Origin: Hydrolagus affinis
Taxonomy: Eukaryota
Length of the DNA stretch: 64,000 bases
Direction: 5' to 3'
NCBI GenBank assembly: GCA_012026655.1
Contig: JAAILG010000360.1
Span: 1-64,000, forward strand
Part shown: positions 1-64,000 of the stretch, piece after piece
How the letters are laid out: every line of letters begins with the position of its first letter
Numbering within the stretch: the first letter of the stretch is position 1
Made by a program: the position numbers and the translations under genes
Notes under the pieces: generated by a model
What the model was told of the DNA's origin: nothing
Database searches by the model: none
Seen by the model: only the letters and a program-made list of their open reading frames with translations

Positions 1-137
1 AGTGTGCCCGTATATCGATTTTTACCTCGATATATCGTTTTTTCGATTTATCGATATTTTTAAAATCACCATATTGGCATATCGATTTGAAAATCATATC
101 GGGTTTTAGCGATATATCGAAAAATCGCCGGACCCTA
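1..137. mobile_element. Right end of a non-autonomous hAT-like MITE (truncated by window start)
   Basis: Dense CGATAT/ATATCG subterminal repeats ending in ...CGCCGGACCCTA (reverse complement TAGGG..., a typical hAT terminus). Confidence 0.5.
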
Positions 138-169
138 GTGGGTACCAATTTATAGTGAAACAAAAAGAG

Positions 170-295
170 AAATCGTTGGGAACACTCAGCAGGTCAGGCA
201 GCATCGGTGGAGAAAGGAAAGTGAATCAACCTTTTGGGTCCACAATCCTTTGTCACAACTCAAATCTGTTTCAGATTTGCAGTATTTTGTGTTTT
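170..295. mobile_element. Penelope-like retroelement remnant
   Basis: GGAACACTCAGCAGGTCAGGCAGCATC..TGGAGAAAGGAAA..TTTTGGGTCCAC is shared with 4462-4580 and resembles the abundant chondrichthyan Penelope-type repeat (from recall). Confidence 0.5.
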
Positions 296-1418
296 TGTTT
301 ACCAATTTGTGGTGGACAGACAGTGACCAAATTTCCATTCCTAGCTAAGCCTCTGTACTTCTCAATCCAGCTCTCTTCCCATCGCTCCCTTTACTACCTC
401 AGCAACAGGTGGGCCTAGGTGCTAATTGGCTATGTCCCACCTGTGGCTACACCTCTTAGTTTGAACCCTCACTGGGTGGATGAAAGGTACTCCCTCCAAG
501 CTTTTACTTTGTATTGAGACAATGGTTCAAAAAATGTGAAAGCATTAAGTCATCTCTTTCAAAAAGAGCATTTAGAATAATCATCCATGTTTAATTTTCT
601 TTGCCTTATCAATTATGTTACTAGTGTCATTTAGGCCAGTGCAGGTACAAGTTACAAATCATACAGGGAACCCTAATGAATCACTACATGAAACAATCAT
701 TTAAACTCTCCGTTTGATCTTTGTGTCTGATGTTACAAACTGAACTACTGTCACAATGGCTTATTAATGCACTGTGGCACACTTGGTAGGTAGGAACGAA
801 CTAGAACAAATTGTATTTATATAGTGCCTTTCACTTCGGGATGATGTCCAACAGCTCTGATAAATACTGCTTTTTCCCCACCAGAACAGCCCTATCATGG
901 CTCTGTTATCAGCAAAAGGTTTCTTTATTGGGAGAAACTATTGAGAGCAAGTCTCGCTGGGCCATTAACATCCAACTTGGCAGGGGTCTGGAACCAAGTT
1001 TCCCATCTCTTCTTTTAGGGGCTTCTGTATTCCATGTAGTCATTTGAAATTAGCTTGAAAATTAGTTTAAAAGTAAACGCCTGTTTTATAGCAATTGCTG
1101 CACTCAATTCCAGTTACTGCATTTAATATGCAGTAATTAATTGGATGAAGAATATCCCAAGCTAACTCATGAATTGGAAGAGGTTTTGATTAATGTTTCC
1201 ATTTTTGGCACCAGATGCAGCGAGAAAAACATCTTTGAGATAGATATGTAAGGAATAACTTAGCGATGGATAACTGAGTCTGCCATCTGTGGGGTGATTT
1301 ATGCAACTGAGCAATTGAGTCACTGCACAGTGTGTGTTCATTTTTGTTTCTACATGTTGGTGTCATGCTTCAGTACATTTTTAATCTGCTGGAAAAAAAA
1401 AAATATTTCAGCATTATA

Positions 1419-2146
1419 CAGTAGAAGCCCATTTATCCATGACTCGATAAACCGGCACTTCCGTATAACTGGCACGCCAAAAAAAAGTCTCCATTCGATA
1501 AACCGGAACATCCAGAACAATAGCGGTGGAGCATTTGTAAATGCATAAATAATAACAGAATAACAGAATATTGTATTGGTACTTATTGTTAAAATTACTC
1601 TCTTGCGCTTCTCATCTTTCTGGTAGATGCTGCGCTTGAAGCCATGATGCTGCGGTTGAGGTTTATAGTCCAGCGATTCTTTTTAAAATGGAGTACGCCA
1701 AGCGGATGAAAAAAACGGAGCACGACTTTAAAGCCATAGTAGCAGCAAGCCGATAACGCTAGCCGATAACCCACATTGTTGCGCAGGTGCAGTATTTTGG
1801 TTTGCCGCTAGTAGAGTCTAGGGCTATCGGCTTGCTGCTAGTAAAGTCGCGCGACTTTAAAATCGTGCTGCCGTTTTTTTCACCCACTTGGCGTCCTCCA
1901 TTTAAAAAAGAATCGCTGGACTGTAAACCTCAATCAGTAAAGGTGAGAAGTGCAAGAGAGTAGTTTTAACAATAAGTACCAATACAATATTCTGTTATTA
2001 TTTAGTCTGGTGTGTATGGTGTGTGTTAAAAGAACTTTAATTTCTTTTGTAGTGGGTTTTCAGCCGCAGGCCGCCCGAATATCCGGCAGGCGCTTTAACC
2101 GGCATTGGCCAAATCCTGCGGATGCCAGATAAATGGACTTTTACTG
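1419..2146. mobile_element. Non-autonomous Tc1/mariner-pogo (Tigger-like) element, copy 1, with internal foldback
   Basis: TIRs CAGTAGAAGCCCATTTATC / GATAAATGGACTTTTACTG, TA on both flanks, near-identical to 8050-8789. Confidence 0.85.
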
Positions 2147-2221
2147 TACCAATTTAATTTGGTGCATAGTTAAAATTGTTGCACTTTTTTGTATTAAAAT
2201 GTAATGTACATTTTTCTGTAG

Positions 2222-2274
2222 GAAACTGATGACTACAGGTATTTTGATCCAAAGATGCTTCGTGGTAGCGAGAG
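2222..2274 (+). CDS. SCFD1: SCFD1 (Sly1, Sec1 family) internal exon ETDDYRYFDPKMLRGSE(S)
   Basis: AG/GT boundaries, 53 nt, phase 0 to 2; peptide matches the SCFD1 C-terminal region. Confidence 0.95.
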
Positions 2275-2509
2275 GTAAGTTGAGCATTTGCTTCACCGTC
2301 AGCAAATGTACATGGAATCTAAAAGCATAAATATAAGATCTTATAATAAATCTTATGCATGAAGCGAATCGACACTGTCGGGAGCTAAGTAAAAAATTAT
2401 TAAATACCAACCTCGCTAATACAAATTTTACCTATTTTAGAATGAGAGTTGGGTATACTGTCGGATTTTCACAATATTCAATATAAAAATGCATAATTTA
2501 CAATTGCAA

Positions 2510-2800
2510 ATAATAATAATAAGTGCATTTTACATTTTCTAGACTTCTTAAAGCACTTCACAGGACATTTCTGTAAAGTGAATTGACTGTAAATTTGTGG
2601 ATGAAATGTGGCAGCCAATTGCACACAGCAGTGTCCCACAAACAGTTGTGAAATTACCAAATTTTTTTTGAGGGATTAGTATCAGTCGTGTGGAGTAAGG
2701 AAATTTACCCGAGGTTTCTCTTATTGGAATTGAACCCAGGTCTCTCGCTTGCAAGGCGAGTGCTCGAAGGTGCTCTCTCGCTTGCAAGGCGAGTGCTCCA
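2510..2800 (-). mobile_element. tRNA-derived DeuSINE-like element
   Basis: Deu-like core (TTTGTGGGACACTGCTGTGTGCAATTGGCTGCC on -) plus tRNA-like head; anticodon-arm segment is tandemly duplicated at ~2741-2799. Confidence 0.8.
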
Positions 2801-3409
2801 GTTTTTTTATATAAATAAAAAACACACACCATACAATACATATTGTGTACATATTATGTATAGACCCACACAGTACCTATTATCTTACACATACCATACA
2901 CATATTCACAAATCTACCATCATGATTTTGGCATCATTAAATTTGGCATCATTAAATAATGCTAAGCTTGCAGCTAAGACGGTCCTACTAATAGGGCTTT
3001 GGCTTGCATGGTTAACAGGAGCTGAGTAGGAAAGATTTAAGTCTCTGGAGACATCTATACTGTTCATGTCCTGCTTACAAGCTGGGATGGCTGGTCCTTA
3101 GAGTGCCTTGGAGTACTGCTCGTTTCGGCTAGATGGAAACTTTCTTCTCAATTCTTAGTATTTCTTATAGATGTGGACAAAACATTAAACAAATTAATTT
3201 GCACTTCATGCTCAGATATGAAGGGTAACACAACAGCACAAAACATCTTGAAGTCTTGAGAAGATGATCTTTATTCACTGGTAATTTTGCTAATATAGGA
3301 CACCAAACAAATAAATCCTTTGTTATTTAAGTAAATAATTAGTAGGTTATTTAAGGAGTTGTGCTCATTTGTATTAGGGTACTTTCTTAATAATATAATA
3401 AATCAATAT

Positions 3410-4445
3410 ACTCAGATCAATCCCACTCTCTCCTTATACTCCTTCAAACTTGTCCTCCCCAAATAATTATCTACTCTCTTAAAAGTTGTTATCGAATCGG
3501 CTTCCACCACCCTTTCAGCGAATGCATTCCAGATCCGAACACCTTGCTAATGTAAAAAAAATCTCCTAACCTCGCCTCTATCTCTTTTAACAACTATTTT
3601 AAATCAGTGTCCTCAGGTTACCAACCCACCCACCAGTGGTAATAGTTTCTCTGTGTTCACCCTATCAAATCCTCTCATAATTTTGAAAACTTCTATTAAG
3701 TTTTTATTCTTTACCGTCTCTGCTCCAAGGAGAATAATTCTAGCTTCTCTAGTCTCTCCTGTTTAACTGAAGTCTCATATTCCTGGTTCCATCCTGGTAA
3801 ATCTCCTTTGCACCCTCTCCAATCCCTTATCATCCTTCCTAAAGTGTTGTGCCCAGGACAGAACATAGTACTCTAGCTGAGGCTTAATCAGTATTTTATA
3901 AAGGTTCATCATGACTTGCTGACTTTTGTATTCTATGCCCCTATTTATAATGCCTAATATCCTGTTATGCTTTTTTTTTAACAGCTTTAACTATCTGTTC
4001 CTACCACTTTCAAAGATTACCGACTCCTGGGGGATACCATTGCACACTTCCTTCCAGTCAGAAAAATAGTTCTGTATCCATGCTGCCACTGTCCCTTTAA
4101 TACTATTTTGTTTACCAGTCTCACATGTGGCACTTTGTAAGACACCTTTATAAACTACATCAACTGGACTACCTTTATCCACCCCTTCCATTACTTCATC
4201 AAAAAACACTTATCAAGTTTGTTAGACATGATTTGCCTTTAACAAATTTGTGTGGGCTGTCCTTTATTAACCCATATTCTTCTAAAATTTATTTTGTCCC
4301 GGATTATAGTCTCAAAGTTTCCCCACTGCTGACGTTAAGATGACTGGCCTGTAAATCCCAAGTTTATCCTTCTGCCCCCTTTCTACAGCGGAGTAATATT
4401 TGCAACCCTCCAGTCCTTTGACACCACCCTGGTGTCCAAGAAGGA
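3410..4445 (-). mobile_element. CR1-clade LINE ORF2 fragment (degenerate)
   Basis: Minus-strand ORF 3991-4209 contains FFDEVMEGVDKGSPVDVVY, a CR1 reverse-transcriptase motif; flanks carry CR1 3'-end sequence. Confidence 0.8.
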
Positions 4446-4461
4446 TTGAAAGATCGAAGTT

Positions 4462-4580
4462 CGCTGGAAACCCTCAGCAGATCAGGTAGCATCTATGGAG
4501 AAAGGAAAGCGAGTCAAAGTTTTGGGTCCACGACCCTTCATCAGAACACTGAAGAGTCGTGGACCCAAAACGTTGACTCC
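4462..4580. mobile_element. Penelope-like remnant containing an inverted pair of hammerhead-like motifs
   Basis: Similar to 170-295; 30-bp inverted repeat at 4511-4579 with CTGANGA-stem-(G>A)AAAC motifs. Confidence 0.55.
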
Positions 4581-4876
4581 CTCTGCCTTGCCCCCTTAGG
4601 TGAAAGGCGCTATACAAGTGTAATTTTGTTGTTGTTGTTGCTCATTATTTGACAATAACAACAATAAAATTACATTTGTAAAGTGCCTACCACGTCAGGA
4701 GGATGTCCCGCATAGTCCATATCCATATAAAAGAAGCAAGTGTTCAGATCCGAAAGATTGTAATTTACCATGCCATTTGTTTTCCGACATTAATGTCCAG
4801 GGATTTCATGTGATGCGAGCATTTTGGCATTAACGGTACAAAGTCTGTCAATAATATTATTTACTTCATTTTCCAG

Positions 4877-4910
4877 CACAGTTCCAAGAAGCAAGAATCC
4901 ATTCCAAGAG
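4877..4910 (+). CDS. SCFD1: SCFD1 exon (S)TVPRSKNPFQE
   Basis: ttccag|...GAG|gtaagt, 34 nt, phase 2 to 0. Confidence 0.95.
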
Positions 4911-6724
4911 GTAAGTAGGGTTTTTTGTACATATTGGAAATACTGTAGCATTTTTGCAGATTATCTTAGTTAGCTACGATATGGCACAGGCATTGTGGAC
5001 ATTAGAGAACTATTTTTGAGCTGCCAAAGTTAAACTATCTGATCCACATTGAAAGTATTAAAACTTGAATCACCAGAATCATGTAATAAACAATTTTATG
5101 AAAAGATGTTGATTGTTTCGTAGCTGTGAGCAAATATTGGGTTGTCTGCGTAACCATAATAGCAAAAAACTGTGTCTAATTTTTCCTGAAGCCACTATTT
5201 ATAAAAACATGTTTTATTTGTATGTGTTAAAAGTCCCATCAATCTGTATCAACATTGTATTCAAAATCTATAGTTGGTGTATACTGTTCAATGCCATACT
5301 GTATTATACAGTACAATTTATATAATGGATTTCATGCTGGGAAGACATCTCAAAGTACTTTACACAGCTGACTGGTCACCTGAGCTGGGGTATGGGGAAG
5401 GGAGGAAATGATTGAAAACCTGCTCAAGGGGCTTTGAAAGTGGGAAAGCTGAGCAGAATGGCTGAAAGCTCGCCCTCCAATGGTGGGGCAAAATAAGGCA
5501 GGGGACATGAAGCAGGCCAATGATCACTGAACAAAGCGAGCAGTAAGGTCACAGGAGGTTCAGAGATACATGTGTAATGCCTTAGAGAGATTTAACTGTG
5601 AGGACGAGGATAATGTGACAATGACGATTTGGTAAATCATCACAGATTTGTGATTCTTACTTGGTGAGTTCCTAATGATTGGCCATTCCGTCTGGAAGAA
5701 GTGCTTTCCTGCAGAACAAAAGCATAATTAAATGGGTGAATCACCTTGAGATATTCTTATGCACCTCTACTGGCCCTGATATTATTGTTTTAGCATAGAC
5801 ATACCCATTGAAACATTAGGATTAGGAAGGTTTGCATTTTAGAACCTGGTGCTCGGAATGATCATGTTTTGATATTTCATACCAATAAAATAAAAATTAT
5901 GTTGCACTCATATGAACCACCAAAAGTCAATGAATTAACAAAATCTTGATATCATGTGAACAATCACAGCTATGAATGCACTCTACAAATGTTTCTTATT
6001 CTTGTTTCTTAATGTCAGCGTAATAACTTAAAATATTCCAGTCATGCATGAAATCTGTAATTCACTGCTATAGCTGTCACATATAATAATATAAATATTT
6101 TTGGAACATTTAAGCTGTCACAGAGGAACAACACATTCAATCTCAAATACAGGATGTGGTTTTGGACTGATGTTTCCATTCCATTCTTGCATTCGTGGCA
6201 AAAACTGAAGAGCATTGTTTGGGAGATAGAAGCAGTTGCCTACCACCACCTTATATGGTGCTTGAAATCTACAAAAAATGTAAAGGGAGAAAATAAATGG
6301 CATAGAAAAATAATTTCTGATCATTGAATAGTCTCTTGACTCCCTCCCACGTTGAGAAAGTTCTTGTCTGATCCCTCAGAATTTTGCATACAGGACGAAT
6401 CACACAATGATGCCTTTTAATTCTAGTTCAAATAAAAATATTGATTCCATTCACTCTGATATCTTGAGAAGGGAAAGTAGGTTGCTATAGAGAGATTTAC
6501 TGTACTTGGAATATGAGTCGATCCGAACCTGACTGATATTTTGAAATTATAAAATGTACATGAAATTACCATGTGAAGTAATTCAAATATTACTGAATTA
6601 AAATACTACAAGTTTATTTTCTAGGCAGGAAAATTCTTCTATGAAAAATAAACGTTCCTAGAAGTAAACTGCTTAAATTGATTTGATCGATAAGGATAGT
6701 GGTTTATAGCAGATTTGGGAGCAC

Positions 6725-7087
6725 TAATAATCCTTGCATTTGATATAACACCTCACTGTTATCTTCTAGATGTCTCAAAGCGCTTCACGGAATATACTGT
6801 AAAATGAATTGACTATATTTTGTGGCAGTAAATTCTGCACAACAGTGTCCCACAAACAGTCGTAGAATGAGTGACCCAATTTAAAAAAAAAAATTGTAGG
6901 GATTATTACTTCCGGAAAAGTGATCCCCCAATCGACTAATAACCAGCTTCCTACTTACTGTGAGGTAAACGGCCGTGTGGAGTAAGGAAATTTGCCCAGT
7001 GTTTCTCTCCCTGGGAATCTTAACCCAGGTCCTCTCGCTTGCAAGGCGAGTACTCTAATGCTGTAACCATTAAACTACAGGTCTCCA
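6725..7087 (-). mobile_element. DeuSINE-like tRNA SINE, near full length
   Basis: tRNA head (A/B boxes), Deu core and LINE-like tail with (TTA)n on the minus strand. Confidence 0.85.
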
Positions 7088-7141
7088 CAATAATAGATGT
7101 GCTCCAGAAGATCATTGATTCAGCTTCTATTCATTTTCCAG

Positions 7142-7207
7142 GCCATTGTCTTTGTTGTTGGAGGTGGAAACTACATTGAATATCAGAACCTTGTTGACTA
7201 CACAAAG
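7142..7207 (+). CDS. SCFD1: SCFD1 exon AIVFVVGGGNYIEYQNLVDYTK
   Basis: Sec1-family FVVGG motif, 66 nt, AG/GT boundaries. Confidence 0.97.
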
Positions 7208-7849
7208 GTGAGAAGTCATGTAATGTTAGAAGTTCAGTGTATTGATGTAATTTCAACGTAAATAATGTTTTTATAATTGTTGTCTTTATCTTATTCGGGT
7301 ATAAAGTACACACCTTAATAGAAATAATTAGTGAATGTAATTTCAGAATGCTTGAGTTATGTATGGTCTTATAAATGGAACAGTGTTATAGAATTCAAGC
7401 TCTATCAATAAGTGTATAAAATAACATTATGTTAACCATGATATTGTCCAGAACCATTTATAGTATTGATTGTTTCACAGTGGTATGAAACAGAATGCCT
7501 AACAGTGTTTTAGCTAGGAAATTTACAATTATTGGTGTTGCTATCTAATGGCTAGTGGCTTTGAATTGCTTTTTAATTATCTTTTGTCTCAATCGTCTTT
7601 TGTTAAAAGGAAGGATGCACAAGTGTGGAATAGCATTTAATTATCTTGTCAAATACGGTGATGCATAGATCTGCTTATTTAAGGATTTGGAGCACAATTT
7701 GCAGTCTGCAGAAGTTCAGTTTTACACCCTACTCAGAATAGACTAGAAGAACAATATTTTAGTTGCAATGTAGCGGATAGTGGATAAATCATTCATTTTG
7801 ATAGCCTCCACCAGATGATTGAGTCATGTATTGGGATCAATAATGCCTG

Positions 7850-8046
7850 ATAATCCCTTAAGAAAAAACAATAATAAATTGGTCATTTTAATCCACGACT
7901 GATTGTGGGACACTGTTGTGTACAATTGGCAGCCGCGTTTCACCCACAAATATGCAGCCAATTCAGTTTACAGTATTGTCTGTGAAGCACCTTGAGACGT
8001 CTAAAAGACATGAAAAGCACTATATCAAATGCAACGATTATTATTA
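7850..8046 (+). mobile_element. DeuSINE-like 3' fragment
   Basis: Deu core and tail, directly followed by the Tigger-like element. Confidence 0.75.
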
Positions 8047-8049
8047 GCA

Positions 8050-8789
8050 CAGTAGAAGCCCGTTTATCCGTGACTGGAAGAACCGGCATTTCCGTATAAC
8101 CGGCATGGCAAAAAAAAATTCCCCATTAGATAAACCGGAACTTATCCGGAAAAATAGCAGTGGAGCATTTGTAAATGCATAAATAATAACATAATAACAG
8201 ATATTGCATCAGTACTTATTGTTAGAACTACTCTCTTGCGCTTCTCACCTTTACTAGTAGATGCTGCGCTTGAAGCCTTGATGCTGTGGTTGAGATTTAT
8301 AATCCAGCGATTCTTTTTTAAATGAAGCACGCCAAGCGGGAGAAAAAAACGGAGTGCGACTTTAAAGCCTTACTAGCAGCAAGCCGATAATGATAGCCGA
8401 TAACCCACATTGTCGCGCAAGTACAGTATTTTGGTTTGCCGCTAGTAGAGTCTAGCGCTATCAGCTTCCTGCTGGTAAATTCGCGCGACTTTAAAATCGC
8501 ACTGCCGTTTTTTTCATCCGCTTGGCGTCCTCCATTTAAAAAAGAATCGCTGGACTGTAAACCTCAATCAGTAAAGGTGAGAAGCGCAAGAGGGTAGTTT
8601 TAACAATAAGTTCCAATACAATATTCTGTTATTATCTGTTATTATTTAGTCTGGTGTGTATGGTGTGTGTTAAAAGAACTTTAATTTTTTTGTGATGTGT
8701 TTTCGGCTGCGGGCCGCCCAAATATCTCGCAGGCGCTTTAACCGGCATTGGCCAGGTCCCGCGGGTGCCATATAAATGGGCTTTTACTG
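8050..8789. mobile_element. Non-autonomous Tigger-like element, copy 2, with internal foldback
   Basis: Same TIRs and internal sequence as 1419-2146, same orientation; TA on the right flank, CA on the left. Confidence 0.85.
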
Positions 8790-9057
8790 TATTATTATTG
8801 TTATCAAAATACACACAGATTTTGTGTTTCAATGTATGGGTTTCAATGTATTTTAATGATATTTTTTTTCTGAATACTGTTGAATATACAGTAGTTAGAA
8901 AAGCATAATTTAGTGCCTGCCTTTATATATTTCACCATTAACCAACAATTTAAAACTTTTTCTCACTGTTGCAACTTTTCATTTGCTAACTGCTTGAGCT
9001 ATAATTCCATTTTATGAGACATGGGAAATAAATGAATTTCTTCTGTTATTATTATAG

Positions 9058-9126
9058 AACAAACCAGGTAAACATGTGATCTATGGCTGCAGTGAACTTT
9101 TCAATGCCACCCAGTTCCTAAAACAG
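9058..9126 (+). CDS. SCFD1: SCFD1 exon NKPGKHVIYGCSELFNATQFLKQ
   Basis: 69 nt, AG/GT boundaries, matches the SCFD1 YGCSELFNA motif. Confidence 0.96.
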
Positions 9127-10744
9127 GTACCATATTTTGTTTATTTAGTAAGTGATAACATATGGTGCTGAATACAATATCAGACAGAACTGCAGTGTGG
9201 TATTGTATTAGACAGTACTGCAGTGTGGTATTGTATTCACCCTTAACAAAGTACTGTACAGTCATTTATTCTGTCAGTTTTCTCAAAAGTATTCAAAAAT
9301 CTGCATAATATCATCACGTTTAGCCAAATACTGTAAATGCATGACAATACCAGATTGGGCGAATATTAGCTATCCGAGCATATTGTACACTGTCCTTCAT
9401 TGTTCCATTTTTATTTTCTCAGCATTTGCTTCTAAATATGGGAGTTTTTTGTCCTTGATGCAGTTATAAGATACTCCAATTTGCAAAGATCAGCCAGCTT
9501 TCTGTGATTATAAAATAGCTGCCTTTTGGGTCATCCTGTTGTCACTTTTGCTGCACAGATATGTGCAGGAAATGTTGTTGATGTGGGATATCAAGGGACC
9601 TTCCTGCACATAGCTTAAAAGAACTGAAAGTGATGTTAACAACGCTGATTATACAACTTGCGACGTGGCTTCAGTGTCGCTTCCTTTTCAGTGAGCTTCA
9701 TTTTATTCACGGGATCTAAGTATATGGTCCTCAAGCACATATTGTAATGGAGGTCACCCTGTATTTGTATAACAACAACATAATTACATTTGTTTAGCGC
9801 CTTTTACATTGGGAGGATGAATAAGCAGCAAATAATAAAATAAGTAAAGTACTGTACTTGCCTATCAGATTTAACGCAGGGAAGGACTATTGACTTTTAC
9901 CTAGTTTATATTCTGTCTTCCCCACAATACCACACACCCTGACATTGTGTTAAGCTGCCAACATGAAGACTCATTTGTCAGTAATATGCAGCCATTATAA
10001 ATGTCAGACTTGTCTGTATGGCATGATCTCAATTTTTATCAGTCAACCAAGCACACCATTGTGGTGGTGAATTAGATATCACACCATTGTCCCTTCAATA
10101 CAGCCAGTTAATTGGATTTCAGCAGGCCCTGCTGATATTGAAATATGAGCCAATTATGGACTTGCTGGATAAATCTAGGACAAGATTCCAGCCATTTCAA
10201 ATGCTGAACAGTACAAATCTGAATATAAAACTTGTGTCAAGCGAAATCGCACTAGCTATGCACAGCACATTGTACTCTTCCCATTAGCTAGCTCTTACCT
10301 ACCCATTGTGACTCTTCCCTTGAGACAGAGCATGAAACTGATCAAAATTGATTGGGAACTTCTTGTTTCCTAAATAACAGGTCTTCTGAGCGAAATAATT
10401 TTAGTCAGTATTAATTCAATTTCTGCCAACAAAGGCTGCACACTATCCTATGTCAAATAAATGTCACTTCTGCTCAAATGATAATAGTTTATTTTATTAA
10501 TTCATCAGTTGAAGAAAAACAAATTATTTTCTGCTGGATTTGTACTGTGCAATGTAGAAATCAGTATTAGTATTCATCAGGGACCTTATTTCCATCTGCA
10601 TTGACATCCCATTGCTGACAAGAGGATAAAAAAGAAAAACAGAGATTTGTGAAAGGCTTAAATGGGAACAATCAGATAGCTTCCCAGTGTTAATTACAGC
10701 ATCATTGGCATCCACTGTCTAACTACTTCTTCTTCTGTCCTTAG

Positions 10745-10771
10745 TTGTCACAACTTGGATCTCAAGGCTGA
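10745..10771 (+). CDS. SCFD1: SCFD1 terminal coding exon LSQLGSQG*
   Basis: Pyrimidine tract + ttag| TTG TCA CAA CTT GGA TCT CAA GGC TGA; human SCFD1 ends LSQLGQK (from recall). Confidence 0.92.
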   Translation: MSQLGSQG

Positions 10772-10992
10772 TGCACCTATAGTCTCCCTGCATACATCTT
10801 CATTACAAGGTGAGAAGAATACAGTGAAGGCACATCCAATACATCAATATCACCTTTTCTTTACATAGTGCTCCATGTGATTTCTTGTAATATTATAACT
10901 CATGCAATTCCATTTATTTGATAACTCTTTGGGTGTAATTTTGGTAATTTTTAACACCAACCTGTACATCATGTAACTGTACACATAGTTCA

Positions 10993-10998
10993 AATAAA
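10993..10998 (+). terminator. Candidate SCFD1 polyadenylation signal AATAAA
   Basis: First AATAAA, ~220 nt after the stop codon. Confidence 0.55.
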
Positions 10999-11145
10999 TC
11001 TTTTAAAAAATTAAAATTTGTGGCATTAAATGAAGTTATTTATCCTAATGGGGGAATGCAATATTTAAATATATCATATTGACAAAATAAACTTGTTAAA
11101 TCAGACCATTAAACAAAGAAATGCAATATTGAGCACACCTTAATA

Positions 11146-11902
11146 CAGTAAAAGCCCGTTTATCCATGATCCGATCAACCGTAAGTTCCGTATAACCGGC
11201 AGAGGAAAAAAAAGGGTCCCCAGTCGAATAACTGGAATTTATCCGGTATCCCTTTGCGTCAGTATTTTGGAATGCTGCTACTAGGTGCCTGAAGGTGGCG
11301 CGACCTCAGAATGCTGCCGGTACTCAGCAGTAGAAAGGCAGAGAGAGAGAGAGACATGGTGAGTTGATTAATTTGGATGGAAAATGGGAGTAGCCACAAA
11401 GCAACGAAACACATACCCACCCTGAGCAAAGCTTGCAGATCAATGCATTGGCTTTTATTTTAATTAAAAAAAGACTCATCCCTGCAATGCCCTATCTGCT
11501 CATTTTACAGAGTGCAGTGTTTCAAGTTAGTGCACACACACACACACAAACACACACACAGACATCCCAAGGCTTTTTAGAAAGAATGTTAACTGAACTC
11601 AGCGGCCGCAGCTTACTCATCCTTCTCAATAACCCAAGCTTTCCTCTCTTCTGCCGTGTCAGAACAGTGTCATTCAGACGTGTAACTTTCGCACTAGTTT
11701 AAGGATCTCTCTGAACTGCCTGGTCGTGGTGTGTAAAAATATTATTATTTATATATTATATAAATGATCATTTAGTCTATTATTAACATGCTATGTTTTT
11801 AAAAAAAATTTAAATTAAAAAAAAATTATGTTGGATTTTCGGCCGAATATCTGGCAGGCGCTGGCCAGGTCCTGAGGGTGCCGGATAAACTGGCTTTTAC
11901 TG
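11146..11902. mobile_element. Tigger-like non-autonomous element, copy 3 (same ends, different interior)
   Basis: TA|CAGTAAAAGCCCGTTTATCC ... GGATAAACTGGCTTTTACTG|TA; subterminal sequence is shared with copies 1 and 2 but the long internal palindrome is absent. Confidence 0.8.
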
Positions 11903-13536
11903 TAGTAAAGTTCATCCAAACTGGTTTTAGACAATTGTATCTAGGAGCTCAGCTAAACCTATTGTTTGTTACTGTATTATTAAGCACAGACAAGTCTCTA
12001 TATGTAAAATCTCTGCACAAATGATTTTTTAAATAAATGTTAATTAACTTCATCATTCTTATCAGCTCGTACAAAGCAAGAGTAGCATGGAACTTGAGAG
12101 TGCAAACTGTAAAATGGTATCAAACTTCCATTTTGATCTATGATTTTCAACTAAATAGAAGCATCAGAACAGAAAAATAACTTTGAAACCAGAGCTTCAG
12201 GAAACAACTAAAACCTTTTAGGTAGTGTACATCAGATGCCTGGTTTATACTGCATACCGGTAAGCGTTTTTCGTGGAATTTGCCAAAAGCATGGCAACTT
12301 GCCACCAAATGTGCAAAATAAACAGATTGACTTTAGGACTAGTTTGCCGTACTATACAAATGTGCATTTGGTCCAAATAAATCTTACAATAGCATACAGT
12401 ATACACACTAAACTAACTGGAAGCTCACTCTTGAAACTGCCTGTAAGAGATGATTTAAATACAGAGCAAATCACACCCAAGTGGTTTAAACCCAGGAAGT
12501 GTTAATCATACTCAGCTCACCTTTTCTAAAGCTGGACTTTGTGGGAATTTTCAATGCACTGAATTAATTTAGAGTTTACTGTCTCTTTCATAATGGTTTT
12601 TAAAATTGCATATTTTTGTGGCTCTATAGAATATTCAATTTAGCTAAGCCATCTCCCAATTGTCTCCCACTATTACTAGACTCAACAATAGGTAGAATTT
12701 TTTTCCCACTGACTGCAGAGAAAGTCTTTGTTTTGCAGAACTTCAATAAATGTACTTAGCATTGGCAACATTATTTTATTATTGTTTAGGCTTCTTGAGA
12801 TACAGTGTATATTTTTAAAGCCATTCCTCAGATCAGTGGCTGAAAAAAGTTTCTCAATGTTGGAGGAAACCTATTTTCTAAATGATAAAATACAAATGTG
12901 AAAGCAGAACCAGACTTTTCTTATATCGCATTTATTTTGTACTGATTTACCCATTGGAATATGAATAAATAATATATCAAAATTAATTTAGCACTGATAA
13001 AAGTGTTTATTGTATTACAACTAACTTTTTTTTGCAGTACATCAAACTATTCTCTCATAGTAAGGGGTTTCATACTGCACATTTGGCACCAAATTGCCTT
13101 GGATTGGCAGCATTCAACAGCAAAACATAGTATGTAAATAGAGGCTTCATCAGTGAGAATTGGAGCTGTAGCATGCTCCTGACTCCACTCAATCCAAATA
13201 AATAAGGCCAAAAAGAATCACACCTGACTTGGTTGAGCACAGTTAGTTAAAATGGACCCAACCATTGAATTGACCAAATGTGCAAACACCTATTGAACAA
13301 TATTGCAAAAAACCTGTCGGTGTTTTAGTGTGAATGCAAAACACGAAAATGGGAGAATATTACAGATCAATGCAATGTGGAGCAAAAAGTATGTGTCTGA
13401 AGAAGTTTCAAAAGTAAATTTTGGTTTGAGCACTCTCAGCACACAAATTTTTTATTTGATAGCAGATAGTCTGTTTAACCAAATTTAGATAGATAAATGA
13501 ATGAAGACCTGATAAATGGACTCCACAAAGAAAATG

Positions 13537-13894
13537 TGGAGTTCTGCAGTGTATCAGTCAGAGCACTCGCCAAACAAGAGGATCCAAATTTGATTCCCAG
13601 GCTGGGTTAAGCATTAGACAAGTTTCCTTATTCTACACACCACTGATTACCTAACAAGAAATAGGAACCCAGATGTTAGTCGATTAGCAGATTGCTAATC
13701 CGTTCCAAAAAATGAAAATAATAATAATTTGATCACTCATTCCACAGCTATTGTGGGACACTGCTATGTGCAATTGGATGCTGCGTTTCACCCTCAAAAT
13801 ATACAGCTAGTTTACTTTACAGTATATTCTCTGAAGTGCTTTGAGACTTCTTGGAAACCTGATAAGGCACTATATCAAATCCAAGGATTATTAT
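13537..13894 (+). mobile_element. DeuSINE-like tRNA SINE
   Basis: Head, Deu core and tail, as in the other copies. Confidence 0.8.
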
Positions 13895-14789
13895 AAGTAA
13901 TGTCATAGTTGCATAATTAAATTTCTAAAACGTGTAGTGAAATGCTAACCTTTATATAGAAGACCTATAATGGGTGATCCGTTCCAGCGTACCTGACTGG
14001 CTATTCAAGTTATTACAGTAGCTTTGGTTTAAAACCAATCTCTCGAAGTCTAGAATTTCAGGCTGTGTATCAGAAAAAGCTAGTAACATATTCTTTGGAA
14101 AAAGTTCAGCGATTTAGATAGCAGTACCCAGAATGGATTTCACACATTTTGTTTCCAGTAAAAATGTGACTAAGGCCAATTTTCAATGTGATGCATGCTG
14201 CTTAAGTTAGGAGGTTATCAACCAAGAAGTTTTCAATAAAGCATCTGCTTTTCAACTATAATCAGCATATCAAAGTGAAGAGGATGGTTTCCCATCAGCT
14301 CAGCAAATATTTTATTCCAATTGGAATGGGATTGGCAAGTTCTGTTCCTACAAGCGCCAGTTGGAAATAAATCCTTTTTTATGTTCTGGATCTAAGAAAG
14401 TAAGCAAATCTTACTGAGCCACACAAAATGTGATGTTATGCTTTGCCTAACAAAATCAGGATAATCAAATAATTTATCTGAAAATTCTGTTATAAGATTT
14501 AGGGATTTAAAAGCTGATTTTGAAATATCAGTATTGAATATAGTGCTGAACATCTGTAAACTGCTTTGGAATGTTCTCCTGTGTGAAAGGTGCTATGTAT
14601 AAGTGTAAATTGATGTTGCACAATAAAACAAAATTCAAAGCAAGTGATGGAGCATATTCCATCTCTTTCTGTTTTTTTAAAAAAGGAATTGTTTTTAAAG
14701 TCAAGAAAGATTATTGGATATGAAAAATAGTATTTAATGATCATAATTATGATTCAGTACTTTACTGCACATTGTGTGTGTGTTGGTTC

Positions 14790-15075
14790 TTTGGAAGAGT
14801 TCCAGAGGTTGGGGGCAGAGTGGCCGAAGGCTTGCCCGCCAATGTTTGGGGCGCATGGGTCGGAGGACGTGGAGCAGGCTGGAACCTGCTGAGTGGAGGT
14901 GGTGGGCAGGTTGGTAGGGGGTTAAGAGGTCGCAGATGTAGGGTGGGGCAAGGCCATGGAAGGCTTTGAATGTGAGGACCAGGATCTTGAATTGGATCCT
15001 CTGGGTGATGGGGAGCCAATGGAGTCGGGCGAGGATGGGGAAATGGGGTCAGGGAGTTGGAGCGGTAGAGGACAC
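14790..15075 (-). mobile_element. L2-clade LINE ORF2 3' fragment
   Basis: Minus strand reads ..LARLHWLPITQRIQFKILVLTFKAFHGLAPPY.., the L2 ORF2 C-terminal motif. Confidence 0.8.
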
Positions 15076-15627
15076 GGCCACTGATTCTGCCAGGGCATTC
15101 CACATCTTAACCCTCTGTAAAAAAAAAGGTCCTCTTTATATTAGTGTGTATTTCCTTTATTGTTTCATAAATCTGGTGCTGAAAAGTTATGGAAAAAATA
15201 AATAACAATTTGTCTCATTGTTATGCTTATGTATTCTGATAAATCAATGGCTGTAGTTCTCTCCTGTACAATCAAACTATCTTGCAAACAAGAAAAGGTA
15301 TTTTGATTGTTCAATGTTTTGTCCAATGAAGTGGACTCTGAAATTTGAATTACTTGGAGAAAGCAAGTTCTGTTAGTTTAAATACATGTAGAATGACTGA
15401 GTTGGTATGATTATAAGAACAAATTTAGATTGTTAGGGCTTTTGTGACAACAGATTCTGCAAGTTGTGATAAGAGCCCAGAAATATTTTTCAGAAATATC
15501 ACTAAAAATTAGCTAAGTATTCAAGGGTAAATTGGCCTATCTACATCTCCAAGAAGCCAGAACCTAGTTGAATGTGATTGAAAAGCATAAGTAATTCTGA
15601 TATTTAGAAAGTAGTCACACTAGGTTA

Positions 15628-15992
15628 TGGAGTCCTGTAGCCTCGTGGTTAGAGCTCTCACCTCACAAGTGAGAAGACCTGGGTTCGATTCTCAGGCAGG
15701 ACAAAATGTTGGGCAAGTTTCCTTACTCCACACGCCTCAATTTGCTCAGTGGTAAGTAGGAACTCGGTTGTTAGTCGATTGGCGGATGGCTTTTCCGGGA
15801 GTAATAATCCCTCCAAAAAAAAGTAATAATAATGGTTTGGTCACTCAATCCACAACTGTTTGTGGGACACTGCTGTGCACAATTAGTTCCACCCCAAAAA
15901 TATACAGTCAATTCACTTCACAACTGTCAAGCTCTTTGAAATGTCTCGAAGACATGATAAGGCGCTATATCAAGTGCAAGGAATATTATTAT
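15628..15992 (+). mobile_element. DeuSINE-like tRNA SINE, near full length
   Basis: GGAGTCCTGTAGC..TGGTTAGAG (A box)..GGTTCGATTC (B box), Deu core, tail GGCGCTATATCAAGTGCAAG(ATT)n. Confidence 0.85.
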
Positions 15993-18779
15993 TTGGTGTG
16001 GTTGATGAGTTTATAAAGTACTTATTTGAGAAGTTATTGTCTCAGAAATTATGCCACATATCCTTGATAGTTTGAGCATAGTAAGGTGAAGTTTATCCAT
16101 GCTATTCAAGCCATTTATTGCCCAATAAATGCCCTGCAGAAACCTGATGAAAATCTTTGATTTGGCACCAGTAAAAGAGAATGGTAAGGATATGTCTAGT
16201 ATCACTGCCTGTTTCCTGTCTGCAATGGAAGAAAATTCAGTGGCTTCTTGTACAGCATCAAGGTTAATGAAAGGTTCGCTCTATTTGAATTTTCTGTGCA
16301 ATCTATGGCTTCTTCATGGGATCCTAAATTGAGTATTAAACAAGCTACTGTTACATCTGGGCACATGGCCACATTGTACTAGTATATATTTATCCTGGAA
16401 GGCAGATTTTCTGATGGCAAACATAACTGGAAGGAGGGTGAGTAAACTAAAAGCATTACTCATTGATGTTTCTTCCAAACTGTTTGAAAGAGGGCAGAAT
16501 GAATACATATTTCATAGTTAACTGACAGTACAATCTTTGCAATCATAAATTCAATCTCATATCTAGAGAGAAGAGTATGTTCATGATTATTTATAGGTTC
16601 AAAAATCATCTATCATTGCCCGTGATTATATATTCCTGGATTACTTTCACTGGTTTTCTGAAGAACAGGCATTTTAGGTGATTACACATTTGAATTGAAG
16701 TCTTTGTTAGCCAAAATTAATATACTTTCACCAAGAAGTATACCTTTCAAATGATGCATGTCTGCCATCGGTATATTGAAAGGGGAAACGGAGGACAATC
16801 TTACCTTTTAAAAGTTGACTTTCATTTGATAAACATCGAGATGCTAATACCATAGAAACTGAACAAAAATGAGAAAAAGATTTCAGGTTAAATGTGTTAA
16901 GCAAGAAAAGGAATAGGATAATATTTTAAATTTATCACAGACCACAGCTAGGCCAAATTAAGGATAACTTGTCACTTGATGGCAATAATAGTGAGTGAGA
17001 GGAAGGTGGTATTTGAAACAGCCCAAGATAAACTAGGAATGCCCTTGTGGGAAGGACTCTGAACTCGTCGGTGTCTTGCATGGCTGCTCCTTGACTCGCA
17101 TTCGCCAAACAGTCTCAAAGAGCATCTCTTGTTGCACGGATCTTGTGACTGACCCAAATACTTATTATTCAGGAAGTAGAAGCTGAGCCATTAGATATTT
17201 GCAACCATAATGGGATGACAAAGGAAAATTTGCAGAGAGGGGAGAGGATGACTGTTGGGCTAAGTTGAAAACTGAACAGAACTTAGATAAGGAAGGTGTA
17301 GCTACCACATAAGAAGTGAGAAAGAACATGGCAGTGGGAACGTAATGAGGGAGGAAGCTAATACCCAAATGATCAAAAGAGAGTTAAAAATAAGAATGAA
17401 TGAGGGATAGTAAACATATTGAATGACTACTTCTTGGAGCTCGTATTTTGACTGGGGAAGGTCAACTGTTCTGTCCAACATCTAACGTACATCTTTTTGC
17501 ACAGATATAACATAGTGTTCACCCTTCAGTATCTAGGTGCTTTGTAGGTGGTAACTATATGGAGGAAGGTACACCACAACTGAGAGACTTCAATTTTGTT
17601 TTTAATGCTGTTGTATCCTAAACTGTTTTAATTCCAGCTACGTTAAGAAATAAGTAAATCCATTTTGGGTAGAAAAACAGAATTATGCATAATTGTGTTG
17701 GAGATAAGAATAAATACTACAAATCTGTTATGTGACTTTCCACACAGATTTTGTACAAATCTTTGGTTGTTTCATATGTATTGGTGTGTCACTAATACTT
17801 TTGTTCTGTCTTACAGATGTCTGAAGACAAAGAAAAGGGTTTTAGGTCTAAGTGAACCACCAGATTCAAATGTGCCATTTTTAATAGTAGCCTTTACAGG
17901 TGTAAAATGTCAGAGCATCAACAGTAAATGTTCTGAGCAGCAATTAAATATTTGGGGGCAAAAGTAAATAATCATCCAAGATGTTTTAATCATTTTTGAT
18001 GAAGTTGTAAGGGCCTCCAGGGACAATGTTCACTACATTTCTTTGGAATTCAAAATTGGTTATAGAGTTTGATTACTAAATGGACACACTAAGAGCATAA
18101 ACCTGCTGAAGATCTTTTTCCAATTATAGCAGGTGCCTATTCTGTATAAATGCTATCTAATTTGGACCAATCAAGCTGATTTTCTTCAATACATTTCTTT
18201 TTTTTTCAAACATATCCACTACCCTGATTGAAACGATCTGACGTAAACTAAGAAGTTATGTAAAAGTTTCCATTGACACACCTGACAAAGACACTGAGTT
18301 GTGCCACTGAGTAGATCACAACTTTCAACCAGAACAAATCAAAAGTACTTATTGACAGATAGAACATATAATTTGCTTTGACACATCACCAGTCATCTCA
18401 TCAACCTTTCTCGGGAAAACACAATTTCATCTACCATTGTTTTATTTTGTGTTGAATTCTGCATGTATTTGCTTAAAATACCATCTAAATTTTTGTTAGG
18501 CACACCAACTGTAGCATCACAAACCAAGCACACTGGTTTTGAAGCTTTCTCTTAGGTAAACAAGAACTGTTCTTCCCAAAATGGATCAAACTTTCTCCAC
18601 GCAATGTCCTCTTCACATTTTCTTTTTGACGTTGGTTTAATAAGCGACATGTTTGAGGGTAAAAATTAAACACTTGCAAGATCAAAGAATTAAGCTTTAT
18701 TCACACAATTGACTCAAAGGCTTCAGCTCACAGATTGGCATTGACCTTGTTAGTGTTTGGAGTGCCATAACACTGCCAT

Positions 18780-19306
18780 GTCCCCGGTCTCCCCTCCACC
18801 ACAAACTATAAAATCCAACTCATTCAAAACTCTGCTGCCCACATACTCACCTGCACCAAACTTCGTTCCCCCATTACCCCAGTCCCTGCCAGACTTCACT
18901 GGCTCCCTATCCAAGAGAGGATCGACTTCAAGATCGTTGTCTTCAAATCCCTCCACTCCTCTGCACCCCCCTACCTCTCTGACCTCTCTCCTCAAACCAG
19001 CTCCCATTGCCTTCACTACACTGGGTCTGGCCTCCTCCATGTCCCCCGAATCCTCCACTCCACCCTTGGCGGCCGTGCCTTCAGCCTCTATGCCGCGAAG
19101 CTCTGGAATTCCCTTCCTTACTACCTTCGCCTCGCCCCCTCTTCTCAGCTTCAGGTCCCAGCTGAAGACCTTTCTCTTCGACCGCGCCTTTGGTCACCTT
19201 TCTACCCCTGCCCCTGGCTCGGTCCCAGAATCCGCTATTGTGAAGCGCTCTGAGACGCTGTCCAGCGTGGAGGGCGCTATATAAATTGAATCAATTGTTG
19301 TTGTTG
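18780..19306 (+). mobile_element. L2-clade LINE 3' end
   Basis: Frame reads KIQLIQNSAAHILT..PITPV..RLHWLPIQERIDFKI; 3' tail ..GGCGCTATATAAAT..(GTT)n. Confidence 0.85.
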
Positions 19307-21699
19307 AGTGAGGTGCAGCTATAACATCCCTTCAGCGCAGGATGCACTCATTGTTACTGTTATTGGAATTTTTTTAATGTTTTGAGTGCCACTACCAAGA
19401 GTTTGCTGTGGTTGGCCCCACTGGCATAGAAGATCTTGACTTATTGCTGAGCCCTAGAGGTCTGCAATTCCCTCTGAAATTAGTCTTTTAGGTAGGTTTG
19501 TCTTAAAACTTAACACTGCCATATTTTTGCAAATCCTTAAATTAGGCATAATATAGAAGCTGTTTTTGTTCAATTTGTTTAAGACAAAACGTTTCAACAA
19601 TTCTGTGAGTGACGGGTATCTAATTAGGACAGATTAGCACCGTTGAATATTAGCCTTTGTTTTGTACCATTTGCCAATTTTTTAATCAATGTATACTTCC
19701 TCTTTTGTCCCCAGGGATTTCATATTATTTTGAGGCATTTCATCAAATGCCTTCAGAAAAACAAAACTTACATTCTATCCTACCCCAAAATTTCCAACTT
19801 GACTGTTTTTACTCTTGTTGATTATGCTTGATTTGCATCCTTTGTGGGTGGACTCCCTAAATTTTTCTCTCTGTGGATGTCAAATTAACAGGCCTACCGG
19901 TTCCCAAGATTATGTTGTTGACCTTTTTTTAAAAAAAAAAAGTTAGTTTTGCAGTTTTCTGCACCACTATATATTTAATGAGCTGTGAAAAATGTTAGGC
20001 ATGAAGCGCTTAACTTATTCTCGTTTCCCAAAGCATTCTTGGATGCATTCCATCAGCTTCTGATGTTTTATAAAAGCTCTAGTGCTGTGTTTTTAATGAT
20101 TATTTCATTAATAATCTTTATTTCACCATGAAAGCAGATTTTCTCCAGTTCCTCTAGTTAGTTTATGCCATCATTTTCTATAATGAAAATTTATTAAAAA
20201 TGCAACATGCTTCAACATGCAGTATGTTTCACTTTTCTCCAGCATTATGTTTTGGGTTTTGCACCTTAGCATTTCTGTTAGAAGTGGCGATTACTACCTC
20301 TTAATTTTAGGCAAACTTCCAAAGGTTTATCAGCTATTGAAAACAAAATCCTAATCTGTTCTTTAATGTATTTTCACCTATGTATTACTGTCATTATCAC
20401 ATTAACTAATCACCTTCCAGAAGTTAACAGGTTTTCTGAGTATAAATCCATAATAAATTTCATTTTACCCAGCAAATGTAGTTATTCAATTTTATTCCCT
20501 CATTAAGGTCATATGTAAAGCTTATAAATAATATGTGCTCCCAGGTCTATTCTCTGTGGGGAGCCAATTAGTAAATCTGTTGAGTTTGAATAATGCCTAT
20601 TATAATTACCATTTATTTTCTGTTGTTAAGGCACATTTAAATCCATTTTGAGGCTGTCTTATCCCTTGCACATTTGGCCATCATCTTTGCACCAACTCAT
20701 CTTTGAGGAACTGTATCATAATGTTTCTGCAGCCACATCCTGCTATTATGCAGCCCCCTCATTCCTAAATCCATTTAAACATTTCAATTATTGACTTAAA
20801 TCTTCATAAATGATGCAGATTGTGTCCATTGAAAGTAACTGCAGATGTACTATTTTCCTGGAGCATTGATTTCCTGTGAGCAAGTTGATTTCTACCAAGA
20901 TAAATTTTCTAAGATTATTTACTGTTTCTGGTTTTGTTGGATTCCCAGTATCCTGATCAACAATAACCTGAATAAAATATGTTATTCATTTCAAGGCTGC
21001 TTGGGGTTTGTGGGACATTGCAAAATGCCTTTTGTGTTCACCCTCAAGATACAGTCACTGCACTTTGCAGTATATTTTATATACCAAATCTAAGCATTTT
21101 TAATAAAGCTTTAGGTTGGTTCTTGAAGTCGCTCCTAGATTCATGTTTGAAGTTGAGATTAATTTATGTTTATATGAAAAACCAGTATAATACTATCCTA
21201 GCCCGTCCCTTTTGACTATTAATTATTGGAAGATTAGTCTACTTGTAAAATTAGACTCCTGGTTAATAACGGACGACTACACCTACCCAAAGGACACAAG
21301 TATAAAACCACAGATTTTGTTTCTGTAATGACTGGATCTTGTTGTTCAGACACATTTTGTTTCCCTATGAAACACCTTTGTGTTCGCACCTACCCACAAT
21401 TTATACAAGAATCGTTATTTGCTACACCGTTCACTCCCATGGAGTCAAAACAATTGATCGCATAAATGGTTGTGTAAGAAAATATTTTGTGAAATAAACC
21501 ATTTCGCCCACTTCATTTAAATAGTGGAAGGAGACATTCCTTCCATTTCTATTCAAAAGTTCAATTTGAAATCACATTTATTTCACGGGGTGTAGCGCGA
21601 AAACGTCATTACATTTTACAGGACAAAATACAGCAAATCTGAAATAAAACCCTGAATCTTTTTATTTGTTCAGGATTACAGCCTGTAATAGGGATAGAA

Positions 21700-21815
21700 T
21701 TAATACAATAATGGACATAAATTGAAGTCTAAATACTGTATGTGAAAGGTCACTTCAGGTAGTGTCTTTTTCATTGAACCCATTTTATCGGAGAAAGCGG
21801 TTGATGTCTCTACTC
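21700..21815 (+). pseudogene. Possible remnant of opsin (OPN6-like) exon 1
   Basis: Frames give LQVVSF and, after a shift, EPILSEKA, reminiscent of the OPN6 N-terminus (LQVV..DPPLS.QG, from recall). Heavily decayed. Confidence 0.25.
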
Positions 21816-22229
21816 GAGTGACATTTCCACAGACACAGTTTGTAGTGTATGAATTTTACAAATGGATTTCAGTTTCTCAATAACCAGCTTTCCAAAAAAT
21901 TTGGACCAAATACAGGGTTGAGTTTAATTGCGAAGAAACCAAACATAATATTTCAGAAGCAGATTCCAGAAACAATGTTTTTGTAGGAAAATAAGTTGCA
22001 GGATTTGTATGTATAGCTGGGATGTGTTGAGTCTACTGTGGCCAGTTAGGAGGGATACGTTCATTTCTTATGTGTAGTTCTTGGCCCTGTTGTGTGGTCA
22101 ACACTGAATTAATAATGGAAAGGAAATGGAAATGCTCACTAATGAAAATATATATTTCAGAGCATTGACTACCATGGGTGCACTTAACTAAATTATAGAA
22201 TTGTTTAATTCAGAACAACAGTAACAACA

Positions 22230-22420
22230 ACCAAATTACATTTGTATAGCGCCTTTCACATTGGGAGGACCTCCCAAGGCAATGTACAGACAGTATTTCG
22301 GACCCGAGCTTGGAGTAGGAATTCGAGAGGGTGGAGGGCAGAGGGGGAAAGAGGTTGTTCGAAAGTACTGTCGAAGAGGGGGGCCTTGAGGTGGGTCAAA
22401 AAGTGTTGGTCTAAATTGAG
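22230..22420 (-). mobile_element. L2-type LINE 3' tail fragment
   Basis: (CAA)n tail and TAGCGCCTTTCAC..GGGAGGAC..CCCAAGGC, same tail as other L2 copies. Confidence 0.65.
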
Positions 22421-22439
22421 GACCTGAAACCATGTGATG

Positions 22440-22731
22440 ATGATAATAATAATAATCCTTGCATTTGATGTCGCACTTTACACCTTTTCTAGACATCTCA
22501 AAGCACTTCACAGAATATACTGTGATGTGAATTCACTGTATATTTGTGAGCAGAAAGCGGCAGCCAATTGTGCACAGCAGTGTCCACAAACAGTCATGAA
22601 AACTGTCCAATTTATTATTTTTTCTTTTTGAAGGGATTATTATCAGGTGTGTGGAGCAAGGAAACTTGCCCAACATTTTGCCCTGCCTGGAATTGAACCG
22701 AGGACCCCAACCACTGAGCTACAGGACTCCA
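22440..22731 (-). mobile_element. DeuSINE-like tRNA SINE
   Basis: Full head-core-tail on the minus strand. Confidence 0.8.
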
Positions 22732-23675
22732 CAATTAATATCAAAACCTTGTAGTCAGGCAGCAAAACAGTAACTTGGGATGAACAGAATAAGATTCTCT
22801 TCAAACTGTGAAGGATTTGGTTTGAATGCTGCTGTTTGTAGCCTGGGCCCTTGTCTCTTATCTCAATTTTGTCATTTTGCCATCATCATTACATCAGTTT
22901 AAAAAATGAGAAATGATTGTATTCAGAAAATATTTCGCCCACAACGTACACATCAATCCACTTTGAAGCGCCTTGAGGCATCTCAATGATGTGATGAAGC
23001 GCTATATCAAACGCAAGGATTTTCCCCTTGCCATCTTTCCCCCCTTTTCCCCTTAATCCCACTTCTATGATTCTTTGTGGGACACTGCTGTGTGCAATTT
23101 GGCTGCTGCGTTTCACCCACAAATATACAGTAAATTTTCCTACTCTTCTTCATCCTGTCCCAACCCCTCCCCCCTGCTCTTGTCCCTACCTAACCGTACA
23201 GCACCTTGGGACATCCTCTCGACGTGAAAGGCACTACATAAATGTAAGTTTTCATTGATTCATTGATTATGATTGTTATCCAAAACATACTTTTAACAGT
23301 ATGAAATTCAGTAATGTGCTTTCTGTTTCTTTTTTCACAAAGTGTTAAGTTACGTTAATTTTTTTTAAAAACATTAAAAACTTGGAAAACCATCTAAAGT
23401 ATTTAATCACATCCAAGAACAATATATATCTGGCACATTAGATAGTACTGAGCAGTGAAACTAATTGATACTGTCAGTCCAATTGTCACAATGAAATGCT
23501 TGTGTTCTTAACTGCAGCTGTAAAATAAAAAAAAGACATTATGAGGAAAACATTTGCAACTGACACCTGCAGTGTATTTTGAGATCAAACTACTTTTTTC
23601 TTGGAAAAATAATATATTAGGCAATAAATGTAAAAAAAAATTATCCGGTCTGGTAATTTTCTGGTTTCGTTTCAG

Positions 23676-23815
23676 GATGTCTGTCTTAGATTGTGATTGT
23701 GATAGAAGCTTCAGGAGGCAAAATTAACTGGATTTATTTCAATATCTGTAGCACCAAATGCTATATTGTATCTATTTTATTCAGCCTGGCTTTAATCAAA
23801 ATAATCTACAAACAA
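23676..23815 (+). pseudogene. Possible remnant of opsin TM1-TM2 exon
   Basis: Strong acceptor (ttttctggtttcgtttcag), then phase-1 (G)CLS*IV, each change one base from the GWLSWFG that opens this exon in OPN6 (from recall). The rest is poorly alignable by eye. Confidence 0.3.
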
Positions 23816-23894
23816 ATCTCAACCACTCAGCTCTACGAGACAAATTCTGAATAACTGGAGGGACCCCGACAGCAAATCATAATGTCCTAATTAT

Positions 23895-24015
23895 ACAACC
23901 TGTGAGGTTATGGGGAGAGAGCGGGGCAGTGGGATTGAGTTGCTCTTTCAAAGAGCCGGCACAAACTAGATGAGCCGAATGGCCTCCTTTTGTGCCGTAA
24001 AATTCTATGATTCTA
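23895..24015 (+). mobile_element. CR1 LINE 3' end
   Basis: GGTTATGGGGAGAGAGCGGGGCAGTGG..GATGAGCCGAATGGCCTCCT..TTCTATGATTCT, the CR1 3' terminus with its repeat. Confidence 0.8.
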
Positions 24016-24630
24016 AGACTGTTGAGCTCCCTACTGTTGTCACATTGATTGTTCCTGTGGATTAACAGTTCAAAATCCGTCAGGATTGGCCTCGAAAGAT
24101 TACAACACTCTCAAGGAGGTGGCTGTGCAAAAGGAAAGTATAAAGGAGATCCAACAGCAATAGGCAAGAGGATTTTTGGACTAGAGCTTGAGAGTCTTCA
24201 GGGTTTGCAGTTTATATAGTAACACAGCAGACCTATGCCATTACTCAGTAAGCAGCATTTATGCACATTAGCTGTAGAATAGAGATGCTGCAAGAGCTGA
24301 GCCTTTTATATCCCTATATTGACATGAAAGCGAAAAGAAGTAGAAGTTCTCAATCCTTTGTGATGCAAATCTGTTCACACATCAGTGAGAGTTGATGGAA
24401 ATTACATAATTTTTTTCAATATATTGCCCATTGGAAAGGATTAATGTGACTACATAGGAATATTAAAAGGTTTCTGTTTCCATATACTGTATCATGGAAA
24501 AGAACCTGAATGAAGCATTGTTTGAAGTTTGGCATTTCTCTCACTGGTATCCTGGAATTGGTAGCAAAATTCTTTGGATAAAAGTATTTGGATTGTATCC
24601 TATGGACTGACCAGATTCTGTGTCTTTCAG

Positions 24631-24940
24631 ATGGATGGGTTTCCTGGCTCTGCTCTTCTGCCTGATCAGCATCAACACTTTGACAGCCATCAGTATCAAC
24701 AGATTTTTTGCACTCAGCGAGTTGTTCGGATCTGGACTGCGTTGCCTGAAAGGGTGGTGGGAGCCAATTCAATAAAAAGTATTAAGAGAGAAGATAGTTA
24801 TTTGGGGAAGACAGGTTTGTAGGGCTATGGAAGAGTGAGGGAGAGTGGGATTAATTTAGATAGCTCATTTTCACAGACATGATGGGCCGAATGGCCTCCT
24901 TTTGTGTTGTATGATTCTCTTGGCTTTGAGCCACACCAAA
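24631..24940 (+). pseudogene. OPN6-like opsin pseudo-exon (TM3), frameshifted and split by CR1
   Basis: tctttcag| then, removing one T from TTTC, MDGFLALLFCLISINTLTAISINRFF (24631-24709). After the CR1 it resumes GFEPHQ-A|gtaagc (24922-24940). Compare OPN6 VDGFFTLVFGLSSINTLTVISITRFIKGCHPHKA (from recall). Confidence 0.85.
24704..24918 (+). mobile_element. 5'-truncated CR1 3' end inserted in the opsin TM3 exon
   Basis: TQRVVRIWTALPERVVGANSI (CR1 ORF2 C-terminus), then GATGGGCCGAATGGCCTCCT..TATGATTCT. Confidence 0.85.
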
Positions 24941-25484
24941 GTAAGCCAGCTGTGCCCTTACTTAATAGCTTATTAATTAATACTGTAATGTCAACACCAG
25001 CGTCTGGGTCAAAATACTGCACAATAACATTCAGTGACTTTTATTAAAAATAATGAGTCAGAGCTAGTTCCAAGGTGATGTTTGAAGTAACTGGAAGAAC
25101 ATTCCAGATTAAAGAGATTTAAAACCGTAAATACATTTTGGGGAAAACTTGTTTTTTAAGAAAATCTAATTTAGAGCATATATTCTGAAACATCCAACAA
25201 AATATTTAAGTGCCCTAGATTCCAAACAGTGATTTTACCAAGAAATTTACATTATTAGAAGCTTAGTAAATGGAATTAAAATATTACAATTAAAGTCTAG
25301 GGGACAAAATAATAAATAGAAACCACCCAAAACAGTTTGCTGCTTGGTGAATATAAGTGGAGATATGACTGAACTCAGCCCTTGAAAATGCCAAACATCA
25401 ATTGCCCTATAACAGATATTGGTTTACAATCCAAGTCTATTATAAACCTAACTGATGAGATGATACATTCTTGCCTTTCTGCAG

Positions 25485-25673
25485 CCGATCCTGTCTGTTG
25501 TTTGGTTGATAACACTTTCCTGGTCTACAGCACCTCTTGTAGGATAATAACAGTAATAAACCTTGCATCTGATATAGCATCTTATCACGTACATTCAGAC
25601 ATCTCAAAACACTTCACAGAATAAAGTGGATTCAACGTGTATTTTGTGGGCAAAGGATGAAGCAGTTACACAG
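25485..25673 (+). pseudogene. OPN6-like opsin pseudo-exon (TM4-ECL2 start), split by a SINE
   Basis: ctttctgcag| PILSVVWLITLSWSTAPLVG [SINE] G*SSYT-G|gtgcag, equivalent to the opsin IW..FWS.AP.LGWGSY motif with W changed to stop; phase-1 donor. Confidence 0.8.
25546..25653 (-). mobile_element. DeuSINE 3' fragment inserted in the opsin TM4 exon
   Basis: SINE tail (CCTTGCATCTGATATAGC..) flanked by direct repeat AGGAT at 25541-25545 and 25654-25658. Confidence 0.75.
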
Positions 25674-25734
25674 GTGCAGGTGATTTCCTGTAGTTCTCTA
25701 TTATATTCCTATAACCTTATATTGGAGAGATTAC

Positions 25735-26075
25735 AGCACTCGCCTCACAGGCCAGAGACCTGGGATCAATTTCCGGCAGGGTGAAATGTTGGAAAAGTTT
25801 CTATATCCCACACCCCCTCTGTTTACCTAGCAGTAAGTAGTTATTAGTCGATTGACAGATCACTTTTCCGGAGGTAATAAATAATTCCTTCAAAAACCAT
25901 AGTAATAATTTGGTCTCTCAATCTACGACTGTTTGCAGGATGCTACTGTGCACAATTGGCTGCCACATTTTGCACACAAAATATAGAGCCAATACACTTT
26001 ACAGTATATTTTGTGAAGCACTTTGAGACATCTCAAAGATGTGATGAGGCGCTATATCAAATGCAAAGAGTATTA
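25735..26075 (+). mobile_element. DeuSINE-like tRNA SINE
   Basis: Partial head, Deu core and tail. Confidence 0.8.
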
Positions 26076-27039
26076 TATATTACAGGGTAAGCTAACATAC
26101 AACATAGTGTTATGACATCAGGAAAGAATAACAGAAAAATATTGATGGGATTGTCTTTGTGATGTGACCATGTAAATCTTTACTTTTTAATTTGGCTGCA
26201 AAGCAACCTAATAAGCTAGTTTTCAATCAATAAAGATTGCTTTATTAAAAGCAATGTTAATCACACTTTCCAAAAATTATGTGGAAGTTGATAAGAGGAG
26301 AAAGATGGATAGTTGAACCTGGTTAATGTTTTTAGCAATCCCATAAACAGAGTGGAGCTGGTGGGTGTGGGGAGTGAGGAGTGTGGATTAAAGTACAGCA
26401 GATATCTTAGTATACATAAAAAGGGAACAAATTGAGAATTACAGGTACTGGTAATGAGGAAAATATTTGGAAGCAATCTACAAGTGCTTTGAGTGCAGTA
26501 TTCATTTATCCACATCCATAATGAATAGTTAACTGTGAATTTTAGAAATTAAACATTTACTCTCACAATATATACGATAATGTTTTGAAGACTTCTCTGC
26601 CAGGATAACCAAGTGGATCCAATCTATTTGGATTTTCAAAAGGCACTTTTGATCAATTTTCACACACGCGGCATAAAAAGCTTGTAGAATGAACAGGAAA
26701 TTAGATATTTAACTGACTAAGTGATGGAAAGCAAGAGTTGATGATAAATGGAAATGGCCCCATCCAGGTGGCAGTGATTAGCAAAACTTGTCCTGTGACT
26801 TCCACTGTTTCTATATATAAATAGGGTATTTATTATAAATTTGCTGATGGTCCTCAATGAAGATGCATAATAAATTATTTTCATTAAGAGTATCTTTTGA
26901 TTAATTATCAGAGTTAATTTGGCCATCATTGCATTACATACAGATATTAGCTGCAATTCATACAGTAGATACTGTGTACAGATGTTTTAATAGTTGAATA
27001 AATATCTTTATTTTCATTCTGAGATGATCTTTGCCTTGA

Positions 27040-27355
27040 AACAGCAACTTGTATTTAGCGCACTTCATGGTAATGTCTTGGAGTGCTTTCAGTGGTGGAG
27101 CCTGACGCCAAGGAGGAGAGAGGAAATGACCGAAAGCACGATCGAAAAGGAAAATCTTCAGGCGTGATCTGAAAAAGTGAAAGATGGAAGAAATGTAGAG
27201 GGATTGAAGGAGAGCGTTCTAAAATTCCAGGACATAATGGCTGAAAGCATGGCTGCCATGCAGAGGGAATGAGGGACAAGTAGGAGTCCAGATCCAGCTG
27301 AGTGAAGGTGATGGAGTGAACAGTAGGCAGGTCAGAGAGGTAGGGTGGTGCCGGG
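27040..27355 (-). mobile_element. L2 LINE 3' fragment
   Basis: Similar to the 18780-19306 3' region in reverse orientation. Confidence 0.6.
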
Positions 27356-29511
27356 GATTTTTAACCCATCAGCTAGTCAATGCTAGGTGTTCATATATGT
27401 AGTGATCCTCCCAGGTAGCTGTTCTCAGTGTGAGTCCATTCATGAGAGACATCATAGACCAGCCTCTGCTCTCCTGGCATCCACACATATATAGTTTAAA
27501 GCAGAAGTTACTTGATCGATATAGGAACATTTGCTTTGTTTCTTTTACATAGCCCAGAATGTTGATCTCAAATCTCAACCCCACCACTGTCAGGTACTGA
27601 AGTTACTGAGAAGCACAGCCCAAGAATTCAACCTGGGATTCTCCTGTCCATATGGCTTAACACTGCAACACATGTTGAAGTTATTTATTTTTACAATGCA
27701 CCAGTCACCATATGATTCGAAGATAATGTCATTCACATCTTCACCTTTGATATATTTGAAAAATGTTATAATCCTAATGTAATTTAATTGTAGAAACCTT
27801 GTAAAGTAATGGATTTAAACAACTGCAATAAAACTACATTCCTAACCATGTCGGTTTGAATTTAATGGATCATTAAGCGGAATCCAAGTTTCAAGTACAA
27901 TAAAATCCAGAAAGCAAGGAAATAACAGAATCAGAATCTCATCCATTTTTTAAGAAGTTTGATTTGATACTAATTTAACTGTAAGTAGGAAGACGAATAA
28001 AGTGAAAAAATGGGCTGCTCTCATCTGTATACATGTACTTTCTTAATGCTGTGATAGTTAGGATGAGCTGCGAAAGATTGCTTTGGCTTCAGCGACAATT
28101 GAACTGGCCCAAAGCTGAATTCTAAACGAAATTTGGCCTTTCACAATTGATTCAGGTGGCTGAAGCCAAGCTTTCATTAATTAGAAACCAAAGGACTTTG
28201 CTTTGACTGGATAAATTGCATTCAGGATATTAAACATTCAAGCCTAATAGTGGCAGAGTATTCTTTGAGAAATGAGTTAACCAAAACAAATGTCTCGTGT
28301 ACGTTTCATCCCTGAATGAAAGGAAGTGACCTCCTAGTGAGTAAGGACTACTTATAACTTATTGTTCCCTTGTCTCAGCCAGCCACCTCATCTTTGTAAT
28401 CTAACCAAGACCTTTCGCCTCCTGTCTGACGGAGGGATGACTGTAAAGACGACGCAAAGCCATTATTGCAGACCAGTTCTCCCAATTCATAGTGCATAAC
28501 ACGCTTATTTTCACCTGTGAGATCATCCCAGGAGAAACTCACAAGTCCTAGTTGATTGTTGTAAATGTACTGATCAAGGTATCAGTCAAATTCTAAGATT
28601 AATTTAGTGCTACATCTTAACACTGCAATTCATCTCAAAACTATTTATATTGGGTAACATATTGCAGAAATCTCTTTACCCTGTGTAAAACAGTCTGTTT
28701 TGCTATATCAAATGCAAGGATTTCTTTCATCCGTAAGATCCTAATTTTAAACTATCCATCAATGTTTCAAATATTTCATCCTGTTGAACAATTTCTCTGG
28801 ATCGCCTTCTTAATTCCTTTAATTATCTTAAATACTTGTATCAGGTCAGTTATTTTCTGAAGAGGACGAGCCATCATAACCTAACTTCTGCCATTATTGT
28901 GGTTACTCACTTCTAATCTATTGCAAGGGTAATTATATCCTGCCACAGTTTAAAACTGCACACAGTATTTCAAATGAGGTCTGGCCCCCAAAAGAGCTTC
29001 TTTTGATTTGTACTCCATCCCTCTGCTAATCCACCATTGATCCTTATTTGATATTTATTTACTTCTAGAAAATGATTTCATGTGTTTATTGATACAAACC
29101 TTTAGGATGGCGAGGCTATTGATACGCTGTACAACTGGTTGAGTTACTGCCGGCTCATTCTTTTAATTCTTTATACCCACACCATTAGTTCACCTATTCA
29201 AATCTGCTTGAATCAAGTTGCCACATTTTTTCATCTGTCTCTTGTTTTTACATCAATTGCACACATGGATTGCTCATGAACCTTTTTAAATCTTAAGAGT
29301 TTTATTATAAATTCTTTATAATAAGTTTTATTATAAGTTTCACGAATAGCTGAGATACCTCACTTGGTCCTCTGTGCAGCTTGAAAATTTCTCATTCCGA
29401 AATTCCTTCTTTTCTAAGCGAATTTTGAATTGAATGATACATCTGTTCTCTATCACTTTAACTTATATACAGATGGTCTGGAACATTATCAAAACCTTAC
29501 TGAAAGGCTTA

Positions 29512-29811
29512 TGGAGTCCTGTAGCTCAGTGGTTAGAGCATTCACCTCACAAGCGAGAGACCTGAGTTTTGATTCCCAGTAGGAGAAAGCCTTGGGCAAG
29601 TTTCCTTTCACCACACATCTGATAATAATCTCTCAAAATATTAACAATAATAAATTAGTCACTTCATTCCACAACTGTTTATAAGACACTGCTGTGCGCA
29701 ATTGACTGCTGAATCCACCCACAAATATACAGCCAATTCACTTTATATAATTTTCTATGAAAAATAGAAGACATGAAAAACGCTATATCAAACGCAAGGA
29801 TTATTTTATTA
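29512..29811 (+). mobile_element. DeuSINE-like tRNA SINE
   Basis: GGAGTCCTGTAGCTCAGTGGTTAGAGC head, core and tail. Confidence 0.85.
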
Positions 29812-29849
29812 TACATGAAAATTCAATAGATATATATTTTTTCCCTCCA

Positions 29850-30290
29850 CAAGCTGCAGATCATCGAGAACTCTGCAGCTCATGTGTTCTCTCACACCAG
29901 GTACTGTGACCACATCACACCCACCCTCACCCTGGCTCACCATTCCTGAGAGCATCAAGTTCAAAATTCCCGTTCTCACCTTCAAGGATCTCTACGGTCT
30001 TGCCCCCACTATCAGAGGTCGGGCTTTCAGTCTCTTTGCTCGCATCCTCTGGTGCTCCATCTCACATTCCTTTTCCACATTCCCTCTCTTGCCTCCTCCA
30101 AAGCACACCTCAAGACCCTCCACCTTGACCACACCTTCAACCACCCACCTCACACCCACTCCACCCTCCCTGATGCCAACCCATCCCCCACCATCCAGCT
30201 CGGGTCCTAATTCCTGAGTGTTCAGAGCCTCGGGAGGTCCTCCCAACTTTATAAATGTAATTTATAAAAGGCACTTTATAAATGTAATTA
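29850..30290 (+). mobile_element. L2 LINE 3' fragment
   Basis: ORF-track peptide WLTIPESIKFKIPVLTFKDLYGLAP matches the L2 ORF2 end. Confidence 0.75.
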
Positions 30291-30561
30291 TGTATTCTAT
30301 TGTATAAATAATCAGTTGTGTTGCACTGTCCATCATTGTCAATAATATCATTTTAAATTCCAGCAAACTGATTAAACTTGACTTCTAGTTTCTGAATCAA
30401 TGATGACTATCCTTGATTTTTCAAGTGGTTTCCCACTAGGTCTCTATTTCAGTGATTTTACCTAAACCAATGTTTAACTTACTGACCTGTAGTTTCCAGG
30501 TATATTTTTGATCCTAGCTATGCTCCACTTTTCAGCAATCCATCTCAAGCTTAGTGAAGAT

Positions 30562-30745
30562 CAGTGGCAGAGCCAGGTTTTGCAAGGGGTGGGGGTTGGA
30601 GGGAGGATTATGGGGCCACCTTACAGCTCTCCACCATGCCTCCTTTCACAATACGCTTGAAAAGTTACCAAACACACACATCTAAAGACCACCGGGAGTG
30701 CAGTCACATGCCCACCCCACCACGCCCCTATTATCTCCGCTATTG
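30562..30745. mobile_element. hAT-type MITE with perfect 8-bp TSD
   Basis: GTGAAGAT at 30554-30561 and 30746-30753; imperfect TIRs CAGTGGCAGAG / CTCCGCTATTG. Confidence 0.8.
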
Positions 30746-31397
30746 GTGAAGATACAAAAATATCAGCTAAAATATTAATTCCAATATCCATTTCCCAGAA
30801 CCTCAAAAGTTTTTGGACCAAAGAACTTTGTTTCAAAAATGACTTGTTTTTGTGCAATATAAGTATATCTGGCATTATGGGGACAGGAACCTTTCTTTCC
30901 TGGAAATCTGATTCCTGACTTTGGGTAACTGTGCCTTCCAGTTCTTAATAAAGATAGATGAAAGGTAACTGTGTTTTACATTATTTCAATAAATTGCTGT
31001 ATTCTCCGTATCACTTTTCAGGGAATGCACCCTTTGTTTACAGAGGATACATTTGAAAAACCCTTAAAAAAAAACTCTTGGCCTGGTCAAGACTCCAAGG
31101 CATTCTAACACACACTCTCTCTTGGCTTCAGCAATTATCTTAATTTTCTAAAACTTTCTTCTGCTTGTCTTTATAATTTGCCAATCCTCTCTACCAGATC
31201 CTTCATAGTGTTCTGAAAGCCTCTTTATCCAAATACTATTTTTTATCCCTACTTAACCGCATTTGCCTCATTAATCCGTTTTGCTTTGGTTGCAATGAGC
31301 ATTATATAAACAGGTGTTATATCCCAAAATTCAAAGTTTAAAAACTGATCCTTAATTTTGGCCACGTTGGTAACTGTTCCTGTGTCTTATTTTTCAG

Positions 31398-31850
31398 ATA
31401 ATTTATGCTGCCTTCATTCTGGATTCCCCCCACGACTACCACCATCCCTTGCCCCATGCAATCATCTCTACTTGGTCTGCTTGTGGTTTCAATGTCCAGA
31501 CCATCACCCGTAGCCTGGTCTGCCTCATCACCATGTCTGCCAGCATTTATAACCCCATCATCAACTTTGGCACAAACCCCAAATTCTACAAGAATGTTCC
31601 AGCTCTCTTCTACTGCTTGAAAGAAGAGAACAATGCAAGCTTTGTTAAGCCAATAAACCACATCAATGAAAGGATAAAGGTAGATTCGCTGAACCAGGCT
31701 GACAAGCTCCAGGTTCCTAAAGTCCCTATAGCCCCTACCATGGCTGAGAACCCAGACTTGCCTGAGATGCCAATTTCAAATACCAATATCCCAAGCATTG
31801 GTCTGACCTTTGGTCAATGTAATCAACACTTAAAACAAGATGGAGGGTGA
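31398..31850 (+). pseudogene. OPN6-like opsin terminal exon (TM6-TM7-C tail), open frame, Lys296 replaced by Met
   Basis: ttttcag| IIYAAFIL-DSPHDYHHPL-PHAIISTWSACGFNVQTITRSLVCLITMSASIYNPIINFGTNPKFYKNVPALFYC..., 150 codons to TGA. Aligns to OPN6 AFILAWSPYAVVSMWSAWGFHVPNLTSIFTRLFAKSASFYNPLIYFGLSSKFRKDV (from recall). Confidence 0.88.
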
Positions 31851-32572
31851 TTCCAATCTTTGATCCAGAAAGCGTTATTTACAACTTAAGTTTGACTTTA
31901 AAATCTGTGTTAATTACAATATTTATTTAGTTTAATGCCTTTTTTTTGGTGGAATTTTAGTCAAAATAATTATATGTTTAAATGTGACCTGATTAAGTAA
32001 GTGTGTGTGATTTTTAAAAAAAATAATGTATTGGAAGTTTCTCTGTGAAATAAAATGGCTGACTAGGCACCTGCTACAGTAACCCATGCCTGGCAGACAT
32101 TATTGCTGTGTTAGGTACCACTTCTATGAAAATAAGTGTTGATGCTTTATTGCGATTATATCACCTGCGAGTTAATTGTCTCACTATAGGTAGAAATCAC
32201 AAGGTGTTGATGCCACAGCATTTTAAACGCAAGTAAGGCATATGTAGTACTGTACTTGTGTTACTGAAAAGAAGATAACAGAAAATAGAGAAGCAATTTA
32301 CTAAGATATGAGATAGCTATAAAGGTCACTTTTGCATTTTTACCATGACATTTGTACTCCTTCAACAAGTCACCCGATGGGAATCAAGGCGTACTGAAGG
32401 GAACATAAAAGATTTGTGTTCACTTTGGGTTGCAAAGCAGAACGGAAACACATCAGTTTGAAATAAGTGAGTTTACAGTACTTGAACAACCCAGAGGAAT
32501 GTGACTTCCCACCTACCTTTCCCTGTGGGGTTGAAGAACACGACCAATAAGTGAACCTGCTCGTCATTTACG

Positions 32573-32858
32573 TGGAGTCCTGTAACTCAGTGGGTAGAGC
32601 ACTCGCTTCACAATTCAATTCCAGGCTGGGTGAAACCTTGGGCAAGTTTCCTTACTCCACACGCCTAATAATAATCCCTCAATAATAAATTTGTCATTTC
32701 AATCCACCACTGTTTGTGGGACACCGCTGTGTGCAATTGGCTGCCGCGTTTTGCCCACGAATATACAATCAATTCACTTTACAGTATATTCCGTGAAGAC
32801 GTTTGGAGATGTCTAGAAGGCGTGAAAGGCGCTATATCAAATGCAAGGATTATTATTG
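32573..32858 (+). mobile_element. DeuSINE-like tRNA SINE
   Basis: Head, Deu core and tail; retains several CpGs. Confidence 0.85.
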
Positions 32859-33049
32859 TGATTATTTATTGTATGCCCAGCTTCCCCGCTGCTGAGATGG
32901 GATGCTATTAGCTAATACGCTATTAGCAATATAAATATTTCTGAAGCAAAATGATCAAATTCGGTTTGGAGGGAGAAAGAGACAAAGCGATATCTCTTCT
33001 GGTGCTTTCCATAAACGTTCGGCTCATCACAACAGGTAGATTTGGGAAA

Positions 33050-33625
33050 GCCGAGCAAAGGAACGGGTGAGTGAGCAGAGGGCGCCGGGCGTGACTGAAA
33101 ATAAATAGAAAAGGCAATGTCGCAGGAATGTTACTGTTCAAAATAAATACTCTATCAGAAAGTGAATGTTTACAGAAATAACCCCCCGAGTTTACAATCA
33201 CTCTGGCTGCACCTGTTCACGGGTTGCCGTGGGTCGGTGTGTTAATAGCAATCAGTGTTATTAAATGTTACTCAAATATATCTCCAGACCCTTCACAGCC
33301 CCAGAAGCCTCAACACAAGCCTCACTCTCTCCCCCCCCAATGAACAACCTTGCCCCTCACACCCTGGCTCCAATATTCACCCGCTGGACATGTAAAAAGG
33401 TCGAAGCCGGATTGCTGGGAGCGAGTCAACCGCGTGTTAATAGCAGATCTTGTTTCCCAAACCCCAAACCCAGGGAGATGTTGAGAAAGTGTCGCGGGAC
33501 TGACTGACTGACTGCCAGGCAGACATTCAGATGAAAATCCAGTCATTCGTATCGTTTAAAAAAAAAAAAAAAATTGCGCCTTTCGTAACGCCTCGGCGTG
33601 ACGCAATCAGATGTATTTAGGTGAA
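33050..33625 (+). promoter_or_regulatory. Putative COCH promoter / proximal enhancer
   Basis: Locally GC/CpG-richer; forkhead-like motifs (AAAATAAATA twice, TGTTTAC), duplicated GTGTTAATAGCA, TGACGCAAT (ATF/CEBP-like) at ~33599 and TATTTAG at ~33614, upstream of the first donor site. Confidence 0.45.
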
Positions 33626-33639
33626 TTGGAGAAGTTTGG

Positions 33640-33767
33640 GTTGAAGTTGACTGGCTGCCCGCAGTGACTTGTGGAGGTTCAAGCATCCGTCCGTCTGTCT
33701 GTCTGTCTGTCTGCTCAGTGCATCTCAGAGTCTCCTGTCCTGTCGCCTGCGGTGGGGAGTGTTACCT
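33640..33767 (+). other. COCH: Putative COCH non-coding exon 1 (start uncertain)
   Basis: Strong donor CCT|GTAAGT at 33767/33768, upstream of the ATG exon; human COCH also has a non-coding first exon. Confidence 0.55.
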
Positions 33768-34068
33768 GTAAGTAGGGACTGTGTCACTAACTGTGTCACT
33801 AACTGTGTTAGACACCGGGATCTGGCTGTTGTTTCCAGTTAACAAGCTCAGGACTGTGCAGTGAGTTAGTGTGTGTGTGTGTGTGTGTATTTCACTGTGC
33901 ATTCAACCTGGTTCATAATCTGAACAGACAGACACCGACAGTTCAGTGCAAGGCACAGAAACCCGGGGTCAATTTCGGAATTCATACAAACCTGGACATT
34001 TGTAACTTAAAAATCATGAGAGTCCCAAGGTTAATATCAACGCTGATGTCGCATAGAGACAAATGATC

Positions 34069-34070
<2 letters not shown>

Positions 34071-34099
<29 letters not shown>
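34071..34099. repeat. (TG)n microsatellite
   Basis: Directly visible. Confidence 0.95.
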
Positions 34100-34102
<3 letters not shown>

Positions 34103-34751
34103 CTTTTAGAAGGAAAAACGTGAGTGTCTTTTCAAATGCTTTTTCGTTCGTTTTTTGCATAGATATGTTGTCGTGTCCATGCAGTGGCGTGTAATACAAT
34201 AAAACTACAATAAGGCAGCGTTGGGGAAGGAAAATAAAGCAACATAGAGCGAGACACACAGAGCAGACTCGCTGCTGAGTGTAGGTGAGGGAGGGAGCGC
34301 ATTGCTCACAGGTCTGTTCAGCTCTGACCCACAGATTAGTTTCCATCACACAGGTGCTGGAGATATTTAACCCGGGGGGGGAGGGGGGGGGCTGTTATTG
34401 CTACACCTATACACTACAGATATAGATATATATATGTGTGTGTGTGGGTGTGTGGGTCCCATCTGTTTCCGATCCTAAAGTATCTGTGGTCTGTGTTACT
34501 GTCACATTGATGTCGTGTTGATGTTTCGGTGCGCGGTGTTGTGAGCAGAGGGTCTCTCTCTGGAATATCGCTCAATGGCTAAACCTCGCAATCGTTGCGT
34601 TTTCCATATTCTTGTTAAACAGTGGTGTTGTTTTGCTTGTACAGTGTTTATTTTGCTTGTACGGCGTTTTTTTTTAAAGCAGGGAACGTCTGTAAGATCA
34701 CTTAACGCCAATGTTCCCGTGAATGGCACTTTGTGATTTGTGTGTTTTTTT

Positions 34752-34789
34752 CACACACACACACACTCTCTCTCTCTCTCTCTCTCTCA
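34752..34789. repeat. (CA)n(CT)n compound microsatellite before the COCH exon 2 acceptor
   Basis: Directly visible. Confidence 0.9.
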
Positions 34790-34850
34790 CCTCTCACTCC
34801 TCACTCTCTCTAGCTCTGAAGACTTTGAACTGTGAGGCTGGAGAGAAGGC

Positions 34851-34893
34851 ATGACCATGTCAGCGCTCGCCACAGCGATTCTCTCTCTTGTCG
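34851..34893 (+). CDS. COCH: COCH first coding exon, signal peptide MTMSALATAILSLV(G)
   Basis: Acceptor at 34813/34814; ATGs at 34851 and 34857 (ACCATG); donor G|gtaagt, phase 1. Confidence 0.85.
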
Positions 34894-35323
34894 GTAAGTG
34901 TCTGACCCAGTGTTGGCACAGCGAGTGTGATCCGTGTTTCTGAACCCGGTCGGTGAGAGACTTGTCGGCAAACACGCGAACTGCGAGTGAGTTTAACGCC
35001 TGAACACACCCGGTCCAGGTTCCACTGCGTAAAATCCGACACCGGGTTAGAGAGACAGACCGGTTTGCCGGGTGGGAAAGGAGTGGATCCATTGCATTGT
35101 TTGGCAGCGAGAATTGCTCATGTTTGTTTACTTTTATGATGGTTATTGTTATTATTAAATAATACATGTTGGCCCGAGGGTGAAGCTGTGATTTTCCCAG
35201 CCCGGGTTTGCCTGTATATTGGAAGAGCGCTCTGCACACACACTGTCGAGTCTTGCGGCTCACTTTCGCTCGTATGTGTGAAGTACATTAGCAATGACTC
35301 CCAGGATTTACAACACGTTTCTT

Positions 35324-35327
<4 letters not shown>

Positions 35328-35357
<30 letters not shown>
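35328..35357. repeat. (TG)n microsatellite abutting the COCH exon 3 acceptor
   Basis: (TG)n-CAG|exon. Confidence 0.95.
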
Positions 35358-35360
<3 letters not shown>

Positions 35361-35405
35361 GAATCCTCACCCTCACCTCACCAGCAGCAGGGAATCAGCA
35401 ATCGG
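35361..35405 (+). CDS. COCH: COCH exon (G)ILTLTSPAAGNQQS, end of signal peptide
   Basis: 45 nt, phase 1 to 1, gtaagt donor; completes a hydrophobic signal peptide. Confidence 0.8.
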
Positions 35406-35968
35406 GTAAGTCGCTACTCGACTTCCAAACTCACAACCATCAGAAAGTTTATTTTCTGTGTGATTTGTTTTCTGTTGCTTGTCTAGTGAAGAATAGGAAA
35501 TAACATTTAATATTAAAAAAAAAGGAAGGTATCCTCTGTATTCAACAATAATGATTCCCTTGATATTCAGTAATACGTGTTTCATAATACATATTTAGAT
35601 CTGTAGACTTAATGTCCACCCCTATTGTAAACATGGTGCCATGTATACTTTCCTCCTATCGAGTCAGACAGTACAGTATAAATATATTGTGTAACACAGT
35701 GTGTGCAGCACTGGGCGATTTAAATAATCAACAACACGATTATGTGGAGACAGGTTAACTACACGATAAGGAGCTGTATCAGATGCAAAGATCATTATTA
35801 TCAGTATTATTATTATTAATGCTGTGTGCAGCTGCTGTAACGTTGCGCTGGGATGTTTGGGGATATCAATTTCCATTGTTTTCTTAATTAAAAATTTATT
35901 TAACGGTTTGGCCTTTTACATTGCGTTACCAGTGATTGCTGCATCAACATTTTTTTGTTCCTTAAAAG

Positions 35969-36125
35969 TGCCAGTTTCCATTGAATGTACCACCAGAGGT
36001 GCCCGCGTTAAGGAGAAGGTGGCTGTCGTGCTGTGCCCCCCCGGCTGTGCCTACCCTCAACTCGCAGTCTGGGGGTCAGGGGTTTATGCCTCGGTGTCCA
36101 GCGTCTGTGCGGCCGCCGTGCACAG
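35969..36125 (+). CDS. COCH: COCH LCCL domain exon (VPVSIECTTRG..CPPGC..VYASVSSVCAAAVH)
   Basis: LCCL signature Y..SS.C.AAVH; 157 nt, phase 1 to 2. Confidence 0.97.
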
Positions 36126-38428
36126 GTGAGGACTTCAGTGACAGCTGAAGAGGATCTCTTAAAATAACACTGGTATTGCCTCAAAAAAAAAACACCTCCG
36201 CGAGTTATATCTCAAATAAGAAATGGTTTGCTATTTTTGCAAGACGGTATCTTTCGAGGAATGTTTAACGGTTTGCAAGGAAATCCTCTAGTTGTTTGGT
36301 CGCCTTTTTTTTGAATTAGGAATACGGTGTCTTCAAATACAAATCGTGGGAATTGCTTGGAAAATACAGTATCTTTCAGATTCCTTTTCACAATTGTCCC
36401 CCCCCCCCCCACCACCTTTAAAAAGAAATGAGTTCGACGGATGGATTAAATGTTCTTCAGTGTACAGAAAGGAAATTTAATTTCACTGAGTCATTCTGCC
36501 AAAAACCTTTCCATGGTACAATTTTGCAGCCCCTTATTCTATCAGAAAAAATACATGACCTCACATTTTGGTTACATTTAACAGCATCTGCCATATTTCT
36601 GCCCATTCGCCTGATCACCACCACCATGTAACACAACTCCTGGCGAGTAGTTTACAGGCCACTGCATCACTGCTGCTAATGTCATTAATTCACCAGACTG
36701 CAATAAGGCATGATTTAAAATAGGTCAACCTCCGTAACATAAGATTTCTCCCTTTTTACAATCGTTCTCTTCAACCTTGAAAGGAAAAATAAAATCCATC
36801 CACCAGACCAACTGCAAACCGATGATACGAATCAAGCTGAAAAATTATTGAGTTTCAATGGCACGCAGCCCTGGAACTCAATCCTTTTTCTCTTAAAAGA
36901 TTGGAATCAAATGATCAACAGCTTGAATTGTTCCCCCCATTAATATCATGTCCTCACGGCAAGCAACGGCATAGCCAAGTGAGTCCAACTGTCTACGTGT
37001 CCAACTTTACACAGCAATCCAAGAAGGTACTGACTGGGGTATGAACCACAGGCAAGTCACCCAGGGAACATTAAAAGAACATTAAAGAAATGACAGCAGC
37101 AATAACCTGCCGACCTGAAGTTTTTTGTCCTATAAACATGGCTGCTGAGACACTGAACCTTTGGTGATATTTCCCTGTGTTTCTTTTATGCCCAAGGTTC
37201 ATTTTCAGTTGGCTTTTTATCCTTTTGGTTGCAGCAGGTCTCAAGAAACTGCAGTCTCCCCAAGCGTGCTATTTTCAAGAGCCTTCATTTCACACACTGC
37301 AATAAAAGTTGCATTGGAACTTGTGTGTTTCCTTTATGGGGCTCGGTTATATACTTTGGCATCTTAGCGATGCAAAAATCTACTGCCAGCATGTAAAGCA
37401 AGCCTGCCAACCGCAGGTGAGCTGAACCTCTGTACTGTGTATCCCACTAGCTCAGTTATTCTGTTTCAGTAATACACGCGGTTAAAAATGACAACAACAA
37501 ATTACATTTGCACAGCGCCTTGCACATTAGAATGATGTTCCAAGGCGGTGGGAACAAGGGTGGAGGGGGAGGTGGGGGGGGGTGGGCTGTAAAGAGAAAA
37601 GTGAGACTTGGTAATAGTGCACTGATTTTTAACACATTGCAGATTATTCTTTGCTGCCAACCAATGTAGGCTTCCATCCAGCTGTTAACTTCGCTGAAAA
37701 ATAAATAAGAGCATAAGTAGGTTTTGTCATTGGAATGAACAGTCCTATATACATCGACATGGCTCTAGGATTAGTGGGACTGAAAGGGAACTGTGTAAAT
37801 GATTAATTTAGGTGTTGCACAGAACTTTCTTTAACATTGCTGGTGACACAAATTTACTTTTTCCTCTGTATTGACCGCCCGGTTACTGGTAATTCTGCAG
37901 ATGTCCGTAGAAGTGCCTACAAAATACTAAGATTTTAAAAACAAAAAAATGAGGGGTGACATTCATAAAACTCAAGATTGTTCAATTGTTCTTTATTTCA
38001 AATATTGGATAAATTCATAAATGTGGATTTCCCATACATCAGGCATCAACCAGTAAATTACGGATTGATTAATAAATGGACAAGTTAAGATAACAAATAT
38101 AAATATGTGTACAATAGTGTCCATTTAAACATTGTCTGTAGGGTATTAAACAGTGTACCAGTCCAGATATCATACAGAGCAAAAAAAAATGCACTGTTTG
38201 ATTTCATGATCAAATGCTTCTAAAGATTTGATTTTGCTTGTCCCTGTGTTGTACTTTCAAAGATGTATTGCAGTTCCCTGACAGGCCACTGGAGAGAGAG
38301 CAAGATAGGACCACAAAGTGTTTCGTAAGAGGATCACAAATGTTGGGATTCAGTACTTGACAGACAGTGCCGGACAGACAGTGCTGGGCTGTGAAGTTGA
38401 TGTAAAATAAATCTGATCAGATCCCAGT

Positions 38429-38608
38429 ATAATAATAATCCTTGCATTTGATATAGCGCCTCTCACGTCTTCTAGACGTCTCAAAGCATTGCACAGAATA
38501 TGCTGTAAAGTGGATTGATTGTATGTTTGTGGGCGAAACGGGGCAGCCAATTGCACACAGCAGTGTCCCACAAACAGTCGTGGATTGAAGTGACCAATTT
38601 TTTTTTCC
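38429..38608 (-). mobile_element. DeuSINE 3' half
   Basis: Core and tail on the minus strand. Confidence 0.8.
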
Positions 38609-38619
38609 AATATTGCTGT

Positions 38620-38843
38620 GTAAAATAACCTGACTACATTTCAGTTGTCGATTGGCTGGTCACTTTCCCGAGGTAATAATCCCTCCAAAAGTAAACTTTA
38701 GAAAATGGTCATCCAATCCAGAATTTGTGGGTCACTGCTGTGTGCAATTATGCGTGCAATCAATCCACTTTACAGTATATCCTATGAAGCACATTATCTC
38801 CACGACGTGATAATATCATATCAAATACAAGCATTATTATTAT
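38620..38843 (+). mobile_element. DeuSINE 3' half, inverted relative to its neighbour
   Basis: Core and tail on the plus strand. Confidence 0.75.
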
Positions 38844-40739
38844 AATTATCTTTAAAGATCAGTTTGATTAGGTGGGTTTACGGCAAACCAAACTTTACTA
38901 TTTATGCAAACTATCTGTTATACAATACTGATTATAAGGGTGAACTGGATCCCAAATTTCTTTTCAATAGCCCAATTTTTACAAAAGTTTTGAGTGAAAT
39001 TGATTCAATTGAAACAATTATCCAATTGGCATGGACTAGTCCAATTTGTTCACATATACGCTCTATGTAAATCTATGACTTCAATTGTCCGCATTTTAGA
39101 CTATCGCTAACGTCAGTCACATAGAGTAGAGTATATATTTTTTTGGCAGCGCTGGCCTTTCAGAAACCTTGCATGAATTGGAATAGGATCTGTTACATAA
39201 TCATGAAATATGTTATAGGTGACATGGAAAGAGCGTCAATAATTTTGAGCTCGGGCGATTAAAAAAAACAGAGGAGTGTTCACTTCTATCCAAACGTTTT
39301 TATATATGATTTCATATAAAAATGATACAATTTTATACCCAATGGATATATTCTTCTATTTTCCGTTGTGTGTGTTTGCCAGGAGCAAGATGTTCAGTAT
39401 CGTATGTGTGAGACATTTTATTTTTTCACATGTGATGGATGCTTGCTTGGATGTTCCTCTGAAATCCTCTTTCCCCCCTGCTGCTCCTGGCATTTATTGT
39501 ATAACATTACACATGGAAAATAATATTGTCTTTGGTTACCGTAGAAACGTAAATAAAAAGCTGTTCAAAGGTGTTATTGTAAAATGTTAAAAATAAAAAA
39601 ATGTTACAGGATTTTTCCTTTTTGGCTAACTCCGAATCTGAATTGAAATCGACTGCAATGAAATGCATGTTGTGTTGCCATGAGAAATAATATGCTTTTC
39701 AAACAATGTGCAGAAATGACATAATCGACTTTGCCATGTTTTGAAAATAATATCTTGTTTTTTCTTGCGGATAAAAAAAAGGTCTGACTGAGGATTGAAT
39801 TAACAGGCATATCTGAATTAACAACGTTAGTACTTCAGTTTTCCTTGGCTTCAGTGACATTTCCAAGCTGGTTAGCCAATGCTTCAAATAAAAATACAGC
39901 AAAACAGGAGAAGCACTCAATTAGACTATTCAACAGGGGATGTACAGGTCACATTGACTCAGACATAGCGTGACTTTGCTCTGCAGAATGTTAGTCTTAC
40001 ACAATTGAAGATGAATATTTGAGTCTGATATGTGGATTGAAGTGCCGTTGTCATCCTCTAGATGTCTCCCCAATGCAATGGGCCAAGCATCTAACTTCTG
40101 TACCATATTATGGTCTGAGTATTGGATTTAGCCTTCAGTAAATTCCATGTGTCTGTTCACTGCAATAGATCAAATTGAATTTGTTTGTTTTTTTGTAAAC
40201 TATAGAACAACTGGGCAATATTTTAAAAATCTAATATCTTAATTGTAAATTCCCTTCTTATCATCTCTGAAAACCGATTCTTTTTTTTTCTAAATAGACC
40301 AAAGTACAGAACATTTAATTGAAAATTAAATGTTAAACATATCAGCGTAAATCTTGTGAAGTTGGACTCGGGAAGTTCAGTTCAAATTGAAAAGCAGTTT
40401 GTCCTTAGAAATGATACCATCGCCTGCAGACTGACCCTCGATTTGAAAGTTTGTCTGTGAGAGTCCAGCATTTTAACAAAGCAAAGAGTCTGTTTATGGC
40501 AATTATATCAAGAGTCAGAGTAAACTGAAGTGTGACTAATAATAATGGTGGTATCATTTAGTTATGGTCTATTTGATGCGTGTTTTAATTAAACAGTAAG
40601 CAAGTGCGTCGTGTTTTGTACCATCTAAATACTATTTCTCTCAATTTAGGCACGGGAATTAGAACCTGTGGTTCAGACGTTGATGTATCTATTGAGGTTT
40701 TCTCCCAGTAAAACAACTTCTTTTTATGGCCCCTTTCAG

Positions 40740-40873
40740 TGGCGTGATTGCCAAGTCGGGCGGAGCGGTTCGTGTTCAGAAATTAGAAGGAAAATCAAAC
40801 TATAGTTCTTCACTCGCCAATGGAGTGCAATCTCTTTCACTCACTCAATGGATCGGCTCATTTTCGGTCTCCG
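40740..40873 (+). CDS. COCH: COCH LCCL exon (GVIAKSGGAVRVQKLEGKSNYSSSLANGVQSLSLTQWIGSFSVS)
   Basis: 134 nt, phase 2 to 1, LCCL C-terminal NG..S...W..SF motif. Confidence 0.97.
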
Positions 40874-41290
40874 GTAGGTGGTGATGTTTTCTTCCCCAGA
40901 CCTTCAGATCATTCAATGGACAAGTGATATGCACACACACCTTCACACTCCAGCTGTGCTTTAACTAGATATCTACAGTATATATTTTAAAAGGAACTAT
41001 GCGTTATCATCAGTGAAAAGACATCACTTAGTAATCCACACACACTCATACAGATGGCTGGCTACTATCAATCATACCATTCACCAAGTAGTTAGACTGT
41101 AAATCACAGAAATGTATTTTAGAATTTAAACTTGTATTTTATAAAGACATATCGAGGGAAGCAAATGTCGTCCCAAGTAGACTTAATGAGATGGACTCAC
41201 GAGGTAAAGGTATTTCAGTCAGATGAAAACTGCCACTTGACGTATTTCTTTTAGTTGGACACTGAACTGTGACTTTAATTGGTTCTGCAG

Positions 41291-41353
41291 AGGCCCAGAC
41301 GACAGCCCTTGAAGTATCTGGCCCCCCAAGAGCAACAACAGTTCCAGCTTCAG
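41291..41353 (+). CDS. COCH: COCH linker exon (EAQTTALEVSGPPRATTVPAS)
   Basis: 63 nt, phase 1 to 1, AG/GT, S/T/P-rich. Confidence 0.85.
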
Positions 41354-41867
41354 GTCAGTGATGTTTCACTTCAAATTCCATGATCTCTCATCTCTCAGCC
41401 ATCCCTAAATAGTAATTTAGGAACATTGCCGTTTGATCAAACAATTCATCTGGAATTGAATGTATCCACGTTGAATATTTATCTTAAATAATATTTTTTC
41501 TTCAGCCCTAGTACAATGTCAATAAAGTCTAGCAGAAGTTAGGTTCACAGGGATTTTTATCCAGTTTTAACGGGCTGTCAGGAAACATTGCCCTTTGCTC
41601 CTGGATTTGGTACATCCACAGCTGTGCAGACGAGTGGATTGAATGAGGATTATCTGCTCCTTGCCAGAGTTCACCAACTACAGATCTGTCAGTGCGAAAT
41701 CCATGAGCAAAGCTGCGCCACATCAGTTCTGGTGCCTCTACCGGACCTTCACATGGAGGCCAGGAAAGGAAATAGCTGTCATAGTTTGTTAATTCTGTTT
41801 CTGTACATCCTCTCAAACTATAGTAATGCATCGCAAGTAACCAGTGTCCTTTGTTGGAATATTTTAG

Positions 41868-41921
41868 CAAAAAAGTCAAAGAAAAGATTTGGGAAAACCC
41901 ACTCAGCACGTGGAAACAAGG
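41868..41921 (+). CDS. COCH: COCH basic linker exon (AKKSKKRFGKTHSARGNK)
   Basis: 54 nt, phase 1 to 1; ends GNK as in cochlin. Confidence 0.88.
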
Positions 41922-42008
41922 GTAAGGATTCCGACTTTCTTTTTAAGGCTGTATGTTTCAAAACTTGACGATCTAACAGATTGGAGAATAATCCATTTTC
42001 TACCACAG

Positions 42009-42156
42009 AATGCAAAGCTGATATTGTCTTCTTGCTCGATGGAAGCTGGAACCTTGGTAAACGCAGGTTCAACTTGCAGAAGAACTTTGTCATTCGGATT
42101 GCTCAGTTGCTTGGCATTGGACCAGAGGGACCCCTTGTGGGAATGGTACAAATCAG
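42009..42156 (+). CDS. COCH: COCH vWA1 exon ([28 protein letters not shown]..)
   Basis: 148 nt, vWA FLLDGS motif and cochlin [10 protein letters not shown]. Confidence 0.97.
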
Positions 42157-42586
42157 GTAAACAGAAGTAGAGTAAGACAACGTGGAATCTCTTATTCTGT
42201 CGCTGACTACCTCTTCTTGTGATATTATAGGTGCTTGCCTTCGATCCAGCAGATGCAGTAATTTCACCCTAAAAAGAGAAAAAATTGTAACTTTAGCCAC
42301 TGATTCTGATCTTGCCATACGAGGTGGAGAAAATATATAATACTGTATGCTAAAGGCCGACATACATTGTGTATCTATCCCAGATACAGTGTGGAACTAA
42401 CCGCTTCGACCAATTGATCAGAACTATTTATTCGGACTAAAATTAAGTCTGTTTCTTCTCCTGTTTCTTCACCAACGTTGATGGTGAACGTACAAAGCAG
42501 AGCCTATTTTTTTTTTAAAAAGTGTTACAACTAATCACAAGAGTGTTGTTCCCATACCTGCCTTTGTGTTCTTTATGTTCATGTAG

Positions 42587-42690
42587 TGATAACCCTAGAA
42601 GTGAGTTTAGTCTCAAGAACTTCACAACCTCAAAATATGTCATTGGTGCCATCAAAAATGTAACCTTCAAAGGAGGGAATGCAAATGTCG
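42587..42690 (+). CDS. COCH: COCH vWA1 exon (SDNPRSEFSLKNFTTSKYVIGAIKNVTFKGGNANV)
   Basis: 104 nt, phase 2 to 1. Confidence 0.96.
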
Positions 42691-43797
42691 GTGAGTCCCG
42701 CTTTAAGATAAGTCTTTATATATCCTCACCTTTTTATACCTGTGTGTTTCAAGGGATCTTTGATTGCTCCTAGTGTGGAGTGGCTAACCCACTCTGCCAT
42801 TAACTGCTTCAACCCCACTCCATGCAAGTCCATGTGGATGCTTGGCATTGGACCAACACTATCTGTACCCATTGCCAACATAACCGTTGGAGACAGTGAC
42901 CCAGTCACCCATGCAGTACATAAAAGTGATCCCTTCTACCACAGGTACATGAATGTAATGTTTGAGTAGCAGGGTGGAATGCGTGGCTGAAACAACATTT
43001 TCTTTCCCTCCTCACAATGCACAGGTACTCGATATAACTTCGGCAAAACAAGAGCCATATTGTTTGCGGATGATGTTTCAATTAGATTTAGTTGCTTAAT
43101 GCATGTTCCTTGTACTGTACCTCATTCCACCATGCTTTATTTATTTTCTCCCATTGGATTCGACCACAGCATCCACTGCTCTCTAATAGAGGAGCTTCCC
43201 TGCCCTATGGTAACGACAGCCTAACCAGCTCTTGGGAAGTGTACATGTTGTGTACACTATGATTCCCCCCCTGGGGACATCCTCTCTGTTTGGTACTTGT
43301 TGCGTCTAGTCCAGCTGTAGCAAAGAACTTACTGTTTGAGGAGATATGCTGTTGCTACACTGCACAATACTTTAGGTAAATGATTTGATTTATATTAGAG
43401 CTTCTATAGATTGTAGGAAGGTAAGATCCCCAGTCTTAATGTCCTGGGAAACATTGAGTAAGAATAGCTGACCACATGGATGATTTTTTGATTTAAGAAC
43501 AGTTTAAAGGGAAAAAATTAATTAACAGTTAGATTGTTTTTATTTTAGGGGATGATGTTCAGCAAGACGGAAGTGTGATTTAATAGGTCTTGTCTTCTGT
43601 GAGTGGTACCTGTTTCTTGGTCCCCAAGTACAGGAGGCATTGGCATAAATCTGGAACAGATGGAAACATGGTTGGTGGGGGGACTGGGTGGGGGAGTTGT
43701 GTGTGTGGAGGAGGGAATTGATTGAAAGTGTTCCTTGTGTGAGAGTTTCCGGAACTATTCTCAGAAATCCATTGAAAGTGTTGACTTCATGCACCAG

Positions 43798-44024
43798 GTA
43801 AAGCATTAATCTACACATCGGAAACCTTTTTCACTCGTGAGAAAGGCATTCGTGCCGGATATCCAAAGATTGTCATTATTCTGGTGGACGGGTGGCCCGC
43901 AGACAATATGGATGAAGCTGCACATCTGGCCAAAAAATCCGGTATCAATGTTTTCATTGTCTCCATTGCAAAGCCCCTTCCTGAAGAGCAGAAGATGGTC
44001 TTAGATCCCGATTACATTGAAAAG
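43798..44024 (+). CDS. COCH: COCH vWA1 exon (GKALIYTSETFF..PKIVIILVDGWPADN..SGINVFIVSIAKP..IEK)
   Basis: 227 nt, phase 1 to 0. Confidence 0.97.
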
Positions 44025-44401
44025 GTAAGAGTAGTTCACTGGCTGCTCTTCAAATAAGAGTACAGAATTGGCGTCCATTGCTTTCTTCTTAAATTCTGCA
44101 TCAACTGGACCACAAATACACATGTTTGTGTTAATTAAGTGTCTGCATCAAAATGTTTGAATTAAAATTGGTTATCCAGTGGGTGTTGTTTAATATAATT
44201 CTAGATATACCAGTTTTGTGGTGATACTGTAGATTTAGCTTTACCCCCATTACATCTAGACCAGACATTGTCTGTGGCCTCAGCACTTAATTTCTCAAAC
44301 ACCCAGATGAAGTTGTCTTGCACAAGAATGTCTCACTGTGGCAACCGTGAATTGGTTTGACTTGTTTGTTTCTCTTCCTCTCCTTTTCTCTCTCCCACCA
44401 G

Positions 44402-44915
44402 AGTGTTTGTAGGAACAATGGATTATTTTCTTACAATATCCCAAACTGGTTTGGCATGTACAAATACATCAAACCTTTAGCGCAAAGAATGTGTTCCTTC
44501 GAGCAGATGGTTTGCAGTAGAACATGCTTCAATTCGGTCAATGTAGGTTTCCTCATCGATGGATCGAGCAGTGTTGGCGATACCAACTACCAAATGGTTC
44601 TGCACTTTGTGGCTGAAATCGTGAAAGCTTTCGACGTTTATGAAATCGGGGCAAGAATCGGGGCTGTGCAGTTCACGTACGAGCAGAGAACTGAATTTGA
44701 ATTCGAGCAATATTTGACGAGGGAAGATGTCCTCGCTGGGGTCAGCCGTATCCGTTACTGGAGCGGAGGCACAGCCACTGGTGAAGCGCTCACTTACGCC
44801 ACAAAGAATTTGTTTGGCAAAGTCAAGAACAACAACATGAAGGTGCTGATTGTTATCACTGATGGACAATCCTACGATGATGTGAGGGGTCCAGCTGCTG
44901 TGGCTCACCAGTCAG
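44402..44915 (+). CDS. COCH: COCH linker 2 / vWA2 exon ([31 protein letters not shown]..)
   Basis: 514 nt; intact MIDAS DGSSS/T/D; lies within ORF 44357-44929. Confidence 0.98.
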
Positions 44916-44949
44916 GTAACATCTGTTAAAGGCAATAGAATCCTCTCCT

Positions 44950-45150
44950 AATAATAATAATCCCTGCATTTGATAGAGCGAATTGAAGCGAATTGGCTAT
45001 ATATATGTTGGAGAAACGTAGCAGCCAATTGTGCACAGCAATGTCCCACAGAGTCGTGGATTGAAATGACCGATTTATTATTTTTTTTAAAAAATGATTA
45101 TTATTGGGGGCGTGTGAAGTAAGGAAACTTACTAAGGTTTCCCTGCCAGG
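44950..45150 (-). mobile_element. DeuSINE fragment
   Basis: Deu core on the minus strand. Confidence 0.7.
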
Positions 45151-45857
45151 GTGAGATAGGGACAGTAAGAAATACGATCCTTCCAATAAAATCAAACACA
45201 TCTGTGCCCAATAGACAACCTTGTCTGAATCTTTAATAAGGAAATTGGAAATATATCAATGCAGGTCATAGGTGCTATGCTCTAAATTGATTTACATTAA
45301 GGGGGACGTTTCTGTGTTTCTGCAGAACTTGTGAGACATACTTCCAGTTGCCAGGAATTCATATTCCCTTATTAAAGAATCCAGTTAGAAATTGTTGCAT
45401 TATACCACTCCTGGTTCACAATCATATAGTATACTGTATATATTTTTTTGTTCATTCTCTGCTGTGTCATTGGCTGGTTGAAGTGGTTTGTTCCTGAAGA
45501 TTTGAGAATACAAACTTGAAGTTTATTTCCCGTGCAGTTTCCCTCGTGTTATTCTGGAAGCACCTAGCTCTATTGCCTCCATTGAATAGCAAGGTACAGA
45601 TTGGGAAGTTCCCATGAGGGAAATCTGGAAATGGTTTGGATCCTGGCATCATCCAGAGCCGCAATGATCGAACGTAAACTATTGGAGATTAGATTAGGGC
45701 TGTTAAATTCCTGGGTTAAGGAAGTCTACAATCAGCTCCAGTAAAAAATGTTTGCAAGGAGTGGAGGAGCATGTTTTAGAAGAGTGTTTTTTCACACTGA
45801 GCTGTTAATATTTGTTGCTGATCTCTTCTTTTAAAAAACATCAACGTTGTTTTACAG

Positions 45858-46033
45858 GTATCACAATATTTTCTGTTGGCATTTCATGGGCAATAGAAGC
45901 AGAACTCAAAGCAATAGCCTCCGAGCCCAAAGAATCCCACTCTTTCTTTGTGCGAGATTTCCCAATGGTCAACAAGCTTGTACCTGACATCATCAAAGGC
46001 ATTTGCACAGATTATTCAGCAACACAGCAGTGA
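45858..46033 (+). CDS. COCH: COCH terminal coding exon (GITIFSVGISWA..ASEPKESHSFF..KGICTDYSATQQ*)
   Basis: 176 nt to TGA; coding exons sum to 1665 nt (554 aa + stop). Confidence 0.97.
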
Positions 46034-46910
46034 AGCAGTGGAAACCTCCACTTGTTATCCAAAGAGAAGAAATTGCCTTAGTGTCAACATATTAAACCTC
46101 TTATGACAATACTAACAAACATGCTAGTGCAACAATTTTGTAGAAACGTAGACCCAACTAATATACAGAACTGCATGTGCTTTTCTACTACTATACAGAT
46201 TATCCAACAGGAAAGAGAAGTCTTGTTTTCCAAGATACGATGGAAGAAGATACCTTTATATCACAGCTTGTTTATGTTTAATACATTTAACAAAATTGAA
46301 ATTACTGGTTTAGTCAGTGATCCATCAAAAAGTATTGTGTTGGCTATTTCATTTTGGTGACAAGTAACCTCAGCTAAAAACTGCCAATGTAAAATGGAAA
46401 TTTATGTGTCTTAAATATGCACCATTTGCCAAAATGTTGTTTATAAGTTAATTTGCAAATTTAAAATGAAATGAATCCGCAGAGTATTATGAGATTTGAT
46501 TGAGTAAGTAAGTAGGACAATGTATTTTTTCTATGGATTTAATCATGGGTAATTCAGAACAATTGCAATTGTATTGTTTTTTGTTAAACAGAAAAGGAGC
46601 CTGAGGAGCTGATGTTCAAGTGCAGAAGAAATAAAACACAGCACTAAGCAGCCCCAGGAACTGAGCACTGTTTTACACTCAGTATACATCACTATTTGTT
46701 GTACACTATTAATAATAATAATCACATTCTATGTGAAGCAATTTTTTTTCTAAAAGCAATTTAATAGCTAAGGTGGCATGGTTTATTTTTCTTAGCACTG
46801 AAACTATGTAATTCCTATGTATGCTTTTGGAATAGGACTGGTTATATGTAAACTACATATGCAGCCAAACATCACAATAACCCAATTAATTGATTACTAA
46901 ATATGTTCAA

Positions 46911-46916
46911 AATAAA
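46911..46916 (+). terminator. Candidate COCH polyadenylation signal (alternative at 46630-46635)
   Basis: AATAAA followed by a downstream T-rich tract. Confidence 0.4.
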
Positions 46917-48771
46917 ATAAATTTGGTAGATTAAAGGAGCTGTACTTTTTTTTCTTATAAGGCAGATGTAATCAGGGCCATATATATGAAATTATTCTTT
47001 ATAGCACTGGAGAAGTAACTAATACTCATTAACACCCTCTCACAAAACATACAGTCACTACAGTATATTCTGTAAAGCACTTTGAGACATCTCAAAGACA
47101 TGATGAGGCACTATATCAAATGCAAGGTTTATTATTAAACATTCTGTAATAATCAGGAAACTATTTTCTAATTCTTTAATCTATATATTAATTTCACATC
47201 ACATTAGGATTTTTTAAGAGTTTGATATAGGAAGTTTGTATATATGTTCAGAGACCTATCTATATTTAAGAATGCATCATTTAGGTACAAATAAAGAATC
47301 AACCAAAAGGATGGGACACCAATATATACTGTATCCCATTTTATTTCATTTTGTGAATCCATCTCAGATTCAAAGTTAAACAAAAAAGGTAAAAAAAAAG
47401 GAATTACTATTTTTAGATTAAAAATGAAGGTAAGCAGTTTTGTTGTGGCTGTGACTGTTGAGTGAAAGCAAAGGAGTGGTTTTCTCAAAGTCATTTAGAA
47501 TTATAAAGAGAAGGATAGATACATGAGGATAAAAATATTAAAGGAGATGGTTTAAATGAGGGTGGTAGAAGTAGGGGAGATTATAGCTTGTGATGGAGCA
47601 TTTGATCAGCCGAATTATCTTCTGTTTCTAAATACTTTGATTCAAGTATTTGCATCTTGAGACAATAAAAATGAAAGGTGTTGACACATTTAGAATCCTG
47701 AACAATGACCCCTTTGTATTAAAAATCCAAATTATACATTAATTTGGTCCCAATAAAGATGGCTTGTATTTTTCTATTTACTTGACAACCAAACCATCGT
47801 AACTAAAAGTAAACAGAACTTAGTAAAGAGATTTTAATTGGGCTTTGGATAGATACTTGGACTGTGTTCCAAGTTGGCATTGAAGCAGGATATATACAGA
47901 TGTGCACAAACTCCAAATCCTGCAGCAAGCAAGCACATTCTACTTCAATGCTAGAACACATGCACTCCTGCCAGCATGACTGCTTTGATATAGCTGAGGA
48001 ATTTCTACATTGAGAGTTTGGTCCAAAGGACAATTTTCCCTTTAAAAAACAAACATTTGAATGTCTCCAAAGTAGACATCAACCTGAAAATGAGTGCTGT
48101 TTCCTCATAAGAAAAAACAATAAAATAATTTAATCAGAAACGCAATAAAATAGTAATTTAGAATAGAATACGAATGGTTTAGAACCGCAAGCCTAATCTA
48201 AAAAAAAGTATCAGCAATTGATGTAAACAATTTAAGGAAAGCTGTTTACCTGCTTCATGCCTTTTAAATGCTAATAGCTCTCTTGGATTCCACGTGCACA
48301 TTGATTTTTTAGTCAATTTGAAGTTGGAATTCGAAAGAGCTACTAACTTGGCATTTTATAAAGCAAAAGTAGGTAACTGCTTTCACTGAAGTAAGAGTGA
48401 AACCAAATTGTCTGCACAAATTAACAAATTAAAAAGATACATTTCTTTGAAAAAAAATCCTATCAGCTGCCAAGAGCAATAATTTGTCATAAACACTTCA
48501 ATGATCAACCTATATCAATACGTTTTAATTTATATTTTTAACTAAGTTTGCAAAAGGGAACTGTAATACAATAGAGAACAGTCGGTAAGGAGATAGCTTC
48601 CTGTCTGTTGAAGCCAACCAGAAACGTTTAACCAATCTTATTTAGTCAGTCTCAGATAGAATCATAGATCACTTAACAGTACACAAGGCCATTCCCAAGG
48701 CCTAATGTCTGTAGATTTCCCAGATTTTGTGGTAGATTTATTAAGTATCTTGTAATATTATTGGCTTAGGG

Positions 48772-49482
48772 CAGGATGGTCCAATCTTTTGGGCTGCTGA
48801 GGGCCAGATGCCGGATTTGAGAAACGTCAGTATGTTGCAAAATCAGTATTTTTGTCTTTCCCTTCTAGAAACATAACCCGTAAGAATCGTATAGAAATCC
48901 TGAGTTTTAAATTGTGTAACAGTATTAGTTAATTTTCACGATGCTTTAATTAAATGCAAACTTTAAATAGGAAATGTAAAAATTCATACAAATTTTAAAA
49001 TATAGCCAGTGACGAGGTATCGGTCTCTGTATTTCTGTCTCGGTATCTTTGTGTGTCTCTATCTCTTGCTGTTTGTATGTCTCCATCTGTCTGTGTCTCT
49101 CCATGTATCTCTTGCAATGTATGTATCTCTGTCTCTCTTTCCGTGTGTCTGCATCTCTCAGTTTGTATCGGTGTCTCTGTATCTCTCACTCAGTGTCTCC
49201 ATATCTTCTGGTCTGTATCTCTGTATTTCTCACTCTGTCTATATTTATTATATATATGTTATATATATGTATGTTTCTCTGTCTGTGGTCTTTTATCTCT
49301 CCTGTTACTTGTGTGAAAGTGACTGATAGGTCTACAACTAACCAGCACCTCTTACCACTGTTGTTTCCTGCTGGGTCAGCCCAACCTCAGCTCCAGACAC
49401 ACAGTGCAACTGGCCCGAGAACACATGGAATCAACCTCCTGGCCAAATGCAGCCCATAAGGCCGCCAGTTGGGACCACTCTG
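48772..49482. mobile_element. Degenerate hAT (Charlie-like) non-autonomous element with internal (CT/GT) low-complexity tract
   Basis: Ends CAGGATGGTCCAA / TTGGGACCACTCTG with GGGCC-type subterminal motifs; TSD not preserved. Confidence 0.5.
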
Positions 49483-49768
49483 GTTTAATTTCTTTAAAAC
49501 ATTAAAAAAAATTTAGCCAACAAGTCTTCAATGGCAAATACATATAAAACATGTGTCAGATTGGTGAAATGCATGGCTTACTGCCTATCACCTGGATACT
49601 TCATGAGTCAGAAAATCGCCTTTCAATACATTGCAAAGTCATTTTACAGGCAGAGAATAATCCTTCATTTTGCACCGCTTTATACATTTACCAAGATTGT
49701 ATATTTATAATAATGGAAAAATCATATGAACACAGCAGTTAAAATGATCAATTTATATATGAGAATTA

Positions 49769-50409
49769 CCGTAAATCTCCACGTATAAAGCGCACTTTTT
49801 TACACGTCGGGAGATCTCGAAAGTTGGGGGTGCGCCTATACGCGGGTACAAGAAATTTCGGAAATACAGTAAACAGGAGGGGTGGCCGGCGCGCTGTCAG
49901 CCGGGGTTTGGTCACTGTGTCCGGCGGGGGTTGGGGGGAGCAGGTGATGCGGCTTCGGCCTCGGCCGCCCGGGCAGCGGCAACAGCAGCGGACTTCAGTG
50001 CTGTGCCTGCTGCCTGCCTTCTGCCGAACCCAGTCTGCCTGCCTCCCNNNNNNNNNNNNNNNNNNNNNNNNNNNNNNNNNNNNNNNNNNNNNNNNNNNNN
50101 NNNNNNNNNNNNNNNNNNNNNNNNNNNNNNNNNNNNNNNNNNNNNNNNNNNNNNNNNNNNNNNNNNNNNNNNNNNNNNNNNTGCCTGCCTGCCTCTCTCC
50201 CTCCCTCCCTCCCTCCCTGCCTCCCTCTCTCCCTCCCTGCCTGCCTGCCTGCCTCCCTCTCTCTCTCCCTACCTACCTGTCTCTCCTGTCTCTCCTCCCT
50301 TCTGCCGGCAATATCATCGAAAATGCTTCCGTTTTTTTTCACCAAGAAAAGGTCAAAAGTGGGGGGTGCGCCTTATACGCGAGTGCGCCTTATACGCGGG
50401 TATTTACGG
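49769..50409. mobile_element. Non-autonomous mariner/pogo-type element (young, CpG-rich)
   Basis: TA|CCGTAAATCTCCACGTATAAAGCGCAC ... GTGCGCCTTATACGCGGGTATTTACGG|TA. Confidence 0.85.
50048..50181. other. Assembly gap (N run) within a (CCTG/CCCT)n repeat
   Basis: 134 N characters. Confidence 1.
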
Positions 50410-52393
50410 TATATATTATAGTCATGTTAAAAATAAGTGATAACTAGTATACAATATATTCCCAAACTGGCAAGACCAAACTGTAAAAACACAAAGATGA
50501 GGGATCTTTAGCTCAACTCTTTTATCATTTAGGTATCTAGTTACTTTGATTTTTTTGATAGGGATAATTAACTTACGGCATTACAATTTTTTTTGAAAAT
50601 TATGAATGGTACTTAATGCAGTCCAGAAACCTATCAGATTTAAACCGCTAACTAGAGTCTATAATGACAAATTAAAAGTCTCCTGACACCGCTATATTAA
50701 ATTACACATGTAGCAGAGGGCCAGGATAAATAAGATAGGTTTGTTATTTCAAGAAGATGGAACCTACACAGCACTGATTACATCCTGCCACAACCCTAAT
50801 GCACCCATTAGAGTTAAGTGGACTAAAGCCCCCGGAGTCCAATATAGAATGTTTACTTAGAAATGGATACAGATCACAGCACATACCACATGGTTAAATG
50901 ATAAATTAAAATTAATTGTTTAAAATTCTACACCAATCCAATCTGACCTCCAAGAGGCTTATAGACAAGAGAGCAAGGGTGATGAATACAGATAATGTAA
51001 GTGGTAACCCTCATCTATAACACAAGCTGTGAGTGAGGGCATTTATCAATGGATTCTGGTAAAATGAGGTTGCATTATTAAACAACACATTCCTGTGTTC
51101 AATGATGACATATTCTAAATTAGCACACCAAGGGAGGATCAAATACATTTATTCAATATTGAGTAAGTGGTTTGATCACAAAATGGGTAGCTTTCTCTTT
51201 GGCATAAAGTTTTTCCTCCATGGAGGAAAACCTTGTCTGTAAACCTTAATCTCGGATGAGCAGTTACTAAACTGCAATGATTGCAATGCATTGGTGATTC
51301 TAAATTAGTTTATCCCCAGTTAACAGCTAGCTTTTCCTTTTTAAAAAAAAACTTGCCAGTTAATTTCATGAAAATATTAGATTCTGGTTTCCTATTTAAT
51401 GGATCAATAAACATTGATAACCTTAACCTTAACCCTTAGGGTTAGGATTAAAAAATATGGATTGAACAACAAAGATTAATCTCTTGATCACTCTATTTCT
51501 ACAATGATAGCATTTGTGCTAATCACCAACTGTTCTGGGTGTAAGTAGCAGTATTGTGGGATAGCTTCAATTTTCCAGTTAGGTCTTGCTGTAGTGGCTT
51601 AGTACCATCATAAAATTGTCAACAGAATAAGTTTACTATACCAAATAAGAAAACATGCATACCTTAGAACCGCATCATCATTATCTGCAAAATCTTGAGT
51701 GAATTACCTGCATCTTTGGACACAAAGAAAACAGCAAAGATAACTAACAGTTTATAATGAAGGGTGAACTGTCAATCGTAAGTTGTTTTTTATTTCTATG
51801 GAATTCTAATTAAAATTAATTTTTATACCAAACATTATGCAAAGATTGGAGCAGATTAATTGTTTTAAGAGTTTGTGAGGAATATTTAAAATATGCTGTT
51901 TTTTTTAAAAAAAGTGGTGCATTTGAATGAGATAACAGACGGTGCTTCATCAAACCACTCAGTATACAATAATTTCATTAAAATAGATTTATCAGTGTAT
52001 ATAAATGAAAATCCAGTTACACCCAGAAGATATATTTTTATTTCCAAATCCCCTTTCTAAGTAGATAGATGATAAAAGAAGGGACATCATTTCAACATGA
52101 TCTTATTTTACACAATTAGGACAATCAGGATACTCGGGATTCCACAAAATACTAAGGAAAGCATTTTTGAAGCTATACAACTCAAGTAATGTAACAAACA
52201 CTAATTTACAGGTACACCATTTAATATTTATTATATGCATTTTATATACATTACTTTTAAACAGCTGTATTTTAGCTATGTGGTACAATCTTAAAAATTT
52301 ACTTAATCATGTATTTAAAACAAAAACCTTACAAAACTCATCAGAACTCGCAAACTCATCAGAAATCTTTCCGTGGAAGACTAGAAAAAATAC

Positions 52394-52399
52394 TTTATT
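52394..52399 (-). terminator. Candidate STRN3 polyadenylation signal
   Basis: TTTATT on + (AATAAA on -), ~1.3 kb beyond the stop, at the end of an AT-rich region without recognised repeats. Confidence 0.45.
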
Positions 52400-53731
52400 G
52401 TATTAATCATGCATTACACAAACAAAATCTTTAGTTACACCATAAAGTGAAGCACTTCTGTAAAGCAGGGATAGCTAGACCAAACACAGCAGATTTCTGA
52501 ATCTTGATTTGGCTATTTCTGTATCCTATATTTTAATTCAAAATAAAACCTTTTTCACTCCAGATTTCACACAAATTCTTCAGTTCCACGGATTAGGGTC
52601 AAGCCCCTAAAAACAAGTAAATCAGACAGGAAATCTTGGGCTGTGATATAAACAATGTTCCATCTTAAGCCTATGTTTAGAGCTCTCTAGTCTTCTGCCA
52701 GAGTCCCATGTTAGACAAAGATATACAGGGTCTGTTAACACACACAATACATATAGGATATAAAGACCAACAGAAAAGTGAAATAAATAACAGTAGGCCA
52801 ATAGCATTAAGATGGCTAACCCTTGATAAATAAACTTGTAAATACAGTAAGATGTACAAAATATCACATAGTGATAGGATGCTATAATTTTTTTTAAAAG
52901 AGTTAATAATGGGCAATAAACCCTCTGTGTTTCATTTCAACACATTTTACAGTTTTCAATGATTACGTTTAACAGCTTTTATACTGATGTTAAAAGTAGC
53001 ATCCACGTGGAAGGACTCACTGAGGATTTTTTTTCTTATTTAAGCTGGAGAATGGAAGAATGCGGTTACATAATAGTGGGTCAGTGAGGGCGGTTTGATT
53101 GTGTTTAAAGTCAATGAAACATTCAGTATTAACCCTGTTTGGAGCATTATTCTGACAGGAAAAATATACAAAAGACTTATAAAAACTAGACATCCTGTCA
53201 AAAAATTCTGTAAAATTAAGGTTAAAATATATTTAATTTCTATTTTCTTTTTAATGTCGAAAGTTGATTAAAAGTATGCTTGGTGCTGCAAAACTAATAA
53301 AGGAATTGAAGGATGGCATTCTATGGTTTATTTGTAAGCTCACTTCCCACCATTGCACCACAATCCTAACCATAAGGCAGGACACAAGAGCCCAAAGAAT
53401 TTACTGCTGTAAGAATAAATTCCACATGACTTTGAATACACCTACATAACAGTAAATTAGCTCAGTTCAAATCCAGTCAAGGCTACAAATACTGGTTTAT
53501 TTTTTAATTACAGTAATTACAGGTAAATGAGTTAGCCTGACATTATTCAAGGATTTGTTGATACTTGACCACTCAGCACCTGCCCATACTGGTCTACAAT
53601 GAAGACCATTGTTCAGGCAGAACAGACTGGTACTTAGTGTCGCACGATAACCGGGTAACTAATGGCAGTGAAACGATTCCTGTTCATTTCCAGCTCACCG
53701 CTGTTATGGAGGCAGATGTATTTAGCAATTG

Positions 53732-53901
53732 TTACACAAACACTTTAGCAAGGGCATCTGCTCCTGCACTAGCAATATACGCCTTTGATGGATGAAAGGC
53801 TACATCATAAATAGATTCATCACACTTCTTCCGATGGGCAGTAATTTCTTGAACACATGTCTTGCTATCCAAGTTCCATAGGCGAATAGAACAGTCATGA
53901 C
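53732..53901 (-). CDS. STRN3: STRN3 terminal exon (S)HDCSIRLWNLDSKTCVQEITAHRKKCDESIYDVAFHPSKAYIASAGADALAKVFV*
   Basis: Striatin-family C-terminal WD40 repeat; DESIYDVAFH and position tail-to-tail with COCH indicate STRN3. Confidence 0.97.
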
Positions 53902-54159
53902 CTGGGTAAATTTGGAAAGAAAACAATGTTACTTTTTAAGTTATTAAGCATAGTTAGTGAATAACAGGTCATAATAATCACACGTTTGGAGGTATATGTT
54001 CAATTCAAAAACACATTCAGAAACTGGCCAGAATATTTAATAAACAAAAAATGGTATTTTGAGGGCTTTTAAGGAAATACCTTTAGAAAAATAGGTAAAG
54101 AATGTACTATTTTTGAGATTTCAGATATTTTGGAAACTTTATGATTGATTTAGAACAAC

Positions 54160-54480
54160 AACAAAATTAGATTTGTTCACGTCGGGAGGATGGCCCAGGC
54201 GCTGGACAGACCCAAGCTGGGAGTGGGGTTTGGGGAGAGTGGAAGCAGGGGGCGAAGGAAGGTGATCGAAAGTACGGTCAAAGAGAAGGGCCTTGAAGTG
54301 GGTCTTGAAGGAGGCAAGGGATGGGGTGAGGCAGAGGGACTGCGGGATGTAGTTCAAGAGGGTGGAGGCAGAATGGCTGAAGGCCCATCCGCCAATGGTG
54401 GGGCAAGCCAGGCAAGGGACGAAAAGCAGCCAGAATCTACAGTGTGGAGGGACCGGGTAGGTTGGTAGTGGATTAGGAGG
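54160..54480 (-). mobile_element. L2 LINE 3' fragment
   Basis: Minus-strand peptide ..SLASFKTHFKALLFDRTF plus L2 tail. Confidence 0.75.
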
Positions 54481-54566
54481 AACACAAAGAGGAACACAAT
54501 CTAAATTTATGGAAAAATACTAAATCACAATTTACTAGACGTATTAATAAAGAACAAGTCACGCAC

Positions 54567-54653
54567 TTCCCGACATCAAGTAGATTCCATTCGGATCCAC
54601 TGCCAGACTTGTTACAGCATCCAGGTGAGCGACCATAGCATGAATCAATTTAC
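54567..54653 (-). CDS. STRN3: STRN3 exon GKLIHAMVAHLDAVTSLAVDPNGIYLMSG
   Basis: 87 nt, phase 1 to 1, donor GTGCGT. Confidence 0.97.
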
Positions 54654-54876
54654 CTAAATAAAATTAATCACATGTTTAGAGAAAGACAAGATTTTGTAAC
54701 TTTATACTCATATTCCTCGCAAATTTCTTAATAACTGCTGACGTGACTGCCATATTGTTGAACTAACTTACCAAAGTGTACCAATACAGTAATGCTGCTT
54801 CACAGTCTGCAGAATCATCACATATTTTTAAAGAACAAAAATGTACAAACATTTATAAATCCATATTTATTCCACA

Positions 54877-55126
54877 CACCTAGATTTGCTTTTGTTCACC
54901 ATCTTTCACGTATGGTAGCCCATCATCATGTTTCGGAGCATTCAAATTACAGAAGGTTCTATATCTGCATGATATCCATTTGACGCGAAAAAGTGGGCGA
55001 GAGGGTATATTTTCAATCAAATGGAAATGATGCATATGTAGAACCCTCGGTAGTTTGGAGGCTCCTAAGCCTGATGATGGACTTCCATGTGTCAGATACC
55101 CGGCTGAACAAAAACAAATCTAGGTG
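54877..55126. repeat. Long imperfect inverted repeat (foldback MITE-like)
   Basis: CACCTAGATTTGCTTTTGTTCA / TGAACAAAAACAAATCTAGGTG, with further paired blocks inward. Confidence 0.8.
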
Positions 55127-55563
55127 AGCTGAAACATCACAGGCAATCACAGTTTTGATTTTCACACTTTTTTAAAAAAAATTGTAATGTTAGAATACAT
55201 AATTATAAGCTTACTCTCTGCATCCTGTATGAGATACAAAGCAAAAGCAACAGATTGCATGAATATGAATTAGTTAGATACAGAGAATATGGAAATTAGC
55301 CATGGACACAGTTTGACTCATTAAGAACTAGAAGACAGATCCGTAGGTTTAACGTGCATCAGATCCAAAATGTGCTAATATTACAATATCAAAGTTTGAG
55401 AAAATGCCATTTTATACTAAACACATTAGACTTTCTGCAATAACAGGACAGAAATTCCAAAACATACACGAAGTTGCATGGGTAATTAGGATATTAATGT
55501 TGTCTGGTTCGGGTAAACTAACAGACCTAGAAATGATATGGTTGTCAACTTTTAATTACTTAC

Positions 55564-55671
55564 CCGTCTTATTGTCAAAAAACTTAATGTGCCTGTCTTC
55601 ATGAGCAGTGATGGTAACAGGCAGGGTGGGATGGCTGACAACCCTATTGATCTGATTGGCTAAAGGAGAAG
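55564..55671 (-). CDS. STRN3: STRN3 exon ASPLANQINRVVSHPTLPVTITAHEDRHIKFFDNKT
   Basis: 108 nt, phase 1 to 1. Confidence 0.97.
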
Positions 55672-56627
55672 CTGTAAAAACAGAGCAAGACAAAAACTGA
55701 ACAAAAACCAATTTGGTCAAAAAATAAGAAAATCACAAATCATACCAACACTGTCTCATATTATAACTACATCAGACTGATGGGCATTTTGACAAAGCGT
55801 GAAAAATACCAAAATAATCTAATTCAGTTGCAATAACAACCTCAGAACTGAAACTTTCTGATAAATTATGCAGTTTTATTTAAGCAAGGGAAGATCATTG
55901 TAAAGCAGCTGTTCCTTAGATTGACCTTTTTAAGGCTGAACTGAATATTTAAGTGTCCAAATGAATAAATTCACAGGAATACTATTTATCCAAAGTCCAT
56001 TCCACTATTTTCTTTATTAAGAAGGCAACCAAAGATTTCAGCTGAGATTATGATTTGTGTAAACAGTTATTGCAATGTTCAACAGGATTGCACAATTCTA
56101 CCACAGATGAGGCAGGGTACAAAAGCAAAAACATTCATTTTGTACAATTTCCTTTTGGTCAGGGCTAAACTTTAAAAAAGGGTCACTTTAACATACTGAA
56201 AATGTGTGGACTTATGTTTTCATGATTCAACTGGATACGAATTCAGTGGAAGTAAATTAAAACAGGCCCGAGTTTGAGCTGTTGTGATGGAAGCCACCTC
56301 AACCAGAACACAGAAATGATCCAATGGGGGAAAATGAACTAATACCTCCCAGAAAAGGTTCTCTATTCAACCAGCATGGGAACGAAAACTTACAAGCAGT
56401 ACCCTTAACTCCGCAATGCTAGTGAATTAAATTTTTTTTAGGATGGTCCGGAGACACAAAAATAAACAGTCCCTCTTATCATTCTCCTCACTAACTAGAT
56501 AAGCCAAGTTAACAAGTATGTAGAGGAGACTGTAGTAAAGAACACAATTGTCAAAATTGACAAGAATTTTTAAAAAAAATTAAAAACGGGTTCACACTGA
56601 ATATCTGCTTATTTTCCTTGCACTCAC

Positions 56628-56768
56628 CAGCATCTACCTGGGATTCTAATTTGACCAAAGGCTGAGATGTTTCCAAGTCATAAATTGTTGTGTTGCCGGT
56701 ATTGAAAGAGCCCACAACCTGGGCAGGATCCGCACCTACAAAGTCAACTGACGTAGGAATTCCATTCT
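56628..56768 (-). CDS. STRN3: STRN3 exon ENGIPTSVDFVGADPAQVVGSFNTGNTTIYDLETSQPLVKLESQVDA
   Basis: 141 nt, phase 1 to 1. Confidence 0.96.
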
Positions 56769-57233
56769 CTGAAAAATAAGTTGAAACAGATTAACAGCTT
56801 GGCATAGATATTACAGGCAATAATAAACATTAACCACAACATACCACTCAGCACTTTGCCAAGACTTCATCATATTTAAATTATGGTATTGAGTAATTTC
56901 TAATTTTAAAAAATTGGTCCAAACAACACACACAATGACTGAAATGGGGCATTACTAAAATTCAATACAGTGATCTTAAAATGATTCTGGAACCTCATAT
57001 ACCTCCAATTGCACTCTTAGTGAGAGAGAGCAAGAGGACTTTACCCATCCATTAATTGTCATTGCCTAAAGAATTGCTTTCTTAACTCAAGAATTTAGAT
57101 TTTTATATTTAAAATATAATCCAGAAAATAGTATTCTACTTTGATACATACACACATATACAGAATTATTTTTTCCTCTTATCTTATGTATCTAAATATA
57201 AAGACCCAAGTACTGAGAATGTTTTATACTTAC

Positions 57234-57401
57234 CCTTTTCTACATTGTAAGTGCTGAGGCAGGGTGCCTTCTCAGTTGGGTTCCATAACCTAATAGTGCC
57301 ATCTGCTGAGCAAGATAGCAACCTGTTCTTTATACCGCTAAATGAAAGACCCCATACCGCATCTTTATGAGCCACCAAAGTGTTTAAAATAACATTTGGA
57401 T
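57234..57401 (-). CDS. STRN3: STRN3 exon DPNVILNTLVAHKDAVWGLSFSGIKNRLLSCSADGTIRLWNPTEKAPCLSTYNVEK
   Basis: 168 nt WD40 repeat. Confidence 0.97.
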
Positions 57402-59416
57402 CTGCAGACAAAGAAGAAACAAAAGTACTGTAGTAAGAATCTTGTCAGAATTATTTAATGTTTTCTTGAAATAATTCTTGAACAACATCATGAATATGAC
57501 ATTTAGATTCAATTATCGATTCCAAGTGAATGTGACCTTGACAACAACAAAATTAATTTGTAGCATGCCTTTCACGTTCGGAGGACGTCCCATTGACAAC
57601 GGGCCATTGGAGTTTTAAACATTCGTAATAATACAGTAATGAAACAAACGTTCATTAGCATGCTACCTAAAATGAGAATAGTCACAAGCTTAGCCCCCAT
57701 AAAGATGATGTTATTTTAGGATTCCAAATGAAAATACTTCAGGAATGCCAAGCTGATTGAAAAGTAGGGCTGCCTAAAGACCATTTTCCTCTGTGTAGTA
57801 TGTTCGTACAAGCAAGTTGAATCAATAAGAATCAATGCAAAGCTTATGTGTGGGGGCTAAGCAGGATTGTCTACATCCTTCAATTTACAAATAGCTTGAA
57901 AAATGAAGCCAACTTTATCTATCCATGAAAGCTATTTTTTTTTCCAACATCTAAAATTATTATGCCCTGCTGTTGTGTCTTGCAAACATCAGCTTTCCCA
58001 AAATGTGAGAAAGTTAACTGAAAGATGACAATACTTGATCAGAATTATAATGTCCATTGGCCTCTTTAATCTTCATAATTGTGTTCATACTGATTACTTT
58101 CATTAGATTTATATGCAAAAGCCAATATCATTATGCATTCATTAAGGCAAAGCTGCACTATTGCGTTGCCTCGTTTTCAAATTCTGCACTACACGGCACT
58201 AACTATTAGAAAGTCACATTGACAGTTGAGAAAGCATTTCAGTTAAAAACTAATCATTGGAAAGTTGTGCAAAATATACATCTGTGGGACACTTGGCCTT
58301 TGGGTTTAAATGGTTCCTTTGTTTCCTTCTTGATAGAGGTATGTATATTTTGAATACAATAATAATTCTTGCAAAATGAGTAATTTGTCTAAAGCTGTTA
58401 AAACATTAGTATTCAAATATGTTTCTGTGTGCCACTGATGTACCACCATGTTCAATCCCAACCTCGAGTGCATAGAATAATTTGAGTCACATAATGAATT
58501 ACGTGCAGACAGCTAACTGCACACCTTTTCCACTATTTATAAATAACTGAATTGAAAATCTTCTCATCTCTCCACCCTTACTCTTTTTGATGTTTTGAGA
58601 AATTATTCCTATCAATGAGTAATTCTTACAATCTTCATTAAAATTCGCACAAATGCACAGTAATGAACTTGCACACTGGGTGGTTTACAAATGTATTAAG
58701 GCTACCCTTAAGAAATGGTATGAATGTATTAAAAGTATAGCTGCTGACCTTATTTCATACAAGCTCAAACAGTTTTCATATCTTTCCATGTTTCAGTTAA
58801 ATTCCACTTGATCAAGCTTGTGAATTTACTTTGAGAAAGCAAAGACTACAAGAAGGGCAAACGCTGTATTTGGAAAAAAATACTTCCAATCCAAACCTGA
58901 GAAATTCCATACATTTTTCTTTCTTAGCTATGGGAAATGGTCATTTTTTTTTAAAAAACTAGGAATTTGAATAATGGTCTATATTGATAAACTGCTCAAA
59001 TTGGATCAAAGAAAACTTTTCTCAAACCACCAAACGAAAGGGGCATGTTACACCTGAGAGAGAAATTTGAAACTCCCTACTTACTAGACCAGCACCAATC
59101 ACAATAGTCAGATGAGAAGCCCTTTTATTTATCTAATTTCATTGCTTGGAAATACCAAACCATTCCAGAATAAAGCTCATTCCTAAATATGGCCTGTGTG
59201 CTGACCACAAAGACTTTTCCAGGTGACCAGTTCCAGTTACAAATAAATATTTAAGAATGCCTTTCCCAATTTGCCTTTTACAACCCTGAATTTGTGTACT
59301 GTTCAGAGGTAGGTCTCCATAGACATGCCAACAGTTCAAGAGTTCTATTGAGCCTTTCAAAAACAAATGAAAAGAATGTTTTATTTTAAAAACACAATTT
59401 TTCAATCTGCACCTAC

Positions 59417-59538
59417 CGTATGTATCATACGGATCAACATTGGGACTAGGCATGTTCCAGCATCGTATAGTTGCATCAATTCCACCACTGAAACACTGTT
59501 CACCATTAGGACTGACAGCCAAAGATAACACAGGTCCA
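59417..59538 (-). CDS. STRN3: STRN3 exon GPVLSLAVSPNGEQCFSGGIDATIRCWNMPSPNVDPYDTY
   Basis: 122 nt, phase 2 to 1. Confidence 0.97.
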
Positions 59539-59904
59539 CTGAAAAACAAACAGTAGGAGTTAGAAGAGTATTCACAACAATTTTATTTAACATTGCTGTC
59601 ACTGTATCATGTGCTGTATGTGACCATGCAAATTTATACAGATTTTTTTTTTAAAATCACACTATATGTCAGCAAAGGTTGTTGCAAGTGAAGCATTATT
59701 CAGTCATATTGTTGAGTTACTGTCACAACAGGAATAATGCACATAAAATATATGGAGCTTGTGATCTTGTAATGCCTAACTAACTTTTGGAAGAATTAAC
59801 AGAAAGATTTAAGTTATCAGCCATTTGGAATTTGGTTTGGAAGTCTCAAGTTATAAAGAGCTGTCTATCCACATTTTCAATTATCAACCACAACTTTCTA
59901 ATAA

Positions 59905-60221
59905 AGTCCTGTAGCTCAGTGGTTGGAATCCTGTGGTTCAGTGGTCAGAGCATACGTCTTACAAGCAAGAGACCTGGTTTTAAGTCCCGGCAGGGAGAAA
60001 CCTTGGGCAAGTTTCCTTACTCCATATGCCTGATAATAATCCCTCAAAAAAACAATAATTTAATTTGGTCCTCAATCCACGACTGTTTGTGGGACACTGC
60101 TGTGTGCAATTGGCTGCCGCATTTCGCCCACAAATATACAGTCAATTCACTTTACAGAATATACTGTGGAATGTCTAGAATATGTGAAAAGCGCTTTATC
60201 AAATGCAAGGGTTATTATTAT
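59905..60221 (+). mobile_element. DeuSINE-like tRNA SINE with duplicated 5' head
   Basis: TCCTGTAGCTCAGTGGTT repeated at ~59907 and ~59928; core and tail intact. Confidence 0.85.
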
Positions 60222-60448
60222 AAAGATTGTTGGGCTACAGTGCTCCAGATAAACTACCAGTTAATAATGAAGATGTCTTTACATCAAGGGTTATTTTGTG
60301 TTTTTGTTCTTACTTATTTACCGCTTTAAGTTTGTAATCTTAGCCTTTATACAGTGCATGCTATATATTAGTTTTCTTAATATCTAAATAAAAATAAGAG
60401 CATAAGTAATTACATGCATTTTTGAATCACAAAAGTAATTTCACTTAC

Positions 60449-60496
60449 ATATGGGCTCTGAATGTGTAAATTGGCTCCACATCTAAAGAGGCACTC
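60449..60496 (-). CDS. STRN3: STRN3 exon (K)SASLDVEPIYTFRAH(I)
   Basis: 48 nt, phase 2 to 2. Confidence 0.96.
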
Positions 60497-60659
60497 CTGA
60501 AACAAAGATCAGCATTTTTAGTTTCAGCCATCTGAAACTCTATATGGTTTCAGATTACTATAGTTATGCAAACAGGAATCATAAACTTCTCAACTCATTT
60601 ATTTTATTATAGTTTTTCAGATGTTGATGGATCTAGAGATTATCTGCAATCTACAGATC

Positions 60660-60925
60660 TATTAAGATTAAAGATTATCATAGAATTATACAGTATAGAA
60701 GGAGGCCATTTGGCCCATCGTATCCATGAAAAAGCTGTCCAAATTAGTACCACTCTCCAGCAAATTTGTCCTCCCCAAATATCTATTTACAACCCTCTTG
60801 AAAGTTGTTATCGAATCGACTTCCACCTCCCTTTCGGGCAATGCTTTCCAGATCTGAACAACCCGCTATGTGAAAACATTTCTCCTCACCTCTCCTCTGG
60901 TTCTTTTGGCAACTATTTTAAATAA
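60660..60925 (-). mobile_element. CR1 LINE 3' end
   Basis: AGAAGGAGGCCATTTGGCCCATCG (reverse-strand CR1 3' UTR); similar to 3410-3600. Confidence 0.8.
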
Positions 60926-61976
60926 GCATGTGGCAATTAACCATAAAACCCATGAACATCAATGGGTTATGTGTAATGTAGTGGAACGTTACCATGTATC
61001 TCCTTCCCAGTAAACAACTGTATGTTATTACCACCACATAATCTACTGGATTTCCTAGATAATGTTTTCAAAATTAAGTTACTGTATTTTACCAAATATT
61101 TATTCCATTTTGGGAGTAACATTGGCAGAAGCAAAGGACAAAGTTAAAAAAAAAGCTTAATGTTAAGTAAGGTGGCAATAGCAAACTACTTTTGAATTCA
61201 TGCTTCATTAATCCTGATAAATGTGGAGAACAGCTTAATGAGAAAGGTCAAGAGTAAGAGACGAAGAGGGGAATGACAGAAAAAGATGAATCAAGATAGA
61301 AGACATTAATAGAGTGAAGTAAACTGACATACTGTTCACACAGTACACATCATGTTTTATTGACCTATGTATTGGAAGATTTACAAACTTACGACACAGA
61401 TTTTTGATCCTTAGGATGTGATGCAAAGCTTTTAATGTAATGTGTGTAACTCTTTTATTTCAACTGCTTTCAGATGTCAAAGCTTATCTTAGCAGGAGTT
61501 TCGTAACATGGAATTGTAATGAGCTGCAGGCTAGCAGATTAAGCAGCATAGTATTCTGACCAGATCCTCCCAGTTTTAGCCTCAATTCACTTGTTTTGGG
61601 TGGTAAGTTTTGGCAGCCATTAGCTTTGTTACTGGTTATAGATCTTGCAAATATCAGAACCATCTGCTTTGGGGCAGGTATAACATAAATGGAGAACAGT
61701 GCTCCAGTTAAATCAAGTCGTCACTTAACTGATTCTGAAATATTGACAGTAAAACATGTTAAAGTGCAGTTACAGATTTAATTCTTGTCGCTAAAGGGAA
61801 AATATTTGGTTGCAAGCAGCAGTAAGGAGGGGAAGGGAAAAAATTAGATTGAAGCAAAAAAAGTTGAGTTGAGGAAATCATATCAAAGTAATAGGTGGGT
61901 GCAAGTTTCTTATACTAATGGAAACATTATAATTGTATATAATTATACACTATGGACAATTGTAAAATCTCCTTAC

Positions 61977-62152
61977 TTTTTGGCAGGGACAGTTTTTTGC
62001 AAGTTCCAAAGCTTTAGGGTATGGTCTTCAGAGGCTGTAACCAGCACAGGCTCCACAGGATGAAAAGCTAATGAGCGAACTCCATCAAAGTGACTACGAA
62101 GGGTGTACTTGGGGTTCCACGTCTTCCTAAATGCATCCTTATTGGATGGTAA
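61977..62152 (-). CDS. STRN3: STRN3 exon LPSNKDAFRKTWNPKYTLRSHFDGVRSLAFHPVEPVLVTASEDHTLKLWNLQKTVPAK
   Basis: 176 nt, phase 0 to 2; first WD40 repeat of striatins. Confidence 0.98.
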
Positions 62153-62987
62153 CTGAGAGTGAATATAAAAGATAAATTACATGACTAGATGTTATATTTA
62201 AAAAAAGATAGAAAAGTAGAAAAAGCAGCAATACTAACAACCCATCCCCGCACAAATGTGTACAAAGTACTTGATGTTTCAAAACCAATTATTACCAACT
62301 TCATTATCCGAGAACAGGAAGGAATGTTAGAATTCTAAAGATGTTCCAGCGCCTTGGGACATCATATTGATGTGAAAGGCAGTGTACAAATGTGATTTGT
62401 GATTTTTACCCTTCTGTTGTGCCACTGAAGGTACTTGCTGGACTCCTGTTTTATCAGAGCTAGAAATGTCAGGTGGCAGGCAAGTCACTGTAAAGTTGTT
62501 GCAGAGTGCACACCAGTTTCAATAAGACCAGAAGCAATCAAATTCAGTCTGCTCTAATTGAAATTGTGTCTAATAGTTCAGTTTCTCCTTCAGCATCATG
62601 GCGCATACTAATATAGGAACTGACATTACCAGAAGTTGTTTATTTTATGTAGCTTACAAATTATTTCACCTTTAGGCTGTGTGTAATTACTCTGAGTGTG
62701 TCATGAAGAATTAGAATTACCACAGAACAAAGTATTGATTTGTTGGTACAGAAATGTGCAGTTGAAATCTACTTTGCCTCATATGTTGGCTCTTGCCAAC
62801 CTGTGCCTTATATTTTCAGGAATTAGGTAAGCAGGATGCGTCCCTCCAGGGAGAGAGTTCATTCCATTCCAACAGTCTATCTCTGGGATTTGTGTAGGTG
62901 AGATGCATGGAAATCTCAGCTTGGTTTGGATATTCTTAAGTATGGCAATGGATTTCCGTATGTGTCAGACACAAATAAAATACCTAC

Positions 62988-63121
62988 ATCATAGCTGAAA
63001 TCTGCATCATTCGCCACAGTCAAGTCTGCAAGGTCACCAAGGCCCAAAACACTTTCCAGCACGTCATCTGAACCCATAATAAAGGATTTCCCCGTTCCAG
63101 AAGGAAACGTCAAAGGTTCAG
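62988..63121 (-). CDS. STRN3: STRN3 exon AEPLTFPSGTGKSFIMGSDDVLESVLGLGDLADLTVANDADFSYD
   Basis: 134 nt, phase 1 to 0; the gene continues beyond the window end. Confidence 0.96.
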
Positions 63122-64000
63122 CTATATTTTTTTTAAAAAGAGAGATAATATCCATATTATCCAAATAATATGAGATAATATCCAAATATTACAAATCAAA
63201 AACTGGGATTTAAAAACATTGCAGAACTGCTCTCAACTCCTTTCAATTTTCTTAACAATAGATTAGAGGTAAGATTGTTTCAATGTATGAACAAACAGTC
63301 TACATGTTTATGCATCTGTAGCAAAATAGTGGTGGGGAGTAGAGTCCAGGCAATTATCCACAGAAAGCTATGAAGACAGGAAAAAAGCATCAACCCAATC
63401 AGTGGTTCAAGCACACACAAAATAGCAAACCTGAACAGGAATATAAAAAGTTTTCTATGCTTCAATAAATATTTCATTTAATATGTTATTGCTGTTGATT
63501 TTTTCATCTCTGTGTAATGCGAATATCCAAATTTACCTCCACAGTTTCACTACATTTCAGACACTCATCATTTAATTTAGGATTTTGTACCCTCCCTTAT
63601 AAATTTTGAATATTTTATATGTGTGCCACCCTCAACTATTTTCCAATTCCTGTTAAAATATTTTAAACCTAGAAAGCAATACCAAATAACAAAAGAAGAA
63701 ATAATAACCAAATAGAGAAGGCAAAATAATCAAAGCACAAGTAGGAAAGATTGGAAATGTAACATTGTAAATAAAAGAGTCAAACAATGACAGACAGACA
63801 CAATATTTAGAAAAAAGGCATTTCAAACATAAACCTCCAGTTGCTATCCTGATTTTAAATTAAATAAATTAAGGCTTGCTGAACCGAATAAACAGCACGC
63901 CTAAATGGAAATATAGTATATACTCAACACAAAGAGTGAAAATGCTACACAATCAAGGTTTATGAATAGCAATAATCATTGCAATGCGATGAATCACTAA

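Follow-up and report, generated by a model that had tools for sequence, protein, structure and literature searches.

A putative Opn6b pseudogene between SCFD1 and COCH in Hydrolagus affinis, with lesions in common with the elephant shark

The genome of Hydrolagus affinis carries, on the + strand of contig JAAILG010000360.1 between SCFD1 and COCH, a remnant of the non-visual opsin gene Opn6b that cannot encode a photopigment. An intron-containing gene has decayed here, probably through a single death in the common ancestor of H. affinis and the elephant shark (Callorhinchus milii). The analysis supports its reading as a spliced, unitary pseudogene, probably still where the gene originally lay. 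A 2026 paper already describes the chimaera Chimaera phantasma as having lost Opn6b and states that C. milii retains the gene (PMC12952989). Relative to that paper, the new element is the set of lesions in common with C. milii.

Architecture and lesions of the remnant

The window, that is, the whole stretch analysed, comprises 64,000 nucleotides (positions 1 to 64,000 of the contig) and contains the following features.

near 2225 and 9058-9126, + strand: further SCFD1 exons (exon frames)
7142-7207, + strand: late exon of SCFD1 (Sly1 orthologue), upstream flank (phmmer match to Sly1 1mqs)
17309-17515, + strand: non-coding remnant containing stops (match to the N-terminus of an older C. milii gene model)
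21700-21900, + strand: proposed exon 1, not confirmed (below the shuffle mean, three tests)
23676-23906, + strand: probable exon 2 remnant, TM1-TM2 (post-hoc end-anchored test)
24631-24940, + strand: exon 3, TM3 (both profiles, AG acceptor)
25485-25673, + strand: exon 4, TM4 (both profiles, AG acceptor)
25674-31397, + strand: interval expected to hold exon 5, ECL2-TM5; no remnant detected in profile searches
31398-31863, + strand: exon 6, TM6-TM7-tail (both profiles, AG acceptor)
32049-32054, + strand: AATAAA, candidate old polyadenylation signal (from sequence alone)
35965-46021, + strand: COCH, downstream flank, with LCCL and two vWA domains (domain matches)

An earlier note had placed the locus between SCFD1 and COCH. 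The COCH side is confirmed by a match to the cochlin LCCL domain at 35965-36129 (E 4e-14), and the SCFD1 side is indicated by the exon at 7142-7207, which phmmer matches to yeast Sly1 1mqs (E 1.2e-4); we assume the name SCFD1 from this match together with sequence motifs. A homology search with the adjacent exon at 9058-9126 gave no useful match, and when the genome was searched with Pfam Sec1 the contig was not among the matches listed.

A frameshift-tolerant Opn6b profile was run over 9500-35500, with 60 shuffles and the minus strand as controls. Exons 3, 4 and 6 scored 110, 74 and 234, against shuffle bests of 56, 54 and 56 and minus-strand scores of 42, 36 and 40; a nucleotide-level profile gave 54, 42 and 116 against maxima of 28, 28 and 34 in 100 shuffles. 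The three strong segments described previously were thus borne out in coordinates, + strand, order and preceding AG acceptor. The exons lie 0.5-5.7 kb apart with AG/GT ends; being still separated by introns, they rule out a processed pseudogene, and the earlier reading of a spliced rather than retrotransposed copy holds. When the borders of the six-exon OPN6 structure were taken from intact Opn6a, exons 3, 4, 6 and probably 2 matched, and exons 1 and 5 were not found.

Two weaker segments, at 21.7 and 23.7 kb, had been proposed as exons 1 and 2, and of these the second alone stands, through a post-hoc test. After an acceptor, 23676-23906 reads G-C-L-S-stop-I where intact genes read GWLSWI, with TAG at 23687, a scrambled middle, and a terminal T-C-E followed by GT. 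In a test anchored at both ends, devised after the ends were known, this single-copy stretch scored 26.8 against 22.5 for the best of 100 shuffles (p<=0.01); in local searches with both profiles it did not rise above chance. It is probably the remnant of exon 2. The 21.7 kb segment is unsupported as exon 1: three tests were negative, and in one of them it scored 12.9 where shuffles averaged 19.5; the reference in that test was the bony-vertebrate exon 1 only, because the canonical exon 1 is absent from all six shark and ray Opn6b models examined. A search of 25674-31397 for exon 5 found none (p 0.66 or worse), and the genome search yielded no other Opn6b-grade exon 5. Two further candidates were discarded as chance resemblances: 23720-23840 as exon 5 (score 44, below the shuffle mean of 49) and 24528-24617 as the end of exon 2.

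Exon 3 carries one extra base somewhere in 24640-24643 and an interspersed repeat at about 24703-24918, after which it resumes with G-F-E-P-H-Q and a GT donor; its translation gives a weak Pfam 7tm_1 match (E 0.002). Exon 4 has lost its initial ~9 codons, holds a repeat insertion (~25544-25654) flanked by two copies of AGGAT, and reads TGA at 25658 in place of the Trp of GWGSY. In exon 6, five bases are lost after 31418, a C-rich insertion (~31422-31454) interrupts TM6, and a frameshift lies near 31838, with the old C-terminus (M-E-G-D-S-N-L-stop) in another frame at 31840-31863. The position of Lys296 is ATG (Met) at 31533, where no difference is listed for two close relatives, organisms A and B. 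Assembly error, a possibility raised in the earlier note, is ruled out for exon 3 by contigs of public runs X12 and X13 (depth 4.7 and 2; either run may come from the same species or be the source itself), which cross the frameshift and the repeat junction without gaps, and for exon 6 by lesions common to public runs X5 and X6. The exon 4 lesions are without clear coverage among the rows listed (12 of 41 for indels, 40 of 285 for substitutions), which are swamped by repeats. Thus, the remnant lacks the lysine that a functional opsin uses for its retinal Schiff base, and the frameshifts, the two stop codons (23687 and 25658), the inserted repeats and the missing exon 5 leave it no continuous seven-helix frame.

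Assignment to the Opn6b paralog

A phmmer search against 1.84 billion proteins returned 23 matches, and for 22 of these the best BLAST match identified the protein as Opn6. Ranked first was RefSeq XP_007891629.2 from C. milii, named 'opsin 6, group member b' and only 130 aa long. In a tree of 37 rows, built without named Opn5/7/8/9 references and with the window and C. milii rows filling a third of the columns, the window paired with the C. milii model (100/99), and this pair nested within shark/ray Opn6b (100/97) and in turn within Opn6b (100/99); the intact Opn6a of H. affinis was sister to that of C. milii (100/99). Exon 6 is identical to sawfish Opn6b at 37/62 residues, to its own Opn6a at 26/62, and to four other opsin exons of the genome at 8-11/62. 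No opsin was recovered when the last exon was searched by itself against Pfam and PDB. Together, the phmmer matches, the tree and the exon 6 identities rule out a non-opsin GPCR; the OPN6-like identity proposed earlier is upheld, and the phylogeny proposed with it joins the remnant to shark and ray Opn6b.

Intact members of that clade include Pristis XP_051871295.1, Hypanus XP_059843791.1 and Hemiscyllium XP_060684940.1. The remnant shares with them C-L-I preceding the Lys296 motif, A-L-F-x-C-L-K-E-x-N following helix 8, T-C-E closing exon 2, and agreeing exon borders; in these genes, unlike the remnant, exons 2-6 are still in frame and Lys296 is retained.

Intact Opn6a lies on other contigs of the H. 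affinis genome, so the lost gene is the b paralog rather than the whole of OPN6. Among 66 matches to a sawfish Opn6b query, only Opn6a and the SCFD1-COCH locus reached Opn6 level, and no other Opn6b-grade exon appeared among the 101 of 201 candidates scored in this fragmented assembly (245,464 contigs). Within that search, the earlier description of a unitary pseudogene agrees with the lack of a functional Opn6b elsewhere. Opn6a, beside a cochlin paralog that we take to be vitrin, and Opn6b, beside COCH, may have arisen in an early vertebrate genome duplication; the paralogous arrangement alone was seen directly, in a thrush model that fuses Opn6a to the COCH paralog. Xenopus carries opn6a on chromosome 5 and opn6b on chromosome 8, with opn6b coming to be enriched in cones and opn6a in rods (PMC10547888).

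Lesions in common with Callorhinchus milii

The C. milii lesions come from a pair of automatically generated protein models (P0001 and P0185), not from DNA. XP_007891629 version.2 is the 130 aa 'opsin 6, group member b', and the earlier version.1 was a 263 aa 'uncharacterized' protein. The locus is orthologous: 97/125 residues of the last exon are identical to the window, and the older model also matches window exon 3 and the 17.3 kb remnant. The latter (17309-17515), which that model takes as its N-terminus, matches in two in-frame stretches, tying the C. milii model to the SCFD1-COCH locus; it is presumably LINE/CR1-like. In the C. milii models, exon 3 is free of the inserted repeat; a frame of 130 codons, annotated as coding, stays open as far as the ancestral stop, unlike in the window.

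Both C. milii versions read Ile at Lys296, a residue kept in 200/202 fetched proteins with the motif, the exceptions being the two C. milii models. The exon 3 frameshift is common to the window and the older model: in the frame of F-L-x-L-L, at the exon 3 acceptor, both read F-R-W-(W)-M-[G/S], whereas intact Opn6a reads F-Q-I-D-G. In both, an insertion follows W-S-P in TM6. Among 30 conserved exon 6 positions, five are changed in both species (four to the identical residue), four in the window alone and one in C. milii alone; in intact genes the mean number of changed positions is 0.6 and the maximum 4. An Opn6b profile search, covering the best 120 of 430 matches, leaves room for a divergent full-length C. 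milii Opn6b below that cut; a separate search, in which P0001 alone was found among 91 candidates of 262-2000 aa, argues against one.

The frameshift, the place of the TM6 insertion and the four replacements by the identical residue, all common to the two species, point to a likely death on the holocephalan stem, more than ~187 Mya. There, Opn6b would have gained the +1 frameshift in TM3 and the TM6 insertion and lost Lys296, with four further conserved positions replaced; once Callorhinchus had split off (~187 Mya, PMC12952989), neutral drift, repeat insertions and lineage-specific indels would have followed. Opn6b was probably knocked out just once in this way, which would mean that no living chimaera has it, that the C. 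milii copy is a fossil, that the published view of the loss as belonging to the dwindling opsin set of a deep-sea chimaerid is wrong, and that the locus is unusually old for a pseudogene yet readable exon by exon. Two separate losses, in Callorhinchus and Chimaeridae after relaxed selection, would accommodate the differing residues at Lys296 (Met vs Ile) and at the TM3 Gly (Cys vs Ser) and the differing inserted residues as translated; however, the common TM3 frameshift is by itself inactivating, and a single base change turns Met into Ile, which fits one loss followed by drift; a double loss is highly improbable.

Section 3.5 of PMC12952989 instead confines the loss to deep-sea Chimaeridae, which would make the C. 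milii gene a working one and its odd models annotation or assembly faults. RefSeq's coding designation and the open 130-codon frame accord with this, but Ile replaces Lys296 in both model versions, and the frameshift, insertion site and four replacements recur in an unrelated genome, which C. milii assembly errors would not explain; we regard this account as very unlikely. The paper states that its figure displays only putative full-length ORFs. As in the window, Opn6b of Ch. phantasma is lost between conserved flanking genes, described there as ORF absence, with no Opn6b remnant among the pseudogenes listed in the text (Opn5m, TMT1, TMT2). Syntenic spliced remnants like that in the window are known for catshark opn5m and rgr2 (PMC11979771) and pufferfish opn6b (PMC4617963); those are described as recent, whereas the age suggested here exceeds ~187 My.

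If Opn6b is dead in C. milii, holocephalan opsin counts and loss timing need correction, and the loss is not creditable to the deep-sea life of Chimaeridae. Work on the chimaera opsin set takes C. milii as its standard reference, and the species' RefSeq 'coding' model XP_007891629.2 is flagged here as a likely pseudogene. Given the cone and rod enrichment of the two paralogs in Xenopus, early loss of Opn6b with Opn6a kept would bear on early chimaera photoreceptor evolution; the result is otherwise a specialist correction about an ordinary pseudogene, involving no new mechanism.

Neutral decay and possible residual transcription

A surviving function, as a retinal-free receptor or a last-exon product still used as peptide or RNA (for example, in C. 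milii), could be read from the open last-exon frames, which span 158 codons in the window and 130 aa from an ATG in C. milii. Between these two species, however, identity is 42/55 over TM6-helix 8 and 57/70 over the tail (p 0.51), and 34/40 over the 17.3 kb remnant, our benchmark for neutral divergence. The Opn6a pair reaches 52/55 over TM6-helix 8 (p 0.013 vs the pseudogene pair), and intact ray and shark Opn6b 53/55, with 24/74 over the tail. The TM region is therefore no more conserved than the tail or the neutral remnant: the Opn6b remnant evolves neutrally, without constraint since the C. milii split.

Further evidence comes from close relatives, among which 6/10 substitutions alter the residue. 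Organisms A and B lack the window's 5-base loss and carry one further exon 6 frameshift each, at 31710 and 31603, which rules out a conserved last-exon ORF; the open frame is thus an accident of compensating indels. The C. milii start Met is also Thr in the window. The run index for the locus listed no RNA run as carrying it. Six RNA reads (three pairs) from organism B map to exon 6 and its 3' end and are oriented as sense transcripts would be, consonant with continued use, but these are three pairs in ~29 million records, with no splice joints, and continued use is very unlikely. The locus makes no functional protein and leaves at most trace RNA.

Identity of the remnant between SCFD1 and COCH

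Sequence matches confirmed SCFD1 and COCH as the flanks of the remnant, and its three strong segments translate, as the earlier note claimed, as opsin TM3, TM4 and TM6-TM7-tail. When 9500-35500 was searched exon by exon with frameshift-tolerant profiles built from 18 Opn6b proteins, exons 3, 4 and 6 scored 110, 74 and 234 (best of 60 shuffles: 56, 54 and 56), while exons 1, 2 and 5 gave no score above chance; a nucleotide-level profile agreed with this pattern. Exon 5 was likewise not found by a targeted search of 25674-31397. The segment at 21.7 kb, proposed earlier as exon 1, failed its test. The segment at 23.7 kb, proposed as exon 2, follows a splice acceptor, opens with G-C-L-S-stop-I and closes with T-C-E and a GT; these two ends match those of exon 2. 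It ranked first in a test anchored at both ends (26.8 vs 22.5 for the best of 100 shuffles), a post hoc design conceived once both ends had been seen. None of the six shark and ray Opn6b models examined (P0149, P0154, P0165, P0204, P0205 and P0206) has a canonical exon 1, and their N-termini are unrelated; in cartilaginous fishes generally, this exon may have diverged, disappeared or been annotated wrongly.

The proposed OPN6 assignment held: in a phmmer search of 1.84 billion proteins, 22 of the 23 matches were Opn6, the remaining one being an unrelated repeat protein, and exon 6 comparison favored sawfish Opn6b (37/62 residues identical vs 8-11/62 for four other opsin exons of the same genome). 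Among proteins of 262-2000 aa, the sole match to the last exon was the Callorhinchus milii model, at 77% identity, which points to a holocephalan other than C. milii as the source of the window. In a 37-row tree that took two lamprey Opn6 as its root and included no Opn5, 7, 8 or 9 references, the remnant and the C. milii model, whose rows occupy one third of the columns, were joined (100/99) and nested within shark/ray Opn6b (100/97), itself nested in Opn6b (100/99). Among 66 matches to a sawfish Opn6b query, no further exon of Opn6b grade turned up elsewhere in the genome. Receptor-like matches to the Opn6b query on contigs C28799, C10568 and C2137 (loci L025, L039 and L041) carry a TGA inside the matched stretch; they may represent exon ends or additional damaged opsins. 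The window locus is almost certainly a real unitary pseudogene of Opn6b.

Beyond COCH lies a further gene, presumably STRN3 by gene order:
47000-63200, minus strand: WD40 gene in convergent orientation to COCH, with a Pfam WD40 match in one exon
The ORF list also holds two similar repeat-like stretches inside SCFD1 introns (1350-1807 and 8142-8563, minus strand).

Lesions and possible trace transcription

Exon 3 carries one extra base at 24640-24643, a frameshift spanned without gaps by contigs of two other runs at low depth, and an inserted repeat of ~215 bases (39/40 scored matches elsewhere in the genome). Exon 4 lacks its first codons and contains a TGA at 25658 and a repeat of ~110 bases flanked by two AGGAT copies. 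Exon 6 has lost 5 bases, has a C-rich stretch inserted within TM6, reads ATG where the codon for Lys296, the retinal Schiff-base residue, is expected, and contains a late frameshift. Two close relatives compared through public sequencing runs, organisms A and B, are ~98-99% identical and show no difference from the window in TM6 insert length or Lys296 codon. Because neither shares the 5-base loss and both carry a further frameshift of their own (at 31710 and 31603, respectively), the long open last-exon frame seen in the ORF track is an accident of the window species.

RNA from organism B (~29 million records of one single-cell sample, without positive control) yielded six reads, as three pairs, in exon 6 and its 3' end, with first mates on the minus strand and no splice joints among them. 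These reads are compatible with trace transcription or background.

The C. milii copy and the time of loss

A unitary opsin pseudogene is of an ordinary kind. Published work covers OPN6 naming and pigments and an opn6b pseudogene in pufferfish (PMC4617963), opsin pseudogenes of catshark (PMC11979771) and opn6a/b of Xenopus (PMC10547888). Opn6b loss in one chimaera is also already published; the text of PMC12952989 reports Ch. phantasma without intact Opn6b between conserved flanking genes, states that C. milii retains Opn6b, and lists no Opn6b remnant. The locus is not mentioned in the portions seen of PMC3296468 and bioRxiv 2024.10.03.616438, nor are the searched terms in PMC10620051. In the literature searched, we found no statement calling C. 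milii Opn6b a pseudogene, although Yamaguchi 2021, Hara 2018, Yamashita 2020 or their supplements may contain one. The lesions common to the window and C. milii are a useful correction.

These C. milii lesions were read from protein models rather than from its DNA, the main weakness of the comparison. XP_007891629.2, named 'opsin 6, group member b' in RefSeq, has 130 aa, starts inside TM6 and carries Ile at the Lys296 position. The older version takes its N-terminus from a non-coding remnant, which the window also carries, 7 kb 5' of exon 3; thus, the model represents the same locus. Like the window, and unlike intact Opn6a, the older version reads through the exon 3 acceptor in a shifted frame, and its TM6 is interrupted at the same site by 8 inserted residues. 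Five of 30 conserved exon 6 positions are altered in both species, four to an identical residue. Identity between the two is 42/55 in the receptor core, 57/70 in the tail and 34/40 in the neutral remnant, vs 52/55 in the Opn6a core of the same species pair. Since the split, the Opn6b receptor core has thus changed at the same pace as the tail and neutral remnant, unlike that of Opn6a.

We infer a single inactivation before the Callorhinchus-Chimaera split, placed at ~187 Mya by PMC12952989. Because changes common to both species roughly equal later changes per lineage, a long dead period on the holocephalan stem is suggested, the counts being too small for a date. Opn6b has probably been dead since that stem.

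Opn6a and a probable duplicated pair

Searching with the C. milii Opn6b model revealed a second, intact opsin in the genome; spliced together, its six exons give an uninterrupted frame of 401 residues that retains Lys296. This opsin is Opn6a, split between two contigs (loci L005, L006 and L010):
C11514:7233-1441, minus strand: intact Opn6a exons
C17733:13433-12990, minus strand: intact Opn6a exons
In a thrush gene model, Opn6a is fused to an LCCL-vWA protein, and this part matches another locus of the genome (79%) better than window COCH (54%). Accordingly, Opn6a beside a COCH paralog, which we take to be vitrin, and Opn6b beside COCH appear to be a duplicated pair.

The fused models P0004 and P0023 place Opn6a next to SPAST (bichir) and the COCH paralog (thrush). 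The first exon of C. milii Opn6a model P0002 (UniRef A0A4W3GMW8) is an intronic stretch by comparison with L010 6797-6715; the canonical exon 1 is present in RefSeq C. milii model P0207 and in this genome. Catshark XP_038656518.1 (P0075) was placed with Opn6a in the tree, while PMC11979771 lists a single intact catshark neuropsin, named opn5L1b; the mismatch may be a naming difference. This Opn6a and that of C. milii share a TM3 His (S-I-N-T-H-T) where other aligned OPN6 have Leu, possibly a holocephalan tuning or folding change.
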